DNA from: Methanobrevibacter sp.
Lineage (GTDB): Archaea > Methanobacteriota > Methanobacteria > Methanobacteriales > Methanobacteriaceae
NCBI RefSeq assembly: GCF_045220775.1
Contig: NZ_JBGUWC010000078.1
Location: 12,120-76,119 of the forward strand
DNA: 64,000 nucleotides
Reading direction: 5' to 3'
Shown here: positions 1 through 64,000 of the stretch, piece after piece
Layout: every line of letters starts with the position of its first letter
Position numbering within the stretch: position 1 is the first letter of the stretch
Notes under the pieces: model-generated
Told to the model about the DNA's origin: nothing
Databases searched by the model: none
What the model saw: the letters and a program-made list of their open reading frames with translations, nothing else
Position numbers and translations under genes: made by a program

Positions 1-101
1 GCAGTCATATCGTCCCTAAACTCGATAATTACTTGGTCTTCATTGTCTGTGGTGAAAACGCTTTTTACTTTTCCAGAATTAATTAACTCTTTTTTGTTCA
101 T
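1..101 (-). CDS. purC: SAICAR synthase (phosphoribosylaminoimidazole-succinocarboxamide synthase), first 33 codons only; gene continues beyond the left edge
   Basis: Reverse complement of 1-101 starts with ATG and reads MNKKELINSGKVKSVFTTDNEDQVIIEFRDDMTA. This matches the conserved PurC N-terminus (GK.K.V..T....EF.DD.TA). It is absent from the ORF track because it is truncated. Confidence 0.6.
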   Translation of the reverse strand, partial: MNKKELINSGKVKSVFTTDNEDQVIIEFRDDMT

Positions 102-189
102 GATATCAACAAAACAATTAAATTATTATGATATAATTTTTGATTTTAATATTATATAAAAATAAGTTAAAAAATGAAAAAAATAGTAG

Positions 190-483
190 TTACAATTTGT
201 TTATGTATGCCACATCATCTTCAGTAAGTCCGAATTTCATTCCATTGAGCAAACCGTTTGGAAGCTCGGAAAGGATGGCTACGGGATAATCATCGCCAGG
301 TCTTAAAAACATTTGATGTGTGACATCCTGTCTTGTCTTAACTACTATCTTATAATTGTTATCTGTTTTAGACAATTTTCCATCCAGAAACACTTTATTG
401 AAAGATTGCTCTAAAAGATAATCCGGAAATGATTCCTCGATACTAAAATATTCCAAAATGTCTTTAAGAATCATTTGAATCAT
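190..483 (-). CDS. hypothetical protein (97 aa)
   Basis: Intact ORF with a 4-nt overlap with the upstream gene 480-860, suggesting translational coupling. No motif recognised. Confidence 0.4.
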   Translation of the reverse strand: MIQMILKDILEYFSIEESFPDYLLEQSFNKVFLDGKLSKTDNNYKIVVKTRQDVTHQMFLRPGDDYPVAILSELPNGLLNGMKFGLTEDDVAYINKL

Positions 484-860
484 TCCAAGCTAGGAAGTTT
501 ATCTTGATCTGAATCATATGAAGAACCTATCAATTCGCCTGTTTCTGTATCAAATTGACGGAACCCGCCGTCTTTGTATGTGACTTCACGGTAATATCCG
601 TAACCATCTTGATAATTGAATTTGACTTCTTCGCTTACAACATCACTGTCATCGTCTGATGAGTCTGTATCATCATCAACAAGAGTTGCATTTTTTACAT
701 CATCAGTCTCTTCAACGGATGAGGAATCAACATCTTCTGAAATATCTGAATCATCAGAACCGTCATCCATTAAGTTAAGTGCTGCAACAGCACCGGCAAT
801 GACAACTAATGCCACGATAGCACCTATCAAAATTTTAACTAAGTTATCCATATTTTTCAC
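480..860 (-). CDS. membrane-anchored acidic protein, unknown function
   Basis: N-terminal hydrophobic helix (ILIGAIVALVVIAGAVAALNL), then a D/S/E-rich linker and a small C-terminal domain. The antisense ORF 616-879 is judged spurious. Confidence 0.5.
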   Translation of the reverse strand: MKNMDNLVKILIGAIVALVVIAGAVAALNLMDDGSDDSDISEDVDSSSVEETDDVKNATLVDDDTDSSDDDSDVVSEEVKFNYQDGYGYYREVTYKDGGFRQFDTETGELIGSSYDSDQDKLPSLE

Positions 861-948
861 CTCACAAAACTTTCAATAGAAATTTGAGTGAAGCCATTAA
901 AATACTTTTCTATTCTATTTATATATGCCGAAGCATAAATTATAAAAC

Positions 949-1158
949 ATGAACATGAAGAATACCGTGATTTTACTCATATTCCTACTTTCCATATTGG
1001 GGTTGATTATAGGAGTCTACTACTCAGAAGACATTGGTAGTGACAGCACTTCCCAAAATAACCAGGAAATAGTATATGAAGATGCCAACGGGATTATAAC
1101 CATCACATTAAAAGAAAATGAAAAAAATGAAAGTTTTTTAGATAAATTTTTTACCTAA
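949..1158 (+). CDS. small membrane protein (69 aa), unknown function
   Basis: N-terminal TM helix VILLIFLLSILGLIIGVYY. Short ORF, no homolog recognised. Confidence 0.35.
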   Translation: MNMKNTVILLIFLLSILGLIIGVYYSEDIGSDSTSQNNQEIVYEDANGIITITLKENEKNESFLDKFFT

Positions 1159-1532
1159 ACTAATGCCAGCTGTACTGAAGCATTTGGGAAATTGCCATAA
1201 TTGCTTGCATGAGATTTGAAAAATTGATTGTTTTCGACATTATTGATTAAAACACCAATCTTAGCATTTATTGAAATTGACTTTTCATCAATGAAGACAT
1301 CCATTTCAAAACAAACAATATTGTTTAAACTTTCTTTTGGCAGATTGAATCTTTGTGAAGCGTCCAATACCTCAAGAGAAACAGGAACATTATTAACATC
1401 AAAATCAAGTAACATCCCATCATCCATTTCAACTGTTTCTTCATAGCTGAAATCATGATTGACTTTAATTCCTAAGATATCTGATGATAAATCATAGTAA
1501 CATATTACCTCTTTCATGTTATCTTCTTTCAT
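1155..1532 (-). CDS. DUF2283-like protein (putative antitoxin partner)
   Basis: ICYYDLSSDILGIKV fits the YD..D.L.I core of DUF2283. Start placed at ATG 1532 behind a GGAGG; the track ORF extends to GTG 1553. Confidence 0.55.
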   Translation of the reverse strand: MKEDNMKEVICYYDLSSDILGIKVNHDFSYEETVEMDDGMLLDFDVNNVPVSLEVLDASQRFNLPKESLNNIVCFEMDVFIDEKSISINAKIGVLINNVENNQFFKSHASNYGNFPNASVQLALV

Positions 1533-1842
1533 TTTCACGTTGCCTCCTTGCACTACTAAATGAATAAGCTGTTATTACAGTAATTTTTTCAAAATCATCA
1601 ATTTCTATTACAATATATAAATCCATTGTTTTACTATTTTCATGGGGATAAATTAATTTAAAACGATTTTCAGATGTTTTTGAAATGCTTAAAAGAATCT
1701 TATCTGTTAAACAATCAAAAATATAATTAAAGTCAACATCTCTTTCAAACCAATTATCCAATACATGATTTTCTAATCTTAAATCAGCACTATCAAATGA
1801 TTTTAATATCCTTTGTGCATCTTCAATATTATAATCAAACAT
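1519..1842 (-). CDS. DUF4258-like small protein (putative toxin partner)
   Basis: 107 aa, directly upstream of and overlapping the DUF2283-like gene. The size and pairing resemble DUF4258/DUF2283 modules. Assignment is from memory of the family, not an alignment. Confidence 0.4.
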   Translation of the reverse strand: MFDYNIEDAQRILKSFDSADLRLENHVLDNWFERDVDFNYIFDCLTDKILLSISKTSENRFKLIYPHENSKTMDLYIVIEIDDFEKITVITAYSFSSARRQRENERR

Positions 1843-2105
1843 ATTTTATACCCTTTATTTAATTTTAAGTCTCTTAAAATCAATAATAGAATATATGGCC
1901 AAATATTTAATTGAAGTTTAGAAACCACAATTAAACTTAGTTTTATTTTATATTTGATGCTTTTTGAAGTGCGATTCTATGTTAAAACATAAGTGTGCAG
2001 TTATATTTAAATTTAACTTTTATTTGAAAGCAATTTTACGAAATTACAGCAATAATTAAAAAAAATAGAAAATTGGATTAGATTAAAACTAATCACACTA
2101 ACAAA

Positions 2106-3593
2106 CTAAACTCTCTCATCAGCATTTTCCCAATCACCAGTTTTGGCATGACGGACAGTCAAAACCAAAGTGACTATCAGCAATACCAATGCTGTTAGAA
2201 CAGTAAAAATCAATTGCTCCATAGACCCATTGTTTATTACATCAATCATTCCACCAATCCAGATGATTGAAATTGCAATCGGGAGAACATATTTGACTAT
2301 TATCAGCCACCATTTGCCGACTTTAATTGTTTTGGTTCTTGAATTGAGAAAATCAATCAGTTTTTCAGCATCAAATATCCAGGCAAATACGATACATTCA
2401 ACTATAATACCAAACAGGAGTGCAATCTGATTGATGAATGTGTCCACATAACCAAGCAAGGATCCTCCATAAGATGTTGCATAAAGCATGGATATTGCAG
2501 CACCGGTTATGCACAATATTGTCATTGTTTTTGAACGTGTCAATCCGAATTTATTCTGGATTGAAAAGGACAATGGTTCGATTGTAGATAATATACTTGT
2601 AAGCCCTGCAAGATAAACTGTCAAGAAGAACAGTGGCCCAAGCACTAATGCCCAATTTCCCAATACGTTGAATACTGTAGGGTATGCGATGAATACAAGC
2701 CCAGTTCCCTGGGTTACAAGGTCTGCTACTGCAGTTCCTGACTGCATTGACATGTAGCCCAAAATTGAAAATACTCCTAAAGCAGCGAAGTTTTCAAAGG
2801 CACAGTTTGCAAAAGCAATTGAAAGGGTATTTGTAATTAAATCCGCATCATCCTTGGTGTAGCTTGCATATGTAAATGCGATTGACATCCCTAGACTTAA
2901 TGAAAAAATAATCTGTCCGAATGCAGCCATCCAAATGTTGAAATTACCCAGAAGAGACCAGTCAGGATTGAAAAGTTCTGCAAGACCTATTGAAGCTCCA
3001 GGCAAAGTGAGGGAAAATCCTACAATGACAATCATTATTATGAATAACAGAGGCACTAAAACCTTTGATACTTTACCAAGCCCCTTTTCAAGGTCTTTAT
3101 GAGAGATAAACCAAATGATAGCCCAACCGATAAGCATTGCAACTGCAATCAACGGAATGAAATTGGTCAATCCCATGTATGAATCTGAAGATTGGAGAAG
3201 AGTAGTAGTAAAGAAGGAATTCGGGTCTGCTCCCCATCCCTTAAAGAAGCTCAAAATCATATAGATTCCATCCCAACCGAGAATGGCTGAGTAATAAATC
3301 ATGATCATGAATACTGCAACCGGCAAAAGCCATCCCAAATACTGCCATTTGGAATCTATGTTTGTAATTGCCTTTGCAAAGGAAGATTTGTAATTATATC
3401 CAACACCGTACTCCAAAATCAAAAAAGGAATTCCCATCAAAAGGATTGCAACTATATATGGTATGTAGAATGCTCCTCCCCCATTAGAATACAGCACATA
3501 AGGATATCTCCAAATGTTTCCAAGTCCGACTGCAGAACCTATCATTGCCAATATGAATGACAAGTTACTGCCCCACTCATTTTTGTCTGTCAT
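2106..3593 (-). CDS. sodium-dependent transporter, neurotransmitter:sodium symporter (SNF/NSS) family
   Basis: Hallmark N-terminal motif WGSNLSFILAMIGSAVGLGNIWRYPY. About 12 hydrophobic segments across 495 aa. Confidence 0.9.
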   Translation of the reverse strand: MTDKNEWGSNLSFILAMIGSAVGLGNIWRYPYVLYSNGGGAFYIPYIVAILLMGIPFLILEYGVGYNYKSSFAKAITNIDSKWQYLGWLLPVAVFMIMIYYSAILGWDGIYMILSFFKGWGADPNSFFTTTLLQSSDSYMGLTNFIPLIAVAMLIGWAIIWFISHKDLEKGLGKVSKVLVPLLFIIMIVIVGFSLTLPGASIGLAELFNPDWSLLGNFNIWMAAFGQIIFSLSLGMSIAFTYASYTKDDADLITNTLSIAFANCAFENFAALGVFSILGYMSMQSGTAVADLVTQGTGLVFIAYPTVFNVLGNWALVLGPLFFLTVYLAGLTSILSTIEPLSFSIQNKFGLTRSKTMTILCITGAAISMLYATSYGGSLLGYVDTFINQIALLFGIIVECIVFAWIFDAEKLIDFLNSRTKTIKVGKWWLIIVKYVLPIAISIIWIGGMIDVINNGSMEQLIFTVLTALVLLIVTLVLTVRHAKTGDWENADERV

Positions 3594-3637
3594 AATTTCC
3601 TTTCCCTTCAGTTATAATTAATTAATAAAATGAATAT

Positions 3638-4486
3638 CTAATATTTCCCAAAATCAATGAAATCAATCGGATGATTATACCTTTTTTCTTCAGGAGGCAA
3701 TACCATATAATCACCGTATAATTCTGTCAATATCTTATCATAATTTTTAGGAACATTAACATATATATCTTCAAATTGTACCTTTTCAACTTCTTTAAAA
3801 TCACTTTTATCATATATTAAAGGATATTCATGAGCCATTGCTGAGATATCAAATACGTTCTTAGCATTTGCATCAGAATATTTACTTAAAAAATTCAAGC
3901 ATTTTTTGTTTATTTTAGTTGGATTTAACTTTAAAATGTTTAAAATATGATATGCAGTATTTGAAATTAGTTTTGGTATAACCGGCAAATCATCTATTCT
4001 TATTTTAGACACTATTAATAATCTATTGTATAAAAATGCTTTTTTAAGTTGGTAAAAACGTTTATATTTATTGTCTGCCAAATCATCCAAAACGAAAATA
4101 TCAATATTAATGCCTATAGTAAAATCAAGTTGCAATGCCCCTTTTTCTTCAAATCTTGTATTTTTAAGATTCAATTTGGCAAATAAGTAAGGGTAATCTT
4201 CTTGTGATTCTATTGACAATAGGTCATATTTTTCATTGGAGGAAAATAACTTTTTGAATCTTTCAAATTCATTCCTCAACATGCAGACGTCTAAATCATC
4301 ATCCCATGGAATAAAACCATTATGCCTTATAGCTCCCAATAAAGAACCCGCATACATGAAATAGGTAAGACCATTTTCATCACAAAACCTGATTAGATCC
4401 TTTAAAATCATTAATTCAACATCATGAATATGTTTTAAAGTAGTGTCATCATATTTCTTTAGTTTCACATTACCACTATTATTCAA
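3638..4486 (-). CDS. LicD-family phosphotransferase
   Basis: YAGSLLGAIRHNGFIPWDDDLDVCM matches the LicD core (G.LLGA.RH.GFIPWDDD.D). 8-nt overlap with the upstream decarboxylase gene. Confidence 0.85.
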   Translation of the reverse strand: MNNSGNVKLKKYDDTTLKHIHDVELMILKDLIRFCDENGLTYFMYAGSLLGAIRHNGFIPWDDDLDVCMLRNEFERFKKLFSSNEKYDLLSIESQEDYPYLFAKLNLKNTRFEEKGALQLDFTIGINIDIFVLDDLADNKYKRFYQLKKAFLYNRLLIVSKIRIDDLPVIPKLISNTAYHILNILKLNPTKINKKCLNFLSKYSDANAKNVFDISAMAHEYPLIYDKSDFKEVEKVQFEDIYVNVPKNYDKILTELYGDYMVLPPEEKRYNHPIDFIDFGKY

Positions 4487-5594
4487 GGAATTTCATGAAA
4501 TTTTCTTTATTTTCAATAGCTGTTGTTGTTGGTCTTCCCAAATCTTTTCTAGAACCTATTGAAGACAATATTTCAATAAATGAAAGTTCATTTCTTGATT
4601 TTGCTAATTTCAATTCATTATCCAAATCATCGAAGTTATCAACAGATGTTGCGTAAGAATAACCGCAAGATTTAGCCACATTAACCAAATCCATTGTTGA
4701 TGCAACCGTAGGCATTCCACCAACAGTCTCATGAGCTGCATTATTTATGACAATATGAACTAAATTGTCTGGATTTACATTACCTACAACCGCTAAAGAA
4801 CCCATATGCATTAATGCTGAACCATCACCATCTATACACCAAATCTTCTCATCAGGCTTATTAATGGCAACACCTAAAGCAATAGAAGAAGTGTGGCCCA
4901 TAGAACCGACAGTCAAGAAATCATACTGATGTCCTTGATTATTAGACTCCCTAATTTCGAAAAGCTCACGGCTGGCCTTGCCTGTAGTTGAAACGATTGG
5001 GTCTTCTCCTGTCACATTAACAATATGTTCAATGATTTCTTCACGAATCATATCATTATCATTTTCATAAGTTACCTTTTCATCATAAGTTAGAGCATTT
5101 TTACGAACTACAAAAGCTACGCTCTTTCCGGAATTTAAAATATCATCATACTCTCGCATTATTGATTTAAGCTCTTCTGCAGTTGTGTCTTCACCAATTA
5201 CAAAGTTTTTTATATCCATCAAATCAAGTAAATCACAAGTAATCTGTCCTTGATAGATATGCTGTGGCTCATCATGAATGCCAGGTTCACCACGCCAGCC
5301 AATTACAAAAATACAAGGAATTGCATAAACTTTATCGTTTAACAAAGAAGCAACAGGATTTATGATATTTCCCTCGCCACTATTTTGCATATATACCACT
5401 GGGACTTTTCCAGTGGCTAAATGATAACCTGCAGCCAGAGCAGTACAATTACCTTCATTAGCTGCAATCAAATGATGTTTTTCATCAATGCCATAGGTAT
5501 TGATTAAATAATTACATAATGCTTTCAGTTGTGAATCCGGAACGCCGGTGTAGAAATCACAATTTAAAATTTCAACAAAATCTTCAACCTTCAT
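4479..5594 (-). CDS. aepY: phosphonopyruvate decarboxylase
   Basis: N-terminus FYTGVPDSQLKALCNY is typical of Ppd/AepY. ThDP-binding motif GDGSALMHMG...VINN (GDG-X25-NN). 371 aa. Confidence 0.9.
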   Translation of the reverse strand: MKVEDFVEILNCDFYTGVPDSQLKALCNYLINTYGIDEKHHLIAANEGNCTALAAGYHLATGKVPVVYMQNSGEGNIINPVASLLNDKVYAIPCIFVIGWRGEPGIHDEPQHIYQGQITCDLLDLMDIKNFVIGEDTTAEELKSIMREYDDILNSGKSVAFVVRKNALTYDEKVTYENDNDMIREEIIEHIVNVTGEDPIVSTTGKASRELFEIRESNNQGHQYDFLTVGSMGHTSSIALGVAINKPDEKIWCIDGDGSALMHMGSLAVVGNVNPDNLVHIVINNAAHETVGGMPTVASTMDLVNVAKSCGYSYATSVDNFDDLDNELKLAKSRNELSFIEILSSIGSRKDLGRPTTTAIENKENFMKFLE

Positions 5595-5603
5595 TGTACT
5601 TTC

Positions 5604-6785
5604 CTACTTGTTTAATTGTGGAGTGATTATTTTCTCTATAAGGAACTCTGCAGTTTTTTCAATATCATCATACTTAACTTCTTTAGGCAAATCCTCACCG
5701 AAAGCATCTTTAACTTTACGGATTAGATCATCAGTGTAAATTAATGTTGCATCACGAATATCTTCAACACCATCCAATGCTAATGATTCGCGATTTGCCT
5801 TATCCATTTCATCAAAGCTAAATACTGATTCATCAATCCAAGCAGAAATGTTGTCATCTTTATATCCAATAATTACCGGATATCCACCGATATGGCCGAA
5901 TACTCCTGGCGCAAATACCTTTTGATTTTCACCGGTGCGAATCGCATCAATGACAGCACTGATAATGCGATAGTTACTTGAAGCGTTCATCATGTTCCTT
6001 TTTTGATCAACTGGCATGCTAATGGAACATCTGCTGAATATTTCATCATGAGGGATGTCTTGCTCTTCGCCTTTATAATATATTTTAAGAGGCAATTCGA
6101 CACCTTCAGTCTGTCCTTCTTTACTTATGCAGACATCATGGAAATGCGCTGCGGCAAAATTGAAGTCAACATTCCAAAAATCGCCAACTCCTAAAATGTC
6201 TGCAACAGCAAATTTCATCCTTGGGATTAAATGATTTAAATTTCCACTTCCAAAGTCGGGATACGCTTTTCCAGCACTTTTAAGCCATGGAATAACTGCA
6301 TCAGAATAAGAAGTGTTAATTACGACAGCATCAGTATCGGCATTTTCACATGCTTCCATGATATTTTTAGTAAATCTAATTGACAATGGAGTCCAAATAC
6401 CATATGCCCTTACATTATTCCAAGAGATACTTCCATATTTAAGACCAGGATAAGCTCTACTGGAATTAACAATGAAATCTGGACTATATTTGGCTATAGC
6501 ACTTTCAATTGAAGCAATATCATTTAAATCAACACCCGCTTCAACAAGGATTTCAGATTTATTTAATTCACGAATAAGGCTTGCAACACGGACAATATTA
6601 ACATCAGACTGCATTTTTTCTTGGTTCCTTCCAACGACGACCAATTTTATTGCAGGGTCATTTTTACTAACTAAAAAGTCCAATAGATAAGTTCCAACAC
6701 TTCCCAAACCAATAATCATGATTGTAATTTCATCATCTTTCACATGTTTTTCAACAATTTTTAATCTTTCATCTAAAGTTTTCAT
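5604..6785 (-). CDS. NAD(P)-binding oxidoreductase, saccharopine-dehydrogenase-like fold (tentative)
   Basis: N-terminal Rossmann signature IMIIGLGSVGTYLLDFL followed by about 280 aa. The overall layout is reminiscent of saccharopine/carboxynorspermidine dehydrogenases. No alignment done. Confidence 0.45.
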   Translation of the reverse strand: MKTLDERLKIVEKHVKDDEITIMIIGLGSVGTYLLDFLVSKNDPAIKLVVVGRNQEKMQSDVNIVRVASLIRELNKSEILVEAGVDLNDIASIESAIAKYSPDFIVNSSRAYPGLKYGSISWNNVRAYGIWTPLSIRFTKNIMEACENADTDAVVINTSYSDAVIPWLKSAGKAYPDFGSGNLNHLIPRMKFAVADILGVGDFWNVDFNFAAAHFHDVCISKEGQTEGVELPLKIYYKGEEQDIPHDEIFSRCSISMPVDQKRNMMNASSNYRIISAVIDAIRTGENQKVFAPGVFGHIGGYPVIIGYKDDNISAWIDESVFSFDEMDKANRESLALDGVEDIRDATLIYTDDLIRKVKDAFGEDLPKEVKYDDIEKTAEFLIEKIITPQLNK

Positions 6786-6786
6786 T

Positions 6787-7557
6787 TTATTTCTCCCAGT
6801 AATTTTTGATTAATTTATAATCTTCACGGGTATTGCAGTTTACCCAATGCTTTAACCCGATGATATCCACATCAGAAGTATTTTCAACCAAATCAAAATA
6901 TTTCTGAATTATTCCAAGATTGGTATCATCTATGAGGTTTTCATAAAAATTATCATTGGCAATCCTAAGCAGTTCCATATCTTTGAATTTCCAAGTCTGT
7001 CCGGAATTGAAAATGGCCTTAAAAGGCTCATCCAATGACAGCAATCCATGGTCGCTATTGAATAAATAATGATATTCATTTTGTTCATTTTGGTATAAAA
7101 CAACCGCCTTATTTGAATAAATCGGTTCAAAATTAAATGTTAAAACATTTTTGCTGGATTCCACAACATTAGAAAATGATTCCTCATCAATATCCAAATC
7201 CCCTTCAACAAACAATATTTCATCAATATCATTGAAATTATCTAAAGATTCTTTTATTCCAAGATATAAACTATAACCTGAACTTAAATCACTATAATGG
7301 TCATTATAAACAGTTAGAATTTTATCCTGTAAATCTTCAGGAATCTGATTGTTAATGTAGTCAACCAAATCTTCATATTTGTATCCTCCGACAATTACAA
7401 TTTTATCGGCATAACCTGCTTTTTCAAGCATCCGATAAATTAAAGTATCACAAGGATTTTCTTCATAATAGAGACACTTCAAGATTTTTTCATCTTCAGG
7501 AACATCCTTATTGAACCTGCTTGAAATTCCCGCTACGGTAATGATTACGATTTTCAA
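6787..7557 (-). CDS. nucleotidyltransferase, LicC/PntC-like (GT-A fold) (tentative)
   Basis: N-terminal IVIITVAGISSRF resembles the (L)AAG.G.R(F/L) NTP-transferase loop. TTG start 2 nt after the stop of the upstream SDR gene. The next in-frame Met would delete the loop. Confidence 0.5.
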   Translation of the reverse strand: MKIVIITVAGISSRFNKDVPEDEKILKCLYYEENPCDTLIYRMLEKAGYADKIVIVGGYKYEDLVDYINNQIPEDLQDKILTVYNDHYSDLSSGYSLYLGIKESLDNFNDIDEILFVEGDLDIDEESFSNVVESSKNVLTFNFEPIYSNKAVVLYQNEQNEYHYLFNSDHGLLSLDEPFKAIFNSGQTWKFKDMELLRIANDNFYENLIDDTNLGIIQKYFDLVENTSDVDIIGLKHWVNCNTREDYKLIKNYWEK

Positions 7558-7559
7558 AT

Positions 7560-8570
7560 CTATTCACCTAAATTGAGGTAATTTTCAAGACATTCATCCA
7601 ATCCCTTATCCAAATCAATGATTGGTTCCCAATCAGTTCTTGTTCTGATTTTTTCGGTTGATAATAATCTCCTTTCAGGATCAGATTCACGATAACCTTC
7701 AAACTTAATAACCGGTTCATCAATGCCCATTTTCTTAGCAATTAATTTAGTCAAATCTATGATTGATATCTCTTCATCGGTTGCAACATTATAGATTGTA
7801 CCATCCAGTGCTGAATCTGTTTTAGCCAATGCCAATACTGCACTGCAACTATCATAATTGTTTAAAAATGTCCTGCAGTTCTTTTTAGAATTTTCTAATA
7901 GTGTTACTTCACCATCATTGATAAAGCTGTTTATAATGTGAGGTATGATATGTTTTGGCAATTTTTCATTTTTACTGTAAACATTTGCGAAACGAATAGA
8001 ACATCCTTTAATTTTGCCGTTGTCTACTGCATCCTTCATGAAAAACTCAGTTAACAGTTTTCCGGTTGCATAACTTGTTCTTTGACTGTGTTCCGCATCA
8101 GCCATTGTGATAAAGTCTGATTCTTTAACTCCACCATCCTCATTCCATGAATTCATAGAGTAAATCTCTGAAGTGGAACAATTGATGTATTTTTCAGCCC
8201 CAACTTCAATAGCCTGACTTAAGAAATCATTCATGCTAACCACATTAGTTTCATAGGTTTCATAAACCTTATAAAAATGCTCTGTGTGAACTACTGCCGC
8301 ACAATTGATATATACAACTTCATCAAAGCAATCTTTAGATTCCAATACAAATGATTTGATTTTATTCATCTCTTCCTTGTTATTTAAGTCATATTCATAA
8401 AAATCAAATCTTTCATCATCCAAACAGTCTGCTACTGTATCAATTGAAGATGCATAAAAATTATCAAAGCCTATGATTTTTACTTCATCTTCCTCTTGGT
8501 TTAAAAGTTGTCTTACCAACTCGTTACCTGTCATGCCGGTAACACCACTAATTACATATAAAACTTTCAT
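7560..8570 (-). CDS. NAD-dependent epimerase/dehydratase (extended SDR)
   Basis: GVTGMTGNELV (G..G..G) near the N-terminus and a Y...K catalytic pair (SYATGKL). 336 aa. Confidence 0.85.
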   Translation of the reverse strand: MKVLYVISGVTGMTGNELVRQLLNQEEDEVKIIGFDNFYASSIDTVADCLDDERFDFYEYDLNNKEEMNKIKSFVLESKDCFDEVVYINCAAVVHTEHFYKVYETYETNVVSMNDFLSQAIEVGAEKYINCSTSEIYSMNSWNEDGGVKESDFITMADAEHSQRTSYATGKLLTEFFMKDAVDNGKIKGCSIRFANVYSKNEKLPKHIIPHIINSFINDGEVTLLENSKKNCRTFLNNYDSCSAVLALAKTDSALDGTIYNVATDEEISIIDLTKLIAKKMGIDEPVIKFEGYRESDPERRLLSTEKIRTRTDWEPIIDLDKGLDECLENYLNLGE

Positions 8571-8581
8571 AGAAATACACC

Positions 8582-9322
8582 TTAAATTCCATTTCTTAAT
8601 CTTTTTTGATAAAATTCATCAATTTGACCATCATATAAATCCATTGCCTTTTCAACTGGATATTTGACTGCCTTTAATTCAACTGCCATATTTTCACTAT
8701 CCAAAATGGCATATTGTGCATTCGGATTATGATTTCTAGGCTGTCCGACAGATCCAGGATTAATAAATAAAACCGCTTTTTTGTTCCTCATTTCCGGATT
8801 GTCGACCTCATAAAACTTTTGAAAACAATGAGGGTAATGAGAATGACCTGATAAAACAATATCATATCCTGAATAATCCCCATTAAGGTTATCTGGAAAA
8901 ATAGATTTCCAATAGCTATCATTTAATGAACCATGAATTGCCAATACATCTTTTCCATCCAACTTAAATTTATACTTGCCATCATGAATTAATTCATTGT
9001 TCAAATAAGATTCAGCATCCTCATTTAACTGCGAAGCAGTAAATTTTGCAGATTCAACACCGCGCTTGCTTGAAAAATGATTAAAATCTTCAGTTAAAAT
9101 AGCATTTTCATGATTTCCCCATATATTGCAAATAATTTTAGAGGACAAGTTTTCTTTAATGAACGCAACAACTTCATTTGATTGCATTCCATAATCTATC
9201 AAATCACCCAATAGAATAACTGATTCAATATCACGATTGCTTAAATCGTTAATTACCTCCTTTAGGGCAAATAGATTTCCATGAATATCTGACAATATTG
9301 CATATTTCGACAATTTAATCAC
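8582..9322 (-). CDS. metallophosphoesterase (calcineurin-like, YfcE/MJ0936-like)
   Basis: Ordered motifs DIHGN, GDLIDYG, GNHE, GHSH. GTG start. Confidence 0.85.
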   Translation of the reverse strand: MIKLSKYAILSDIHGNLFALKEVINDLSNRDIESVILLGDLIDYGMQSNEVVAFIKENLSSKIICNIWGNHENAILTEDFNHFSSKRGVESAKFTASQLNEDAESYLNNELIHDGKYKFKLDGKDVLAIHGSLNDSYWKSIFPDNLNGDYSGYDIVLSGHSHYPHCFQKFYEVDNPEMRNKKAVLFINPGSVGQPRNHNPNAQYAILDSENMAVELKAVKYPVEKAMDLYDGQIDEFYQKRLRNGI

Positions 9323-9327
9323 GATTC

Positions 9328-10635
9328 TTATAATTCATCAATTAATGTAATTATATCTTTAATTGAAAGTAATTCTTCATCTATTTCATGCGCTCTGTGA
9401 TATTTTAAAATGCTTTTGGCAGCTTTTTGCATTGCAGGAAATGCTGCTCTTAACAATTGATTAGCATAAATTACAATATTAACACCATGTTTAACAAGCT
9501 CTTCTTCAGTAATGGTATTATAAGAAGAAGGTACAACAATGATTGGTGTTTCTTTATCTTCAGCTCTGAATTTATCGCAGAATTCCAATATTTCATCTGG
9601 CTCTTTTTTCCTGCTGTGTATCATTATTCCATCAGCGCCAGCATCACGGAATGCAAATGCCCTTTTAAGTGCATCTTCCATACCCTGTTCAAGAATCAAA
9701 CTTTCAATTCTGGCAATAATCATGAAATCATCAGACAATTGGGCATTTTTACCAGCAGCTATCTTTTCACAAAAGTGTTCAATATCATCCTGTGTCTGCT
9801 CGACTTCCGTTCCGAATAACGAATTTTTCTTTAAGCCTATCTTATCTTCAATAATGACCGCTGACACTCCCAATCTTTCAAGAGACCTTACTGTGTAAAC
9901 AAAATGCTCGGCAATTCCTCCAGTATCCCCATCAAAAATAATCGGTTTGGTGGTAACTTCCATAATATCATTAATAGTTCTGAATCTTGAAGTCATGTCC
10001 ACCAATTCAATATCCGGCTTTCCTTTTTCGGTACTGTCACATAAACTTGAAATCCACATCGCATCAAACTGATCTATATGCTCATCATCAGCAATGACAG
10101 TTTTTTCAGCAATCAAACCAGTCAAACCACTATGGACTTCAATTGTCTTGACAATCGGGACCATTTTCAATAACTTTTTAAGCCTAGATCTTCTAAGCTC
10201 GGGCATGGCAAGCTGTTCTTTCATTTGTTTATCAATTTTTTGGATTTTCTCATTAAAAGTGTATGGAACTTCAATTAGTTCTCCACCATATTTATCCAAA
10301 ACATTAACGATATTCTGCCTTATAATCTTCATTGAATCTTCTGACCAGTTATCTCCATGGATAATGTAATCTGGACGAAGCTGGCGAACCACATCATCAT
10401 ACATTATTTTATTTTGAATAATTACCTTATCAACATCAGGAATCTCTTCAACTAATTTAACACGTTCGGAAGTGGTTTTTAATGGAAATCTGTTATATTT
10501 AACCATTTCAGAATCGCAAAGAACGCCTATTACAACATTTCCATATTTTTTAGCTTCATTAATTAAATTTAAGTGTCCCTCATGGATGATATCTGTACAA
10601 AAACAAGTATAAACAATCGGTTTATCGGATTTCAT
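9328..10635 (-). CDS. aepX: bifunctional cytidylyltransferase-domain / phosphoenolpyruvate phosphomutase
   Basis: The N-terminal ~130 aa carry the H.GH cytidylyltransferase motif (CTDIIHEGHLNLI). The C-terminal ~300 aa carry PEP-mutase motifs (DGDTGG, IIEDKIGLKKNSL). Confidence 0.85.
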   Translation of the reverse strand: MKSDKPIVYTCFCTDIIHEGHLNLINEAKKYGNVVIGVLCDSEMVKYNRFPLKTTSERVKLVEEIPDVDKVIIQNKIMYDDVVRQLRPDYIIHGDNWSEDSMKIIRQNIVNVLDKYGGELIEVPYTFNEKIQKIDKQMKEQLAMPELRRSRLKKLLKMVPIVKTIEVHSGLTGLIAEKTVIADDEHIDQFDAMWISSLCDSTEKGKPDIELVDMTSRFRTINDIMEVTTKPIIFDGDTGGIAEHFVYTVRSLERLGVSAVIIEDKIGLKKNSLFGTEVEQTQDDIEHFCEKIAAGKNAQLSDDFMIIARIESLILEQGMEDALKRAFAFRDAGADGIMIHSRKKEPDEILEFCDKFRAEDKETPIIVVPSSYNTITEEELVKHGVNIVIYANQLLRAAFPAMQKAAKSILKYHRAHEIDEELLSIKDIITLIDEL

Positions 10636-10745
10636 AGTTATGACCTTATTAAATTAAATATTATTATATCTATTAATATAATTTTATAAAAAAGAAATAT
10701 TTAAAAATTTCCAAAATATATAATATTAATAAAAAGAAAAATGTA

Positions 10746-11591
10746 ATGGAGAAAAATATGTTTAAATCCAAAAGATATGATGATGAAACTTTAAAACATT
10801 TACAAAAAGTTCAAATGAAAATTTTAAAATATTTAATTGAAGTTTGTGAAAAAAATGATTTAACATACTTTATATACGGTGGAAGTTTACTTGGAACTAT
10901 AAGACATAAAGGATTTATACCATGGGATGATGATATCGATGTCATAATGTTTCGAGAAGACTTTGAAAAATTAAATAAAATTTTTGAAAATAATATTGAT
11001 GAAAAATATTCCTTCATTAATGCGTTAAACGAAGAAACATTTCCATATACATTCAGCAGATTATTACTTAAAAATACTGTTTTTAATGAATGGTGGTATG
11101 ATCAAGTAGAGTTTACCCAAAATATCTTTATTGACATATTTATTTTAGATAATATTCCTAATAATAAATTTAAAAGATTTATACATAAATGGAAGAGCTT
11201 TATACTGAATCAAGCAACTATGTACGCTTTTATTAAATTTGATAATACTTCAAAATTTAAAAAAATCATACAGCAAATAGTATATTATTTGATAAAAATA
11301 ACACCCGTTTCTCCATACACAATTAAAAAGGAATGCATAAAATCTTTTTCAAAATATGAACATGAAAACTGTGATGAGGTTTGTGATTTTCCAGCGGTAT
11401 GCCAAATGCCTGTTTATTACAAAACAGATTGGTTACCACCTAAAAAAGCTAAATTTGAAGATATTGAAGTTAATATACCTAAGGATTATGATAAAATATT
11501 AAAAAGAACATATGGGGAATATATGGAATTACCTCCAGAAGAATCAAGATTCCGTCCCGCCCCTGAAAAAATAGATTTTGGAGAATATTAA
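10746..11591 (+). CDS. LicD-family phosphotransferase
   Basis: YGGSLLGTIRHKGFIPWDDDIDVIM. A paralog of 3638-4486 with the same N- and C-terminal layout (YGEYMELPPEE). Confidence 0.85.
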   Translation: MEKNMFKSKRYDDETLKHLQKVQMKILKYLIEVCEKNDLTYFIYGGSLLGTIRHKGFIPWDDDIDVIMFREDFEKLNKIFENNIDEKYSFINALNEETFPYTFSRLLLKNTVFNEWWYDQVEFTQNIFIDIFILDNIPNNKFKRFIHKWKSFILNQATMYAFIKFDNTSKFKKIIQQIVYYLIKITPVSPYTIKKECIKSFSKYEHENCDEVCDFPAVCQMPVYYKTDWLPPKKAKFEDIEVNIPKDYDKILKRTYGEYMELPPEESRFRPAPEKIDFGEY

Positions 11592-11608
11592 ATATAAAAG
11601 GTGAAAAA

Positions 11609-12577
11609 ATGACATTAGATATTGGAGTTATTGGTGCAGGTGCAATGGGAACTGCAATTTCACAATCAATAGCCGAAAATGTAAATAATTTATTTTTATA
11701 TGCCAGAAAAAAAGAAATATGTGACGAAATTAATTCAAATCATTATAATTCCCAATATTATCCTAATTTAAAATTAAAAGAGAATATTATAGGAATAAAT
11801 GATTTTAACAAGCTAAAAGAAGCCAGTATTATTTTTCTATGCATTCCATCATCTACGATTAGAGAAGTAACTAGTGAACTTAATAAAATTATTTCTAAAG
11901 ATTGTATATTAGTAACAACCGCAAAAGGAATTGAATCAAATACTAATAAACGTATGACTGAAGTAATTGAAGAGATTACCGATAGGCCTGCCGTTGCATT
12001 ATCCGGACCAAATATTGCTTCTGAAATGGCTAAAAATCTATCTACAGCAACAACTATTGCTTGTTCTAATGATAACTATTTAAATTCTGTTAAAAAAGCA
12101 TTAGAAACAAAAAAATTTAAAGTTAATGCAAATACAGATGTAACCGGTACTGAGTTTTGCGGCATCATAAAAAATGTTTTGGCCATTAGTCAGGGCATTT
12201 GTGAAGGATTAGACATTAATGACAATGCAAGATTTGCATTGTTCACCAAAAGTTACAGTGAAGTAAAAGAGATTATTGAAGCATTAGGCGGTAAAAGAGA
12301 TACTGTCGATGATTATTGTGGTTTTGGAGACATAATTACTGCATCAACTTTATCTGTAAGTAGAAATCATACCTTAGGCGTTTTATACGGCCAGGGAATT
12401 ATTGTTGATGAAAAATCATCAGGAATATTATTTGAAGGAAGAAATACGACTGTGATAATGAAAGATATCTGTGAGAAATATGGTGTTGAAAGTTTGACAG
12501 TCGATTTTGTTTATGAAGTTATTGTGGATAAAAAAAATCCTAGATTAGCATTTAATAAATTTTGGGATGGTTTATGA
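11609..12577 (+). CDS. gpsA: NAD(P)H-dependent glycerol-3-phosphate dehydrogenase (GpsA-type)
   Basis: IGVIGAGAMGTAI dinucleotide fold. GpsA-like blocks TAKGIE, LSGPNIASEMA and GIIKNVLAI. Confidence 0.8.
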   Translation: MTLDIGVIGAGAMGTAISQSIAENVNNLFLYARKKEICDEINSNHYNSQYYPNLKLKENIIGINDFNKLKEASIIFLCIPSSTIREVTSELNKIISKDCILVTTAKGIESNTNKRMTEVIEEITDRPAVALSGPNIASEMAKNLSTATTIACSNDNYLNSVKKALETKKFKVNANTDVTGTEFCGIIKNVLAISQGICEGLDINDNARFALFTKSYSEVKEIIEALGGKRDTVDDYCGFGDIITASTLSVSRNHTLGVLYGQGIIVDEKSSGILFEGRNTTVIMKDICEKYGVESLTVDFVYEVIVDKKNPRLAFNKFWDGL

Positions 12578-13276
12578 ATGATTTTTGCAGCAATATTGGC
12601 TGGAGGTATTGGAACAAGAATGGGTTTGGATAAACCAAAACAATTCGAAATTGTAGGTGATAAACCAATTTTAGCCCATTCCATTGAAAAGTACTTAAAA
12701 GTTGATGAAATTGATAAAATAATTGTATCATCACCTAAAGATTATATTAAAGCAACAGAAAAACTCGTAAAAGATTATTTTGATAAAAATGAAAGAATCG
12801 TTGTCATAGAAGGTGGCGAAACTCGAAATGATACAATTCTAAATTCAATTAGATATGTCAAAACAAATTACGATGACAAAGATCCCATTCTGATAACCCA
12901 TGATGCTCCAAGAATATTTGTTAGTCCAGAATTGATAAAAAAGAGTATTGTTAATGTAAAAGATCATGATGCGGCAAGTCCTGTAATTCCCGCTATTGAT
13001 GTGATTTTTGAAAGTAAAGAAAAAGGAAAATTAACAGATATTCCGTTGCGTAAAAATTTAGTGCATTCACAAACTCCGCAAAGTTTTAAGATTAATAAAT
13101 TTATAGAAATCTATAAAGACTTAAGTGCTGAGGAAATAAGTAAATTAGATGAAGCAATGATGTTATTCTTTTTAAGAGATGGGGACATAAAATTATTTGA
13201 AGGTGAAACGACTAACTTCAAAATCACTAGAAAAATTGATTTAAAAATTGCCGAAGCACATTTAAAAGAAAAATAA
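12578..13276 (+). CDS. IspD/TarI-family cytidylyltransferase (CDP-ribitol or CDP-glycerol synthase)
   Basis: AAILAGGIGTRMGLDKPKQF matches the IspD/TarI N-terminal signature. Its start abuts the gpsA stop (TGAATG). Confidence 0.8.
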   Translation: MIFAAILAGGIGTRMGLDKPKQFEIVGDKPILAHSIEKYLKVDEIDKIIVSSPKDYIKATEKLVKDYFDKNERIVVIEGGETRNDTILNSIRYVKTNYDDKDPILITHDAPRIFVSPELIKKSIVNVKDHDAASPVIPAIDVIFESKEKGKLTDIPLRKNLVHSQTPQSFKINKFIEIYKDLSAEEISKLDEAMMLFFLRDGDIKLFEGETTNFKITRKIDLKIAEAHLKEK

Positions 13277-13293
13277 TTTAATGAGGGATATTA

Positions 13294-14316
13294 ATGAATT
13301 TAAGTGAACTTTATAAAAAATTACCCGACCCAATCCAAAAATCTGAAAAAATATTTATATCCTCTCTGAAATTAACTCAATTCATTCGCCAAAACAATCA
13401 AACCGGACCAAAACCTAATTTAACATTAACATCATCGGATATGACTTCAAAAGGAACACTTAAAGATATTCAATTAGTATACTTAGAATTATTGAGATTT
13501 ATTGATAATGTATGTGCAAAATATGATCTTGAATATTGTTTAACTTATGGAACATTATTGGGAGCTATCCGTCATAAAGGATTTATACCCTGGGATGATG
13601 ATTGTGATATCTTAATGATTAGAAGCGATTATGATAAATTAATTGAAGTATTACCCAAAGAAATTAACAAACATGAATTTTTTAAAGAAAATTGTGCATT
13701 AACAAAATTAATTAATAAAAAAGATAATTTTTTTACTGATTTCAATAATATTTATAATGAAGAAATAGGCCATGATGAATTTTTCAATACTCCAGGATTA
13801 GGAAAATCATTATTCTTACAAATTGGATGGATAAAACCAATGGTTAAATTAGATATCTTTCCATTTGATTTTATTAAACCAGAATCAATAAATTATTATA
13901 ATAAAAATTATTTGTATCATAAACTTTATTTTAGAAATTTATACAATGCAAAAAACTTCTCCTATGAAAAAGAATTTGATAAACAATTCGAAAAATTAGG
14001 TTTTAGTTACTTGCCTACCCCATTTATTGCAGAAGGAATAGATGCAAGTTTTTCTGATAATTTTCCTCCTTTCAAAAAAGAATTATTGTTTCCAACAACA
14101 ACTAAAGAATTTGAAGGGTATGCCTTAAAATGTCCCAATAAATCAGAGGAACTATTAAAAATATGGTATGGAAACTATATGGAAATTCCACAAAAAGTTG
14201 TTATTCATGAATATGTCAAATATAATAAAAAATTATTTGAATCACAGGAAGAAATGGATAAATCATTTCAAAAAGTTATAAACTACCTAAAAGAAGTAAA
14301 TGATAACTTTGAATAA
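13294..14316 (+). CDS. LicD-family phosphotransferase with N-terminal extension
   Basis: YGTLLGAIRHKGFIPWDDDCDILM. It is about 60 aa longer at the N-terminus than the other two LicD paralogs. Confidence 0.8.
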   Translation: MNLSELYKKLPDPIQKSEKIFISSLKLTQFIRQNNQTGPKPNLTLTSSDMTSKGTLKDIQLVYLELLRFIDNVCAKYDLEYCLTYGTLLGAIRHKGFIPWDDDCDILMIRSDYDKLIEVLPKEINKHEFFKENCALTKLINKKDNFFTDFNNIYNEEIGHDEFFNTPGLGKSLFLQIGWIKPMVKLDIFPFDFIKPESINYYNKNYLYHKLYFRNLYNAKNFSYEKEFDKQFEKLGFSYLPTPFIAEGIDASFSDNFPPFKKELLFPTTTKEFEGYALKCPNKSEELLKIWYGNYMEIPQKVVIHEYVKYNKKLFESQEEMDKSFQKVINYLKEVNDNFE

Positions 14317-14443
14317 ACCAATGAAAAAAATCTTTTTACATATATGTAAAATCTTCTTAAAAATTTAAATGACAATCTAGGATTTCATTTAAAATCTAAT
14401 TTTGTGAAAATACTTAAATATTACATTAAAGTTAACAATTTTC

Positions 14444-15913
14444 ATGAACAGGAAAATTTTAATTTCACTTATTGCAATCGTGATAATAATTGGTATGGGC
14501 ATATTTGCATTTTCCAATGTTTTTTCAAACAATAACCAAATAGATATCGATGCAAGTGCACTGGAGGACAGAGCAAACCTTGTTGTTGACTCTGAAAGCT
14601 TAGATGAAAATAACGGACTATACCACACAGACTCCTCAGACATAAACGCAATTCTAATCAAAAACGGAGGGGCATTGAAACTGGTAAATTCAATTATCAA
14701 CAAAACTGGAGACACCGCTACAAGCGGTGATGACGCTGATTTTTATGGAGTAAACTCCGCTATCCTAGTTAACACAAATGGAACTTTAGACATATCAGAC
14801 GTTGAAATCAACACCGATTCAAAAGGATCAAATGGTATTTTTGTAACAAATGCCGAAGCTTCCAGTGATGGTTCATCACAAGGTGGTGCTGGCGGGCAAC
14901 CTCCTGAAGCCAATGGCAATGGGGGCCAGCCTCCTGAAATGCCTGATGGCGGACAAGGTTCCGGCGGGGGCGGACAGCCTCAAGAAAGTACAGTTTCAGG
15001 AACTACAGAAGCAAACATCAAAAACGTTAAAATCACAACACATTCAGACAAGTCAAGAGGCCTTGATGCGACCTACAACGGCATAATCAATGCAGAAAAT
15101 GTCATCATCAACACTGACGGCCAAAGCTGTGCGGCACTTGCAACCGACCGTGGAGAAGGTGAGGTGCATGTCAAAAACTCCGACATCAATACCGGAGTGA
15201 GCAAAACCAGCGGCAGAGGATCACCTTTAATCTACTCAACCGGAAACATTACCCTAGAAAACAGCAAAGGTACTTCCCATGTATCCCAAATAGCTTGCAT
15301 TGAAGGTAAAAACTCAATTGAGCTTACAGACTGTGACCTTACAGGTTACGCTGAAGGAAACAGACAGGATGGGGATACCTATGTTGATTTAGGCGGAATA
15401 TTCATCTATCAGAGCATGAGCGGAGACGCTGATGTTGGAACATCCTTATTCACCGCAAAAGATTCCAAATTGACAATAGCTGAGGACTCATCAGTTTACT
15501 CACAAGCCCCGATGTTTCATGTAACCAACACTGCCTGTGTAATAAACTTAGACAACACCGAATTAAGCTTTGGCAGCGGAACATTTCTAGAAGTTTCCAG
15601 CCAAAACCAATGGGGAAATACAGGTTCCAACGGAGGAGTGGCAGAATTAAACACAAATAACGAAAAAATAGATGGTAATGTTATTGTTGATTCAATAAGC
15701 TCCCTAACATGGAATATGGAAAATACCGAATTTACAGGAGCAATCGACTCTACTGGAGATACTTCCGTTAATGTCGGCAGCGGCTCTACCTGGACATTGA
15801 CCGGCGACAGTACAGTATCTAGTCTGACCGTATCCGGAAACATCGACTATGGCGAATACACATTGACTGTCAATGGCCAAACATATAACAGTTCAAATCC
15901 GTTCAACGGATAA
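14444..15913 (+). CDS. membrane-anchored surface protein with predicted right-handed beta-helix (Cthe_2159-like carbohydrate-binding family, tentative)
   Basis: N-terminal TM helix. Repetitive G/N/T/S-rich beta-strand pattern (NSAILVNTNGTLDISDVEINTDSKGSNGIFV). Internal low-complexity GGQPPE repeats. Confidence 0.6.
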   Translation: MNRKILISLIAIVIIIGMGIFAFSNVFSNNNQIDIDASALEDRANLVVDSESLDENNGLYHTDSSDINAILIKNGGALKLVNSIINKTGDTATSGDDADFYGVNSAILVNTNGTLDISDVEINTDSKGSNGIFVTNAEASSDGSSQGGAGGQPPEANGNGGQPPEMPDGGQGSGGGGQPQESTVSGTTEANIKNVKITTHSDKSRGLDATYNGIINAENVIINTDGQSCAALATDRGEGEVHVKNSDINTGVSKTSGRGSPLIYSTGNITLENSKGTSHVSQIACIEGKNSIELTDCDLTGYAEGNRQDGDTYVDLGGIFIYQSMSGDADVGTSLFTAKDSKLTIAEDSSVYSQAPMFHVTNTACVINLDNTELSFGSGTFLEVSSQNQWGNTGSNGGVAELNTNNEKIDGNVIVDSISSLTWNMENTEFTGAIDSTGDTSVNVGSGSTWTLTGDSTVSSLTVSGNIDYGEYTLTVNGQTYNSSNPFNG

Positions 15914-15926
15914 AAAAAATAGTTTT

Positions 15927-15951
15927 AAGAGGAATTTATCCTCTTTTTTTT
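15927..15951. terminator. bidirectional hairpin terminator between convergent genes
   Basis: AAGAGGA (15927-15933) / TCCTCTT (15939-15945) with a 5-nt loop. It is followed by a T8 run on the plus strand and preceded by an A8 run (a T-run for the minus strand). Confidence 0.55.
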
Positions 15952-15956
15952 AATTT

Positions 15957-16472
15957 TTAGCAGTCAAAACCTGCTTCATACACTTCTTTTAACAAATCAG
16001 GTTGGGATTTAGCATCACCGATGACAGTAAATACTGCCTTTTCGGTTGGATTTTTGGAAAAGCTGATGAAGTCCCTGATTCCGGTTAGCGCATTTCCATT
16101 GGAAGAACCTGCAGAAGTTATGATGTAATAGTCCTTATCTTCCAATTTGTCGAATATCGGATAGCACCTGTCAAAGAATCTTTTTAAGGTTCCGCACATG
16201 GAATAATAGTAGATTGGAGTTGCATATACAATCACATCCGCTTCCATCATTTTATCCAAAACTTCAGCAAGCCCGTCTTCCTGGAAACATTTCATCTCAG
16301 GAGTTTTGCATTTTCTGCATGCCTTACAGGCATGGAATCTGATTTCCTCCAGATTGTATTTTACAACTGCATTATCCGCATCAAGCGCTCCCCTTACGAA
16401 TTCATCACACAATGTATCTGAATTTCCACCTATTCTAGGTGAAGAGCTTATAACTATAACCTTTTTAGTCAT
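15957..16472 (-). CDS. iron-sulfur flavoprotein (Isf) / flavodoxin-like NAD(P)H-dependent FMN reductase
   Basis: N-terminal VIVISSSPRIGGNS flavodoxin-like loop plus the compact cysteine motif CKACRKCKTPEMKC (C-X2-C-X2-C-X6-C) typical of Isf proteins. Confidence 0.75.
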   Translation of the reverse strand: MTKKVIVISSSPRIGGNSDTLCDEFVRGALDADNAVVKYNLEEIRFHACKACRKCKTPEMKCFQEDGLAEVLDKMMEADVIVYATPIYYYSMCGTLKRFFDRCYPIFDKLEDKDYYIITSAGSSNGNALTGIRDFISFSKNPTEKAVFTVIGDAKSQPDLLKEVYEAGFDC

Positions 16473-16486
16473 CTTATCACCAATAT

Positions 16487-17350
16487 TTATTTAACAATTC
16501 TAGCCAGTTTATCAACATATTTGACAACTTTCCTATTTTTAAATGCATTTAATTCTTTATTTAGCTTCTTGTTTTCTTTTTTAAGTTTAGAATTTTGTTT
16601 TTTAAGCATTCTTACCTCTTCATTTAAGTTATTGAATACATCAGCATCATGTTTTAACTTTTTACTGGATCCACCTTCAAACTCTTTAACTTTTCTGAAT
16701 TTCAATAGCAATATTGAAGGGCGTTCCTCCTTATTTTCAAAGTCATAAAATGTGGGGTTGTCCAGATTATCCCTAAATCCTGTCTTGTATATCACTTCAT
16801 AAACCCTCTCCTCAATGACCTCAAAGACATCCAAAAACCTATCCTTTAAATCCAAATCGATAGTTATCGGCTCCATTGGAGTTGGCTTGTGATTCGTATC
16901 GACGATTATGCCGCAGATTCCGCCAACCTTAAGGACACGCTTGATTTCAGAAACAGTTTCGTCCAAATCATCAACATGGTCAAGCGAATTGATAGAGAAG
17001 ACAAAGTCGAATGTTTCATCCTCAAAGGGCATGTCTTCGCTGTATCCTCGCACATAATGCATCTTGTGAAACAATGTCCCCCCGCCCAATTTGAAATAAT
17101 CGTTGACCAATGGGTCAAGGCCCACTCTTAAGGATGCCATGTCGGCCCATTCAAGGCTTCCCCTTGGACCGCATCCAATGTCCAATATTGATTTGTCCAT
17201 ATAATCCTCATAGGTTAAGTTAAAGTCATTGATGTAAAACTTTTCGTAAGGGGCTCCGCCGGAAATCTGTTTTAATGTTTTTTCATCCTTTACCCTTTTT
17301 GACCAGAACTTTAACTCATGCCTATGTTTAAAATCGTTTTCATCCTGCAT
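16487..17350 (-). CDS. class I SAM-dependent methyltransferase with C-terminal coiled-coil tail
   Basis: Motif I ILDIGCGPRG and post-motif DFVFSINSLDHV. The last ~50 aa are K/E/N/L heptad-like (LKKQNSKLKKENKKLNKELN). Confidence 0.75.
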   Translation of the reverse strand: MQDENDFKHRHELKFWSKRVKDEKTLKQISGGAPYEKFYINDFNLTYEDYMDKSILDIGCGPRGSLEWADMASLRVGLDPLVNDYFKLGGGTLFHKMHYVRGYSEDMPFEDETFDFVFSINSLDHVDDLDETVSEIKRVLKVGGICGIIVDTNHKPTPMEPITIDLDLKDRFLDVFEVIEERVYEVIYKTGFRDNLDNPTFYDFENKEERPSILLLKFRKVKEFEGGSSKKLKHDADVFNNLNEEVRMLKKQNSKLKKENKKLNKELNAFKNRKVVKYVDKLARIVK

Positions 17351-17483
17351 ATCATCACATAAACTAGTATTAATAATTACTATATTTTTTATTGGTATAT
17401 AGATTTAATGAAAATCAAAACAAATAATATAAACAACCAAAACATAAATATTTAACATTATAAATTAATGAAGGTAATATATC

Positions 17484-18248
17484 ATGTCAAAACCTGTCAT
17501 TGCAATTACAAGACCAAAGGATAGAGCGAAGAAAGCTTGTGATATCGTGGAAAAATTGGGTGGTGAGGCCGTCCTGGCACCGACACTTGATTTGAAACCT
17601 GTCAACACGCAATCCCTAAGGGAACTGGTTGAAAGAAAGGATGAACTCGATTGGATCATATTCACATCACCGACTACAATCGTTTCACTGAAACAATTCC
17701 ATCCTGAATTCTTAAAAAGCTTAAATTGTAAATTGGCCGTCATTGGAAACAAGACCGGCAAACTGGCTGAAAAACAAGGATTAACGGTTGATTTGATGCC
17801 TGAAGATTTCACAGCAGAAGGACTCATTGAAGAATTTAAAAAAAGAGGAGTTACCAATAAAACAATTGGAATTCCAAGAACCGCTTCTGCAAGGCCAGTC
17901 CTTCCCGAAGAGCTGGAAAAACTTGGAAATAAAGTTATATTGGCTGAAGCATATAAATCTCTTTTCCCGATGGATGAAAATGCGGTTGAAGAACTGATTT
18001 CAAAAATCGAAAATAAGGAAATTGATGCAATTACATTTACAAGCCCGCTGACTGTTGAAAACTTCTTTGAAATTGTAAAGGACAAAGAAAAAATAGCCAA
18101 ACTGCTTTCCGAAAACCTGTTGACCGTCTGCATTGGCCCTATTACTGCAAAGGTCTTGGACAAATATAATATTACCTACATTTACCCAGATACTTACACA
18201 GTTCCAGACATGATGGAATTATTATTCAATACACTAAACTCAAGATAG
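17484..18248 (+). CDS. hemD: uroporphyrinogen-III synthase
   Basis: Two-lobed HemD pattern: ITRPKDRA...LDWIIFTSPTTIV and IDAITFTSPLTVENFF. The long antisense ORF is rejected. Confidence 0.8.
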   Translation: MSKPVIAITRPKDRAKKACDIVEKLGGEAVLAPTLDLKPVNTQSLRELVERKDELDWIIFTSPTTIVSLKQFHPEFLKSLNCKLAVIGNKTGKLAEKQGLTVDLMPEDFTAEGLIEEFKKRGVTNKTIGIPRTASARPVLPEELEKLGNKVILAEAYKSLFPMDENAVEELISKIENKEIDAITFTSPLTVENFFEIVKDKEKIAKLLSENLLTVCIGPITAKVLDKYNITYIYPDTYTVPDMMELLFNTLNSR

Positions 18249-18258
18249 GTGGAAAAAA

Positions 18259-18528
18259 ATGATTACTATATGGCCACAATATTTAAATAAGAATCTATCC
18301 CTTAAGGAAGGTCGCAAAATCGCAAAAGAAGATTGCGTGAAAGATCCTTCAATAAATGAAATAGAAAAAGCCTTAAAAAGACTTGGGCTTAAATATGAAC
18401 TTGAAAAAGAAAGAGCATACCCTGGCAAATGGTATGAAAAATCCGGAAGGGCTCTTGTTGAATGGGATAATACAAAATTAGAACTTATTCGTGAAGTTAG
18501 CTTAAAAATAAAAGAAATAAGAAACTGA
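18259..18528 (+). CDS. srp19: signal recognition particle protein SRP19
   Basis: IWPQYLNKNLSLKEGRKI...ALKRLGL...YPGKWYEKSGRALV is typical of archaeal SRP19. 89 aa. Confidence 0.85.
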   Translation: MITIWPQYLNKNLSLKEGRKIAKEDCVKDPSINEIEKALKRLGLKYELEKERAYPGKWYEKSGRALVEWDNTKLELIREVSLKIKEIRN

Positions 18529-18533
18529 TTACT

Positions 18534-19940
18534 ATGCAAATACCACAACCGATGCAGGAACAGTACCGGCAGGCAAGGGAGATTATCGAGAACTCAAACG
18601 ACATCAAGGTGTATTCCCATATTGACTGCGACGGCATCTGTTCAGGCGCAATACTATCAACCATACTAGACAGACAGAACAAGGAACATGAAATCGAATT
18701 CGTAAACCTCGATGTTTTGGACAACATTGAGCTGACCCATGAGCTTACTATATTTTCAGACTTGGGTTCAGGCCAGCTCATCGACACCAATGCAAAGGAA
18801 GGTCAAAAGATTATCATCCTGGACCACCACCCTCCTCTAAGGGACTTGAACTATAAGGACGGCAAGAATTACACTTATCTGGAAATCAACCCCATTCACC
18901 ATGGAATCGACGGATCATATTACGTGTGCGGAGGAGGACTATGCTACTTTCTGGCAAAGGAATTCGGATATGATGACCTAAGCTGGATTGGATTACTTTC
19001 AGCCATCGGAGATATGCAGAATACCGGTAGCGGACACTTTGAAGGCCTGAACGAAATTATCCAGCAGGACGCAATCGATGGAGGATATCTTGAAGTAACC
19101 GAAAATGACCTGAACATCTATGGTCGGAATACAAGGCCGCTATTCGTTGCTCTTTCATACTTCAATGACGTGAAGCTGCCGATTACAAACAATACTACAG
19201 AGACAATGGCCGTTCTGGAAGAATTGGGAATTGATGAAAAGCACAACAGAAAAACCCTGAATCAATTGACAATGGCTGAAAAGGGAAAAATCTACCAGTA
19301 CCTTGTTGAAACGATTTCAAAAGTGGTTCCTGGAAAATATATCAAATACATCCCTCAATTGATTATTGGTGATTCCTATACATTCCTAAAAGAGGATTCC
19401 GATAGTTTTTTAAGAGATGCTTCTGAGTTTTCAACTGCAATGAATGCATGTGGAAGAAATCATGAAGAAAAGATTGCTATGGAAGTTTTAAAAGGGGATA
19501 GAATTGTAGCTTTAGATGAACTTGAAGCAGTAAGTCTAAACCATAGGCGCAATCTTGCCCAGGCAATTTCAAGCGTGGCTGAAGGGGATGAAACAAACAT
19601 CATTGAAATGGAAAACCTTCAATACTTTGACGGCACCGGAATAAAACCGGAAATCGTCGGGACAATAGCAGGTATGATTTTGGGATACTGCAACTGGAAG
19701 AAACCCGTTATCGGATTTACCCAGACCGATGAGGAAGGTCTTAAAGTATCACTAAGATGTTCAAGATTGCTTTCATATGACGGAATACATTTCGGTAACA
19801 TGATAAGGGAAGTTGCTGGTGAAGTCGGAGGAACTGGCGGTGGTCATTCAATGGCCTGCGGAGCCTACATTCCACTTGATAAAAAATCAGACTTCATTGA
19901 ACTGTTTAATGATAAACTAAATGGCAAAATAACTAATTAG
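18534..19940 (+). CDS. DHH-family RecJ-like nuclease (archaeal Cdc45/GAN-type)
   Basis: DHH motifs HIDCDG, FSDLGSG and LDHHPP, plus the DHHA1 motif GGTGGGHSMACGA. Confidence 0.8.
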   Translation: MQIPQPMQEQYRQAREIIENSNDIKVYSHIDCDGICSGAILSTILDRQNKEHEIEFVNLDVLDNIELTHELTIFSDLGSGQLIDTNAKEGQKIIILDHHPPLRDLNYKDGKNYTYLEINPIHHGIDGSYYVCGGGLCYFLAKEFGYDDLSWIGLLSAIGDMQNTGSGHFEGLNEIIQQDAIDGGYLEVTENDLNIYGRNTRPLFVALSYFNDVKLPITNNTTETMAVLEELGIDEKHNRKTLNQLTMAEKGKIYQYLVETISKVVPGKYIKYIPQLIIGDSYTFLKEDSDSFLRDASEFSTAMNACGRNHEEKIAMEVLKGDRIVALDELEAVSLNHRRNLAQAISSVAEGDETNIIEMENLQYFDGTGIKPEIVGTIAGMILGYCNWKKPVIGFTQTDEEGLKVSLRCSRLLSYDGIHFGNMIREVAGEVGGTGGGHSMACGAYIPLDKKSDFIELFNDKLNGKITN

Positions 19941-19990
19941 TATATATAATATAAAGAAGAAATATATCATTAATCAATTTTAATTGAGGA

Positions 19991-20803
19991 ATGAATATGA
20001 TGAAAGCATTTAAAAAAAGAGGTGCGCTAACACATTTCCAAATTCTAAGCGAAATTTCAAAACAAGACCCTCACCTCAAACAAAAAGATTTGGCTAACAA
20101 ATTGGGAATTACAATACAAGCTGTTTCTGAAAACATCAAAACTCTAATCGAATTAGGCTATATTACCTCCAAAGACGGAAGATCACCTTATAAAATTACC
20201 CAAGCAGGTATCGACAAAGTTAAAAAAGATGCAATTAGCTTAAGGAAATACTCCGATTCCGTTCTGGAAACAATGAATCACTACAAAACCATTTGGCCAG
20301 CGATTGCAAGGGAAGGACTTAAGAAAGACGACATTGTCGGTCTTTTCATGGAAGATGGAGTATTATATGCTCATAAAAAAGAAGAGAATGCAACAGGCGT
20401 TGTTTTGGATGATGCTGAAGCAGGCATGGATGTTGCCTTAACAAACCTCACAGGCATTATTGATATGAGCATCGGCGAAGTTACCGTCATCAATGTCCCA
20501 ACCATCAAAGATGGTGGTTCCAAATCATGTGACTTGGAGCTAATCAAAAATGTTTATGACAAAGGGACAAACAGCGGTGAAAAAATCGATAAGGTGGCCG
20601 CAGCAGGTACCGTTTCACGTGCCGTCATAAATAAACTAGGATTACCGCTTGATATTGAATATGCCGCTCCGCAAGCAACTGCAAATGCCGCCCGCAAAGG
20701 CCTGAACGTTTTGGCAATTTGTGTCGGTGACATGAGCAAAGCATTCACTCGCGAACTTGAATCCGAAAAAATTAAATATAATATTATTGATGGGGCAAAA
20801 TAA
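19991..20803 (+). CDS. winged-helix transcriptional regulator with uncharacterised C-terminal domain (COG1497-like, tentative)
   Basis: The N-terminal ~70 aa look like a MarR/wHTH domain (QKDLANKLGITIQAVSENIKTLIELGYI). The C-terminal 190 aa are unassigned. Confidence 0.5.
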   Translation: MNMMKAFKKRGALTHFQILSEISKQDPHLKQKDLANKLGITIQAVSENIKTLIELGYITSKDGRSPYKITQAGIDKVKKDAISLRKYSDSVLETMNHYKTIWPAIAREGLKKDDIVGLFMEDGVLYAHKKEENATGVVLDDAEAGMDVALTNLTGIIDMSIGEVTVINVPTIKDGGSKSCDLELIKNVYDKGTNSGEKIDKVAAAGTVSRAVINKLGLPLDIEYAAPQATANAARKGLNVLAICVGDMSKAFTRELESEKIKYNIIDGAK

Positions 20804-22075
20804 TTAATTTTCCCTTATCCTTTTTAATAAGGCAGCTGCCAATTCGGTTGAGCCAAATTCCTTATTTTCATTCTTTTTTATGATTTTAACATAATCTTCT
20901 AGATTATCTTTTGATTTTTTGACGTCCTCTAAAATTAAAGTACACTTGATTTCATTTATCTGCCCAAGCGTGGGTATTTCCCTATAAACAATTCCCTTAT
21001 TTGATTTTTTGATTGTATTGAACCTTGAAATTTCATCTTTTGAAACAAGGGTGAATGCAAAGCCTGCTTTTCCTGCACGGGCAGTTCTTCCAATCCTATG
21101 TATATAATCATCTGAATTTTGTGGAACATCATAGTTGATGATGACATCAACACCATCGATATCAAGGCCACGACTGGCCACATCAGTTGCAACCAGTATA
21201 CCAATGTTGCCGTTCCTGAACTTGTTCATTACCTTGTCCCTTGCCTGCTGGGTCATATCCCCATGAAGTGCATCGACTGAAAAGTCTTGCTTTTTCAGGT
21301 GTTTTTTTACAAAATCAACGCTCTTTTTTGTATTGCAGAATATCAAAATCAATTTAACATCATACGCCTGAATCAGACGAGTTAATCCATCGAATTTATC
21401 TTTGATATCACATTTAAATGCATATTGAGTTATTTTTGGAATATTCTGTTTTTTATCTGCGACTTTAATGAATTTTGGATTCTTTTGATATTTTTTAGCA
21501 AGGTCTCTGATTTCTTTTGGCATTGTAGCGGAAAAAAGTAAAGTCTGTCTTTGATTTGGAGTATCTGCTAAAATTCTTTCTATATCCTCTCTAAAACCCA
21601 TTTCCAACATTTCATCTGCTTCATCTAAAACAACGCTTTCAATACCTATTAACTCCAAATTGCCTCTTTCAATGTGATCAATGACTCTGCCGGGCGTTCC
21701 AACAACAACGTGAACACCCTTTTTAAGCACCCTTGTTTGTTTTCCAATTGGTTGGCCCCCATAAACTGCTAAAACCTTAAGTTTCTTTATCTTTGAACCA
21801 ACTTTAGCTATTTCATCTGCAACCTGCATGCATAATTCCCTTGTTGGACATAAAACAATAGCTTGTGGAGATTTATCTGGAATAAAAATCTTTTCAAGGA
21901 CAGGTATTGTAAATGCAATAGTTTTTCCAGAACCTGTTTGTGCTTGAGCGATTATATCAATACCCTTTAGAGCATCAGGAATGGCCATCTTTTGAATGGG
22001 GGTTGCTTCAGTAAAACCCATGTCTCCAATAGCTTTTTTAATCTCATCTGAAATGTTAAAATCATTGAAATTCAT
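20804..22075 (-). CDS. DEAD-box ATP-dependent RNA helicase
   Basis: Motifs AQTGSGKT, PTRELC, TPGR, DEAD, SAT, ARGLD and HRIGRTARAG, all in order. Confidence 0.92.
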   Translation of the reverse strand: MNFNDFNISDEIKKAIGDMGFTEATPIQKMAIPDALKGIDIIAQAQTGSGKTIAFTIPVLEKIFIPDKSPQAIVLCPTRELCMQVADEIAKVGSKIKKLKVLAVYGGQPIGKQTRVLKKGVHVVVGTPGRVIDHIERGNLELIGIESVVLDEADEMLEMGFREDIERILADTPNQRQTLLFSATMPKEIRDLAKKYQKNPKFIKVADKKQNIPKITQYAFKCDIKDKFDGLTRLIQAYDVKLILIFCNTKKSVDFVKKHLKKQDFSVDALHGDMTQQARDKVMNKFRNGNIGILVATDVASRGLDIDGVDVIINYDVPQNSDDYIHRIGRTARAGKAGFAFTLVSKDEISRFNTIKKSNKGIVYREIPTLGQINEIKCTLILEDVKKSKDNLEDYVKIIKKNENKEFGSTELAAALLKRIREN

Positions 22076-22102
22076 TAATATAATATCTGAAAAATAAGTT
22101 AT

Positions 22103-22963
22103 TTAAAGTAATTTACTTTGAATTGAATCTTGTGGAAATTCAGCCAAATATTTCAAAATTTCATAAGTGTCATTTAAAATTCCATTCTCTTCCGTTTTTC
22201 TTTTAAAAATTTCCATTAGTTCCCTCTCATTAGGAGATGGAATTGAATAACTCTCGCCGAATTCCTTAATATACCTATCTTTTAAGCCTGGAAAGTGTTT
22301 GTCTAGCTTTTCATAGAAATACTGGCGATTTCCATCCCGAAGGGTAAGGCCCATTCCAAAGCATAAGACTCCATGGACATCAGCATCTATGCAATAATCC
22401 AATATGTTATTGATGTTTTCTTCGGTATCGTTAATGTAGGGCAATATCGGACACAGCCAGACAACAGTCGGAATGCCATTCTCATTTAAAGCCTTCAAGA
22501 CATCAACACGGCGGGAAGTGGTGCAGACATTCGGCTCCAGAATTTTGCATAAATCATCATCTGCGGTTGTCAATGTCATCTGAACGACAGCCTTTGACTT
22601 TTCATTGATTTTCTTAAGCAAATCCAAATCTCTTAAAACTAAGTCCGACTTTGTAATGCAAGTAAATCCAAACCCATAACGATAAATTAACTCGAGTGAC
22701 TTTCTAACATATTTCAACTCTCTTTCAAGCGGGATGTAGGGATCTGTCATTGCTCCCGTTCCAATCATCGCTTTCGGCCTTTTTAGGAGTTCCTTTTTAA
22801 GCAAATCTAAAGAGTTCTTTTTAACTTCGATATCTTCAAATTTGTGATTCATGTTGTATATTTCGCTTCTGGAATCACAATATATGCAGCCATGGGTGCA
22901 ACCTCTATAAAGGTTCATTCCGTTTTTAGAAGATAATATGCTTTTGGAGTTTACATAATGCAT
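22103..22963 (-). CDS. radical SAM protein, SPL/SplB-like (DNA-repair photolyase COG1533 type)
   Basis: CTHGCIYC (C-X3-C-X2-C) near the N-terminus. Size and layout match SPL-family radical SAM proteins. Confidence 0.75.
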   Translation of the reverse strand: MHYVNSKSILSSKNGMNLYRGCTHGCIYCDSRSEIYNMNHKFEDIEVKKNSLDLLKKELLKRPKAMIGTGAMTDPYIPLERELKYVRKSLELIYRYGFGFTCITKSDLVLRDLDLLKKINEKSKAVVQMTLTTADDDLCKILEPNVCTTSRRVDVLKALNENGIPTVVWLCPILPYINDTEENINNILDYCIDADVHGVLCFGMGLTLRDGNRQYFYEKLDKHFPGLKDRYIKEFGESYSIPSPNERELMEIFKRKTEENGILNDTYEILKYLAEFPQDSIQSKLL

Positions 22964-23009
22964 GTAATTAACTTTGACACTAACACTATTAATATGATGG
23001 CTAGAGCAT

Positions 23010-23735
23010 ATGAAAAGTATTAGATATCACAAATTACAAAGTAAAATTATGCAACAGAAAAACATTATTGGATACTCAAAGGAATATGACATTAAAGAGC
23101 ATCCTTCAATAAAAGGCCTTCAAATAATTGAAGGTAAAAACAATTTCCCCATTAGTTGGCTCAACCAACAGGGATATTGCGAATACCAGATATATCTCGA
23201 ATATATGAAAGGCATAGAAACCCCCGCAACACCGGAAATGACACATGGAAGTGAAATCCACAAACAGCTTGAAGATATCTTTAAGCAAGACTCGGAAAAA
23301 TCAACATTTGAAGATGCACTTGAAACATCAAGAACCGATGCGTTAATGTCAAGGGAATGCTTTGTAATAGCTCCAGAATATGGAATCAGAGGCTATATTG
23401 ATGAAATCTGGATGAAACCCAACGAAATTGTAATTATTGACGACAAGCCTGGAAGGACCCCTTACCCATCCACAATGAATCAGGTAAGAGCATATTGCCT
23501 TGCCTTCAAAGAGATGACAGGAGATACAAGAAAGATCAAAGGGGCACTGAGGGAACGCGGTACCGACAACCTGTTTTGGATTGAAGTATTCACTCCGGAT
23601 GTAGAAAATGAAATAAGATTTACAATTGACAGGATGCATGGCTTGTTTGAAGGTTCAAAACCATTCATGCCAACCAAAAACCCTAGAAAATGCAATTCCT
23701 GCAGATTTAAAAAGAATTGCGAACATGCAAAATAG
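23010..23735 (+). CDS. Cas4-like PD-(D/E)XK nuclease with 4-Cys cluster, stand-alone
   Basis: N-terminal Cys (QGYCEYQ). RecB motifs GYIDEIW, IIDDKPG and QVRAYCLAF. C-terminal CNSCRFKKNC (C-X2-C-X5-C). Confidence 0.7.
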   Translation: MKSIRYHKLQSKIMQQKNIIGYSKEYDIKEHPSIKGLQIIEGKNNFPISWLNQQGYCEYQIYLEYMKGIETPATPEMTHGSEIHKQLEDIFKQDSEKSTFEDALETSRTDALMSRECFVIAPEYGIRGYIDEIWMKPNEIVIIDDKPGRTPYPSTMNQVRAYCLAFKEMTGDTRKIKGALRERGTDNLFWIEVFTPDVENEIRFTIDRMHGLFEGSKPFMPTKNPRKCNSCRFKKNCEHAK

Positions 23736-23741
23736 ATTCGT

Positions 23742-24206
23742 ATGAACAAAAAAACAATATCCTTAATCCTATTAATCGTGTTTGTAATCACCTTGGCATT
23801 GACTGTTGCCAACGTATTTCTGGAGGATGCAAACACAATAGAAAATCAGACCGGAACATTGACAATCAATAATACGGCAATCAACTACGAAAAGAGCGGA
23901 AAATGCCTGGAGGTCATCGATGGAAATACAATTCAGGTCTATGGCGTTGGCAGGGTCCAGCTGATTCAGGTAGACACTCCAAGCACCGAACCTGGATTCA
24001 GCCAGGCAAAGAAATTTGTTGAAGACGAATGTCTTGGAAAAACAGTATATTTAGATATTGATGATGAACAGCCAGAAGATAAATACGGGCGTACACTAGC
24101 TATCGTTTACACTGATAGCAAGGATATTAATAGAGAATTATTGGAAAACGGATTGGCTCAAATATCTTATTTTGAACCAAGTGAATTTGAAAAAGGAAAT
24201 GTATAA
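23742..24206 (+). CDS. thermonuclease (staphylococcal nuclease, SNase) family, membrane-anchored
   Basis: N-terminal TM helix, then VIDGNTIQV...VDTPS...KYGRTLAIVY...INRELLENGLA, an SNase-like pattern. Confidence 0.8.
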   Translation: MNKKTISLILLIVFVITLALTVANVFLEDANTIENQTGTLTINNTAINYEKSGKCLEVIDGNTIQVYGVGRVQLIQVDTPSTEPGFSQAKKFVEDECLGKTVYLDIDDEQPEDKYGRTLAIVYTDSKDINRELLENGLAQISYFEPSEFEKGNV

Positions 24207-24845
24207 TTAAACTGCCCTATTTAAACCCAGATAAATTTTATTCCTTTTATATACCTTATCTAATATTCCATTCCATTCTTCAACGCTTATGCGCCCCTTA
24301 TTTGGAATTAAACTATCTAAAGATGATTCAGTTACATTTAAAATATCGGCTAAAATAAATGATAATGTTCTGCCGGTCAATGATAAATCATAAGGGTCAT
24401 AACCAGTGACTGTCAAAACCCAAATATTATCTTTTGATGAACTGTTATACTCTTTTTTAAGTGAATCGAACCAACTGGCTATCCTATTGCCTTCAGTTCC
24501 AATGCCTTCACCGATTGAAATATAATAATCTTCACCGGAAAATTCAATTGATTCGCAAGCAGAATTGATTTTGCCTGTAAGTTCAGGAGACCCTATTTCC
24601 AAATCAAACTCATTGTTCGTAATGTAGTCTGATATATAATTTTCAAGTTCCTTTTTATTTTTAAAATATCCAATAGGCTCCAGCCTGTCGGGGTCCCTAT
24701 CGCATAAATCATATATCAAATCCTCATCAACATCGACAATCTCATATCCTTCAAGCTTATGTGATTTATATTCCTTAAAATCAATGCAATAGTTTTCCAA
24801 ATCATCCTTGTTTAGATACCAAAGGACTTGAACTTTCTTAATCAT
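24207..24845 (-). CDS. hypothetical protein (212 aa)
   Basis: Intact ORF, acidic, no motif recognised. Confidence 0.45.
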   Translation of the reverse strand: MIKKVQVLWYLNKDDLENYCIDFKEYKSHKLEGYEIVDVDEDLIYDLCDRDPDRLEPIGYFKNKKELENYISDYITNNEFDLEIGSPELTGKINSACESIEFSGEDYYISIGEGIGTEGNRIASWFDSLKKEYNSSSKDNIWVLTVTGYDPYDLSLTGRTLSFILADILNVTESSLDSLIPNKGRISVEEWNGILDKVYKRNKIYLGLNRAV

Positions 24846-24874
24846 TTTAACCAGAAAAAATAAAATGAGAGCGT

Positions 24875-25273
24875 TTAAAGCTCATCAACAACAATAGTTT
24901 TTGTAATGTGGTTGAGTATTCTATCAGTATTCAATGCCCTTCCAATAGCCCAATCAAAAATAATTGGAATCCAATAAATCTTTGTTAAATTGCGCACAAT
25001 AGCTTGAGGCCAGGTAATAAAAGAACCATTTTGAGACCTGACCTGCAGATACATTAATGATTTACCAACAGTAGCAGCGGCACATTTCTCACATAATACA
25101 AAATAAACCATAATTATAATAGGCACAATATATGGAAAATACTGATAAACAGTATAAGAATAGTATGGCTCAATAACTAAGGATAATAAATAAGCTAAAA
25201 TCCACATAAATGCTGAAACCACAAAGAAATCCATTACATATGCAATTATTCTTCTTGAAAATATACTTACCAT
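24875..25273 (-). CDS. RDD-family membrane protein
   Basis: N-terminal RRIIAYVMDFFVV (RDD signature) and three hydrophobic segments. Confidence 0.6.
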   Translation of the reverse strand: MVSIFSRRIIAYVMDFFVVSAFMWILAYLLSLVIEPYYSYTVYQYFPYIVPIIIMVYFVLCEKCAAATVGKSLMYLQVRSQNGSFITWPQAIVRNLTKIYWIPIIFDWAIGRALNTDRILNHITKTIVVDEL

Positions 25274-25282
25274 ATTATCACC

Positions 25283-26305
25283 TTAACAAACTCTAGGAAC
25301 CGGATCTGCAATTGGTGCTTCCAGAATTCTTTCCCCACCAATTGGAGTGTTTACCACAACATAATCCCCTTCAACAACTTCGCCAATAATGGCTGCGTTT
25401 TCACCATACTTTTCGCCCTTAATAGCTTCAAGGATTTCTTCAGCCTTATCGGCCTTAACGCCCATGACGACTTTTCCTTCGTTAGCTACCTCAAATGGGT
25501 CAATGCCTAACATTTCAGATACTGCATGGACCTCATGCCTGATTGGAATCGCATCCTGCTCGAGCACAACTCCAACACCCGCTTTTGATGCCATTTCATT
25601 GATGGCATTTGCAAAGCCTCCTCGGGTAGGATCCTTCATGGCAGTGACTCCACCGATTTCTAAAGCTCTATTAATAATATTCCACATCGGAGCAACGTCA
25701 GATTTCAAATCGGTTTCAAAACCAAATCCTTCTCTAAAGGACATCAAACTCATTCCATGATCGCCCAAAGTACCTGTGATAATTATTTTATCGCCGACTT
25801 CTAAAGTTGAATCGCGAATCACTTCGCCCTTTTTGGCTATTCCTATACCTGTAGTTACCATGACAATCCCTTCAAGCTTGTCTTGAGGCATCACTTTGGT
25901 ATCCCCTGTAATGACAGCCACGTCAACTTCTTCACATGCTTCGTTCAATGATTTCATTATTCTGTCCAAATCCTCAATTGGAAACCCTTCCTGCATGATT
26001 ATTGCATTTGAAATTGCCAACGGACGAGCCCCCATTACAGAAACATCATTGATTGTTCCTGCAGCGGAAATCCTGCCTATATCCCCTCCCGGGAAAAACA
26101 GCGGATCGATAGTATGACCATCAGTCGTAAAGACAATCTCATAATCATCCCCAATAGGGATTGATGCACCGTCATCCAATGCATCCAGACTGATACCACC
26201 GTTTACGCTCTTTTTGGTGATATTGTCAAGGACTGTGCTGGCAATCAAATTGGCCATTACTTCGCCGCCAGCACCATGATTCATATTGATTTTATCGTCT
26301 GACAT
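25283..26305 (-). CDS. hypE: hydrogenase maturation protein HypE
   Basis: PurM-like fold motifs (HGAGG, GDTKV) and the characteristic C-terminal PRVC cysteine. Confidence 0.9.
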   Translation of the reverse strand: MSDDKINMNHGAGGEVMANLIASTVLDNITKKSVNGGISLDALDDGASIPIGDDYEIVFTTDGHTIDPLFFPGGDIGRISAAGTINDVSVMGARPLAISNAIIMQEGFPIEDLDRIMKSLNEACEEVDVAVITGDTKVMPQDKLEGIVMVTTGIGIAKKGEVIRDSTLEVGDKIIITGTLGDHGMSLMSFREGFGFETDLKSDVAPMWNIINRALEIGGVTAMKDPTRGGFANAINEMASKAGVGVVLEQDAIPIRHEVHAVSEMLGIDPFEVANEGKVVMGVKADKAEEILEAIKGEKYGENAAIIGEVVEGDYVVVNTPIGGERILEAPIADPVPRVC

Positions 26306-26411
26306 TTTATCTCCTAATTATAGTAATAATTAATGAAATAATATTTGTAAAAACAAGTATATTAATTTAGTTAAAAAAATATGAAAAAAAGAGAATTTAA
26401 AGAAAAAATCT

Positions 26412-26786
26412 TTAAATTAAAATTCCGTTAATAACTCCATCCTGACCAGGTCTGGATGTTACTTTAGCATTACCTTCAGGGGTTTCTACAATAGCACCTT
26501 TGGTAATGATGTTCCTTCTTACGTAGTTAGGGTTTGCAGTGTTTTCAACTACGTTAAGAATATCTACAACTTTGGTTTTGCCGTTAGCGTCGGTTACGTT
26601 AATTTTGTTGCCTGTTGCTAATCTGAGCTTTTCGTTTCCACCACGGGTTCTAATCTTTCTTAATTTTTTTTCATCTAATCTAGTTTCAGCTGGGTCTCTT
26701 CCGAGTTCTGATTTCCTTTTTCCACGGTGTGCAACATTTCTTGCACCGGAAGGACTCCTTGTTGATTTTCCTTGAGAAATTGACAT
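26412..26786 (-). CDS. rps8e: 30S ribosomal protein S8e
   Basis: [15 protein letters not shown]...[11 protein letters not shown]...KIRTRGGN is typical of S8e. 124 aa. Confidence 0.9.
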
Positions 26787-26978
26787 TTTTTCACCTAATA
26801 AATTTGAATCTATAATTAATAATCGCTGCCATCAAGCCTCTTTTCAATCAAGCTATCGGCAAGATTAATGATAGCCTAATTTTTGAGAGCAAAAAAGAGC
26901 CTTAATGAATAATGATAATAAAATATTAATCTATCATTATATATAAATGTTTTATTTTTAAGGCCAAAAACAGGAAAT

Positions 26979-27227
26979 TCATTTTTTATTTTTTAAAATG
27001 AATTCATCAACTAGCTTATCGAAGTCTTCTTCACTTAATTTTTCATCGGATGCTGCCTCTAAGATTTTTTGAATATCCTCTTTTGAAACTTTATCGCCTA
27101 AAAAATCAATTAATAAATCTTTTAAATCCTCATCATCAATGTAAGCTTCCCCATTTGAAGATATGTTCTCAATGGAACCATCTTCATCCAATATATAATA
27201 AGGAACTTCCTTTCCCATCAAATCCAC
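26979..27227 (-). CDS. small acidic protein (82 aa), unknown function
   Basis: Its start abuts the stop of the upstream gene (27228). Highly D/E-rich. Confidence 0.4.
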   Translation of the reverse strand: MDLMGKEVPYYILDEDGSIENISSNGEAYIDDEDLKDLLIDFLGDKVSKEDIQKILEAASDEKLSEEDFDKLVDEFILKNKK

Positions 27228-27716
27228 CTAATCCTCTTCATCCGGAAATTCATAATAAACGATGCCATACGGATCATCATCGAAAAACCATTCGTTTGGC
27301 TCATCGAAATACTCTTCGTCAATATCCTCATCAAAATCGTCTTCTCCTTCAACCTGAATTATTATGTTGACATCTTCATCGAGATTTTCAACATCAATGC
27401 CCAATTCATCTAAATCAATGACTATTTCATCTTCATCAGTGCCTTCAGGAACAATAATGACTATTTCATCACCTGATTGTATATTAAAATTTGGATTATC
27501 CAAGATATCATCTTCCATTTTCACATTACTAACATTATCAACAGCCAAATTGTCTATATCTCCCTCAAATAATTCAATAGAATTATTATCATCATTACTT
27601 ATAAGCAAATAACCTTTTCCAAACAATTCCTCAATATCTAGATTGCATGAAGGGCAAATGAAACTACCCTGTGATAACCTATAACCACATGAAGGACAAT
27701 AATTAATTTTAACCAT
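27228..27716 (-). CDS. zinc-ribbon protein with long acidic tail
   Basis: N-terminal CPSCGYRL-X9-CPSC zinc ribbon followed by about 120 aa of D/E/I/N-rich sequence. Confidence 0.5.
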   Translation of the reverse strand: MVKINYCPSCGYRLSQGSFICPSCNLDIEELFGKGYLLISNDDNNSIELFEGDIDNLAVDNVSNVKMEDDILDNPNFNIQSGDEIVIIVPEGTDEDEIVIDLDELGIDVENLDEDVNIIIQVEGEDDFDEDIDEEYFDEPNEWFFDDDPYGIVYYEFPDEED

Positions 27717-27791
27717 TTGATAACCTCAACAATTTGTAATTGTTATTATTTATTAAGTTATATTTAAATGGGTATTATTTAGACAGTAACC

Positions 27792-28136
27792 TCAATGGTT
27801 ACTGTCTATCTCAAAGTTGATATTTGGAATTCCAAAGCTGTTTTTGCATCTTATTGAACAAATTTTCAAACCTTCAATGAACATGTTAAAGTATAAGCAT
27901 ATTGCATCGCATTCAATGCTGATTTTAACATTCGAATTTTCCAGAATCTGTTTTGAAGTATTTAAAACTTCAGATGCATTATTAACAAACACTAAGTTCG
28001 GGAAATTGTCCTTGTCGATTCCCAAAAACACGCCGTTTGCAATGCCGTAGTCAGCACAAAATCCGTTTTCACCATCAACTTTTCCAACAAAGGTATCGTT
28101 TACCTCATCATAACTTGAAATCAATCTTTTTTTCAT
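27792..28136 (-). CDS. hypothetical protein, possibly DUF2283-like
   Basis: SSYDEVNDTFVGKV loosely fits the YD..D.L core. Start placed at the second ATG (28136) behind GAGGT; the track ORF starts at 28154. Confidence 0.35.
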   Translation of the reverse strand: MKKRLISSYDEVNDTFVGKVDGENGFCADYGIANGVFLGIDKDNFPNLVFVNNASEVLNTSKQILENSNVKISIECDAICLYFNMFIEGLKICSIRCKNSFGIPNINFEIDSNH

Positions 28137-28316
28137 TGTATCAACCTCACACATAGTATATCTCTAATAAGATATAAATAATACCGAAGAGCATTTGAAA
28201 AGTAATTTAAAGCCATTATAAATTGAATAATCTAATTTTAAAGCAACAAAATTGAAATAATAATGAAAAATTGATTTAGAAAAGTATTATTAATATGTAA
28301 ATCAAAATTAAGATTA

Positions 28317-29009
28317 ATGTCAGATGAGATAATAGAGACAAAAGAACAGTTGGAACTTGAAGCCGAAATCAAATCCCAAGCTCAAAAATTCCTGAAATAC
28401 CTTAATTCAACACTTCCGGAAAGTATGGAACTGGAATATGAAGGATTTTACAGAAGAGGGTTTTTCGTAAGCAAAAAGAGGTATGCCGTAATCGAAGACG
28501 GCGAAATCATAGCAAAAGGATTAGAATTGGTAAGAAGGGACTGGGCTCCAATCGTTAAAAACACCCAAAAATCCGTTTTGATGGCAATACTGAAAGAAGG
28601 AAATTCTGACAAGGCCATCAGTGAAGTCAAAAAGGTTTTGAAAAAAATAAAAAACGGCGAAGTCGACAAAAAGGAAATGATTATCCATACCCAAATCACC
28701 AAACCTCTCGACCAATACAAACAGGTCGGACCTCATGTCATAGCTGCAAGGAGAATAGAGGAACATGGCATTAAAGTTACACGCGGAACCATCATCCAGT
28801 ATATAATCGTTAAAGGAAAAGGATCCATTAGTGAACGCGCCGTTCCTTACGATTATAGTGAAGGATATACCTATGACAAGGACTATTATATCCATAATCA
28901 GCTGATTCCTGCAATCGAAAGAATCATGTATTCATTCGGATACACAAAAAAAGATTTAGAAGACATGGCTCGTGGTGAAGTCCAGCAAAGTTTGGATGCG
29001 TTCTTCTAA
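28317..29009 (+). CDS. polB: family-B DNA polymerase, separately encoded small C-terminal (thumb) subunit
   Basis: EGFYRRGFFVSKKRYAVIEDGEIIAKGLELVRRDWAPIVKN is the K..Y / thumb region of PolB. The ORF has its own ATG with non-coding AT-rich DNA upstream. 230 aa. Confidence 0.8.
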   Translation: MSDEIIETKEQLELEAEIKSQAQKFLKYLNSTLPESMELEYEGFYRRGFFVSKKRYAVIEDGEIIAKGLELVRRDWAPIVKNTQKSVLMAILKEGNSDKAISEVKKVLKKIKNGEVDKKEMIIHTQITKPLDQYKQVGPHVIAARRIEEHGIKVTRGTIIQYIIVKGKGSISERAVPYDYSEGYTYDKDYYIHNQLIPAIERIMYSFGYTKKDLEDMARGEVQQSLDAFF

Positions 29010-29047
29010 AAAAGCTTAAATATTTTTAAGGTTATAATAAAAACCAT

Positions 29048-29743
29048 ATGATTCAAAATGATGATGACCGTGTTGTCTTTTTTGATATAGATGGCACACT
29101 ACTGGATACTTCAGATTTTGCTGAAACTGCAAGAAAAGCAGCTATTGGATTAATGGTAGATAATGGTCTGCCACTTGATAAAGATGAAGCATATGGTGTT
29201 TTAAAAACAATTATCCGTGAAAAAGGATCCAATTATAGTAAACACTTTAATGTTTTAACACAAGTTGTCTTAGGTCATGAAGATCCAATGCTTGTAGCGC
29301 TTGGAATGATTACCTACCACAATGTTAAGATGGCACTTTTAAGGCCATATCCAAAAACAATTGATACCTTAATTTATCTCAAAAGCCAAGGATACCGCCT
29401 TGCTGTAATTTCAAATGGTATTACAATTAAACAATGGGAAAAGCTTGTCAGGCTCAATGTACACTCTTTCTTTGATGCAGTCATAACATCAGAAGAGGTC
29501 GGCAAAGAAAAGCCACAGAAACTGATTTATGATGTTGCGCTCAGAAAAATGAAAGGAAACCCTGAAAGGTCCGTCATGATCGGAAACAAGTTCAAGGCAG
29601 ATGCATTGGGTGCGGTCAATGCTGGAATGAGTGCAATTCTCGTCAACTCCGATGTTACCGAAGAGGACAGGGAATACATCAAAGAAGAAAAACTAGATAT
29701 TACAATAATTGAAGATATTGGTGATGTCGTAACTATCTTATAA
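29048..29743 (+). CDS. HAD-superfamily hydrolase (subfamily IA)
   Basis: Motif I FFDIDGTLLDT, motif II VISNG, and motif III/IV K...GNKFKADALGA. Confidence 0.8.
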   Translation: MIQNDDDRVVFFDIDGTLLDTSDFAETARKAAIGLMVDNGLPLDKDEAYGVLKTIIREKGSNYSKHFNVLTQVVLGHEDPMLVALGMITYHNVKMALLRPYPKTIDTLIYLKSQGYRLAVISNGITIKQWEKLVRLNVHSFFDAVITSEEVGKEKPQKLIYDVALRKMKGNPERSVMIGNKFKADALGAVNAGMSAILVNSDVTEEDREYIKEEKLDITIIEDIGDVVTIL

Positions 29744-29763
29744 TCACCAAATTTACTATTTTT

Positions 29764-30537
29764 TTAAAATTCAAGCTCTAGGGTTACTGGACAGTGGTCT
29801 GAGCCGTATATTTCTGATAATATTTCAGCTGATTTTACATTACTCGCCATTTCCTCATTGACATAGAAATAGTCGAGTCTCCACCCTGCATTCCTTTCGC
29901 GTGCGCGGGTTCTGTAGCTCCACCAGGTAAAGTTGTTTTCGCCTTCGTCAAACATTCTGAAAGTGTCTACAAAGCCAGCCTCTTCTAGCTGGTCCAGCCA
30001 TGCGCGTTCTTCAGGCAGATACCCTGATTTTCCTTCACAGTTTTTAGGATTGTAAACATCAATCGGATTGTGGGCAATGTTATAATCCCCAGTAATTACT
30101 AGATTTTTTCCCTGATTTTTGAGCTCAACAAGTTGCTCCAGCAAAGCGTCACAGAAGGCGACCTTGAAGTCAAGCCTTTTGGCTTCCATGCCGCTGTTCG
30201 GGAAGTAGATGTTGTATAAGATAAAGTCGGGATATTCGATTCTCAAAACCCTGCCTTCGCTGTCGAGTTCCTCTACGCCAAGCCCCCTTACGACTTCTAC
30301 AGGCTCCATTTTCGAGAATGTTCCGACACCGCTGTATCCTTTCTTTTCAGCTTCATTGAAATGTGAATGAAAACCTTCCACATTAGCCAATTTCTTTGGA
30401 ATCTTGTCATGGGTTGCCCTTACTTCCTGAAAGTTTATGATGTCCGCATCGGTATTGTCAAACCAGTCCCAAAACTCATCCTTTTTGGTGACTGCCCGGA
30501 TGCCGTTAACATTCCATGAAACCAGCTTGATTGACAT
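29764..30537 (-). CDS. xth: exodeoxyribonuclease III (AP endonuclease)
   Basis: LVSWNVNGIRA, NFQE, GDYNIAHN and SDHCPV motifs. Confidence 0.9.
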   Translation of the reverse strand: MSIKLVSWNVNGIRAVTKKDEFWDWFDNTDADIINFQEVRATHDKIPKKLANVEGFHSHFNEAEKKGYSGVGTFSKMEPVEVVRGLGVEELDSEGRVLRIEYPDFILYNIYFPNSGMEAKRLDFKVAFCDALLEQLVELKNQGKNLVITGDYNIAHNPIDVYNPKNCEGKSGYLPEERAWLDQLEEAGFVDTFRMFDEGENNFTWWSYRTRARERNAGWRLDYFYVNEEMASNVKSAEILSEIYGSDHCPVTLELEF

Positions 30538-32081
30538 TATAATTCGACTCCCCTATCAATAGGCAATTCGCGAAGCCATTTGATGTCGCTTTTGTAGAGC
30601 ATACGGATGTCTTCCACATCATACCTGATCATTGCAAGCCTTTCAATACCTAAACCGAAAGCCAAAGCAGGCTGGTTGATTCCAAGAGGTTTCAATACTT
30701 CTGGCCTAAACATTCCAGCTCCTCCAAGCTCAATCCAGCTTTCCTTTTCTTCCAGATAGATTTCGGTTTCGGTAGACAGATAAGTGTAAGGGAAATATGC
30801 CGGCCTGAATCTTACTTCAAAACCTAATTTCTTATAGAACTCTTTTAATGTACCTAAAAGGTTTTGATAGCTGATTCCTTCATCGCAGACAAGGCCTTCG
30901 ACTTGGTGGAATTCAGGCAAGTGCTTATAGTCAAAGGTTTCTCTTCTGAATACCCTTCCAACAGAAAACATTTTAATTGGAGGTTCATGTTCAAACAGGT
31001 GTTTTGTGGATATTCCGGTAGTGTGGGTCCTTAACACGCTTTGGCGTGCGATGTCTTCACTCCAGTCATATTGCCAGCCGATTGAACCGGTATCCGCACC
31101 GGTTTCATGAGTTTCAGCAGTGAGCTTAACAAGCGCATCATCAGGCAAATCGCAGGTCAATGGATTTTTGAGATAGAATGTATCCTGCATTTCACGGGCT
31201 GCGTGGTCTTGCGGTTGGAAAAGGGAATCGAAATTCCAGAATGCGGATTCAACAAATTCCCCATTGTCTTCTGAAAATCCCATGTTCAAGAAAATCTCTC
31301 TGATTTCATCAATGATGACTCTTAACGGGTGTTTTTTGCCTGCAAAAACCACTGGCGCTTCTGCGGTAATGTCATAAGGACGGTACTGTAGGCTTTTCCA
31401 TTCGCCATCCTTTAATTGTTGGTGTGTTAATTGAGTGGCCTGTTCCTGGATAATAAACCCTTCATTTAAAATAGCTTCACCTTTATCCAATAGTTTAAAA
31501 GAGTGTGAGGTATTCTTTTTAACTTTTAAAATGTTTTTCCTGTCATTGAGCTTTTTGAATCCGTCAAGCAATGCATCATCCAACTTGCCTTTGATGATGT
31601 TTCTGGCTTCGGTCAAGTGATTCAGCAATTCTTCATCGTCACCGATTTTATCACTGGCTTCATCACCGAGGTCTGTTATTTTGACTACTCCCTTATCGAT
31701 TTGAGCCCAGTTCTTACGGCGCAGCCAGCCGATAGCGATGTTTGTCTCTTTCTTGTCAATTCCTGAAGCATCGGCCAGGTCTTTCATAGGCAATTCCTTT
31801 TTCTCGACAAGAACCTCTAGAATCTTACGTTCCGGAAGGCCTTTATCGGCATAGTCCAAACCTGCATCGGTTAGGGAAATGACCTCTTCAACATCCTTTT
31901 CAACTTCAATGATGTCCTTTGAAGCAAGGGATCCTGCTGCACTCATGACCGCCTTAATGTCCATGCCGGTATTTTCGGCAATTTCCTCGGGAGTCGCATT
32001 CGGATTCGCTTCAAGTTCTTTTAAAAGTTTCTTTTCATAAATATGCAATTCATTAATGGTTTTTTTAATATCCTCACTCAT
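30537..32081 (-). CDS. pheS: phenylalanine--tRNA ligase alpha subunit (archaeal type)
   Basis: Class II motifs [28 protein letters not shown] and GLGIERLAM. 514 aa with an N-terminal wHTH-rich extension. Confidence 0.92.
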
Positions 32082-32178
32082 TTAAACACCAAAAATTAAG
32101 ATTAATAATATGATAATATATGTTTAAAGTGATTTATAAAGATAGTGTAAAATTTAAAAAAAATAGAAAAAAAGACAA

Positions 32179-32502
32179 TTAGAAAATAATTCTATTGCCT
32201 GTCCAATCGATTTCATTGAAAGCGTCAGCCTTCTTTTCATCTTCGAGATATTGTGCCATATCCCTGTATAATTTAACCCTAAAAATATCCGGATAAGCTA
32301 TATATAGCCTGTCGCCATTAGACCTTGATTCCTTCATGTAGGTTTGCTGAAACTCGATGATAGTATCATCTTCCTTGTGGAAATGATGAACCTCATTTGC
32401 ACACAATATCTTGAAGTGCACAAAATCATCTTTCAACAATTCATTTACCAAATCCTCTATCAAAGGAGGGTTCTTTACATCTTTATTATACCTTATTTCC
32501 AT
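32179..32502 (-). CDS. hypothetical protein (107 aa)
   Basis: Intact ORF. No motif recognised. Confidence 0.4.
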   Translation of the reverse strand: MEIRYNKDVKNPPLIEDLVNELLKDDFVHFKILCANEVHHFHKEDDTIIEFQQTYMKESRSNGDRLYIAYPDIFRVKLYRDMAQYLEDEKKADAFNEIDWTGNRIIF

Positions 32503-32536
32503 TTTTTCACCCGTAACAGTTTTCTATATAAGCTTG

Positions 32537-32908
32537 TTAGATTGATTTTTCAATTTCCCTCTTGATTATCTTCACACATTCTTCAGCTTCTGCGTCAAGC
32601 CTGAATGGGTCGTTTGCGCTTACATCATAATTATCCAAAACATCTGCAGCATTGATTGTTTTAAATACTTCTATGCCCTTATTTTCCAAAATGGTGTTAA
32701 CACAGTTGTTGGTGCATCCGTTTATGGCTATTATAGGATATTTTTTAAGAGCATCATTGTTTTTGCCATCGATATCCGCTGAAGTTGATCCCATACAGAT
32801 TGAGATTACATTTTCATGCTCTTTTCTGCAGTCTCCAACGGCAACGCGGGATACCAGTCCGTTTGCGCTCATTCCATTGCAAGGAGCCAATGCTATTTTT
32901 TCCGCCAT
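32537..32908 (-). CDS. putative zinc-binding DGC-domain protein (tentative)
   Basis: Cys pattern APCNG...CMG...INGCTNNC resembles the DGC family. 123 aa. Confidence 0.45.
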   Translation of the reverse strand: MAEKIALAPCNGMSANGLVSRVAVGDCRKEHENVISICMGSTSADIDGKNNDALKKYPIIAINGCTNNCVNTILENKGIEVFKTINAADVLDNYDVSANDPFRLDAEAEECVKIIKREIEKSI

Positions 32909-32917
32909 ATTATCATC

Positions 32918-33796
32918 CTATTCAAAATTTGATTTCAAGTAACTGACAAATATTGAAGCTGCTGTCAAATCGGCTGTTGTTCCGGGATTCAATTTGTTGT
33001 TGAACAAAAAGTCATCGAATTCCTTAAGCCTTTCTGCAAAGTCGGGTTCATCCTTCAAATTAAGCAAGTCCCTGACCATCATGGATACCTTCAGGGCCTC
33101 ATCCGAACCGTACTTTCTTGAGATTAAGGTATCCGGCACTTGAGACAGTATTGTCAAGAATGTCAATATGCAAGCTTCGTTTTGAGTTTTTTCCTGTTTT
33201 AATTCATGATAAGTAGGATAACCTATTTCAAAAACGGCCGGCATGTCACTTGTCATCTCACGGGCCAGCATATCCCATGGAGCTGAAATCTTTAATACGT
33301 CATACATGGTTTGGTTATTATCCCTAAGCTCCTGCTTGGCGCTGTCGCTTGCTACATCATATTCGTCTTGATCGCCCATTCCACCGGCGTCGGCAATGTT
33401 GATTGCATCATACAAGTCACATGCATCGTCAACTGATGTATTTCCCATCACTATCTTAACGTTTTCTCTGATGTCATCGAATGAATCGCTTATGGCAGCC
33501 GCAACGGCAATAGGAGTTATCATCATGACAATTCCAAGGTTGGTGTTGTTATTGATCCACCTGTCGGTTTCGGCAACTGCCTGCAGGATGTATTTTCCCA
33601 ATTTCGGATTTTCAACATCAACATCAGTGCATGCTTCACGAATCGCATCTCCAATTACAATTCCACTTATTATGAAGTCTTCAAAGACCATATCATCATA
33701 GTCACGAGTCCTGTGAACATTTCCCGGTTTCGGATAGCCGCTTACCTCTAAAGCAGAAGCAATTTGAGCTATTTTTGCAATTTCTGATGCATCCAT
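32918..33796 (-). CDS. triphosphoribosyl-dephospho-CoA synthase (CitG/MdcB) family protein
   Basis: GYPKPGNVHR near the N-terminus and NPGTTADLTAASIF near the C-terminus, both CitG-family blocks. Confidence 0.7.
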   Translation of the reverse strand: MDASEIAKIAQIASALEVSGYPKPGNVHRTRDYDDMVFEDFIISGIVIGDAIREACTDVDVENPKLGKYILQAVAETDRWINNNTNLGIVMMITPIAVAAAISDSFDDIRENVKIVMGNTSVDDACDLYDAINIADAGGMGDQDEYDVASDSAKQELRDNNQTMYDVLKISAPWDMLAREMTSDMPAVFEIGYPTYHELKQEKTQNEACILTFLTILSQVPDTLISRKYGSDEALKVSMMVRDLLNLKDEPDFAERLKEFDDFLFNNKLNPGTTADLTAASIFVSYLKSNFE

Positions 33797-34798
33797 TTAT
33801 ATCACATCATTTAAAAGTAAATAGGGTGCAAAGTTAGTGATTATTAAGTCTGCTCCAGCTCTTTTGATTGAAAGCAATGCTTCTGTTATTGCCCTTTCAG
33901 TTAAATATCCTTTATCAATGGCTGCCATTATCATGGAATATTCCCCGCTTACATTATATGCAACCAAAGGCAGCATGAACTCATCCCTGACCATGCGAAC
34001 CACATCCAAATATGGAAGTGCAGGCTTTACCATCAAGAAGTCAGCGCCCTCTATTACGTCAAGCTCGCATTCACGGATTGCTTCTAAGGAATTTCCAGGA
34101 TCCATCTGATATGATTTTCTGTCGCCCAGATGTGGTGATGAGCAGGCGGCTACCCTGAACGGCTCATAGAATGCGGACGCATATTTTGCTGAATAGGACA
34201 TTATCATTACGTTTTCATATCCTTCATCATCCAAAGTCTGTCTGATTGCTCCGACCCTGCCGTCCATCATGTCTGAAGGCGCAACGATGTCTGCACCCGC
34301 TTCAGCATGAGAAAGCGCTACTTTGGCAATGTAAGGCAATGACTCGTCATTCAGTATCTCAATTCCATCATCGGTGTCCTCATTTTCCCTTATCATTCCG
34401 CAATGGCCATGAGAAGTGTACTGGCATAAGCATACGTCGCTTATAACAACAAGATTTGTTTCTTTTTTAAGTCTTCTGATTGCCTTTTGGACAATTCCTG
34501 TTGCTGAATAGTCTGGAGAAGCTATTTCATCTTTCGTATCTTCCTTTGGAATTCCAAATACTATTATTGATTTCAATCCTTTGGCTTCAAGCTGCTTTGC
34601 AAATTCGACTCCGCTGTCAAGGGAGTACCTGAATTCACCCGGAAGGGAGGATATTTCCTCTTTTTCATCCCCCTCCAGCTCTTCCTTGAAGTAAATCGGA
34701 TAAATCAAATCCTCTTTTTCGAGTTTAGTTTCACGCACGATGTTTCTAATCTTTGCATTTTTTCTAAGTCTTCTCATTCTTGTAGTTGGGAATTGCAT
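33797..34798 (-). CDS. hemB: porphobilinogen synthase (delta-aminolevulinate dehydratase)
   Basis: [13 protein letters not shown]-terminus, zinc-site [12 protein letters not shown] and active-site MVKPA. ATG at 34798 is preferred over the GTG at 34807 used by the track. Confidence 0.92.
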
Positions 34799-35039
34799 AA
34801 TAATCACTTGATTTAATATTTCAATTTGAAATTATTTAAAATTGACAGTTATTGATTTGATTATGTGAAATTGATTTAATATAAAAAAATTAGTATAATG
34901 CTGTAAAATTGATTTAAAAAGATAATAATTGTTTATAAATAAATTAGGGAAATATTTGGAAGTTATTTGGAAAAAAATATATATGCTGACTTTTTTAGAT
35001 ATAATAATGCAGACGCCTGTTGAATTTAAAGTGATATAA

Positions 35040-35528
35040 ATGAAAATAAAAAAATTTAACGGATTTGATGAAAAAGGATATCTCCCCTATGGAATATACA
35101 ACATGAGTCTTGAAGAATCTGAAAGCATATTCAGTGAAGATTCTACTAAAAGAAGAGAGATACTCAAAGAATACAAAAAGCATCTATCAGAAATTAAAAA
35201 TACTGGATATTATCTTGACCATTGGATTGATGGTAGTTTTGTTACTGCCAAAGAAAATCCAAGCGATATAGATACATTAACTGAATTTGATGGTGAAAAA
35301 ATCGATGCAAACAATGATAAGCAAAAAATTGATTATTTAATTAATAATTCAAAATCAAAAACCAATGGATTATGTCATTCCTGGAGAGTTTATCGCTATC
35401 CTGCATCTGATGAAAAAAAGTATAAAGCTTATTTAACTGCCAAATTAAGAATACTTATCGAATTATTCAGTAGTGATAAAGATGAAATACCTAAAGGGAT
35501 AGTGCATTTAATTGAGGCAACATCATGA
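35040..35528 (+). CDS. minimal nucleotidyltransferase-fold protein (Pol-beta-type G[GS]-X9-D.D motif), unknown function
   Basis: WIDGSFVTAKENPSDIDTL fits hG[GS]-X9-13-Dh[DE]h. 162 aa. 4-nt ATGA overlap with the next gene. Confidence 0.5.
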   Translation: MKIKKFNGFDEKGYLPYGIYNMSLEESESIFSEDSTKRREILKEYKKHLSEIKNTGYYLDHWIDGSFVTAKENPSDIDTLTEFDGEKIDANNDKQKIDYLINNSKSKTNGLCHSWRVYRYPASDEKKYKAYLTAKLRILIELFSSDKDEIPKGIVHLIEATS

Positions 35529-36175
35529 AATTTGAAACAATTGAAGACTATGACGATTATTTAAATGGAATACTGAAAGATTTAGAGGAGATAGAAGAAT
35601 ATCTCAAGGAGCATCCAGAATCACAGGGTACAAAAGGCAATTATGAAACAATCAAATATGTTTATGACATTTATGAAAACAACAGATTGGAATTTATCAA
35701 AACGCTCAGTGAAATAAATTTAAATTTATATGGAAATGAAATGAATAATCCCCTCTCTTTAAATAACATGTACTCACTAGGGAAAAAATTTAATAATACT
35801 AAAAATTCAACAATGACCCTTTTAGAATCAAATTACATAGCTACAGAAGATTTACTCATTGATAACATTTCAAAGGGATCATACAATATCAAATTTCTAT
35901 TTCCAAATCCAACAGAAGAAGATGTTAAAAGAACCTCACTTAGAAAAAAAGGACTTCTCAAAATATTCGATTTTATAAACTGTGGAGACAACATTGAAAA
36001 ACTAAAAAATGAAGCGGGACCTAATGGCAAAGAAGCATTGAAAAATTATAAGGAATTCATCTATGAACTTATTAAAAACAAAGCAAATTTTACCCTTGAC
36101 ACCGAAAAAGGCACTTTAACAGCCGGATTGACACTCCAACAATGTGAAAATATTTATGAAAATTTAAACATTTAA
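35525..36175 (+). CDS. hypothetical protein (216 aa), partner of the nucleotidyltransferase-like gene
   Basis: Translationally coupled to 35040-35528. Predicted mostly helical from K/E/L/N-rich heptad-like composition. No motif recognised. Confidence 0.45.
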   Translation: MKFETIEDYDDYLNGILKDLEEIEEYLKEHPESQGTKGNYETIKYVYDIYENNRLEFIKTLSEINLNLYGNEMNNPLSLNNMYSLGKKFNNTKNSTMTLLESNYIATEDLLIDNISKGSYNIKFLFPNPTEEDVKRTSLRKKGLLKIFDFINCGDNIEKLKNEAGPNGKEALKNYKEFIYELIKNKANFTLDTEKGTLTAGLTLQQCENIYENLNI

Positions 36176-36223
36176 AAACATTAACATACAAATATTACAC
36201 TAATTATCAAAAAGAGGCCAAAA

Positions 36224-37324
36224 ATGTCAAATTCAATTGGAGAAAAATTCAGAATAACAAGTTTTGGAGCAAGCCACGGAAAAGCCGTTGGAGCCATTGT
36301 TGATGGATGTCCTGCAAATCTTGAATTAAGTGCAGAAGACATTCAAAAGGAACTGGACAAAAGAAAACCAGGAACAAGCAGCGTCACAACTCCCAGAAAG
36401 GAAGCCGATGAAGTTGAAATATTATCCGGAATCTTTGAAGGAAAAACTGACGGAACACCCATCACTGGAGTAATCTACAACAAAAACCAAAAATCAAAAG
36501 ACTATTCCATGTTCAAGAATACTCCACGCCCGTCCCACGGCGATTTCGGATGGATGAGCAAATATGGAAACTACGACTACAATGGCGGTGGCCGTGGAAG
36601 CGGAAGAGTCACTATCGGCCATGTAATCGGTGGCGCAATAGCCAAAAAGCTCCTAAAAACACAGGGCATTGAAATCATTTCCCATGTAACCCAAATCGGG
36701 ACCATTAAAGCAGAGCCTCAGGACTTCAATGCAATCAAGGAAAACATTGAGAAAAATCCAATCAGATGTGCAGACATGAATGCTGCAAAAGAAATGGAAG
36801 AATTGATTTTGGCAAAAAAACAGGAAGGCGATTCAGTCGGCGGAATCGTAGAGACAATAGCTGTCGGCATGCCTGCAGGCCTCGGAGAACCCGTGTTTGA
36901 AAGGCTTGACGGAGACCTTGCAAGAATCCTGATGAACATCGGAGCAGTAAAAGGAGTTGAAATTGGCCTTGGATTCGATGTGGCAAACCGCACAGGCTCT
37001 GAAATCAATGACGAATACCAGATTGAAGATGGTAAAATAACCACAAAAACAAACAATTCTGGTGGAATCGTCGGCGGAATGAGCAATGGAATGCCTATAA
37101 TTTCAAGAATAGCCGTTAAACCTACACCATCCATCTCCAAATGCCAAGATTCGATTGACCTGGAAAAGATGGAAAACAAAAAAATAGAAATTAAAGGCAG
37201 ACATGATCCCTGCATCTGTCCTAGAGTGACAGTCGTAGCCGAATCAAGCACTGCAATTGTCCTTGCAGACCATATGATTCGCTCTGGATTCATCCACCCG
37301 ACTAATTTGGAAAATAATATTTAA
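36224..37324 (+). CDS. aroC: chorismate synthase
   Basis: [31 protein letters not shown] and [10 protein letters not shown] blocks. Confidence 0.92.
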
Positions 37325-38244
37325 TCTCTTTTTATAATTGAAAGCTCGTCAAACTCCTTATTTTTAAAGGATGTTTGATATGAGTTTCTTCTGCCGCTGT
37401 TGAACAATGCATGACTGGTACTGTGCATTGATGATTCAACATCCTTAAGTGAAATCAGCCTGAACTTTTTGGGATTGTTGTAATTAACATTGAATGACAA
37501 TCCGTCAAATGCGGCAATGGTTTTTACACCTGTCCTTTTGGAAATCTTTTTGGCTTCAACGACAGGGTTATTTGATATCATCTTAAGGCCCAAATGTGTC
37601 ATTACGGCAACCTTCGGTTTCACCTTTTCGATCAGATCCACGAAGTTGCGGGAACACATGTGCCCCGGAATGGTTCTGTTTCCAGGCCTCAACACGCTGG
37701 CAATCAATATGTCGGCACTTTCGTGTTGGTCAGCAAGCTCTTCGAAATATCCTGTGTCTGAAGTGTATGAAACCTTAAATCCGTTATAATCTATCTGGAA
37801 GCCGACACCTGTAGGGTCGCCATGTTCTGTTTTGGTACCCTTTACCTTAATGCCGTTTACTTCATTGACTTCACCAGGATTTAGAATAACAGTATCGGAT
37901 TTGGATTGATGGTATGATGAGATGCATGGCCCCCATTTTTCAAAACCTTCCAAAACGCTTTTGCTTCCGAATATTGTACCGTATTCCTTGGTCATTCCGC
38001 GTGTGATTGCTTCAATGAGAATTTCAGCATCATTATAATGGTCAGTATGCGCATGAGTGACAAAGACACCACTCAGATTGCGAGGATCGAATCCGAATTG
38101 GTAAGTCCTGATAAGCGCACCTGGACCCGGATCAATATGATAGTTTTTGCCGCCGAGATTATCTATTCTGAACCCGCCGGTCATTCTTCTCTGTGAAATG
38201 GCAGAAAACCTTCCGCCACCACTGCCTAAAAATGTAATCTTCAT
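37321..38244 (-). CDS. MBL-fold metallo-hydrolase
   Basis: HAHTDH motif within a beta-lactamase-like layout. 307 aa. Confidence 0.8.
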
Positions 38245-38256
38245 TTAAATCCCCAA

Positions 38257-39177
38257 TCACAATGAACATAAAATTATATCACATCTAAGAGAGGATTTAT
38301 CTTTTTTAAGGCATAGATTTTCATCTTTAATAACTACTTTGTCTCCAACTTTGATATCTTCGCTTTCTGTAAACATTAAGACATTTTCGCCTGGACCTGC
38401 TAACTGTTTCCAGTTGTCATCCACAGCCTGTGTCTTATCGTTTAACTGAACTTGTATCATGTTACCATCAATTGAAACAACCTTGCCGACATTACCATTA
38501 TCTATGATTTTGTCAGCCATTTCAATTTCCCTGCTTTGTTGCAGTAGTTTTTCTGCTAATTCCTGTCTAAATTTAGTCAAGACCTTAATGTCTTGGTCAA
38601 TTGTCATGTTTAAATGTCTTTGAGCACTTGTATCTGAGAAACTAGGTTGTTGTATCAGTACATCAAACTTGTTGCCAACAGTAGGGGTCTTGGAAGCCAC
38701 TTCAGTCAAAATAGCTTCAAAGACATCTCCCATATATCTCAAGCTTTGGGAGGATTTCCATTCCCTTGAAATCAGATTTTCGGCCAATTCCTTTGCATAT
38801 TTGTTACCGAAAATGATGATTCCTTTGGAACCTGCCTTACGTGACTTGGTATCTGAACCTATCAATTCAACAATTTGATAACCGTTAGTTGTACCATAAA
38901 TCCTTCTTCTTCTTGTTTCAAAAGTTCCTTTGGTGCTTACTTCACCACGAATACAATTTCCAACGACTTTCAGTTTGCTGGCATCATCTGTGATTTTAAT
39001 TGAAATCCCCAGTTCTGCCGCCCTGTTTAAAAAGTCTTCGTCGTTGTCAATGACTCCTTCATATAATTCCTTTTCTAATGTATCCAAATTCTCTTTATCA
39101 CCGAAATATCCTATTTTTCTTTTATCGGCTGCCATTACACATCCTTTTTTTCCAATGTAAGCGATAATTAAGCTCAT
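38257..39177 (-). CDS. conserved archaeal hypothetical protein (possibly DUF2121 family)
   Basis: The N-terminus MSLIIAYIGKKGCVMAADKR recalls an uncharacterised methanogen family. Assignment is from memory only. Confidence 0.4.
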   Translation of the reverse strand: MSLIIAYIGKKGCVMAADKRKIGYFGDKENLDTLEKELYEGVIDNDEDFLNRAAELGISIKITDDASKLKVVGNCIRGEVSTKGTFETRRRRIYGTTNGYQIVELIGSDTKSRKAGSKGIIIFGNKYAKELAENLISREWKSSQSLRYMGDVFEAILTEVASKTPTVGNKFDVLIQQPSFSDTSAQRHLNMTIDQDIKVLTKFRQELAEKLLQQSREIEMADKIIDNGNVGKVVSIDGNMIQVQLNDKTQAVDDNWKQLAGPGENVLMFTESEDIKVGDKVVIKDENLCLKKDKSSLRCDIILCSL

Positions 39178-39486
39178 AATATCTCCTGAATTTGATATCT
39201 TAAAATCTTAAAATATCAATAGTTTATCAATTAATATTTAATTATGTTTATCATACATTATATAGTTTAACTGATGAAATTGAAATGTCTATAAAAAATA
39301 GAATTAAAATACCAAAAAAAATGAAAAAGGCCTAAAAATTGTTAAAACTATCCAATAAGAATTTAACCATATGTTTAAACAATATATTTAAATAATAATA
39401 TAACATATATTATATTAGAATAATTGTTAATTATTTATCATTATAAATTAACATGACAATTATAAAACCAATATGGAGAGAAATTT

Positions 39487-41583
39487 ATGATCGATCTCAA
39501 TAAGATGTTTAAACCTGAATCTGTGGCTGTTATTGGAGCATCCAATACACCAGGAAAAGTTGGACATATTATTGTTGATAACCTTATCAACGATGGCTTT
39601 GAAGGCGCAATATATCCAGTAAACCCTAAAGGCGGAGAGATTCTTGGTAAAAAAGCATATGCGAATATAAAAGACATACCTGAAAAAGTAGACTTGGCAA
39701 TAATTACCATCCCTGTTGCATTCGTAAATCCTACTGTAAAAGAATGCGGTGAAGCAGGCGTAGAAAACATGGTAGTCATTACCGCCGGATTTAAAGAAGT
39801 CGGCGAAGAAGGGGCTAAATTAGAAGCTGAACTAACAGCACTTGGTAAAGAATATGGAATAAACATTATTGGACCAAACAGTTTAGGAATCACCGATTCC
39901 CATACCCCGTTAAACGGATCATTTTCACAGATGATGCCACCAACAGGAAACATGGCATTCATTTCACAGAGTGGAGCTATGATGGTAGCTATCATCGATT
40001 GGAGCGTAACCTCCGGAATTGGATTCAGTAAAGTTATCAGTTTAGGAAACAAAGCCGGTGTAAGTGAAATCGAATTGCTTCAATACCTAGCTGAAGATGA
40101 TGAGACTAACGTAATCATCTGTTATTTAGAGTCAATTTCCGATGACGAGGACTTTGTAAGGACCATGAGAGAAACCGCACACAAAAAACCGATTATTGTC
40201 TTAAAATCCGGTTCAAGTTCCGCTGGAGCGGCCGCTGCATCCTCACACACAGGAGCGCTTGCAGGAAGTGACCTTGCATTCGATACCGCATTCAGGCAAT
40301 CCGGAATCATGCGTGTAGAAACAATGGCAGAATTATTTGACTTAGGTTTAGCATTCTCCAAAGCACCGCTTCCAAGAGGAGACAATGTAGCTATCATTAC
40401 CAACGCAGGTGGTGGAGGAGTACTTACCGTAGACGCAATGGAAAAAGTAGGATTGCAACTCGTACAATTCGATGAAGAAACTACTGCAAGATTAAAAGAA
40501 TGTGTTACTGAAGAAGGTAGTGCTAAAAACCCTATTGACGTATTGGGAGATGCACCAGTAAGCAGATACAAAGAATCCTTGGAAATCGTATTAAGTCAAG
40601 ATGAAGTTGACAGCCTAATCGTTATGGTTTGTCCTACCGCATCAGCTGACCCTGATGGAATTGCACAAGCAATTTTAGAGGAAAGAAAAGAATTTGACAA
40701 ACCTATCATTGTAGTCAACATGGGTGGACCTTCATTTGAAGCTGCAAACGAAGCTTTAAGAGAAAACGGTGTGCCAACATACGTATTCCCAGAAACTGCA
40801 GTAACTGCCCTTGAAGCAATGACTAGATATGCTCAATTAGAAAACAGAGTATACGACGATGTCGTTGATAAGGTGGATGACGTTGACAAAGATGCAGTAG
40901 CTGCAATATTCGAAAAGGTTAAAGCTGATGGAAGGGACACATTGCTTGGTAGTGAAGCATACGCAGTAGCTGAAGCATATGGAATTTCAGCAGCACCAAT
41001 CAAATTATCAACAAGCGCTGATGAAGCGGCTGCACTTGCAGAGGAAATGGAATTCCCTGTTGTGCTTAAGATTGCATCCGACAAAATATTGCACAAGTCA
41101 GATATCGGCGGTGTAAAAGTAGGAATAACTAACGCTGAAGAAGCAAAAGCAACCTATGAGGAAATCATCGCAAACGCCAAAGCAGCTCATCCTGACATTG
41201 TTCCTGACGGTGTGGAAGTGCAAAAGATGATGGATTCCGGTGAGGAAGTCATTGTCGGTATGATAAGAGACAAACAATTCGGACCTATGATTGCATTCGG
41301 TATGGGTGGAATCTACGTTAACCTTATTGAAGATGTGGAATTCAACCTCGCAAAAGGAATGAGCTCTCAGGAAATCGATGAACAAATCGAAAAGACCAAA
41401 GTATCCAAACTACTTGCAGGATACAGAGGAGAAGCACCTTGCGATGTTGAAGAAGTCAAAGAAGCTATCAAAAGAGTAGCCAGATTGACTTTAGACTTCC
41501 CAGAAATATCCGAGTTAGACATTAACCCAATCTTCGTTTACGAAGAAGGTTCAAGCGCACTCGACATTAAAATAAAATTATAA
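39487..41583 (+). CDS. acd: acetate--CoA ligase (ADP-forming), fused alpha/beta subunits
   Basis: FKPESVAVIGASNTPGKVGH CoA-binding start, GPNSLG, the phosphohistidine region SSHTGALAGS and a C-terminal ATP-grasp half. 698 aa. Confidence 0.9.
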   Translation: MIDLNKMFKPESVAVIGASNTPGKVGHIIVDNLINDGFEGAIYPVNPKGGEILGKKAYANIKDIPEKVDLAIITIPVAFVNPTVKECGEAGVENMVVITAGFKEVGEEGAKLEAELTALGKEYGINIIGPNSLGITDSHTPLNGSFSQMMPPTGNMAFISQSGAMMVAIIDWSVTSGIGFSKVISLGNKAGVSEIELLQYLAEDDETNVIICYLESISDDEDFVRTMRETAHKKPIIVLKSGSSSAGAAAASSHTGALAGSDLAFDTAFRQSGIMRVETMAELFDLGLAFSKAPLPRGDNVAIITNAGGGGVLTVDAMEKVGLQLVQFDEETTARLKECVTEEGSAKNPIDVLGDAPVSRYKESLEIVLSQDEVDSLIVMVCPTASADPDGIAQAILEERKEFDKPIIVVNMGGPSFEAANEALRENGVPTYVFPETAVTALEAMTRYAQLENRVYDDVVDKVDDVDKDAVAAIFEKVKADGRDTLLGSEAYAVAEAYGISAAPIKLSTSADEAAALAEEMEFPVVLKIASDKILHKSDIGGVKVGITNAEEAKATYEEIIANAKAAHPDIVPDGVEVQKMMDSGEEVIVGMIRDKQFGPMIAFGMGGIYVNLIEDVEFNLAKGMSSQEIDEQIEKTKVSKLLAGYRGEAPCDVEEVKEAIKRVARLTLDFPEISELDINPIFVYEEGSSALDIKIKL

Positions 41584-41620
41584 TTTCTCTTTTTGAGAAA
41601 TTACTCTTTTTTCTTTTTTA
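41584..41620 (+). terminator. hairpin plus T-rich tract after acd
   Basis: TTTCTC (41584-41589) / GAGAAA (41595-41600) with a T5 loop, followed by ttactcttttttctttttt. Confidence 0.45.
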
Positions 41621-41656
41621 ATAAATTCATGATTAACTAATTTTCGAGCTGATAAG

Positions 41657-42283
41657 ATGGAATATGATTTGAGCAAAGTCGGAGTGGAAAAAGATTTGCA
41701 GTATGAATGCATTACAACCACAATCAGCAAAGACGGCATTAAGAATGCAGGCGCATTTGCATTCGTCTATTTGGGCGAAGATAAAGTGCACTGCCATCTC
41801 TTTGAAGGATCAAAAACATTGCAAAACATCCTGGATACCAATGAATATGTAGTTAATATAACACAAGACCCCTTGGTTTTCACCTATGCCACACTAAATT
41901 GCCTGGGCGATGAATATTATACAGATGATGCTGACATTGCCATCATTAAAGACACTCCCGCTTACATTATCGTTGACGTTGAAGACATTGACATCAAGAC
42001 TCCTGAAAACTTCCCAATAAATGGTGACAGCAGCATCTATTTCATTACCGGAAAAATCAGAAAATTCGTAATAAATGACGATGGAGCCAGAGCATTCAAC
42101 AGAGGAATGTCCGGGCTAATTGAAGGACTCGTCAACTTCTCTAGATATAAAATTGTCGGCGAAGAGCAAAGAAAAGTCTACATGGACCAATTGCTTGAAA
42201 ACCAAAGGATAATCAATAAGGTTTCAGATGAAAAAACCAAAAAAGTGATGGATTACCTAGTAGAACAATATAAAAAATACTGA
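41657..42283 (+). CDS. DUF447-family protein (FMN-binding split-barrel-like, tentative)
   Basis: 208-aa protein conserved in methanogens. N-terminal pattern ECITTTISKDG..NAGAFAF. Assignment is from memory. Confidence 0.45.
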   Translation: MEYDLSKVGVEKDLQYECITTTISKDGIKNAGAFAFVYLGEDKVHCHLFEGSKTLQNILDTNEYVVNITQDPLVFTYATLNCLGDEYYTDDADIAIIKDTPAYIIVDVEDIDIKTPENFPINGDSSIYFITGKIRKFVINDDGARAFNRGMSGLIEGLVNFSRYKIVGEEQRKVYMDQLLENQRIINKVSDEKTKKVMDYLVEQYKKY

Positions 42284-42305
42284 TTTTTAAAAAAAAAGAA
42301 AATTA

Positions 42306-42330
42306 AAGCATAGTTGATTTAACTATGCTT
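42306..42330. terminator. perfect 10-bp-stem hairpin between convergent genes
   Basis: AAGCATAGTT (42306-42315) / AACTATGCTT (42321-42330) with loop gattt. The right arm overlaps the stop codon of the minus-strand SBP gene. Confidence 0.45.
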
Positions 42331-43294
42331 CCCAATATAACATTTGGTGTGGGATAGTTTGATTTAAAATTCCTAAATCCACTTCTAATTTTTGGAAAGA
42401 ATCCACATTAGCTTTGTAGTCATTATCTAAACCAGAGATGAATGGGAAACTTTCTAATGATTCAGCTTCCACAGCAGGGTCAGTGACAATGTCTTCAGGT
42501 AATAATTCAACTACTTTATCAGTAGTACCGTTTTCGATATTGTCATTGATGAAATTGGTTGCTTCTTCATGGATTGCAACAATTTCTTCAGCAGTGTCTT
42601 TGTGCTCTTTAATGAAGTCATTTGATGCTACAACAACACAACATGGGTGGCCAGGTAAGATTTCAGAGGAATCAGCTAGCTCGTTAATGTTATCACTATT
42701 TTCACCAATACTTACATAAGGCTGGAAAGTAATGGCTGCAGGAATATTATTGGTTTTTAAAGCATCATTAATTGATGGAACTTTCATTGCAGACTCATTA
42801 ATATCATCTAATGATAAATCATGCTGTTGTAAGTAGGCTGAAAGTAACACATGTTGAATTGAAGCTTCACCAGGAGTAGCAATAGTTTTTCCTTTTAATT
42901 GGTTAGCAAAGTAAATATGTGAATCTTCAGTTACAAGAATACCTGATCCTTCAGTTTGAGCAGCGGAAATAACTTTAACAGGTACGCCCGCAGAAATGGA
43001 TGATAATACAGGAGCAATTCCTACATAACCAACATCAACATCTCCACTAGCCATAGCAGTCATCAAGTCTCCACCATTGTTAAATTGGACAAGTTCAGTA
43101 GTAATGTTTTTATCAGCATACATGCCTTTAGCATCAGCGACAAATAAAGCTGCGTCGTGATCTGAAGGCAAGTAACCTATCTTTACAGTGTCGTCTCCTC
43201 CTCCTAAAAAGTCGAAAAGACCAGCACTGGCTGAACCCATTACTAAAAATGCAGCAAGTGCTAACACTAAAACAAATGTAATCTTTTTATTCAT
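42323..43294 (-). CDS. ABC-transporter substrate-binding protein, NMT1/THI5-SsuA/TauA family
   Basis: Signal/anchor MNKKITFVLVLALAAFLVMGSASA, then IGYLPSDHDAALFVA...VDVGYVGIAPV. A paralog of 43464-44399. Confidence 0.75.
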   Translation of the reverse strand: MNKKITFVLVLALAAFLVMGSASAGLFDFLGGGDDTVKIGYLPSDHDAALFVADAKGMYADKNITTELVQFNNGGDLMTAMASGDVDVGYVGIAPVLSSISAGVPVKVISAAQTEGSGILVTEDSHIYFANQLKGKTIATPGEASIQHVLLSAYLQQHDLSLDDINESAMKVPSINDALKTNNIPAAITFQPYVSIGENSDNINELADSSEILPGHPCCVVVASNDFIKEHKDTAEEIVAIHEEATNFINDNIENGTTDKVVELLPEDIVTDPAVEAESLESFPFISGLDNDYKANVDSFQKLEVDLGILNQTIPHQMLYWEA

Positions 43295-43372
43295 TTATAA
43301 TCACCAAATAATTAAGTTAACTTAATTACTAATTATAGTATTATGAATTAACTATAAATATATTACTTAAGT

Positions 43373-43387
43373 TAACAATTGTTATAT
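43373..43387. promoter_or_regulatory. operator-like palindrome TAACAATTGTTA + TAT (site A)
   Basis: Perfect 12-bp palindrome at 43373-43384, about 80 nt upstream of the SBP start codon. The same 13-mer ACAATTGTTATAT recurs at 45309 and 51891. Confidence 0.55.
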
Positions 43388-43463
43388 AGAATCCCTTGAT
43401 ATAGTATTAACTAATTGAGTATATAAACATTTTGTAAAAAAAAAATAAGATGGAGGCAGTTAA

Positions 43464-44399
43464 TTAACTACCTTCCCAAAAGATATCCTCTTCAGAAATA
43501 GGATTTTTCAAGACACCCAAATCAACTTCCAGGTTCATGAAGTCCATTACATCCTGTTTGTAACTGTCATCAAGTCCTGAAATGAACGGGAAACTGGAAA
43601 TAGCTACTTTTTCAACTTCAACATCGGAAACTATATCTGATGGAATCATTGAAGCTGCTTCATCAGGATTGCTGTTGATGAATTCTGTAGCGTTTTCATG
43701 AATTTCCAAAATGGTATTGGTTTCATTAGGATGTTCTTCCAGGAACTTATCTGATGCAACTACAACACAACATGGATGATTTGGCAAAATGTCCTGTGAA
43801 CCTGCAAGCACTGTAGCACCGTTTTTCTCAGCGATAGTGACATAAGGCTCAAAGGTTATCATTCCATCAATCTTATTTGTCTTGAGCGCATCATTCATTG
43901 AAGGGACTTTCATTGAAGATACTTTTAAATCATTTAAAGACATTCCATTCTGTTCCAAGTAATATTGAAGCAGCATGTATTGGATTGAAGCTTCACCAGG
44001 AGTTGCAATAGTTTTTCCTGCAAGGTCAGAAACTGAACTGATTCCTGAGTTTTTAGCAACGACCAATCCGCTTCCTTCAGTTTGAGCGGCGGAAATGACT
44101 TTAACAGGAACCCCTTTTTGAATAGATGCCAAAACAGGAGTGATACCTACATAACCGACATCAACATCTCCACTGGCCATGGCGGTCATCAGGTCACCAC
44201 CATTGTTAAACTGAACCAATTTGGTGTTGATGCCGTTAGAGGCAAATTGTCCTTGAGCATCTGCAACGAATAGCGCTGCATCGTGATCGGAAGGCAGATA
44301 TCCAATAGTTACGGTTTCGCCACTGCTTGTTAGGAAGAATGCTCCAACAGCAACAATGGCTATGATTGCAATAATGATTGCGATAATTTTATTATCCAT
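43464..44399 (-). CDS. ABC-transporter substrate-binding protein, NMT1/THI5-SsuA/TauA family (paralog)
   Basis: N-terminal TM anchor, then IGYLPSDHDAALFVADAQG...VDVGYVGITPV. Long identical peptide stretches are shared with the neighbouring paralog. Confidence 0.75.
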   Translation of the reverse strand: MDNKIIAIIIAIIAIVAVGAFFLTSSGETVTIGYLPSDHDAALFVADAQGQFASNGINTKLVQFNNGGDLMTAMASGDVDVGYVGITPVLASIQKGVPVKVISAAQTEGSGLVVAKNSGISSVSDLAGKTIATPGEASIQYMLLQYYLEQNGMSLNDLKVSSMKVPSMNDALKTNKIDGMITFEPYVTIAEKNGATVLAGSQDILPNHPCCVVVASDKFLEEHPNETNTILEIHENATEFINSNPDEAASMIPSDIVSDVEVEKVAISSFPFISGLDDSYKQDVMDFMNLEVDLGVLKNPISEEDIFWEGS

Positions 44400-44449
44400 T
44401 TTATCACCTATTATTAAATATACAGAAAAAATTATTAAAGGTTTTGATT

Positions 44450-45063
44450 ATGGTAGCTCAAAAAATTGACCAGTGCATGAAACCTCACGGCGAAGAGGGT
44501 ATTGAAACCATCAAAAGAATGAATGAAGACCATAAAAACATCACTGAATTCGCATTTGGCTGCATCAATATAGGAAAAGACTATAGAATACTTGATATTG
44601 GCTGGGCGGTGGAGTCAACATTGAAAAATTCCTTAAAGCGACTGAAAATAATGTGGATGGACTGGATTATTCGGAAGTGTCCATCAGCGAATCAACCAAA
44701 AGAAATCAGAATGCTGTTAAAGAGGGAAGATGTACACTGATCCAAGCAGACGTTACGGATATGCCCATTGAAGATGAAACATATGAACTCGTCAGCGCAT
44801 TTTCAACAATATTCTTCTGGCCGGATTTAATTGAAACCTTTAAGGAGGTCCTGAGAATCGTCAAACCGAACGGGCAGTTCATGATAGCTCAGGGAACCGA
44901 CGGTACAAATCCGGAAGACAAAGAATGGATCAATCCTGATGAGGGAATAAACGTTTATACAGGAGATGAACTGGAAAGATATCTGTTGGATGCTGGTTTT
45001 AAAAGTGTAGAAATCTTTAAAAAGGAAGGAACTTATTTATTAGTGGTTATCGCTGAAAAATAG
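44450..45063 (+). pseudogene. class I SAM-dependent methyltransferase disrupted by a 1-nt deletion inside motif I
   Basis: Frame A reads ...YRILDIGWAVEST. Frame B continues GGGVNIEKFLKATENNVDGLDYSEVS... Inserting one base after GGC TG (about 44604) restores ILDIGCGGGV. Confidence 0.75.
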
Positions 45064-45064
45064 C

Positions 45065-45265
45065 TTAACCACCATAAATAATCTGAACTAAATTAATTTC
45101 ATCGCCATCATTGATTACACTGTCTTCGATTGTCAACTCGCCATTCTGCTTTGCAACGATGGTTTGGGCAGACAATTCCAATTCATCCAATAAATTCCTT
45201 ATTGTAAAATTCTCTTTTAAATCTCTTGTTTCATTTATGTCTTTAAATTTTAACTTATATTCCAT
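45065..45265 (-). CDS. thiS: ThiS/MoaD-family ubiquitin-like sulfur-carrier protein (C-terminal GG)
   Basis: 66 aa ending DGDEINLVQIIYGG, which aligns with the ThiS tail (DGD.I.L.Q.I.GG). Confidence 0.75.
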   Translation of the reverse strand: MEYKLKFKDINETRDLKENFTIRNLLDELELSAQTIVAKQNGELTIEDSVINDGDEINLVQIIYGG

Positions 45266-45306
45266 AATTTCACATCATCTTAAACTTCAATATTTCAGCA
45301 AAATAT

Positions 45307-45321
45307 TAACAATTGTTATAT
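45307..45321. promoter_or_regulatory. operator-like palindrome TAACAATTGTTA + TAT (site B)
   Basis: Perfect 12-bp palindrome at 45307-45318, about 45 nt upstream of the ThiS-like start. Confidence 0.55.
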
Positions 45322-45456
45322 TATTTTATTACAATATAAGTTTTTCTAAATAATATCAAATATAATATAAAACTGTTCAAATACGAAATTACAAAAAATT
45401 CCAATTTCAAAACATTTATATATAAATATTACACAATTATAATTAATGGAAAAAAA

Positions 45457-45471
45457 TAACTATTGTTATAT
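45457..45471. promoter_or_regulatory. operator-like palindrome, one mismatch (TAACTATTGTTA + TAT) (site C)
   Basis: 19-nt identity with site B apart from one base (TAAC[A/T]ATTGTTATATTAT). Lies in the same divergent intergenic region, about 175 nt upstream of ATG 45647. Confidence 0.45.
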
Positions 45472-45603
45472 TATAAAATTTCGAAGGGATTTTACATTTT
45501 TCCATTAAGCTCGGGTAAAAATCTTTCAAATAAATTGTTTTATAATCTCTAAAAATATATATTAAAGTAGATTATGAAAAGACTCCTTAAAATGAACTGT
45601 GAA

Positions 45604-45624
45604 AAGGCATCAACTTGATGCCTT
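45604..45624 (+). promoter_or_regulatory. 21-bp perfect palindrome / leader hairpin upstream of the LarE-like gene
   Basis: AAGGCATCAA c TTGATGCCTT. It is the only GC-containing element in a ~380-bp AT-rich spacer and ends 12 nt before the AGAGGA ribosome-binding site. Confidence 0.5.
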
Positions 45625-45646
45625 AAATTATTTAAAAGAGGATAAC

Positions 45647-46657
45647 ATGAGCTTAGAAAATAAGATAAGTATTGTTGAAGATATCTTAAAAGACAAAAAA
45701 GTGGCCATTGGCTTTTCAGGCGGCGCTGATTCTACATTAATAGCATATTTATCTTCAAAAGTTGCAGCTGACACATTAGCAATTACAATCGATAACCATT
45801 TGCTTCCGACAGGTTTTGTTGAAAATACGAAAAGAATTGCAGAATCCTTTGGAATAAAACATGAAATAGTGAACATTGACTTTTATGAAGATGAATACTT
45901 CCTAAGCAACGATTCAAAAAGATGTTATACCTGCAGAAACCTGATGTATTCAAAAATCAAAGAGGTTGCAGGTAAAAATGGTTTTGATTTTATTTGTGAT
46001 GGAAATAACATCAGCGATTTGGTAAACGACAGACCTGGAATACTGATAACTTACAAAAATGACTTTAAAACTCCATTCATTGAAGCGAAACTAACTTCAA
46101 AGGAAATACACAAATACTTAAATGACAATGGCATTCCATATTCCCGATCAACAACATGTCTTGCAACAAGGCTTCCGACAAATACTCAAACGACTCATGA
46201 GAAAATCAAGAGGATAAGCTATTGCGAAGATTATATTCTAGCAAACACCAATTGCGAAATTGTCAAAGTTAGAGATTTAGGGGAACTTGGTATTATTGAA
46301 GTGGACAACATAAATGAATTATTGAGTAAAGATAAATTTATTAACATCAACGATGAATTAAAAAGCAAAGGATTCAAAAAGATTGCACTAAATTTATCAC
46401 AAATCGATGATGATGAATACATTGTCATTGAGTATAATGGCGGTTCATTTTCATACCCTCTTCCGTTTACAATAAACATTGAAAATACAAAAAATCAAAT
46501 CAAAGATGCCGTTTTCAGTGATGATGAAAGAATTGAAGTTGAAAATATAGAAATATTCGAAAATGGATTGATTAAAGGTCATGATTTTGAAACTTATGAA
46601 GATGCGCTAGATGCATTTATGGGTGTATTGCCAAAACTAAGGAGAAATATTAGGTGA
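45647..46657 (+). CDS. PP-loop ATP pyrophosphatase, LarE/TIGR00268-like sulfur transferase with C-terminal extension
   Basis: KVAIGFSGGADSTLIAYL PP-loop. Cys triad CYTC...TTC as in cluster-binding LarE-type enzymes. ATG 45647 behind AGAGGA is preferred to the GTG 45599 of the track. Confidence 0.65.
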   Translation: MSLENKISIVEDILKDKKVAIGFSGGADSTLIAYLSSKVAADTLAITIDNHLLPTGFVENTKRIAESFGIKHEIVNIDFYEDEYFLSNDSKRCYTCRNLMYSKIKEVAGKNGFDFICDGNNISDLVNDRPGILITYKNDFKTPFIEAKLTSKEIHKYLNDNGIPYSRSTTCLATRLPTNTQTTHEKIKRISYCEDYILANTNCEIVKVRDLGELGIIEVDNINELLSKDKFININDELKSKGFKKIALNLSQIDDDEYIVIEYNGGSFSYPLPFTINIENTKNQIKDAVFSDDERIEVENIEIFENGLIKGHDFETYEDALDAFMGVLPKLRRNIR

Positions 46658-46661
46658 AAAA

Positions 46662-47417
46662 ATGCCAACAAGATACATAGGTGATGGATACTGGGAAATT
46701 GCTTCCCGTCAAATGAGTATAGTAACTAGAAGCGAACAGGAAAGATTTAAAGATGCTAAAATCACAGTTATCGGCTGTGGCGGAATCGGTGGTGAAACCA
46801 TAGAAATGCTTGCAAGAATGGGAATTGGAGAACTTGTCCTTGTTGATAAAGATGCATTTGACCTATCAAATCTAAACAGACAGACTTTAGCCACAATTAA
46901 TGATTTAGGGCTTGATAAAAGTGCAGTAGCAAAAGAAAAGGTCAGATTAATTAACCCTTACGTTAAAGTAACTACATTCAATGAACATGTGGATCAGACA
47001 AACATCGATAAAGTAATCGGAGATTCAAATATCGTCATTGACGCATTAGATAATGTTTTGACAAGAGTAATCGTTTCAAGAACTGCAAAAGAAAAAGGAA
47101 TCCCATACATTCACGGAGCAATCCATGGAACATTAGGACAGATTACAGTATTCCTGCCAAACAGCGACAAGACATATGAAGAGATGTTTAATCTTCCATC
47201 ATTAGGTAAAGAATTAACAGAAGAAACAATTGAAGCTTTAAAAGGAGTGACATCCGGAGTTCCACCAGTAATTGGACCTACTCCAAACCTGATTGGATGT
47301 CTTGAAGCATTTGAAGCTTATAAAATAATAACTGGAGTCGGCAAAGTCACCGTTGCTCCAAAAATATTGACATTTGATTTATTGGATTTAAGTTCATTTT
47401 CATTAGATGAACTATAA
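46662..47417 (+). CDS. ThiF/MoeB/HesA-family E1-like adenylyltransferase
   Basis: ITVIGCGGIGGETIEMLARMGIGELVLVDKDAFDLSNLNRQ. There is no rhodanese domain and no CxxC zinc pairs. Confidence 0.85.
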   Translation: MPTRYIGDGYWEIASRQMSIVTRSEQERFKDAKITVIGCGGIGGETIEMLARMGIGELVLVDKDAFDLSNLNRQTLATINDLGLDKSAVAKEKVRLINPYVKVTTFNEHVDQTNIDKVIGDSNIVIDALDNVLTRVIVSRTAKEKGIPYIHGAIHGTLGQITVFLPNSDKTYEEMFNLPSLGKELTEETIEALKGVTSGVPPVIGPTPNLIGCLEAFEAYKIITGVGKVTVAPKILTFDLLDLSSFSLDEL

Positions 47418-47422
47418 ATCAT

Positions 47423-48253
47423 CTATTTTTCCAAATTTACGCGTTCGGGAGCTGTGAAAACAGTGAATCTATTATCCCGAACAAAACCAACCATCGTAAT
47501 GTTGCCTGCACGAGCCACATCAATACCGGATGATGCCGGTGCCGCATTTGAAATAATGATTGGAATTCCAACCCTGATTACCTTAATCAGCATGTCCGCA
47601 GGCATTCTTCCACTATAAGATATATAACATTTTGAGAAATCATATCCCTCTTTTGAAGCCGCTCCAATTACCTTATCAACTGCAACATGACGGCTTACGT
47701 CCTCACGAATGATAATCTTATCTTCATATTTCAATTGGGCGACATGGACCCCACCTGTTTTCTGCCAGATTTTAGCCTCATCGGTCAAATGTTGAATGTC
47801 CTTGATAATTTGAGTTGCATCAATCCTTAAATCTGATGTGTTTGGTTCGATTGTTTTTAGCTCGGATCTGATTCCACCGGCATTATCGGAATTTACCCCC
47901 TGATATTCTAGCAGTCTGCACACACAGGCATGCTCGCAATTGCCCTTTCTCTCCTGAACAATACCTTCCTGTTCCAAATCCTCTTCAGGGTCATGAGTAA
48001 GCTTTGTAGAGACCAGAACATTGGTTCCATCAAGTTCAATGGAGTTGATGTCAGAATAGTCTTTAATCAACCCTTCCCCTAAACAATATCCTATAGCAAA
48101 GTCCTTTAAATCCTTAGGATATGTTGAAAACTTACGGGGAGGCAAATAATCAATGAACAAATAAGTGTATTCATCATCAACGCTGTTTTCCTTAATTGTT
48201 TCATAGCCTCCATCTTTCCATTGAATAACATCAGTTTGTCTTATGAACTCCAT
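47423..48253 (-). CDS. fdhD: FdhD-family sulfurtransferase (formate dehydrogenase accessory protein)
   Basis: TGGVHVAQL, EDVSRHVAVDKVIGA and SGRMPADMLIKV..GIPIIISNAAPASSGI...MVGFVR blocks. The Cys loop reads NCEHACVC. Confidence 0.85.
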   Translation of the reverse strand: MEFIRQTDVIQWKDGGYETIKENSVDDEYTYLFIDYLPPRKFSTYPKDLKDFAIGYCLGEGLIKDYSDINSIELDGTNVLVSTKLTHDPEEDLEQEGIVQERKGNCEHACVCRLLEYQGVNSDNAGGIRSELKTIEPNTSDLRIDATQIIKDIQHLTDEAKIWQKTGGVHVAQLKYEDKIIIREDVSRHVAVDKVIGAASKEGYDFSKCYISYSGRMPADMLIKVIRVGIPIIISNAAPASSGIDVARAGNITMVGFVRDNRFTVFTAPERVNLEK

Positions 48254-48270
48254 AAAATCACCTTAACATA

Positions 48271-49659
48271 CTATTTGCCGACCAATGCAATGTTTAGATA
48301 TTTCTTCAATTCATCACACTCTTCCGGATCGGCATTCTTCAGACTATTAATGCTTGTTTGCTTGTTATTTTTTGACAATTCAACATGAGTGTTAATGTAT
48401 CCATGTTCCTTAATCAGTTTCAGAAGCCTTTTTCCATATGTCAAATCAGGATTTGAAATACGATTAAGCATTAGACTTAGAGTGCGGTCTTCATCTATGC
48501 CCAGCACTTCACACATGCCATGCATTTCATTGATGATATCTGCTGCCCAGCTTTTAAGGGTTACTTCCTCGCCATCCCTAAGCAATCTCATTGATTCGAC
48601 ATAAGCAGATTCAGCAGTTGCCTCTTCATTATATTTGGCTTCCTTTTGCCAATCCTCATAATCGGACTCATCCTTAATGAACATATATATCAAAAACAGA
48701 TGCAGGAATTTCATGTCATGCATTACAAGTCCACATTTATAAAATGGATTGATATCCAAAGTCCTTATCTCAATATATTCAATTCCATCATTTTCTAAAG
48801 AATTCAACAAGTCTTGAGGGTTCTTTGGCTTTAATCTAATCTGAGTGTATAGCTCTTTTGCCTCGGACAAATCCCCCTCATCGATGAATTTGTTAATGTC
48901 ACTAACAAATTCCTTCACTGAGTCGTAAGATGGATATAGCTCCTTTAAGTTCTTATATCCGCATGAAGCGTTTCTAAATGATGGACCTTTTGTTGAGTAG
49001 AAACTTCCGTAATCGTCCTGCTCATCCATCAGATGCAAACAATCATTAGAGAATGTCTTATGTGAACCTATTGAACAGCCGGTCAGATATATAATCAGCC
49101 AGCAGTATCTTAGGTAGTTTCTAGCTATCTTCAAATAAACGTTATCCTTAAACTCCTTAAAAGTTAGATCAGAGCCTTCCATGCCATATAATTTGTTTAA
49201 TAAATCATCTGAAAATGAAAAATTAAAGTGAACTCCTGAAATCATCTGCTTTTTGACACCGTATTTTTTTGCCAGATCTTCACGGTATTTTTGAGAAGAT
49301 ATTCCCTCTTCGGAATATTGGGCAATTGGAATCTGGTCCCAATAAGGCAAAATACATGGAATTGATTGAAACCACAGATATTCATCTTCAGGCAGTGATG
49401 CATTGACAATGTCAGATAACAATGAAAAATTGTCAAATGCCTTGTCAATCGAATCGAAAGTCGGTGTGATTATTTCGATTTGGCTTTCTGAAAAATCCGT
49501 GGTTACAACAGGATTTGTTAGCTTATCACCAAATACCTCCGGATGAGGGGTTAATGATAGCTTTCCATCACCTTTTGCCCTTAAGCTTTCCCATTCTATC
49601 CCAAACGAACCAGCCAAGATTTCATCTACAGATAACTTTGATACGTTTAATAAATTCAT
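48271..49659 (-). CDS. gshA: glutamate--cysteine ligase, bacterial GshA type
   Basis: FGIEWESLRAKGDGKLSLTPHPEVFGDKLTNPVVTTDFSESQIEIITP parallels the E. coli GshA N-terminal block. ATG 49659 behind GGAGG is preferred to the TTG at 49671. Confidence 0.8.
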   Translation of the reverse strand: MNLLNVSKLSVDEILAGSFGIEWESLRAKGDGKLSLTPHPEVFGDKLTNPVVTTDFSESQIEIITPTFDSIDKAFDNFSLLSDIVNASLPEDEYLWFQSIPCILPYWDQIPIAQYSEEGISSQKYREDLAKKYGVKKQMISGVHFNFSFSDDLLNKLYGMEGSDLTFKEFKDNVYLKIARNYLRYCWLIIYLTGCSIGSHKTFSNDCLHLMDEQDDYGSFYSTKGPSFRNASCGYKNLKELYPSYDSVKEFVSDINKFIDEGDLSEAKELYTQIRLKPKNPQDLLNSLENDGIEYIEIRTLDINPFYKCGLVMHDMKFLHLFLIYMFIKDESDYEDWQKEAKYNEEATAESAYVESMRLLRDGEEVTLKSWAADIINEMHGMCEVLGIDEDRTLSLMLNRISNPDLTYGKRLLKLIKEHGYINTHVELSKNNKQTSINSLKNADPEECDELKKYLNIALVGK

Positions 49660-49682
49660 TTCTCCTCCCAAAAATTATGAAT

Positions 49683-51074
49683 CTAATCTAATTTACCATA
49701 ATCTCTAATTAATTCTTCCAATTCAGCACCGTTATGCATTGATGTGATAATGTCCTTTCCAGGATTAGTGTGCTGTTTAATGCGCTCATATAACGGATTC
49801 AAGAAAATCTCTTCACCAATGCCTCTTTCTTTTAGTCCTCTGTCTGCTAAATCAACAACATCCTTTGTTAATTTACATAAATCATTTTTATCAATAAATG
49901 CTGGAAGTTCATCCTGTATCAGCAGTTTTCTGAGTTCCCCTGCAGTGTACCCCTTGTGATATATTACATTATCATTATTAATTAACTCTTCAAGCTCGTC
50001 CAATTTCTCCTTAAGGCCTAAATGGAATGCTGCAACAGACATTGAGTCCCTAATCGGCTGAGTGCAGACGCTTCTGAATTCCACTGTTCCCCTGAATGTC
50101 AGATTAATGAATTTGAACGGCCTTAAATATTTGATGTCCTTGATGCATGGCTTTATTTCAATTTCCCTGTACTCTCCATTGCTGTATATTTCACCGCAAA
50201 CATAATCCTTTTTAAAGTATTCGAGCAGATTCATTGACGGGAAGTTGATGTATGCCCCATCACGCATTACGCAATAGATATTTAAGGATTCCAGATATGC
50301 CTGCAAATCATCGAGATTTTTAAAGTCAACATCATACATACCAATGTTGTGAGGATTTACTCCATGTGTTGAATATTCCCATAAAGCATCCCTAAAGCAG
50401 GTTACATGCTTGTTTTCATCCACCAGAACTGAATTTGAGAACAGCAATGCCTTTATAGGTTCGATTTTTGAGAATACATTGATTGTCTTTACCAGCTCAT
50501 CCTTATATACATCCAGCTGAACCTGTGAAGCGGATGAAAACATTCCATATTCCGGATAATCATGAAAATGCATAGGAACATTCCTGTAGTTCTTAAAAGA
50601 TTTCAGATGATGATAAAGCATCAGATATCTCTCGGACGGAATCGGCTGATTCTTGTTATATTTTCTATATGGATTTATGCCCATTCCGGTCAATGTGTGG
50701 TTAAATTCCTCAAAGCATTCCTTTGTAAATGCATAATAATCGCAAAAACGGTCGTATATGGAAAACAGATCCTTTTCCCTGCCCATCGCAAATTCGATAT
50801 TATTGTATGAACAGTCATAACAGAATATGTCATCATTATTGTTGTTTTTAAGAGAAAAGACATTTCCATCATAGTCAATGCCATCTTCCTTAAAATCTGA
50901 GTACTGTTTTTGAAACTTGTCAGTGACCTTATGAACAACACCAAAGTCCACTGCCGTCTTATCAAGATTAATAATGGGAATTTCAATCTCAATACCAACA
51001 AAGTTCTTCTTCTGTTCCGTTGGCTTTATGAATTCATCATATAATTTATTCCTCACCGTTTCTTCACTAATCAT
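49683..51074 (-). CDS. glutamate-cysteine-ligase-superfamily carboxylate-amine ligase (GCS2/EgtA-like), substrate unknown
   Basis: FVGIEIEIPI, NIEFA, SSASQVQLDV and GTVEFRS follow the GCL/GS fold pattern. ATG 51074 overlaps the upstream stop by 8 nt. Confidence 0.6.
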   Translation of the reverse strand: MISEETVRNKLYDEFIKPTEQKKNFVGIEIEIPIINLDKTAVDFGVVHKVTDKFQKQYSDFKEDGIDYDGNVFSLKNNNNDDIFCYDCSYNNIEFAMGREKDLFSIYDRFCDYYAFTKECFEEFNHTLTGMGINPYRKYNKNQPIPSERYLMLYHHLKSFKNYRNVPMHFHDYPEYGMFSSASQVQLDVYKDELVKTINVFSKIEPIKALLFSNSVLVDENKHVTCFRDALWEYSTHGVNPHNIGMYDVDFKNLDDLQAYLESLNIYCVMRDGAYINFPSMNLLEYFKKDYVCGEIYSNGEYREIEIKPCIKDIKYLRPFKFINLTFRGTVEFRSVCTQPIRDSMSVAAFHLGLKEKLDELEELINNDNVIYHKGYTAGELRKLLIQDELPAFIDKNDLCKLTKDVVDLADRGLKERGIGEEIFLNPLYERIKQHTNPGKDIITSMHNGAELEELIRDYGKLD

Positions 51075-51864
51075 TATTATCAACCTGATTTATTGATTTT
51101 AAAAAATCTTCAATTGCTTTTTCATGTTCTTCAGTCAATATAAACTCGTTTTGATGCTCTTCACTTTCAAAAATGATATTTCCATCAATCAGACCGAATA
51201 GCTTATTTAATTCTACAGGTTTCCAACCTTCATCATCCGTTAGTGGAGTTGAAGCAACCAAAAATCCTTCATCGTTTTTCAAGTAATAAAGCGAATCCCT
51301 CATATTCGAATGGATATAAGTCAAGTCGCCATCGTAAATCATTAGATTAACCTTATTATTTTTAGATAAGTCAACAATAATGTCATTTAATAGATTAAAC
51401 CTCTCTTTTATGGTGGACAGGCCACCTTTATTTCTCTCAAACTCGTTAACCTTATCTATGATGTATAAAAGTATTCGCTCAGAATCAGTATCCCCATTTT
51501 CCTTATCCTTGTATTCATCGAGTTTAGGATAATCGAATATGGTTCCGTTGTGTATCAACATCCATGATCTGTTATTGTCATCAGCTTCTGTGAAAGGGTG
51601 GCAATTGGGAGATATGATTTCACCCACAGTAGCCAATCTGATGTGAGCGAACACGTTTTTTCCAACAACAGGATGGGATAATATATCTTTCAAGTGTTGG
51701 CTACATGTTGCTTTTACAGGCTCTTTATCTATAACAAATTCATCGGATTGCATAGTGGCCAATCCCCATCCGTGCGGATGCTCTTCTGAGTGATTGTAAA
51801 AACATTCAAGACACTTGTTAATTTGTTTTGGCGTATTTGAATTAAAACAAAAAATTTCACACAT
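51067..51864 (-). CDS. class II (Ntn) glutamine amidotransferase-like protein, YafJ/EgtC type
   Basis: Begins MCEIF (catalytic Cys2) with HPHGWGLA downstream. GGAGGG ribosome-binding site 9 nt upstream. Confidence 0.8.
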   Translation of the reverse strand: MCEIFCFNSNTPKQINKCLECFYNHSEEHPHGWGLATMQSDEFVIDKEPVKATCSQHLKDILSHPVVGKNVFAHIRLATVGEIISPNCHPFTEADDNNRSWMLIHNGTIFDYPKLDEYKDKENGDTDSERILLYIIDKVNEFERNKGGLSTIKERFNLLNDIIVDLSKNNKVNLMIYDGDLTYIHSNMRDSLYYLKNDEGFLVASTPLTDDEGWKPVELNKLFGLIDGNIIFESEEHQNEFILTEEHEKAIEDFLKSINQVDNND

Positions 51865-51887
51865 ACATTACCCTCCTATCATTTAAT

Positions 51888-51909
51888 ATCACAATTGTTA
51901 TATTGTGAT
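51888..51909. promoter_or_regulatory. operator-like element (site D): TCACAATTGTTA nested in ATCACAAT-N6-ATTGTGAT
   Basis: 13-mer ACAATTGTTATAT at 51891-51903. 8-bp inverted arms at 51888-51895 and 51902-51909. The element lies between a minus-strand TTTATATAA box (51932-51940) and the RBS of the amidotransferase gene. Confidence 0.55.
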
Positions 51910-52035
51910 AAGTATTGTTTTATAACTCATGTTATATAAACATTAACATGACCATATTTAAATTCATGACAATTTTAATATAGGAATAGGGAAAAAGAAC
52001 TTATATAATAATTAAATTCATTAATATTGATTGCT

Positions 52036-52590
52036 ATGTTCACTTATCCCAAAATACTAAAACGAAAGGATTTGAAAAGAATTTCCAAATATCCCTGTGA
52101 TGATGAAATAAAGGATGCCTACATCAAATACCTGTCAAACTACTCATTTAAGGAGTTTGTAAAATATTGTGAAGACAATGATGATAAGGATATGGAAGAC
52201 CTAATCTTTAGCTTCACAGATTTGCAATTGGAAAGATTTGAACCTAATTCACTGATTTGGGTTTCACATGCGATGATTAACTTCCTGATTTATTTTGAAG
52301 TGAATCTGGATTATGATGAGTATTATGATGCATATGCAACAGCCATTCAATTTACAGTATTGTCCTGCGCCATGAAAATGACATTGAACAAGATTCCTTT
52401 TGAGGAAGTGCCGTTTCCCGAACATTCAAAAATCTGCTTTGAAAAACTATTTGACAAAAACCCTGATTTTAAATTCAATTTGGAAAACGATTGTAATCTG
52501 GCTTATAACTCATTCAATACTAATTTTGACTTTACAAGCGAAGAGTTTTACTTGAAAATGAAAGCGCATTTTGACGAATGCAACTATTAA
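52036..52590 (+). CDS. hypothetical protein (184 aa)
   Basis: Intact ORF divergent from the amidotransferase operon. ATG 52036 is preferred to the TTG at 52027. No motif recognised. Confidence 0.4.
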   Translation: MFTYPKILKRKDLKRISKYPCDDEIKDAYIKYLSNYSFKEFVKYCEDNDDKDMEDLIFSFTDLQLERFEPNSLIWVSHAMINFLIYFEVNLDYDEYYDAYATAIQFTVLSCAMKMTLNKIPFEEVPFPEHSKICFEKLFDKNPDFKFNLENDCNLAYNSFNTNFDFTSEEFYLKMKAHFDECNY

Positions 52591-52621
52591 TTATTTTTTG
52601 CAAAAAGAGTAAAAAAAAGAA

Positions 52622-53641
52622 TTATAATAATTCTTTTCTTAAATCGATAGTGTCCTTTAAATCCGGTCCAGTTGAAATAATGGTTACAGGAACACCTGTC
52701 TCATTTTGAATATTTTCAATGAACGCTTTGGTTTCGGCTGATAGCTCGTCATAGTCCTGTACGCGAGCACAATCAAACAACTTATCAACACATGTTAAAG
52801 CGATTTGGGTTGCCCCATTGATTCTGCAGGATTCCTTTGCAAGCTCCATGTCAAAGTAACCGATTCTTCTACGTCTTCCGGTAACGACACCGTATTCTTC
52901 AAGGCCTTTGCTTTCAGCCTCTTCCTGAGTCATTTCGGTTGGGAACGGACCTTCACCAACACGTGAAATATATGATTTGAATACTGCAATGACTTCATCT
53001 ACTTTAGTTGGTCCTACTCCTACATCAGCGGCAAAGGTTGATGCGGTAGTGTCCTTACTGGTTACAAACGGATAGGTTCCATAATAAAGGGAAAGGGCAA
53101 ATCCTTGTGATCCTTCAATGAATACTTCTTCACCATTGTCGATAGCTTCATTGCAAGCAAGGGATACATCAGTGATGTATTCTTCAAGTTCTGGAATGTC
53201 ACGAGCCAAATCAATGGTTCTCATTACTCTGTCTGAGTTTGCCGGTCCGCAACCTGATCCGGTACTTCCAATCTTTTTAGCCAAATGTTCAGAGTTCTTG
53301 TCTCTGGTCATGTGGTCTTCATTAATAATTGCGCATCTAGGATCAACGCACATTCTTTCCTTTACGTTATATTTCTTTAAGTCTTCAAATTCTTTAAATA
53401 ATACATCCGGGTTTACTAAAACTCCTGCTCCAATCATGAGTTTAGCGCCTGTATGTACAAAACCTGAAGGGGTAAGTCTTAAACCATATTTTTCTCCATT
53501 GAATTCAACGGAATGGCCTGCATTTGGCCCGACTCCTGCACGAGCGATAATGTCTGGTTTATCATTGTCACAAAGGTAGGTAATACATTTTCCTTTACCT
53601 TCATCCCCCCATGCTCCTCCAACTAAAATACTACAAGTCAT
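52622..53641 (-). CDS. purA: adenylosuccinate synthetase (short archaeal type)
   Basis: [12 protein letters not shown]-loop, [15 protein letters not shown] and TGRRRR blocks. Confidence 0.9.
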
Positions 53642-53778
53642 TTAATAACTCCTTAAAAATTAATAAGTGAAAATCAGTAAAATTTTCATACCACTATTAT
53701 TATATAATTTATCTATAAAATAGTTTTCTAAAATTGAACAAAATTAGATATAAAATAAAAAAATTAAAAAAAGTAAAA

Positions 53779-54372
53779 TCAATCCTTTTTGAACATCAAA
53801 GGATGATTTTCACACATAGGGTCTTTAATGATATTCCTTTTCAGATGATATTTTAGGAAATAAAGCATCCATTGGTTTGAAAGCTCCCTAAGTGATGCGT
53901 CATCCAACCTTTCAAATGGAGAGAAGAAATCCATCTGGTTTCCGCCTACAACAACAGCGATTTCATCTGTTTCAAACAGCATGAAAAAGTCATTTCTGAT
54001 ATTGTGGATATCGAATTCGTCTGAAACGGAAACGGATTTTTGCTTTTTAAAGTCGTAGAAGAATTTATTCAGATATTCAAAATCGATGAATTCGAGATTT
54101 TTAACATTGAAAACAAACTCTTCACTCAATAGATTATATTTGTAATTATATCTTGATAGAAAGTCGATGTCCCAGATATTCTTATAAAAAACTGTGAAAA
54201 ATGAATCTTCAGCAAATCGGACAACCAATGAAAAGCTTTCATCTGACCTTGGGGTGCCTAGCTCAACATCCCTAAACTGCAAGTAGATTGAATCTTGAGA
54301 CACTTCAATTGAAGTCCATTTGCCTGAATTAATAATAACCTCACGAATTAATTTTAATGACCTTACATTCAT
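53779..54372 (-). CDS. hypothetical protein (197 aa)
   Basis: Last gene of a co-directional run behind dapL. No motif recognised. Confidence 0.4.
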   Translation of the reverse strand: MNVRSLKLIREVIINSGKWTSIEVSQDSIYLQFRDVELGTPRSDESFSLVVRFAEDSFFTVFYKNIWDIDFLSRYNYKYNLLSEEFVFNVKNLEFIDFEYLNKFFYDFKKQKSVSVSDEFDIHNIRNDFFMLFETDEIAVVVGGNQMDFFSPFERLDDASLRELSNQWMLYFLKYHLKRNIIKDPMCENHPLMFKKD

Positions 54373-54380
54373 TTTAACAC

Positions 54381-54989
54381 CTAGTTCTTAATAAAAACTT
54401 CATACGCTCCTTCTATTTCATATTCCTTATTTTCATCATAGGACTTATCCCATTTGAATGGATTAATCTCAATCTGGTTGTTAATGGTTTCGTCCCAATC
54501 GATATTGAAATTCTCTTCCTTCAAGCATTTAGAAACTGTTTTGCCGATTTCCAATGCCTTATCCTCATTGTTTTCAAAATCACCGAAAGTGATTTTAAGC
54601 TTATTGTCGAAAAGCGCATCCTCAACATCCTCAAATGTGTAAAAGCAGAACCCATCTGCTTGAAACTTGTTATTGTTTAGATGGACAAACAGCTCGAATG
54701 CATCCGCCACACCCTCTTCGATGTCAAATCCGCAATTGTGAATAGCTACGATTTTTTCACCTGCCAAGGATGAAAAAGCCTTTTCCAACTTGGAAAAGTT
54801 TTCGCCTGAAAAGTCATTTGATGGAATCTCACAGCCTGAAAAATCAATTTCCTCCTCTATAAACTGATCTTCAAGTATTTCAATGATTTCATCATGTGAA
54901 AAAAACCCAGATTTAGCAAGTAAATCTTTTAAGTATTCAATTTCCTCCACTAAATCCTGATTCATTTTCCCACTATTCCTCTTCATCAT
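54381..54989 (-). CDS. hypothetical acidic protein (202 aa)
   Basis: Overlaps the upstream gene by 17 nt if the first ATG is used (alternative ATG at 54965). No motif recognised. The composition resembles small cytoplasmic immunity-type proteins. Confidence 0.4.
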   Translation of the reverse strand: MMKRNSGKMNQDLVEEIEYLKDLLAKSGFFSHDEIIEILEDQFIEEEIDFSGCEIPSNDFSGENFSKLEKAFSSLAGEKIVAIHNCGFDIEEGVADAFELFVHLNNNKFQADGFCFYTFEDVEDALFDNKLKITFGDFENNEDKALEIGKTVSKCLKEENFNIDWDETINNQIEINPFKWDKSYDENKEYEIEGAYEVFIKN

Positions 54990-55671
54990 ACATTAGGATA
55001 CGAGTAATGTTTCCCCTTTCGGTAAATCCGACAATGATTCTGCTTTCGCCAATCTTGGCCACTGCAAAATCGTCATGCGGTTTGAAACCGTATCCCTTAA
55101 GTTTAGTATATGCTTCAAAGGCAATTTTAGGATAAATCCTGAAATTTTTCTGGAACTTGTAAAATGTATTTCTGAACCTTAAAAGGGAATTGTCTTCCTT
55201 AATGTCATCTGATTCGACGGCTACGAAAATATCCAATCCATCTTCTGAAACGGCATAATAAGCATCGTAGTTTAGGAATGCAGTTGCGGTCATCGCTATG
55301 GAATGGCATGCATCATAATTCAATTGAATGATTGGTGCTGCAAACTCTGTAATGCCGAATTCATCTCCAACTGCCTTGATTTTGATGGAAGCCTGAATCA
55401 GGTTTTTTCCGAAGATGTCCTCATTGTCCCAAGCCCATGACCATTGGTTCAATTCATCTGAATAGAATCCTAAAATCTGAACCGGCATCCTGATGTCACC
55501 GAAAGTTATAAAACCTTTTTCAAGATCCAGCTCTCCTTTAGTATCGCCAATTAAATCTGAAAGGTTTTCCTGCTTGTCAAACCCTAAGGCACCATATTTG
55601 GACAATACCATCTTAAATGAATCGCCTTCTTCGATTGTAATTTCCTTTTCTATTACTTTCAATTTCAACAC
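54973..55671 (-). CDS. hypothetical protein, DUF6882-like (tentative)
   Basis: ITFGDIRMPVQILGFYSDELNQWSWAWDN resembles the W.WAW block I recall for DUF6882. GTG start directly after the dapL TAG. Confidence 0.4.
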   Translation of the reverse strand: MLKLKVIEKEITIEEGDSFKMVLSKYGALGFDKQENLSDLIGDTKGELDLEKGFITFGDIRMPVQILGFYSDELNQWSWAWDNEDIFGKNLIQASIKIKAVGDEFGITEFAAPIIQLNYDACHSIAMTATAFLNYDAYYAVSEDGLDIFVAVESDDIKEDNSLLRFRNTFYKFQKNFRIYPKIAFEAYTKLKGYGFKPHDDFAVAKIGESRIIVGFTERGNITRILMYDEEE

Positions 55672-56907
55672 CTAAAATTCTAATTTTGAAATTCTGTCCA
55701 TCGCCTCTTTGGTATTTTCCAAAGTGTTGAATGCAGTAAGTCTCAAGTATCCTTCACCGCTCGGCCCGAATCCTGAACCAGGAGTTCCAACGACGTTTGC
55801 CTCATTCAGCAATAAGTCAAAGAAGTCCCAGGAGTCCATGTCATTAGGGGTCTTTACCCAAATGTAAGGGGAGCTTACTCCACCATAGACTTCAAGGCCG
55901 ATGTCTGATAGGCTTTCACGAATTACCTTGGCGTTTGCCATGTAATAGTCAACAACCTCTTTGATTTGTGCTTGGCCTTCTTCGGAGTAGGTTGCTTCGG
56001 CAGCCCTTTGAACCGGATAGGATGCACCGTTGAACTTGGTGGTTTGTCTTCTGTTCCATAACGGATTGATTTCAACTTCGTTGCCTTCGCTGTCATAACC
56101 TATCAATTCCTTAGGAACGACTGTGTATGCGCAACGTGTTCCGGTAAATCCTGCAGTCTTTGAATAGCTCTTGAATTCAATAGCCACTTCTTTTGCACCT
56201 TCAATTTCATAAATGCTGTGCGGAACGTCATCTTCTGTTATGAACACTTCATAAGCTGCATCGAATAAAATGATTGCCTTGTTTTCCTTTGCATATTCAA
56301 CAAACACTTTCAATTGATCTTTGGTCAATGTTGTACCGGTCGGGTTGTTCGGGTAGCATAGGTAGATTATGTCTACAGGTTCGGACGGAAGTTCCGGAAC
56401 GAATCCATTTTCCGCATTGCATTTGAGATATGTCAAGCCTTCATACATTCCGTCATCGCCCATTTCACCTGTTCTGCCTGCCATTACATTGGTGTCAACA
56501 TAAACTGTGTAAACAGGATCAGTTACTGTAATCCTGTTGTCGATGCCGAATATTTCCTGAATGTTACCAGTATCGCATTTTGCCCCGTCGCTGATGAATA
56601 CCTCTGAAGTATCAAGAGAAATTCCGTATTTTTCATAGTCATTTTTAATTATGGCTTCTGCTAAAAAATCGTAACCCTGTTCCGGACCATATCCCATGAA
56701 GGTTTCTGCGTCTCCCATTTCATCCACTGCATCTCTAAACGCTTTTACAACCGCAGGAACCAATGGTTTGGTTACATCCCCAATACCCATTTTTATTACG
56801 TCTGCATCAGGATTATTTTTTACAAATTCCGCTTCTCTTCTAGCTACTTCAACAAAAAGGTAACTGCTTTTTAATTTAAGATAGTTTTCATTAATTTTAA
56901 CAACCAT
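55672..56907 (-). CDS. dapL: LL-diaminopimelate aminotransferase
   Basis: [20 protein letters not shown]-terminus and PLP-lysine block [15 protein letters not shown]. 411 aa. Confidence 0.9.
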
Positions 56908-57163
56908 GATTAATCCTCATAAACAATTATTAATCTAATTTATAATTTATTTTAGAGCATATATAAAATGATTGTTTAAGAAAAATTAACCGAAAATTAA
57001 TATTTTCTAAGGAAAAATAATTTAAAAATTGTCTGATTTAAGGCATGAAACGAAATTTCAGGATTAACATAAATGCAAAATAAATGTTTCATATATAAAA
57101 ATATTTAAATCATTGAATATGACATATATAATAATATATTAAAAAATAAGGGTTGGGATAATA

Positions 57164-58669
57164 ATGAACGGAATAACCATCTTAATTTGGATAACTATTG
57201 CAATAATTGGTATTATAGCTATTTTACTTGTAAAACTACATTACCAAGGAAATGAACTGGAAAATGAAGAAGGATCAATACTTCCAAGCAGTGAAGCCAT
57301 TAATGGACTGATATCACAAGGAAAAGAAAGAATTAATTCAAGCACTAAAAATCATAGCTTATCCCAAAAAACAACCCAAAATACAAAATCACTATATGGA
57401 AACAGACCTCAAAGAGCTCCAGATTATGATGTATATATCGTTCCGGAAGAATATGAAAACATGAAAAGATATGAATATGAATCCGAAAATCAAGTTCTCA
57501 TTAATTATGGAAATGAAGTTAAAAAATTCCAAGAACCAATCAAACAAAGCCAGATGGATATTATGAATCAGAATAACGAAGATAAAACCGAATTGAAAGA
57601 CTTATTTACAATCGATGAATTGATCAAAGAATCTAAAAGAAAAGACGATGAAAGAGAAAAAGAATCTCAAAAAATAGATAGAGAGGATGATGCCGAATTG
57701 GCCGAAATCAAAGAAAGCATAAAGCAAAGAAAAGAAAACAAGGTTGAAGAGCCTCTCATCGAAGAAGTCATTTCTGAAAGTGAAACCATTGAAGACATAA
57801 TTACAGAAGACGATTCATCAAGTGAAATTGCTGATGCAATTACTGAAGAAGTGGAAAAAGCTCCCGAAGAAGTTGAAGAGGCTCCTAAAGAAGAAGTTGC
57901 TACAACCTCACAAAAGGAAATTGAAGAAGTAATCACATCCGCTTCCGAAGAAAGCAAAGAAGAAGAAATTGAAAGCATATCCGAAGACAAAAACATTACT
58001 GACGTGTTGTTGAGTGCTGATAATGATGAATTGGACATTCCAAATGAAGAAATAAAAGAGCCAACACTCAAAACCCCAAGCAAAGTCGGTGAAAGAAAAG
58101 ATTATGAATTCGGAGCACCTATTGATGATTCAGACCTATTCAATGATGACAAAAACATGGACTTGGACTACAGAAAAGATCTGGACAAGATAACCAATAA
58201 GATTACCGGCTCTAAAATCTTCCAGGATGTCAAAGAGAAATTGATTCCTGAAACTGAACAAACCCCAAGCGATGATGAAAGCTACATCAGAAAGGTAAAC
58301 AGATATGATGAGTATGAGCCTATCATCAACGAGACCCATATCGATTATGAAAACATGCATGACAACTACGACCAAAGGTTAAGGCAGGAAAATACACGCA
58401 GAGTTTTCAATATGGCTAAAAACTCACCTGAACCTGAACTTGCACAACCGAAAGCAGGATCCATCAAAGGAAAACCTGCCAGGGACAACATTAAAATAAC
58501 CATTGGAAATGCTGAATATGTGCTTAAAAAAGGAGATGAAATTATCTTCAATCACTTAGGTGAAACCTATTCAAGCCAAGTCTATGGCATACATGGCGAT
58601 GACATCTCCGTCAGGTACAGACGCCAAAACATTAAAATCAAACCAGAAGATGTGAAAAAGGTATATTAA
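57164..58669 (+). CDS. membrane-anchored glutamate-rich protein, unknown function
   Basis: N-terminal TM helix (ITILIWITIAIIGIIAILLV), a long E/K/D-rich low-complexity centre and a small basic C-terminal domain. The antisense ORFs are rejected. Confidence 0.55.
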   Translation: MNGITILIWITIAIIGIIAILLVKLHYQGNELENEEGSILPSSEAINGLISQGKERINSSTKNHSLSQKTTQNTKSLYGNRPQRAPDYDVYIVPEEYENMKRYEYESENQVLINYGNEVKKFQEPIKQSQMDIMNQNNEDKTELKDLFTIDELIKESKRKDDEREKESQKIDREDDAELAEIKESIKQRKENKVEEPLIEEVISESETIEDIITEDDSSSEIADAITEEVEKAPEEVEEAPKEEVATTSQKEIEEVITSASEESKEEEIESISEDKNITDVLLSADNDELDIPNEEIKEPTLKTPSKVGERKDYEFGAPIDDSDLFNDDKNMDLDYRKDLDKITNKITGSKIFQDVKEKLIPETEQTPSDDESYIRKVNRYDEYEPIINETHIDYENMHDNYDQRLRQENTRRVFNMAKNSPEPELAQPKAGSIKGKPARDNIKITIGNAEYVLKKGDEIIFNHLGETYSSQVYGIHGDDISVRYRRQNIKIKPEDVKKVY

Positions 58670-58717
58670 ATATCTTTTTTACCAAATTTTTTTTTAAAAA
58701 AATAGATTAAGAAAGAA

Positions 58718-59194
58718 TTACTCTTTCTTATTTAACTTATACGCACCATTTTCAACAATATATTTAGGTACGATTATTTTTAAGGAACGGATGACATTCA
58801 AATAAAAGTCATCGAGCTCCCTATCCGCATAAGGATAGGTAAATTCAAAAACATACAAATTATTGTCCTCAACATATAGGAATTCGTTCCTGCGAACCTC
58901 CTTTTCGCCATCTGAAAATGAGGATACCACCATATAGTAGATATCATCATTGATGGCAATGAAATCAGATGCGATCACATTAATCTTATCATTGCCCTGC
59001 AGATTCTTTTCAATGTCCTGGCTGATTTCAGGAAGCCCCACCAATGTGGGAGTAGTTGAAAATTTTATAGACATCGGGATTTTAGTATTTACAAGATGCA
59101 TGTCATTAAATTCATCTTTTGTTGCAACGGCATCAAAATCTTCAGGCATCTGAAGAGTTACAAAGCCGTTTGAAAATAATGTCACCAAAATCAC
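58718..59194 (-). CDS. hypothetical protein (158 aa)
   Basis: GTG start immediately after the gltX TAG (TAGGTG). An alternative internal Met exists 15 codons in. No motif recognised. Confidence 0.4.
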   Translation of the reverse strand: MILVTLFSNGFVTLQMPEDFDAVATKDEFNDMHLVNTKIPMSIKFSTTPTLVGLPEISQDIEKNLQGNDKINVIASDFIAINDDIYYMVVSSFSDGEKEVRRNEFLYVEDNNLYVFEFTYPYADRELDDFYLNVIRSLKIIVPKYIVENGAYKLNKKE

Positions 59195-60865
59195 CTATTT
59201 GTGTGCATAGTAGAATACCAATTCATCATCCTTGACTTCATCCAAACGGGCAAATCCTACCCTTTCAAACTGAACAACATCTCCAACAGACAAATCACGT
59301 AAAGCACCTTCACCCAAACCGGACTTGACTGAAGCGTCATCCATGACGATTTTCACATTGACATTGTCTTCAGTAGGCACCCATTGGATGATTCTTGCTT
59401 TGACAGCCCTTGCATCCTCAAATGAGGTGGAGTGATAAGCTATTTTATCTCCGGCAATTTCGACATTGACTGCATCCATCAGTCTGAACAGTCCATCGTT
59501 AATGTCGGATTTTGCAAGGCATGCCTTTCCGTCAAACGGCAAAATCCTGTTTCCCCTATCCAAATGGTCTGCATGAAGCGGCCTTTCAATTGAAACTTCG
59601 CCGCCTTCATAGCCTTCAACTTCAATTTCCACAGGGTCTTCACAGAAGAAATACCTGTTGGCTACAGGTTCCAGGAAATTGCGGTTCAATCCGTAAATCT
59701 TCTTCCAGCTGATTGCTGAATCCGCCATTTTGACTCCGATTTCAGTAATCAGATTATATATGGTTCTTGGGTCTATTCCACGTCTTGCAATGGCCCTTAA
59801 GGTTCCAAGCCTTGGATCATCCCATCCGGAGTAGGTTCCGTCTTCAATTCCAGCCATCGCCTTTGAGGTACTGAGTGCAATGTCCTCCATCTTAAGCCTT
59901 CCATAGTGGATATACTCAGGAGTATCCCATCCCATGGCATCATACAGGTACTTTTGCTTTTCAGTATTGGCCAAGTGATCCTTTCCCCTTAAGACATGAG
60001 TCAATCCCATCAGATGGTCATCCACTGCAACGGAGAAGTTCATCATAGGGTATATCCTGTATTTTGTGCCCAAGCGAGGATGCTCTTCATCAACCAATCT
60101 CATAGCAACCCAGTCACGGATTGCAGGGTTTTTGTGGTTGATGTCAGTCTTGACCCTAAGCACGGCCTCACCTGCTTCCATAGTGTCAAACTTGTCCCAT
60201 AACTCGAGGTTCTCTTCAACGCTGTTGTCACGGCAAGGACATGCCTTGCAGTTGTCCTTAAGCTCCTTGAAGTCTGCACCGTCACAGGTACACATGTAAG
60301 CTGCGCCCTTTTCAATCAGTTGGCGAGCGTAATCGTAATAGATTTCAAACCTGTCGGACTGATAAATAACTTCATCAGGATTGATTCCAAGCCATTCAAG
60401 ATCCTCCGGAATCATTTCGTAAGCAGGTTCGAATACTCTTTTGGGATCAGTATCCTCAATTCTTAAAATCAGTTTACCGTTATGTCTTTTCACATATTCC
60501 GCATTCGGAACGGCTGCTCTTGAGTGTCCGATGTGCAATGGTCCGCTTGGGTTTGGAGCAAATCTCAAAACGATGTTTTCATGAGTTCCGGGAAGCTCCT
60601 GAAGGCCTTTCTCTTTAGCTTTAGGCTTTTTGTCCTGAACTTCAACACCTAACTTTTCCATTTCTGAAGCTTGCTCTTCAGGGCTTAACGCATTCACTTT
60701 TGCCACAATCTTACCCGCTAAGGGACCGATTTCTTTCGCTCTGCTTCTGAGTTCCGGCTCATTTGACATTATTGAGCCCATTACAGCACCGGGATTTGCA
60801 CTTCCCTTATGTTTGGCCGCATTCAACAAAGCATGTTTGAAAACAATTTCTTCTAAATCATTCAT
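59195..60865 (-). CDS. gltX: glutamate--tRNA ligase (archaeal/eukaryal type)
   Basis: Class I HIGH motif RFAPNPSGPLHIGHSRAA. 556 aa, the archaeal GluRS length. Confidence 0.9.
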   Translation of the reverse strand: MNDLEEIVFKHALLNAAKHKGSANPGAVMGSIMSNEPELRSRAKEIGPLAGKIVAKVNALSPEEQASEMEKLGVEVQDKKPKAKEKGLQELPGTHENIVLRFAPNPSGPLHIGHSRAAVPNAEYVKRHNGKLILRIEDTDPKRVFEPAYEMIPEDLEWLGINPDEVIYQSDRFEIYYDYARQLIEKGAAYMCTCDGADFKELKDNCKACPCRDNSVEENLELWDKFDTMEAGEAVLRVKTDINHKNPAIRDWVAMRLVDEEHPRLGTKYRIYPMMNFSVAVDDHLMGLTHVLRGKDHLANTEKQKYLYDAMGWDTPEYIHYGRLKMEDIALSTSKAMAGIEDGTYSGWDDPRLGTLRAIARRGIDPRTIYNLITEIGVKMADSAISWKKIYGLNRNFLEPVANRYFFCEDPVEIEVEGYEGGEVSIERPLHADHLDRGNRILPFDGKACLAKSDINDGLFRLMDAVNVEIAGDKIAYHSTSFEDARAVKARIIQWVPTEDNVNVKIVMDDASVKSGLGEGALRDLSVGDVVQFERVGFARLDEVKDDELVFYYAHK

Positions 60866-60990
60866 TTAATCATCACATTTAATTAATTCAATAAAAATAA
60901 GCAATATTATTTATTTAATTGAAGATATATAATATTAACGAGAGTAGCTATTGAAAGATTAGGAGTTAGATAAAAAAAACTTAGGTTGAT

Positions 60991-61998
60991 ATGATGAGTG
61001 ATGCTGTTAATCAGGCAAAGCAATATATTGAAGAGGAAAACTTCAGTGAAGCTCTTAAGATAGCTAGAAAAAGACATGCGAAAGATGATGTCGAATCATA
61101 CTTACTAATTTTAGATTTATTGATTGAAGCAGGCCATCTGCCTGCACTTGAAGAAAAGGGACTGTATTACCAGTACTATGATGAGGGCCATGGCGATGGC
61201 AATTACGGTGAGAAATACTTTGATGAATATTTAGAAAAGCAGCCCAATTCCATCAACGTCCTATGCGACAAGGCGATGTCACGATTCAACAAGGGCGAAG
61301 TCGACGAAGCGTTGACCTACATGGACAGGGCTTACAAGAACTATTCATCATATTCGAAAATCGAAGAGCCCCGAATTTCCAAAAAAGAGCTTTTGATGGC
61401 AAAAATCGAACTGCTTATGCAGGCAAAGCAATATGAGGATGCATTGAGGTTTCTAAACAACTACGAAAACCAGTTCGGAGGCGACCAGAAGTCAGACCTG
61501 TACAAGGGCCAGATGCTCCAGAAGAACGGCAGGAACGAGGAGGCATTGGAATACCTAGACAAATCACTTTCAGAAGAGGACACATTGGTCGGATTCAATG
61601 CAAAGGGGGATGCGTTGTTTGAGCTTAAGGACTATGGGGAAGCGCTGAAATGCTACAAGAACTGCCTCCACTATGAAGGCAAGGTCGAAGATGACCTGGA
61701 ACTGGTCACCAACTTCAACTACAAGGCCGCCTTCTGCTGCGTCAATCTCGGCGACGATGCCGAAGCAATCAAATACCTGAACAAGACCATCAACATGCTG
61801 AATGAGCACGGCAGGCTTCCAAAAGACATCGAAGCAATCTATCAGAAATGCTCCTTTGAAAAGGAAAGGATACTGAAGAAAGGGGAAGTCGAAGACAAGG
61901 AATTCAGGAAAACAAGATTCTTCTCGGCAAAGACTTCGATTATCATATTAATTGTTATACTAATATTGTATGTAATATTGAAAATGAACGGATATTAG
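60991..61998 (+). CDS. TPR-repeat protein with C-terminal transmembrane anchor
   Basis: Repeated 34-aa A/Y/L patterns (EEALEYLDKSL, GEALKCYKNCL, DAEAIKYLNKTI). Hydrophobic tail IIILIVILILYVIL. Confidence 0.7.
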   Translation: MMSDAVNQAKQYIEEENFSEALKIARKRHAKDDVESYLLILDLLIEAGHLPALEEKGLYYQYYDEGHGDGNYGEKYFDEYLEKQPNSINVLCDKAMSRFNKGEVDEALTYMDRAYKNYSSYSKIEEPRISKKELLMAKIELLMQAKQYEDALRFLNNYENQFGGDQKSDLYKGQMLQKNGRNEEALEYLDKSLSEEDTLVGFNAKGDALFELKDYGEALKCYKNCLHYEGKVEDDLELVTNFNYKAAFCCVNLGDDAEAIKYLNKTINMLNEHGRLPKDIEAIYQKCSFEKERILKKGEVEDKEFRKTRFFSAKTSIIILIVILILYVILKMNGY

Positions 61999-62130
61999 AC
62001 TCAAAAACCGGAGTAAATCAAACTCCACTATTCTTTTTTTAATAATACCTTTTTATAATTGAGTTTTTACATAAATCCAAATGTAACATATTTTGAACTA
62101 TTCAAAATTGAATTTTTGTTTAAAAACGTT

Positions 62131-63978
62131 ATGAAATGTGTGATAATGATGAGAATGAAAAGATTGATATTGGTCAGCGTATTTCTGCTGGCCATCTTAG
62201 CAATGTGTGCTGTTAGCGCGGCTGATGATACTTCAGCAGACAATCTAACAGTAGAAGAAATCGACAATACGGTTTCGATTGATGAAAGCGTAGACAATGA
62301 AACAATTGAATCCGGTACGGATGAACCAGTACTGTCCGAAAAGAAGGATTCTAGAATGACAGTCAACACTTCAATTGATAAGAATGACGAAATAATCGAT
62401 GAAATTGTAGTCACCGACTACGATGCGGAAAACACTTATTTCCATGTTAAATTCCCTCAAAAAGTCAATGGAACATTATCTCTTTACATAGATAATAACT
62501 ACATGAGCAATAAGACCATTACTGCCAAAAATCATTATTTTTCCATGTATTCCAAGGACTATAATCTCACATACAACAAACATACATGGGAAATCAAATA
62601 TTCCGGCGACGACAGTTATGCTCCAAAATCAGTGAAAGGCAGCTTCCAGCTGCTTCCATATGACGTTTCAGAAGTCGGAATTGTCTATGGGACAACCGAA
62701 CTTTTAGAGATATTCATTAATGAAGGAACCGGAAATGTAATCGCCACAATTGACGACAAAAAATATTCAGCACCGATTATAAGGGGTGTTGCCACCATAA
62801 CACTGCCTTCATTGAGCATGGGATACCACAACCTTCACATTGACTATGCGGGAGATAAGAATCTTGCAGCATTTTCACTTGATAGGGCTGTGGAAGTTTA
62901 TGGATATCCAACGGAGGTTTGGAACACAGCCTACAACAGCAAAGACGCTACAATCTCCTTGCAGTTGCCTAGCAATGCAAAAGGAAATCTGCAAGTTAAA
63001 GTGAATGATGAGGAAATCAAAAATGTTCCATTGGTTAACGGTTTTGCAAGCGTTTCCCTATCAGATTATAAGGAGTTAGGTAAGGAATACTGGATTGACG
63101 CCAAATATACCGGAAGCGACTACAAAATTCTTGAATTTGGAGAATTTTTGTATAGCGAGCCAATAGTTAAAGTCGATACCGAACTGATAAAAGGCAAGGA
63201 ATATACACTTACCTTCGAACTTCCAAGCACATATTCAGGCAACTTAACAGTAATAGTTCCTGGCAGCTATTTTCTTGAATCCGACCATCCAATCAATACA
63301 AAGGTTGTAAACGGAAAGGCAAGCGTCAAGTTCATAGCCAACAAATCCGGACCGATCAACATGGAATATGAAGACAGCAAAGGAAATTATTTCTACCCTG
63401 AGGCATACATCTTCGTAGGTCAGGACCCTAATATGTCTGCTAGCGTCGAATCCAAAGCAGGCGAAAACCCTGTATTTAAAGTGAATGTTGCAAAGGATGC
63501 TGGCGGAGCCATAACCGTACTGATAAACGGCAAGAAATACAGCAGTTCATACTTTACCGGCAGCGGATCATTGACCATACCAGGACTTGCAGACGGAACC
63601 TACACCGCAGTTGTAATCTACAGCGGGGACGACAACTACATTTCAACATCCAAGACACTTACCTTTACAAAAGCCAGCAAAAAAGTTTCTAAACCGAATA
63701 AGATAACATTGACCCTCAAAAAGGTCAAAGTCAAAAAATCAGCCAAAAAGCTCATCTTGACCGCAACATTGAAAATCAATGGAAAAGCCGTCAAAGGCAA
63801 ATGGATAAAATTCAAATTCAACAAAAAAGCAATAAAAGCAAAAACCAATAAAAAGGGAATTGCAAAAGTAACCATCAAGAAAAACGTTTTAAAAAAACTT
63901 AAAGTGGGCAAAAAGGTCAAATACCAAGCTAGCTACGGTAAAAAAGTCGCTAAAAGAACTGCAAAAGTCAAAAGGTAG
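62131..63978 (+). CDS. adhesin-like surface protein with Ig-like repeats and lysine-rich C-terminal module
   Basis: Signal peptide MKRLILVSVFLLAILAMCAVSAADD. About five repeats of the pattern G.L.V.VN....V.NG.ASV.L......Y.GD.NY. The tail TLKKVKVKKSAKKL...KTNKKGIAKVTIKK is typical of Methanobrevibacter adhesin-like proteins. The track ORF starts at TTG 62059. Confidence 0.75.
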   Translation: MKCVIMMRMKRLILVSVFLLAILAMCAVSAADDTSADNLTVEEIDNTVSIDESVDNETIESGTDEPVLSEKKDSRMTVNTSIDKNDEIIDEIVVTDYDAENTYFHVKFPQKVNGTLSLYIDNNYMSNKTITAKNHYFSMYSKDYNLTYNKHTWEIKYSGDDSYAPKSVKGSFQLLPYDVSEVGIVYGTTELLEIFINEGTGNVIATIDDKKYSAPIIRGVATITLPSLSMGYHNLHIDYAGDKNLAAFSLDRAVEVYGYPTEVWNTAYNSKDATISLQLPSNAKGNLQVKVNDEEIKNVPLVNGFASVSLSDYKELGKEYWIDAKYTGSDYKILEFGEFLYSEPIVKVDTELIKGKEYTLTFELPSTYSGNLTVIVPGSYFLESDHPINTKVVNGKASVKFIANKSGPINMEYEDSKGNYFYPEAYIFVGQDPNMSASVESKAGENPVFKVNVAKDAGGAITVLINGKKYSSSYFTGSGSLTIPGLADGTYTAVVIYSGDDNYISTSKTLTFTKASKKVSKPNKITLTLKKVKVKKSAKKLILTATLKINGKAVKGKWIKFKFNKKAIKAKTNKKGIAKVTIKKNVLKKLKVGKKVKYQASYGKKVAKRTAKVKR

Positions 63979-64000
63979 ATGCAACACGCATCTACAACTT

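Follow-up and report, generated by a model that had tools for sequence, protein, structure and literature searches.

Several archaeal repressors bind over the core promoter, among them NrpR (GGAA-N6-TTCC, Methanococcus), MDR1, LrpA, Phr and TrmB/TrmBL1 (TATCAC-N5-GTGATA). Sulfur and cysteine metabolism in bacteria is controlled by the LysR-type activators CysB, Cbl and CmbR, the Rrf2-type repressor CymR and the TetR-type repressor McbR. Here we describe a palindromic motif, in its full form the 18-bp dyad ATATAAC-N4-GTTATAT, in four promoter regions of a 64,000-nucleotide stretch of Methanobrevibacter DNA (the window). It resembles the archaeal systems in its short dyad at or just downstream of the TATA box or start site, in single and tandem sites and in what would be one factor for scattered operons with a single metabolic theme; however, the sequence differs, the theme is sulfur and the candidate, a helix-turn-helix (HTH) protein, is not a member of any of these families. 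The TATCAC and GTGATA halves of the TrmB/TrmBL1 operator do occur at site d of the window, but spaced N12 rather than N5 and not conserved. As in the bacterial regulons, where the regulator gene is often autoregulated, a single factor would cover cysteine synthesis, sulfonate/sulfur uptake binding proteins and thiol metabolism. In contrast to them, the promoter context is archaeal, the candidate of about 130 aa lacks the LysR effector domain, the Rrf2 fold signature and the TetR fold, and the operator has T-N10-A geometry instead of the LysR T-N11-A box.

The ModE regulon of Methanosarcina acetivorans uses the operator RTTATGT-N8-RCATAAY (PMC12327845). Both are methanogen palindromes with GTTAT/ATAAC; ModE, a repressor as the factor here would be, likewise has several sites in intergenic regions between divergent genes, and the gene themes are partly common (FdhD, MoeB/ThiF-like, NifX-like, nitrogenase-like) (PMC12327845). 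Nevertheless, half-site order and spacing differ, the motif genes are cysK, cysE, cysS, metY, thi4, thiS and tusA and not molybdate transporters, and a Mop domain is missing from the candidate HTH protein. In the window, matches to the ModE pattern show no enrichment (9 against 6.6 expected). We found no published description of the motif or of the HTH protein.

The motif in the window

The 13-mer ACAATTGTTATAT occurs exactly at 43375-43387, 45309-45321 and 51891-51903, positions given in the first-pass annotation and rechecked here. These three copies compare with 0.02 expected from dinucleotide shuffles, none of 100 shuffles reaching three, and the earlier hand estimate of about 0.03 is consistent with this figure. 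With up to one mismatch there are six matches in the window against 0.36 expected, including the previously listed copy ACTATTGTTATAT at 45459-45471. The palindrome TAACAATTGTTA is indeed perfect at 43373 and 45307, with one mismatch at 45457 and 51889. The 15-mer at up to two mismatches gives seven matches (0.8 expected), only at the four loci and none in the remaining ~55 kb of the window; since the motif is absent there at equal stringency, it is not a generic BRE/TATA feature. Counting all four promoter regions, there are six sites in the window. Separately, one of the six one-mismatch matches to ACAATTGTTATAT is unrelated and coding, at 8301. Weaker look-alikes lie at 39333, 39398, 39418 and 10858; relatives do not keep those at 39333 and 39418 as sites.

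The motif proved to be a palindrome, as proposed, but not one of 12 bp, the conserved unit being the wider 18-bp dyad. Its refined form is ATATAAC-N4-GTTA(TAT). In Methanobrevibacter it is longer than the motif first described and asymmetric, ATATAACAATTGTTA reading towards the gene; in this clade ATATAAC never varies, and of the second half only GTTA is left. Across 37 distinct sites, conservation is 78-100% at the 15 core positions, reaching at least 89% at 13 of them, and the flanks are near random, likeness between sites spanning 25-27 nt only.

All four copies are intergenic and in promoter regions, upstream of the genes that had been named for them. TATA boxes and start sites were assigned by eye. 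Unit a encodes a binding protein:

43370-43387, no strand assigned: site a, AGTTAACAATTGTTATAT, exact 15-mer; its minus strand reads ATATAACAATTGTTA towards the SBP gene
43420-43427, minus: TATA box TTTATATA, from sequence, 32 bp upstream of site a
43352-43359: second TATA-like box ATTTATAG, downstream of site a
42323-43294, minus: SBP1, SsuA/NMT1-like secreted substrate-binding protein (Pfam NMT1_2, 4.9e-32)

SBP1 matches NCBIfam SsuA_fam at 1.3e-43, under the curated cut-off. Units b and c comprise a sulfur carrier and a LarE-ThiF pair:

45304-45321, no strand assigned: site b, TATTAACAATTGTTATAT, exact 15-mer; its minus strand reads ATATAACAATTGTTA towards ThiS
45333-45340, minus: TATA-like box TTATATTG, 11 bp upstream of site b
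45065-45265, minus: ThiS-like sulfur-carrier protein (Pfam ThiS, 5.5e-08)
45415-45422, plus: TATA box TTTATATA of the LarE-ThiF unit, from sequence, 34 bp upstream of site c
45454-45471, no strand assigned: site c, AAATAACTATTGTTATAT, matching the 18-bp dyad at 13/14 and, unlike the other sites, inverted with respect to its gene
45647-46657, plus: LarE-like PP-loop ATP-dependent sulfur transferase (NCBIfam LarE TIGR00268, 5.6e-49, above cut-off)
46662-47417, plus: ThiF/MoeB-type adenylyltransferase in the LarE unit (Pfam ThiF, 1.4e-59)

A GTG start for LarE at 45599 was rejected in favour of the ATG at 45647, orthologue homology beginning at residues 15-17 of the GTG ORF. Unit d is an operon preceded by a three-site array:

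51886-51903, no strand assigned: site d2, promoter-proximal, ATATCACAATTGTTATAT, 13/14, ending 12 nt before the GGAGGG ribosome-binding site
51909-51923, no strand assigned: site d1, degenerate, minus strand ATAAAACAATACTTA, 3 mismatches, 20 bp from d2
51920-51937, no strand assigned: site d0, TTATAACTCATGTTATAT, 13/14, overlapping the TATA box
51932-51940, minus: TATA box TTTATATAA of the amidotransferase operon, from sequence, its position conserved in orthologous promoters
51067-51864, minus: class-II glutamine amidotransferase, EgtC-like, first gene (Pfam GATase_4, 1.8e-30; the EgtC match is weak and under cut-off)
49683-51083, minus: distant glutamate-cysteine-ligase-like protein (GCL), matched weakly by NCBIfam TIGR01436 alone (8.9e-10, far under cut-off) and by no Pfam family
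48271-49671, minus: GshA-type glutamate-cysteine ligase, like the N-terminal half of GshF (Pfam Glu_cys_ligase, 1.1e-90)
47423-48253, minus: FdhD sulfurtransferase, last gene of the unit here (NCBIfam fdhD_narQ, 3.6e-58, above cut-off)

The second inverted repeat reported at site d, ATCACAAT-N6-ATTGTGAT, is present in the window but in 0 of 133 other loci, and relatives carry ATTGCAAT or ATTATGAT at its position. It is better read as part of the multi-site array.

Conservation of the sites in two genera

We compared 11 related Methanobrevibacter loci, with proteins 70-95% identical and rearranged gene order. Phylogenetic footprinting, the check that the first-pass annotation had suggested, found the motif upstream of orthologues in every related Methanobrevibacter locus examined, retained despite the rearrangements and diverged flanks. 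The genes behind it encode the SsuA-like binding protein, GMC-oxidoreductase/ThiS, LarE-ThiF, FdhD and the amidotransferase-GCL-GshA operon. Six sites were found in L001 and five in L002, against 0.2-0.3 expected, while in L003-L009, L011, L016, L031 and L112 all sites with at most one mismatch lie upstream of SBP1, GMC/ThiS, LarE, FdhD or the amidotransferase operon. In L003/L004 the operon stands among unrelated genes (RtcB, PNP, NifX-like) and still carries tandem sites. These loci share ancestry, so conserved-site counts are not independent events. The motif is absent from L010, a more distant amidotransferase-gshA locus (64% identity).

Individual sites behave alike. The SBP1 site is kept in L001, L005, L007, L009, L011 and L016, and both TATA boxes are conserved in six orthologous promoters, which one fires being not known. 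Upstream of ThiS or GMC-oxidoreductase-ThiS the site is kept in L001, L002, L005, L007, L009, L011 and L112, with a TTWAWATT box 10-12 bp upstream of it in the seven orthologous promoters. The site c variant and its orientation are identical in L001, L002, L007, L011 and L112, and the LarE-ThiF TATA box is conserved in L001, L002 and L011. In unit d, the promoter-proximal site is kept in 12/12 amidotransferase promoters, a good site occupies the d1 position in L001, L002, L003, L007, L009, L011, L016 and L031, and the d0 counterpart is the perfect dyad ATATAACATAAGTTATAT in L011 and L031. The fdhD-gshA gap of the window is only 17 nt; in all loci where FdhD follows a real intergenic space (L001, L002, L005, L007, L011, L031), it has a site of its own. 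The motif follows the genes, including FdhD wherever FdhD has its own promoter.

An exact-motif scan of metagenomes found the identical dyad in Methanobacterium, many sites being perfect over 18 bp. There it precedes cysK-cysE, cysS/metY, thi4, thiS and tusA-dsrE-cysteine desulfurase, as well as a nitrogenase-like operon, a NifX-like gene, an SsuA-like binding protein and the gene for a 130-aa XRE-type HTH protein. Four loci hold 10, 5, 6 and 5 sites of at least 12/14 (0.1-0.3 expected), all between called genes except one borderline match. In M. formicicum the NMT1 SBP, ThiS, GMC oxidoreductase and NifX-like families adjoin cysKE-HTH. Judged by its sites, the regulon would reach well past the window genes, taking in the synthesis of cysteine, methionine and thiazole as well as sulfur relay genes in Methanobacterium. 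Similar palindromes adjoin bacterial TetR genes, so that the word alone is not diagnostic.

A candidate regulator

In agreement with the first-pass annotation, which placed the regulator gene elsewhere, no DNA-binding gene was found within the block. The most likely candidate is the Methanobacterium HTH protein, whose gene lies directly after cysK-cysE amid motif-bearing genes. This 125-135-aa protein has an N-terminal XRE/LysR-like helix-turn-helix (Pfam HTH_3; the segment ITQPAVSQ resembles the LysR-type signature) and a helical C-terminal domain, with invariant C5, C89, C92, C102, H105, C115 and C118. The Cys/His C-terminal domain is possibly an Fe-S, metal or persulfide sensor. In the PDB, the closest sequence is a LysR HTH, without significance (E 0.17), and the protein has no significant structural neighbour there. 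The gene carries the motif on its own promoter in 2/4 Methanobacterium loci, and the protein is a candidate for an autoregulated regulator; in M. formicicum no site lies within 320 nt preceding it. Co-location is the sole link between protein and motif, and the assignment stays tentative, somewhat short of an even chance. We are less sure still for Methanobrevibacter, for which no orthologue could be searched for; none was found in the window or in ~250 kb of Methanobrevibacter DNA, much of that the same region.

Mode of action and alternative readings

The observations are enrichment of the motif, its dyad symmetry, its retention with the same genes across genomes and in both genera, its place in promoters and the gene content. 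We consider it likely, in the absence of binding or expression data, that one dimeric transcription factor uses the motif as its operator and co-regulates a regulon for sulfur acquisition, trafficking and thiol synthesis in Methanobacteriaceae, and footprinting in relatives supports the original proposal that one palindromic operator joins the four units. The binding unit would be the 18-bp dyad ATATAAC-N4-GTTATAT, the window sites governing the SsuA-like binding protein, ThiS, LarE-ThiF and amidotransferase-GCL-GshA-FdhD. The TATA box lies 9-12 bp upstream of the site at the GMC/ThiS and amidotransferase promoters and 32-35 bp upstream at SBP1 and LarE, and overlaps the site at FdhD and d0. 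As most sites overlap TATA or follow it or the predicted start site (to about +25), the bound factor would exclude TBP/TFB or RNA polymerase and repress, and a change in a sulfur-related signal would release the genes. Repression is a plausible inference from site position, favoured with reserve without expression or start-site data; sulfur as the signal is likewise inferred, with similar reserve. An activator or dual-role factor could use the same site, recruiting TBP/TFB from upstream of BRE/TATA and repressing from downstream, as described for some archaeal regulators. At SBP1, each of the six genomes has a conserved ATTTATA box 15-20 bp downstream of the site, which would give the site an upstream, activator-type position, and some Methanobacterium sites are far upstream of the start codon (L133 12160 and 12316; L097 6387). 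We nonetheless find this reading unlikely: SBP1 also has its conserved TATA box upstream of the site, and the amidotransferase, GMC/ThiS, FdhD, LarE and HTH-gene sites overlap TATA or sit between TATA and the ribosome-binding site, where an activator could hardly act.

The TATA-like character of the invariant half ATATAA(C) might suggest a specialised core-promoter element, i.e. a variant TATA box with a downstream element, recognised by an alternative TBP or TFB and marking a promoter class. The FdhD motif stands at the expected TATA place (13-27 nt before the start codon, without Shine-Dalgarno in L005), and most Methanobrevibacter sites point the same way with respect to their gene. We hold this very improbable given that many Methanobacterium sites are perfect 18-bp dyads, that tandem arrays occur at 14 or 20 bp spacing, that the LarE site is inverted, that distances to the start codon run from 12 to >170 nt and that a separate canonical TTTATATA box is usually near. 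That inversion, by which the RNA would differ, also counts against a 5' leader hairpin or protein-binding site controlling mRNA stability or translation, for which we see even less room. The motif is probably just inside the transcript at SBP1, LarE and site d2, and the long LarE leader has other conserved, possibly structured blocks; yet the FdhD, d0 and HTH-gene sites overlap or precede TATA and could not be part of a transcript from that promoter, the hairpin would consist of an A/U-rich 4-7 bp stem and a 4-nt AAUU loop, and an Rfam search gave no match. The intergenic DNA is very A/T-rich, weaker look-alikes do occur, and numerous metagenome contigs with no relation to these loci contain the same 15-mer by chance. 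Yet an origin of the sites by chance, or from leftovers of a promoter duplication or a mobile repeat, can hardly be maintained: the shuffle controls, the conservation before orthologues in a second genus and the lack of extended similarity around the sites already contradict it. The motif is very probably the place where one regulatory protein binds, and this protein appears to control genes for sulfur uptake, sulfur carriers and thiol synthesis jointly across a methanogenic archaeal family.

The promoter element in the window

Pfam and NCBIfam scans bore out the gene identities that the first-pass annotation had proposed for the block carrying the shared promoter motif (binding protein, ThiS, LarE/ThiF and amidotransferase-GCL-GshA-FdhD, GCL being a glutamate-cysteine-ligase-like protein). 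The genes are:

42323-43294, SsuA/NMT1-like binding protein (SBP1)
43464-44399, second SsuA/NMT1-like binding protein
45065-45265, ThiS-like protein
45599/45647-46657, LarE-like PP-loop enzyme
46662-47417, ThiF/MoeB enzyme
51864 down to 47423, minus strand, class-II amidotransferase, distant GCL-like protein, GshA and FdhD

The window derives from a Methanobrevibacter: the closest matches of its proteins are Methanobrevibacter MAG proteins, 93% identical, and an M. thaueri MAG protein reaches 85%. In line with the earlier statement that the block holds no DNA-binding gene, the same scans, run over all block genes and small neighbouring ORFs, detected no DNA-binding regulator within it. The SAM-dependent methyltransferase gene that separates ThiS from the second binding protein (44444-45063, plus strand) is broken at its SAM-binding motif into two overlapping frames of 98 and 136 aa; the gene is intact, at 204 aa, in the related loci L001, L002, L005, L009 and L016, and the split copy is a pseudogene unless it stems from a sequencing error.

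The 13-mer ACAATTGTTATAT occurs exactly at 43375, 45309 and 51891, while its mean count in the dinucleotide-shuffled window is 0.02 and at least three copies were reached in 0/100 shuffles. With up to one mismatch there are 6 matches vs 0.36 expected, including the copy at 45459 and one unrelated coding match at 8301. The 12-bp palindrome has no mismatch at 43373 and 45307 and one at each of 45457 and 51889. Pattern searches and shuffles hence confirmed the counts and positions first reported for both words, and the gene calls confirmed that the four copies are intergenic. All strong sites lie between genes, and a criterion of over-representation together with confinement to upstream non-coding DNA was met. 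Because similarity between sites within the window spans just 25-27 nt, a duplicated promoter, a repeat and a mobile element are ruled out as their origin.

The alignment comprised 37 distinct sites, taken from the window and from eight related loci and each set in its best-fitting orientation. The core reads A-T-A-T-A-A-C-A-A-T-T/a-G-T-T-A, with the TATAAC positions essentially invariant and the flanking eight bases on each side near-random A/T. Read towards the gene, it is ATATAACAATTGTTA in all promoter classes but LarE, whose promoters keep the reverse orientation, TAACTATTGTTATAT, and have a T at the centre. An 18-bp dyad, ATATAAC-N4-GTTATAT, is perfect in six loci (L133, L046, L097, L044, L011 and L031), and one of its halves is relaxed in most Methanobrevibacter sites.

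Conservation of the element among Methanobrevibacter genomes

A genome scan with LarE yielded two MAG loci (L001 and L002, LarE 76-77% identical), which contain 6 and 5 motif copies vs 0.2-0.3 expected. Loci L003-L009 and L011 were obtained via amidotransferase homologues (77-88% identity), and three further loci (L016, L031 and L112) came from a metagenome scan. Every copy with at most one mismatch lies upstream of one of five units:

Amidotransferase operon: 12/12 loci, mostly with two or three sites
SBP1: 7/7 loci
ThiS or GMC-oxidoreductase-ThiS: 8/8 loci
LarE-ThiF: 6/7 loci
FdhD: 6/6 loci where FdhD has its own upstream gap

Gene order varies among these genomes and the sites persist; in L003 and L004 the operon sits among unrelated genes and retains its tandem sites. 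None of the neighbouring genes has the motif, namely the second binding protein, the methyltransferase, DUF447, purA and the adhesin-like proteins. Phylogenetic footprinting, the check suggested with the first-pass annotation, accordingly finds the motif kept upstream of orthologues, with flanks diverged and gene order rearranged. A more distant amidotransferase-gshA locus (L010, 64% identity) has no site, so that the regulon membership of the amidotransferase operon is limited to one clade.

Gene content differs among these loci. In most relatives a GMC-family FAD oxidoreductase, missing from the window, stands under the motif ahead of ThiS (L001 8311-9666; also L002, L007 and L011), and in M. 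formicicum it adjoins the sulfur island described below (L132 1-1149). The gshA gene is absent from L001 and L002, the second GCL-like gene is absent from L010, and the putative regulon is fluid in its gene content. Divergent from site d, the motif cluster of the amidotransferase operon, a gene at 52027-52590 (plus strand) encodes a conserved hypothetical protein of 187 aa that belongs to no Pfam family and has no HTH; it probably stands outside the regulon, because its orthologue in L001 (17261-17815) is not beside any site.

Matches at 39333 and 39418 were rejected as motif sites, since they are not conserved. At 39398-39415, upstream of an ADP-forming acyl-CoA ligase (39487-41583), ATATAACATATATTATAT fits the dyad at 13/14; its ATATAAC half and the nearby AATTGTTAAT are kept in L001 and L005, and the right half-site is not. 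This could be a weak site, a half site or merely a conserved promoter, and we leave it uncertain.

Promoter layout and probable mode of action

Three sites make up the array in front of the amidotransferase operon:

51886-51903, site d2
51909-51923, site d1, degenerate, 20 bp from d2
51920-51937, site d0, overlapping the TATA box

The d1 position holds a good site in relatives, and the counterpart of d0 in L011 and L031 is the perfect 18-bp dyad ATATAACATAAGTTATAT. A second inverted repeat, ATCACAAT-N6-ATTGTGAT, had been described as enclosing the motif here. It is specific to the window, being present in 0/133 other loci, and its right arm is not conserved (ATTGCAAT or ATTATGAT in L001 and L002); we take it to be the spacer between adjoining sites and no separate element. 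The first-pass reading of the four promoters as one regulon is thus supported by the footprint and corrected at the nested repeat. Site spacings of 14 bp (with ATAT shared) and 20 bp would suggest cooperative arrays.

Archaeal start sites lie ~25 bp downstream of the TATA box. We judged the positions of TATA boxes and sites by eye, without mapped start sites. The amidotransferase promoter runs TATA, 9 bp, site, 5 bp, site, 12-13 bp, ribosome-binding site; the GMC/ThiS promoters have a TTWAWATT box 10-12 bp upstream of the site; and in the FdhD promoters the site and the TATA box overlap, as they do at d0. SBP1 and LarE have a TTTATATA box 32-35 bp upstream of the site, which would then span roughly +8 to +25. 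By this inspection the site falls at TATA/BRE, or between TATA and about +25, in the amidotransferase, GMC/ThiS, FdhD and LarE promoters and in that of the HTH gene introduced below. Such positions let archaeal repressors block TBP/TFB or the polymerase, and from site position alone we lean towards repression as the way the element acts. An activator or dual role at SBP1 cannot be excluded, as this promoter has two conserved TATA-like boxes, the second of them downstream of the site.

Known archaeal operators were compared with the element. The ModE motif of M. acetivorans is RTTATGT-N8-RCATAAY (PMC12327845). With up to 2 mismatches this pattern has 9 matches in the window vs 6.6 expected, which is no enrichment, and one match alone (51931-51952) touches a site region. 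The TrmB-family TGM operator has the consensus TATCAC-N5-GTGATA, whereas the form in the window is TATCAC-N12-GTGATA, which is confined to site d and whose second arm is not conserved. The sequence patterns of the ModE, TGM and NrpR operators do not fit. Nor does a known RNA family supply the identity, as the Rfam 15 covariance models gave no match at gathering score over the 64 kb and none below E = 1.6 in 43200-52100, LarE leader included. In its proposed mode of working the element is similar to archaeal operator-repressor pairs, but its sequence is unlike the NrpR, TrmB and ModE operators. Although binding and co-regulation data are lacking, we regard it as very probable that the element serves as the operator of a transcription factor and marks out a sulfur regulon; that the signal is sulfur status is inferred from gene content and has not been shown.

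Additional conserved features accompany some sites. A leader of ~175 nt separates site c, the LarE site, from the LarE start codon (45472-45646; about 9847-10006 in L001; also in L002 and L007). It contains the conserved blocks AGCTCGGGTAAAA and ACTCCTTAA (45582-45590) and, right before the ribosome-binding site, a hairpin GGCATC-N5-GATGCC (45606-45622) that reads GAGCATC-N3/6-GATGCTC in relatives. Its ACTCCTT could pair with the Shine-Dalgarno region, and the leader, absent from L005 and L011, may provide a second, RNA-level control of LarE-ThiF. An inverted repeat, ATGGAAAAA ... TTTTTCCAT (45446-45454, 45495-45503), brackets site c, beginning at the start site predicted for LarE; L011 and L007 keep it, and L001 and L002 have a shorter GGAAA...TTTCC. 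The SBP1 site is preceded, at a distance of 1-4 nt, by a conserved box, (A/G)GGGATTC, in 6/7 genomes (43389-43396 in the window, minus strand AGGGATTC); its counterpart in L011 is GGGGTTC. In the window, L011 and L007, TTCGAAGGGATT follows the LarE site by 13 nt. A box of this type may indicate where transcription starts or be bound by a second factor.

Methanobacterium sulfur islands and a candidate regulator

Metagenome contigs were scanned for exact ATATAACAATTGTTA, which returned 120 loci. About 110 of these are chance matches, and three Methanobrevibacter regulon loci were recovered. In the other recovered contigs the scanned word is one of several ATATAAC-N4-GTTATAT copies, centred on AATT, TATA, GATC or AATC, upstream of sulfur genes:

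Upstream of cysK-cysE
Between divergent cysS and O-acetylhomoserine sulfhydrylase
Upstream of tusA-dsrE-cysteine desulfurase

Another of these contigs, from an unidentified methanogen (L131 1-2899), encodes YcaO (1634-2899) and TfuA (993-1634), followed by an exact motif at 890 and a LarE-like PP-loop gene 45% identical to that of the window, an arrangement that connects both the motif and LarE-like enzymes with the MCR (methyl-coenzyme M reductase) thioglycine machinery. Perfect ATATAAC-N4-GTTATAT copies also stand beside TetR-family genes in bacterial contigs (L130 253-284, L128 3013 and L070 8294); these are an unrelated operator sharing the half-sites.

Both M. formicicum and a closed Methanobacterium genome (L132 and L133) hold a sulfur island, composed of:

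SsuA/NMT1-like binding protein, ThiS, NifX-like proteins and a nitrogenase-like NifD/K/H set
CysK, CysE, HTH protein, CysS, MetY and MetX
Cysteine desulfurase, NifU, MOSC, Thi4 and ThiI
GMC oxidoreductase, additionally in M. formicicum

The 20-kb island of the closed genome has 10 dyads at 12/14 or better vs 0.3 expected, all between called genes, with two perfect ones before cysK and a pair before thi4; the Methanobacterium loci overall have 5-10 sites vs 0.1-0.3 expected. Taken together, the targets are ThiS, ThiF, LarE-like enzymes, FdhD, TusA/DsrE/cysteine desulfurase, CysK/CysE/CysS, MetY, Thi4, SsuA-like binding proteins and gamma-glutamylcysteine ligases, a set that, by predicted function, meets the expectation of coherence around sulfur. 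With these islands and dyads, the same families reappear beside classical cysteine genes in a second genus, under the same operator.

Two recovered dyad contigs encode a 130-aa protein with an XRE-type HTH, and the best 120 of its 575 homologues are all from Methanobacterium. Its gene lies downstream of cysK-cysE in L046, L097, L132 and L133. The dyad stands 77-85 nt before its start codon, beside a TATA box, in L133 (85 nt) and L046 (perfect, 77 nt); in L132 and L097, relative to this gene, a site occurs only at cysK or farther upstream. The N-terminal 60 residues are almost invariant (Pfam HTH_3, E 5e-5; segment DITQPAVSQYISDKRG), and the C-terminal half is helical, with invariant C89, C92, C102, H105, C115 and C118, plus C5, which suggests, without showing it, Fe-S, metal or persulfide sensing by the Cys/His domain. 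No PDB relative was found by sequence (best E 0.17, a LysR-type HTH) or, with an AF2 model of moderate confidence (pLDDT 74), by fold (best Foldseek E 0.57). In tblastn searches no orthologue was detected in the window or the Methanobrevibacter loci examined, complete genomes not being covered; a padded conserved-core query for a Methanobrevibacter orthologue gave no candidates, and a viral-contig scan was empty. The dyad symmetry is compatible with a dimeric HTH protein. With co-location and apparent autoregulation as the only basis, and no binding data, we put this protein forward as the regulator tentatively, at somewhat short of an even chance.

ThiS, ThiF and the PP-loop enzyme suggest a thiocarboxylate-type sulfur relay; TfuA uses ThiS thiocarboxylate, and FdhD sulfurates the molybdo- or tungstopterin cofactor. 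In methanogens, ycaO-tfuA, which serves MCR thioglycine installation, occurs near thiF and other sulfur genes (PMC5589413). GshA homologues have been noted in Methanobrevibacter and Methanosphaera, the thiol product not being known (PMC7278568). Bacterial nitrogenase-like enzymes free sulfur from organosulfur compounds (PMC13474568), so the SsuA-like binding proteins fit. The NifD/NifK/NifH-like set of the closed genome (L133 3834-7729), with sulfur dyads upstream (3678 and 6814), may by analogy be an organosulfur-cleaving enzyme and not a nitrogenase or F430 enzyme. The shared theme suggested by these genes is the acquisition and distribution of reduced sulfur. Methanogens have an unusually high sulfur demand, for Fe-S proteins, coenzymes M and B and the MCR thioglycine.

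In its broadest form, which we hold to be possible and a little more doubtful than the assignment of the regulator itself, the XRE-HTH/Cys-rich protein would be a master sulfur regulator of Methanobacteriaceae, sensing sulfide, persulfide or Fe-S through the seven invariant Cys/His residues and repressing the full regulon through ATATAAC-N4-GTTATAT. Under its control would come the pathways to cysteine, methionine and thiazole and the uptake of organosulfur compounds (SsuA-like proteins and nitrogenase-like reductases). It would likewise govern FdhD and the ThiS-ThiF-LarE sulfur relay, which would also supply YcaO-TfuA in making the thioglycine of methyl-coenzyme M reductase, and, in Methanobrevibacter of rumen and gut, a gamma-glutamylcysteine pathway.

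Our full-text search, of incomplete coverage, found no paper on the motif, the HTH protein or a methanogen sulfur regulon, and a prior description is not excluded. To our knowledge, no other sulfur regulon has been defined in a methanogen, nor has any transcription factor or operator that responds to sulfur been described in these organisms. What is new would be the regulon and its operator, with a candidate regulator from an uncharacterised family; the kind, an archaeal operator-repressor system, is already known. A defined operator allows regulon members to be predicted. It groups poorly understood genes (LarE-like, GMC oxidoreductase, second GCL-like ligase, EgtC-like amidotransferase, lone SsuA-like proteins and FdhD) with classical cysteine genes, and thereby assigns them to sulfur metabolism. 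The candidate regulator is testable and possibly contains a new sensor domain. Altogether, the regulon offers a handle on the thiol and sulfur physiology of dominant rumen and human-gut methane producers, which are targets of methane mitigation.

Follow-up and report, generated by a model that had tools for sequence, protein, structure and literature searches.

Six described systems are closest to the locus analysed here. GshF (GshAB), the bifunctional glutathione synthetase of Firmicutes and Pasteurellaceae, is a protein of roughly 750 aa that combines an N-terminal gamma-ECL domain with an ATP-grasp glutathione synthetase. The mycobacterial ergothioneine pathway uses a gamma-ECL (EgtA) and an amidohydrolase (EgtC), and its EgtB needs O2. 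In the yeast DUG pathway of glutathione degradation, Dug3 is a GATase_4-type Ntn protein that works only in complex with a partner and cleaves or transfers the gamma-glutamyl group of GSH (PMC6508711). Plants and alpha-proteobacteria use a group 3 glutamate-cysteine ligase (GCL). Haloarchaea combine GshA with a bis-gamma-glutamylcystine reductase, the only established gamma-Glu-Cys thiol system in archaea. No GshB or GshF ATP-grasp is reported in archaea (PMC7278568). Finally, the class II glutamine amidotransferases (AsnB, GlmS, PurF) use N-terminal Cys glutaminase chemistry, and Chromatiaceae contain a glutathione amide.

We analysed a 64,000-nucleotide stretch of Methanobrevibacter sp. DNA (the window). 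A sequence-only reading had described an operon of an EgtC/YafJ-like amidotransferase, a GCS2/EgtA-like ligase, a GshA and FdhD, and had proposed a pathway for an unknown gamma-glutamyl thiol. The observation was confirmed, as all four ORFs exist on the minus strand (Table 1). The proposed interpretation was supported only in part. A conserved, functionally linked unit centred on a bona fide gamma-Glu-Cys ligase, with no ergothioneine genes nearby, is supported, and an unknown gamma-glutamyl/cysteine-derived product is a reasonable reading. We find a tightly conserved unit of three of these genes, namely a class II Ntn amidotransferase-like protein (GATase_4), a very divergent ligase that we call GCL2, and a GshA of the GshF N-domain type. 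This rumen/gut methanogen shares the unit with hundreds of gut Clostridia, and it probably makes an as yet unidentified cysteine-based small thiol. In the literature searched, only the GshA homolog of Methanosphaera/Methanobrevibacter had been noted (PMC7278568).

Table 1. Features of the locus, in window coordinates.
Position	Strand	Feature	Remarks
51067..51864	-	GATase_4/YafJ-type stand-alone class II (Ntn) glutamine-amidotransferase-like protein	265 aa, starts MCEIF; first gene of the operon
49683..51074	-	GCL2, divergent ATP-dependent carboxylate-amine ligase of the GCL/GS superfamily	ATG start; alternative coordinate 51083
48271..49659	-	GshA, gamma-glutamylcysteine ligase of the GshF N-domain type, without the ATP-grasp (GshB) half	ATG start; alternative coordinate 49671
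47423..48253	-	FdhD-family sulfurtransferase	Own RBS; probably co-transcribed here
51888..51940	-	Promoter region of the operon	Followed by the RBS GGAGGG
51932..51940		TATA-like box	TTTATATAA
51908..51921		Degenerate operator copy	
51888..51901		Operator	ATAACAATTGTGAT
45306..45319		Operator copy upstream of ThiS	TTAACAATTGTTAT
45065..45265	-	ThiS	
45456..45469		Operator copy upstream of LarE-like and ThiF	ATAACTATTGTTAT
45599..46657	+	LarE-like	
46662..47417	+	ThiF	
43372..43385		Operator copy upstream of the SsuA-like gene	TTAACAATTGTTAT
42323..43294	-	SsuA-like solute-binding protein	
43464..44399		Paralog of the SsuA-like protein	SsuA_fam TIGR01728, 179.7 against a cutoff of 163.5

The spacing of the genes was examined in detail. 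The 8-nt overlap (ATGATTAG) between the first two genes is correct if GCL2 starts at the ATG given in Table 1, which matches the 463-aa homologs. The 17-nt gap before FdhD is also correct. The 11-nt gap before GshA that had been reported holds only for a TTG start, whereas the ATG has a GGAGGA ribosome-binding site and matches the 462-aa orthologs, which gives a gap of 23 nt. In a domain scan of about 57 ORFs of the window, no EgtB-, EgtD- or EgtE-type domain was found, in agreement with the earlier reading.

We annotated the four proteins by profile and structure comparison. The first protein matches GATase_4 (PF13230) at 1.8e-30 and 106 bits against a cutoff of 23, and its best PDB relative by profile is 1te5/PA1307 (1.7e-22). 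Cys2, Arg76, Asn106-Gly107 and Asp127 are conserved in 76-78 of 78 orthologs. The protein is YafJ/PA1307-like. It scores 66.8 bits against an EgtC model cutoff of 218.65, and by profile it is no closer to EgtC (1.5e-4) than to the GlmS or PurF glutaminase domains (8e-9 and 8e-7), so the suggested role as an EgtC-type amidohydrolase is not established. GshA matches Glu_cys_ligase at 1.1e-90 and NF002688 at 404 bits over model positions 12-420 of 756, and aligns to Pasteurella multocida GshF (3ln7) at 4e-65 with the catalytic motifs conserved.

GCL2 had been read as GCS2/EgtA-like, but it is not EgtA/YbdK-like. It has no Pfam hit and only a weak hit to plant-type GCL (9e-10; TIGR01436 at 37.6 bits against a cutoff of 463). 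However, the family profile matches BjGCL over its full length at 2e-31, and the ExE, E, RY (Arg220 equivalent), QxxxD, LFxNS, R and ExR motifs are kept. The AF2 model has a pLDDT of 96, and a Foldseek search gives 2gwc at a TM of 0.75-0.80. The closest relative of GCL2 is thus plant-type (group 3) GCL. FdhD matches TIGR00129 at 196.8 bits against a cutoff of 140.9 and aligns to Escherichia coli FdhD (4pde) at 3.8e-21. Its loop GNCEHACVC, which the sequence-only reading had pointed out, is real and conserved in 23 of 25 Methanobrevibacter orthologs.

We then assessed whether the gene order is conserved across species, a point that had been set beforehand as a check. At least 574 species genomes encode GCL2 relatives, and the arrangement recurs in 80 of the 80 species loci inspected and is therefore not due to chance. 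GATase_4 lies directly upstream of GCL2 in 44/44 archaeal and 27/32 bacterial loci. GshA is adjacent to GCL2/GATase in 31/34 archaeal and 19/22 bacterial loci, although the gene order differs between the domains. Some genomes have GATase-GCL2 without an adjacent GshA (species loci L022, L028 and L046) or GCL2 alone (L055, L056, L070 and L072), and more distant GCL2 relatives at 33-36% identity stand alone. The module is not methanogen-specific, as it is widespread in rumen and gut Clostridia. FdhD, in contrast, is not part of the conserved module, because it is adjacent to GshA in only 12/34 archaeal loci and in no bacterial locus.

GshA and GCL2 also occur as natural fusion proteins in both orders (GshA+GCL2 at 884 aa and GCL2+GshA at 887-889 aa). 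Each fusion cluster has 5-10 full-length members from independent sources, and where the context was read the GATase gene lies directly upstream. In bacteria, the trio sits among cysteine and Fe-S genes, and its neighbours include Rrf2 (IscR/CymR-like), NifS/NifU, CysK, CysE, cystathionine lyase, PatB, TrxB-like, ThiF and LarE.

A previously unnoticed palindrome, ATAACAATTGTTAT, precedes the trio operon, LarE-ThiF, ThiS, free-standing FdhD and SsuA-like binding proteins across Methanobrevibacter and Methanosphaera. Out of 117 matches in archaea, 105 lie upstream of trio or sulfur genes, against 1 match in 372 kb of bacterial loci. A copy with at most 1 mismatch lies within 200 nt upstream of the GATase gene in 43/47 archaeal loci, and the promoter region is conserved across species in an alignment. 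The operator precedes LarE in 13/17 and binding protein genes in 18/20 archaeal loci, and FdhD carries its own copy in 7 loci where it is found elsewhere. These genes therefore look co-regulated, and FdhD belongs to the same candidate regulon. This putative operator, inferred from sequence alone, lends support to the earlier suggestion of a tie to ThiS/LarE/ThiF.

Taken together, we consider, with moderate confidence, that the locus encodes a self-contained three-enzyme module that builds and processes a gamma-glutamylcysteine-based small molecule as part of sulfur/cysteine metabolism. What rests on sequence comparison is that GshA is a canonical GshF-N-type gamma-Glu-Cys ligase, that GCL2 is an intact ATP-dependent amide ligase with a predicted plant-GCL fold, and that the GATase_4 protein has a complete Cys-nucleophile active site that recognises an L-gamma-glutamyl or glutamine moiety. 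The reactions themselves are inferred. In this view, GshA makes gamma-Glu-Cys, GCL2 works physically together with GshA, as the two are fused in some bacteria much like the two halves of GshF, and GCL2 forms a second amide bond on or with gamma-Glu-Cys. The Ntn enzyme would then cleave a gamma-glutamyl amide. This last step has precedent, as characterised stand-alone GATase_4 proteins cleave gamma-Glu-Cys bonds (EgtC, PMC7278568; Dug2-Dug3, PMC6508711). We tentatively prefer a protect-ligate-deprotect flow (Cys -> gamma-Glu-Cys -> gamma-Glu-Cys-X -> Glu + Cys-X), which would yield a cysteinyl-amide type thiol. We note, however, that no characterised GS/GCL-superfamily ligase is known to activate anything but a Glu gamma-carboxylate, and GCL2 keeps most residues shared with plant GCL. 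Activation of the Cys carboxylate of gamma-Glu-Cys would therefore be unprecedented for the fold. Co-transcribing a synthetic enzyme with a hydrolytic one could also mean turnover rather than biosynthesis. We are more confident in the general claim of a functionally linked module for a gamma-Glu-Cys-derived metabolite, with FdhD not a core member. The module was probably exchanged once between rumen/gut Clostridia and the Methanobrevibacter/Methanosphaera lineage, and in the archaea it is wired into the candidate regulon marked by the operator.

Two alternatives are unlikely but survive about equally well. In the first, the GATase is a true glutaminase subunit that feeds NH3 to GCL2, which amidates a carboxylate of gamma-Glu-Cys to give, for example, gamma-Glu-Cys-NH2, a minimal glutathione amide, and all three enzymes would be strictly biosynthetic. 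This is consistent with the position of the GATase gene, which often overlaps GCL2, with its complete glutamine-binding and oxyanion set, and with its profile proximity to GlmS/PurF. Exactly the three activities needed are present, and no fourth conserved gene exists. One GATase-GCL2 fusion protein was found, but it is a singleton on one 3.2-kb contig and could come from a frameshift, whereas GshA-GCL2 fusions are common. No characterised stand-alone GATase_4 protein has been described as an ammonia donor, and the acceptor-pocket Arg (the BjGCL Arg220 equivalent) is invariant in the trio-type clade, which suggests an amino-acid acceptor rather than an ammonia one.

In the second alternative, GshA and GCL2 act together as a non-ATP-grasp analogue of GshF to make a glutathione-like tripeptide, gamma-Glu-Cys-X, as the end product, and a Dug3-like GATase degrades it to mobilise stored cysteine sulfur. 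The fusions mimic the GshF architecture, Dug2-Dug3 cleaves GSH, the module sits in a candidate sulfur regulon and in cysteine-related neighbourhoods, and archaea are not reported to have GshB or GshF. However, a purely degradative enzyme would not be expected to be the most strictly linked partner of GCL2 and the first gene of the operon, GshF-carrying bacteria are not known to encode such a partner, and simultaneous expression would create a futile ATP-consuming cycle.

The wider version put forward in the sequence-only reading, in which all four genes and ThiS, LarE and ThiF form one biochemical pathway where a gamma-glutamyl-protected intermediate is thiolated or processed by the sulfur-carrier proteins, is doubtful. 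The shared operator precedes all these genes in Methanobrevibacter and Methanosphaera, the genes stay near each other despite rearrangements, and ThiF, LarE and TtcA-rhodanese genes also occur next to the trio in about 6 of 34 bacterial loci. Nevertheless, adjacency is facultative, as FdhD lies within the flanks in 19/34 archaeal loci and ThiF in 20/34, and the sulfur-carrier genes are absent from most bacterial loci. Fusion-carrying bacteria have a free-standing two-gene unit, and co-regulation fits a general sulfur regulon equally well. Least likely are two parallel gamma-glutamyl ligases with different amine acceptors plus a gamma-glutamyl hydrolase or transferase, serving as a salvage, detoxification or gamma-glutamyl-cycle system for cysteine analogues or adducts rather than the synthesis of a new thiol, because, although GCL2 resembles Glu-activating plant GCL, GCL enzymes are promiscuous towards acceptors, Dug2-Dug3 can transfer gamma-glutamyl groups and GCL2 occurs alone in some genomes, the fusion of two parallel isozymes in both orders is hard to rationalise and no transporter or additional processing enzyme is conserved with the trio.

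We compared the module with each of the known systems. Class II amidotransferases share the N-terminal Cys glutaminase chemistry, and amidation of a thiol peptide would give a product like glutathione amide, but here the GATase is a separate protein and the putative synthetase has a predicted GCL fold, a pairing of which no example has been described to our knowledge. In common with the ergothioneine pathway, a gamma-Glu-Cys ligase is co-encoded with a stand-alone Cys-nucleophile class II GATase-like protein, and making and then removing a gamma-glutamyl group is a possible parallel. However, EgtB, EgtD and EgtE are missing from the ORFs of the window that were scanned, neither ligase is EgtA/GCS2-type and the organisms are strict anaerobes. 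Compared with the DUG pathway, the partner of the GATase_4-type protein is a ligase and not a WD40-M20 peptidase, and the genes are operonic with the synthetic GshA. GCL2 shares with group 3 GCL the full-length fold and most catalytic motifs, but the identity is only 17%, the EPGGQ motif is replaced by an invariant DCSYNN, and GCL2 has two invariant Cys residues (C88 and C337), lacks the plant redox disulfides and is encoded with a GATase. Like the haloarchaeal system, this is an archaeal use of a GCL without GshB, but the GCL lineage is different, the haloarchaeal system has no second ligase and no amidotransferase, and the system here looks horizontally shared with Clostridia. Relative to GshF, GshA is a close homolog of the N-terminal domain and in some Clostridia is fused to a second ligase in an architecture of comparable length, but the partner is a GCL-superfamily ligase instead of an ATP-grasp glutathione synthetase, and a class II amidotransferase-like protein is added as a third component.

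We first verified the gene arrangement. Four minus-strand ORFs are encoded in the order GATase, GCL2, GshA and FdhD: a GATase_4 class II amidotransferase-like protein starting MCEIF (1.8e-30), a divergent ligase that we call GCL2, a Glu_cys_ligase family protein (1.1e-90) and a protein that passes the FdhD equivalog cutoff. GCL2 has no Pfam hit and only a weak plant-type GCL match, and its best hits are 97% identical and annotated Methanobrevibacter. The junction sequences confirm the 8-nt overlap and the 17-nt gap described in the sequence-only reading. They also show that GshA most likely starts at an ATG behind a GGAGGA ribosome-binding site, so that the gap before it is 23 nt rather than the 11 nt proposed. 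Apart from this gap, the observation of a compact four-gene arrangement was borne out. About 57 ORFs across the window were scanned and none is EgtB-, EgtD- or EgtE-like, in agreement with that reading.

Coordinates of the features discussed in the text (window coordinates unless another locus is named)
Feature	Coordinates	Strand	Remark
Four-gene arrangement	47423-51864	-	
GATase	51067-51864	-	
GCL2	49683-51074	-	
GshA	most likely start 49659	-	
FdhD	47423-48253	-	Cys loop at residues 103-112
Candidate operator copy	51888-51901		
Candidate operator copy	45306-45319		
Candidate operator copy	45456-45469		
Candidate operator copy	43372-43385		
SsuA/NMT1-type solute-binding protein	42323-43294	-	
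SsuA/NMT1-type solute-binding protein, paralog	43464-44399	-	
UbiE/Methyltransf_11-type methyltransferase	44444-45063	+	two overlapping ORFs, 98 aa and 136 aa
Ortholog of the methyltransferase in another Methanobrevibacter species (locus L001)	4429-5043		intact 204-aa gene
Phosphonate and phosphocholine-type glycan decoration cluster	2106-14316		
PEP mutase fused to a cytidylyltransferase	9328-10635		
TPP-dependent phosphonopyruvate-decarboxylase-like gene	4479-5594		
Cluster of small nuclease and replication-related ORFs	23010-29009		
Two GshA copies in one Methanobrevibacter genome (locus L013)	1932-3308 and 8414-9799		

We then searched for relatives using a profile of GCL2 built from a 10-sequence alignment, and detected them in at least 574 species-level genomes. 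The 80 loci retrieved belong to Methanobrevibacter, Methanosphaera and rumen or gut Clostridia (Ruminococcus, Eubacterium, Lachnospiraceae, Butyricicoccus, Coprococcus and Acutalibacteraceae), and one comes from a MAG labelled Bacteroidales. Among loci with enough flank, GATase lies directly upstream of GCL2 in 44/44 archaeal and 27/32 bacterial loci, and GshA is adjacent in 31/34 and 19/22. The usual gene order is GATase-GCL2-GshA in the archaea and GshA-GATase-GCL2 in the bacteria. We rejected chance adjacency because conservation is 80 of 80 loci. One Methanobrevibacter genome has two GshA copies near the module, whereas three others (loci L022, L028 and L046) have GATase-GCL2 with no adjacent GshA, and the GATase-GCL2 pair is therefore the most stable unit. 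FdhD, which the sequence-only reading counted as a fourth member, is next to GshA in only 12/34 archaeal loci and in 0 bacterial loci. It usually travels with a convergent ThiF-LarE pair, and this block sits on either side of the trio in different species. The core is therefore a three-gene module with FdhD as a facultative neighbour, and FdhD was rejected as a core member.

Fusion proteins provided a second line of evidence. An exhaustive HMMER search gave 672 cluster representatives for GCL2, 115 of them below 1e-30, and several of these are fusions. GshA-GCL2 proteins have 884 aa, the named member being from a MAG labelled Eubacterium sp., and GCL2-GshA proteins have 887-889 aa. Each of these fusion clusters has 5-10 full-length members from independent sources and, where the context was read, a GATase gene lies immediately upstream. 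A GATase-GCL2 fusion of 717 aa (P0123) was also found, but it is a singleton on one 3.2-kb contig and we gave it little weight.

The sequences of the three proteins are consistent with intact enzymes. The GATase scores 106.2 bits against the PF13230 gathering score of 23. Its Cys2, directly after Met1, is conserved in 76 of 76 orthologs with an aligned N-terminus, and Arg76, Asn106-Gly107 and Asp127, the residues that bind the glutamine/gamma-glutamyl moiety and form the oxyanion hole, are conserved in 78/78 orthologs and align with 1te5. In a profile search of the PDB it is closest to this uncharacterised protein, PA1307 (1te5, 1.7e-22). GshA scores 304 bits against the Glu_cys_ligase gathering score of 27 and aligns over its whole length with the gamma-ECL domain of Pasteurella GshF (3ln7, 4e-65), with the GxExES, TDFSESQIEIITP, YRE..YG, SGxHxNFS and IExRxxDxNPF motifs conserved. 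The predicted structure of GCL2 is confident (pLDDT 96, pTM 0.94). GCL2 keeps the metal and phosphoryl-transfer motifs and the Arg of the RY motif. Of the BjGCL substrate-contact residues only Arg220, which lies in the acceptor pocket, was mapped, to this Arg and through the Cys178 numbering offset. The EPGGQ motif is replaced by an invariant DCSYNN. Two cysteines of GCL2 (C88 and C337) are conserved, one within DCSYNN and invariant in the 10 closest relatives, the other three residues after the ExR motif and invariant in 30 diverse relatives. They could be a redox switch or a substrate or metal contact. Relatives of GCL2 at 33-36% identity in Floricoccus and Pseudoramibacter stand alone.

In Clostridia the trio is often headed by an Rrf2 (IscR/CymR-like) regulator and lies divergent from NifS-NifU (loci L073, L078, L070; L050-L053, L059, L064, L076), which links it to the control of Fe-S cluster assembly and cysteine metabolism. 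It also sits next to CysK, CysE and a cystathionine lyase, a PatB C-S lyase and a thioredoxin-reductase-like flavoprotein, and TtcA-rhodanese, ThiF-family proteins and LarE. Rfam scans of the window and of nine bacterial loci found no riboswitch or T-box, and thus no RNA-based clue to the inducing signal.

The promoter of the archaeal operon is conserved across species and holds one or two copies of the palindrome ATAACAATTGT[T/G]AT between a TATA-like box and the ribosome-binding site. A 9-bp inverted repeat in the window, TATCACAAT-N6-ATTGTGATA, was considered as the operator and rejected because it is not conserved. In the window, copies of the palindrome with at most one mismatch lie only upstream of four units: the trio operon, ThiS, LarE-ThiF and an SsuA-like binding-protein gene. 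At up to two mismatches there are 6 matches against 1.5 expected, and 0 of 100 shuffles reach 6. Across 47 archaeal loci (L001-L047; 555 kb), 105 of 117 matches lie within 200 nt upstream of a labelled trio or sulfur gene, whereas the bacterial loci hold one match in 372 kb. Among loci having the gene, a copy precedes GATase in 43/47, LarE in 13/17, SsuA-like binding proteins in 18/20, FdhD in 7/23, ThiF in 5/24 and ThiS in 4/15. This indicates a common regulator, most plausibly a sulfur-responsive one, and defines a candidate regulon across Methanobrevibacter and Methanosphaera. It gives partial support to the proposal of the sequence-only reading that the trio is linked to ThiS, LarE and ThiF, but at the level of regulation, not of shown chemistry.

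Two of the putative regulon members deserve further description. The two paralogous SsuA/NMT1-type solute-binding proteins of the window carry N-terminal hydrophobic anchors, but no ABC permease or ATPase gene lies nearby. In most related genomes one of them sits directly upstream of the GATase gene, and the ligand could be a sulfonate such as CoM or taurine. FdhD scores 196.8 bits against the TIGR00129 cutoff of 140.9. Its loop GNCEHACVC (C-x3-C-x-C) carries three Cys residues, aligns with E. coli GRTGCGVCG, replacing the E. coli G-C-G-V-C-G loop, and is almost invariant in 25 Methanobrevibacter orthologs. Where FdhD is not in the trio operon it carries its own copy of the candidate operator, so it appears to be regulated with the sulfur genes, not visibly with fdh genes. 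No fdhA/fdhB gene was identified in the window ORFs scanned.

In a neighbour-joining tree the archaeal GCL2 sequences form one clade, sister to the clostridial clade. One contig labelled uncultured Bacillales (locus L055, CAMOWA010000006.1) carries a GCL2 that nests inside the archaeal clade, with no GATase or GshA gene nearby. At 28% GC, similar to the 25% of a Methanobrevibacter locus (L045), it is probably mis-binned archaeal DNA, although a separate transfer of GCL2 alone is also possible. The module is restricted to host-associated Methanobacteriales but broadly distributed in Clostridia, a pattern that suggests a single transfer, probably from bacteria to archaea. GC content shows no recent-transfer signal.

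Elsewhere in the window, the methyltransferase gene appears split into two overlapping ORFs whereas the ortholog is intact, and this is probably a frameshift or a pseudogene. The glycan decoration cluster contains, besides the PEP mutase fusion and the phosphonopyruvate-decarboxylase-like gene, three LicD genes, an IspD-like cytidylyltransferase, a glycerol-3-phosphate dehydrogenase and an SNF-family transporter. The nuclease and replication-related cluster includes a PD-(D/E)XK/Cas4-like protein, an SNase-like protein and a 230-aa DNA polymerase B fragment, and may be a remnant of an integrated element.

The sequence-only reading interpreted the genes as a candidate pathway for an unidentified gamma-glutamyl thiol, and our analysis supports this interpretation in part. 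Homology establishes a gamma-Glu-Cys ligase, a second intact acyl-phosphate-type amide ligase and a gamma-glutamyl/glutamine-specific Cys-nucleophile enzyme tied to the second ligase. The activities themselves, including the formation of gamma-Glu-Cys by GshA, are inferred from sequence, as are the physical cooperation of the two ligases, the further ligation of gamma-Glu-Cys and the subsequent cleavage of a gamma-glutamyl amide. Among specific chemistries we tentatively prefer a protect-ligate-deprotect scheme giving Cys-X, because both characterised stand-alone GATase_4 enzymes, EgtC and Dug3, cleave gamma-Glu-Cys bonds, although this scheme needs Cys-carboxylate activation by GCL2. Glutamine-dependent amidation uses exactly the three activities present, but GATase-GCL2 fusions are nearly absent and we consider it doubtful. 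Equally doubtful is a GSH-like tripeptide with Dug3-like turnover: the GshA-GCL2 fusions mimic GshF, yet a degradative enzyme as the most tightly linked partner is odd. The main caveat concerns these three readings, since characterised GS/GCL-fold ligases are not known to activate a carboxylate other than the Glu gamma-carboxylate and GCL2 retains most plant-GCL residues, so that activation of the Cys carboxylate would be a first for the fold. Parallel gamma-glutamyl ligases for salvage are unlikely, because the fusion of two parallel isozymes is hard to explain, even though GCL2 keeps most plant-GCL residues. We rejected pseudomurein or CoM/CoB biosynthesis because the module is shared with Clostridia, which have none of these.

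The literature that we could search mentions only the GshA homolog (Msp_0528 and its Methanobrevibacter relatives), as a possible gamma-EC ligase lacking the GshB domain (PMC7278568), and searches for the three-gene combination found nothing. A paper on glutathione in E. rectale (PMC13445673) does not involve these genes. A survey of amidoligases (Iyer et al. 2009; PMC3268129) reportedly discusses operons of GCS-like ligases with class II GATases. The major small thiols of strictly anaerobic Clostridia, and of methanogens apart from CoM and CoB, are essentially unknown. A single compact module, whose GCL2 relatives occur in at least 574 species-level genomes of rumen and gut anaerobes including the dominant ruminant methane producers, therefore gives a concrete, testable candidate for that missing chemistry. 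It would also extend the reaction repertoire of the GCL/GS fold, and it provides a clean case of bacteria-archaea gene sharing in the gut. The conserved candidate operator gives a first handle on sulfur-responsive regulation in Methanobrevibacter, which is relevant to methane-mitigation targets. A more far-reaching possibility, which we regard as doubtful on present evidence, is that the trio makes a previously unknown low-molecular-weight thiol serving as the main cysteine-derived redox or sulfur buffer of many rumen and gut Clostridia and of Methanobrevibacter/Methanosphaera. GCL2 would then be either the first GS/GCL-fold enzyme to catalyse the second ligation on gamma-Glu-Cys or the first GCL-fold glutamine-dependent amidoligase. 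The pathway would sit under a newly recognised archaeal sulfur regulon, marked by the operator ATAACAATTGTTAT, that also controls ThiS, ThiF, LarE, FdhD and sulfonate-type binding proteins.

We compared the module, which has an unidentified product and, in the archaea, a newly noticed operator and candidate regulon, to known gamma-glutamylcysteine-based systems. An EgtC identity of the GATase is not supported: it scores 66.8 bits against the TIGR03442 cutoff of 218.65, and by profile it is nearer to GlmS (8e-9) and PurF glutaminase domains than to EgtC structures (1.5e-4). No FGE-sulfatase/DinB_2 or Methyltransf_33 domain was detected among the window ORFs scanned, no such gene family recurs in the 36 loci whose neighbours were clustered (L048-L083), and none was seen among the genes annotated in the other loci. 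Ergothioneine was rejected because no EgtB or EgtD is present among the window ORFs scanned and the organisms are anaerobes. GshA scores 404 against 425 for NF002688, of which only the N-terminal half of the two-domain model can match, and 237 against 393 for TIGR01434. The bacterial trio versions also score best against the GshF model. In contrast to GshF, however, the 462-aa protein lacks the ATP-grasp half, matching only model positions 12-420 of 756, and no ATP-grasp gene lies in the locus or recurs among neighbours. GCL2 of the window has no PF04107 hit, only some of its homologs hit weakly, and YbdK structures match only partly (4e-6; TM 0.56 on the query). Its best structural match by Foldseek is Brassica GCL (TM 0.75-0.80, 17% identity), and the family profile matches plant GCL (2gwc/6gmo) end to end at 2e-31. 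GCL2 thus shares the predicted fold and catalytic core of plant-type (group 3) glutamate-cysteine ligase but, at 37.6 bits against the TIGR01436 cutoff of 463.15, it is a new subfamily and not a member of that equivalog.
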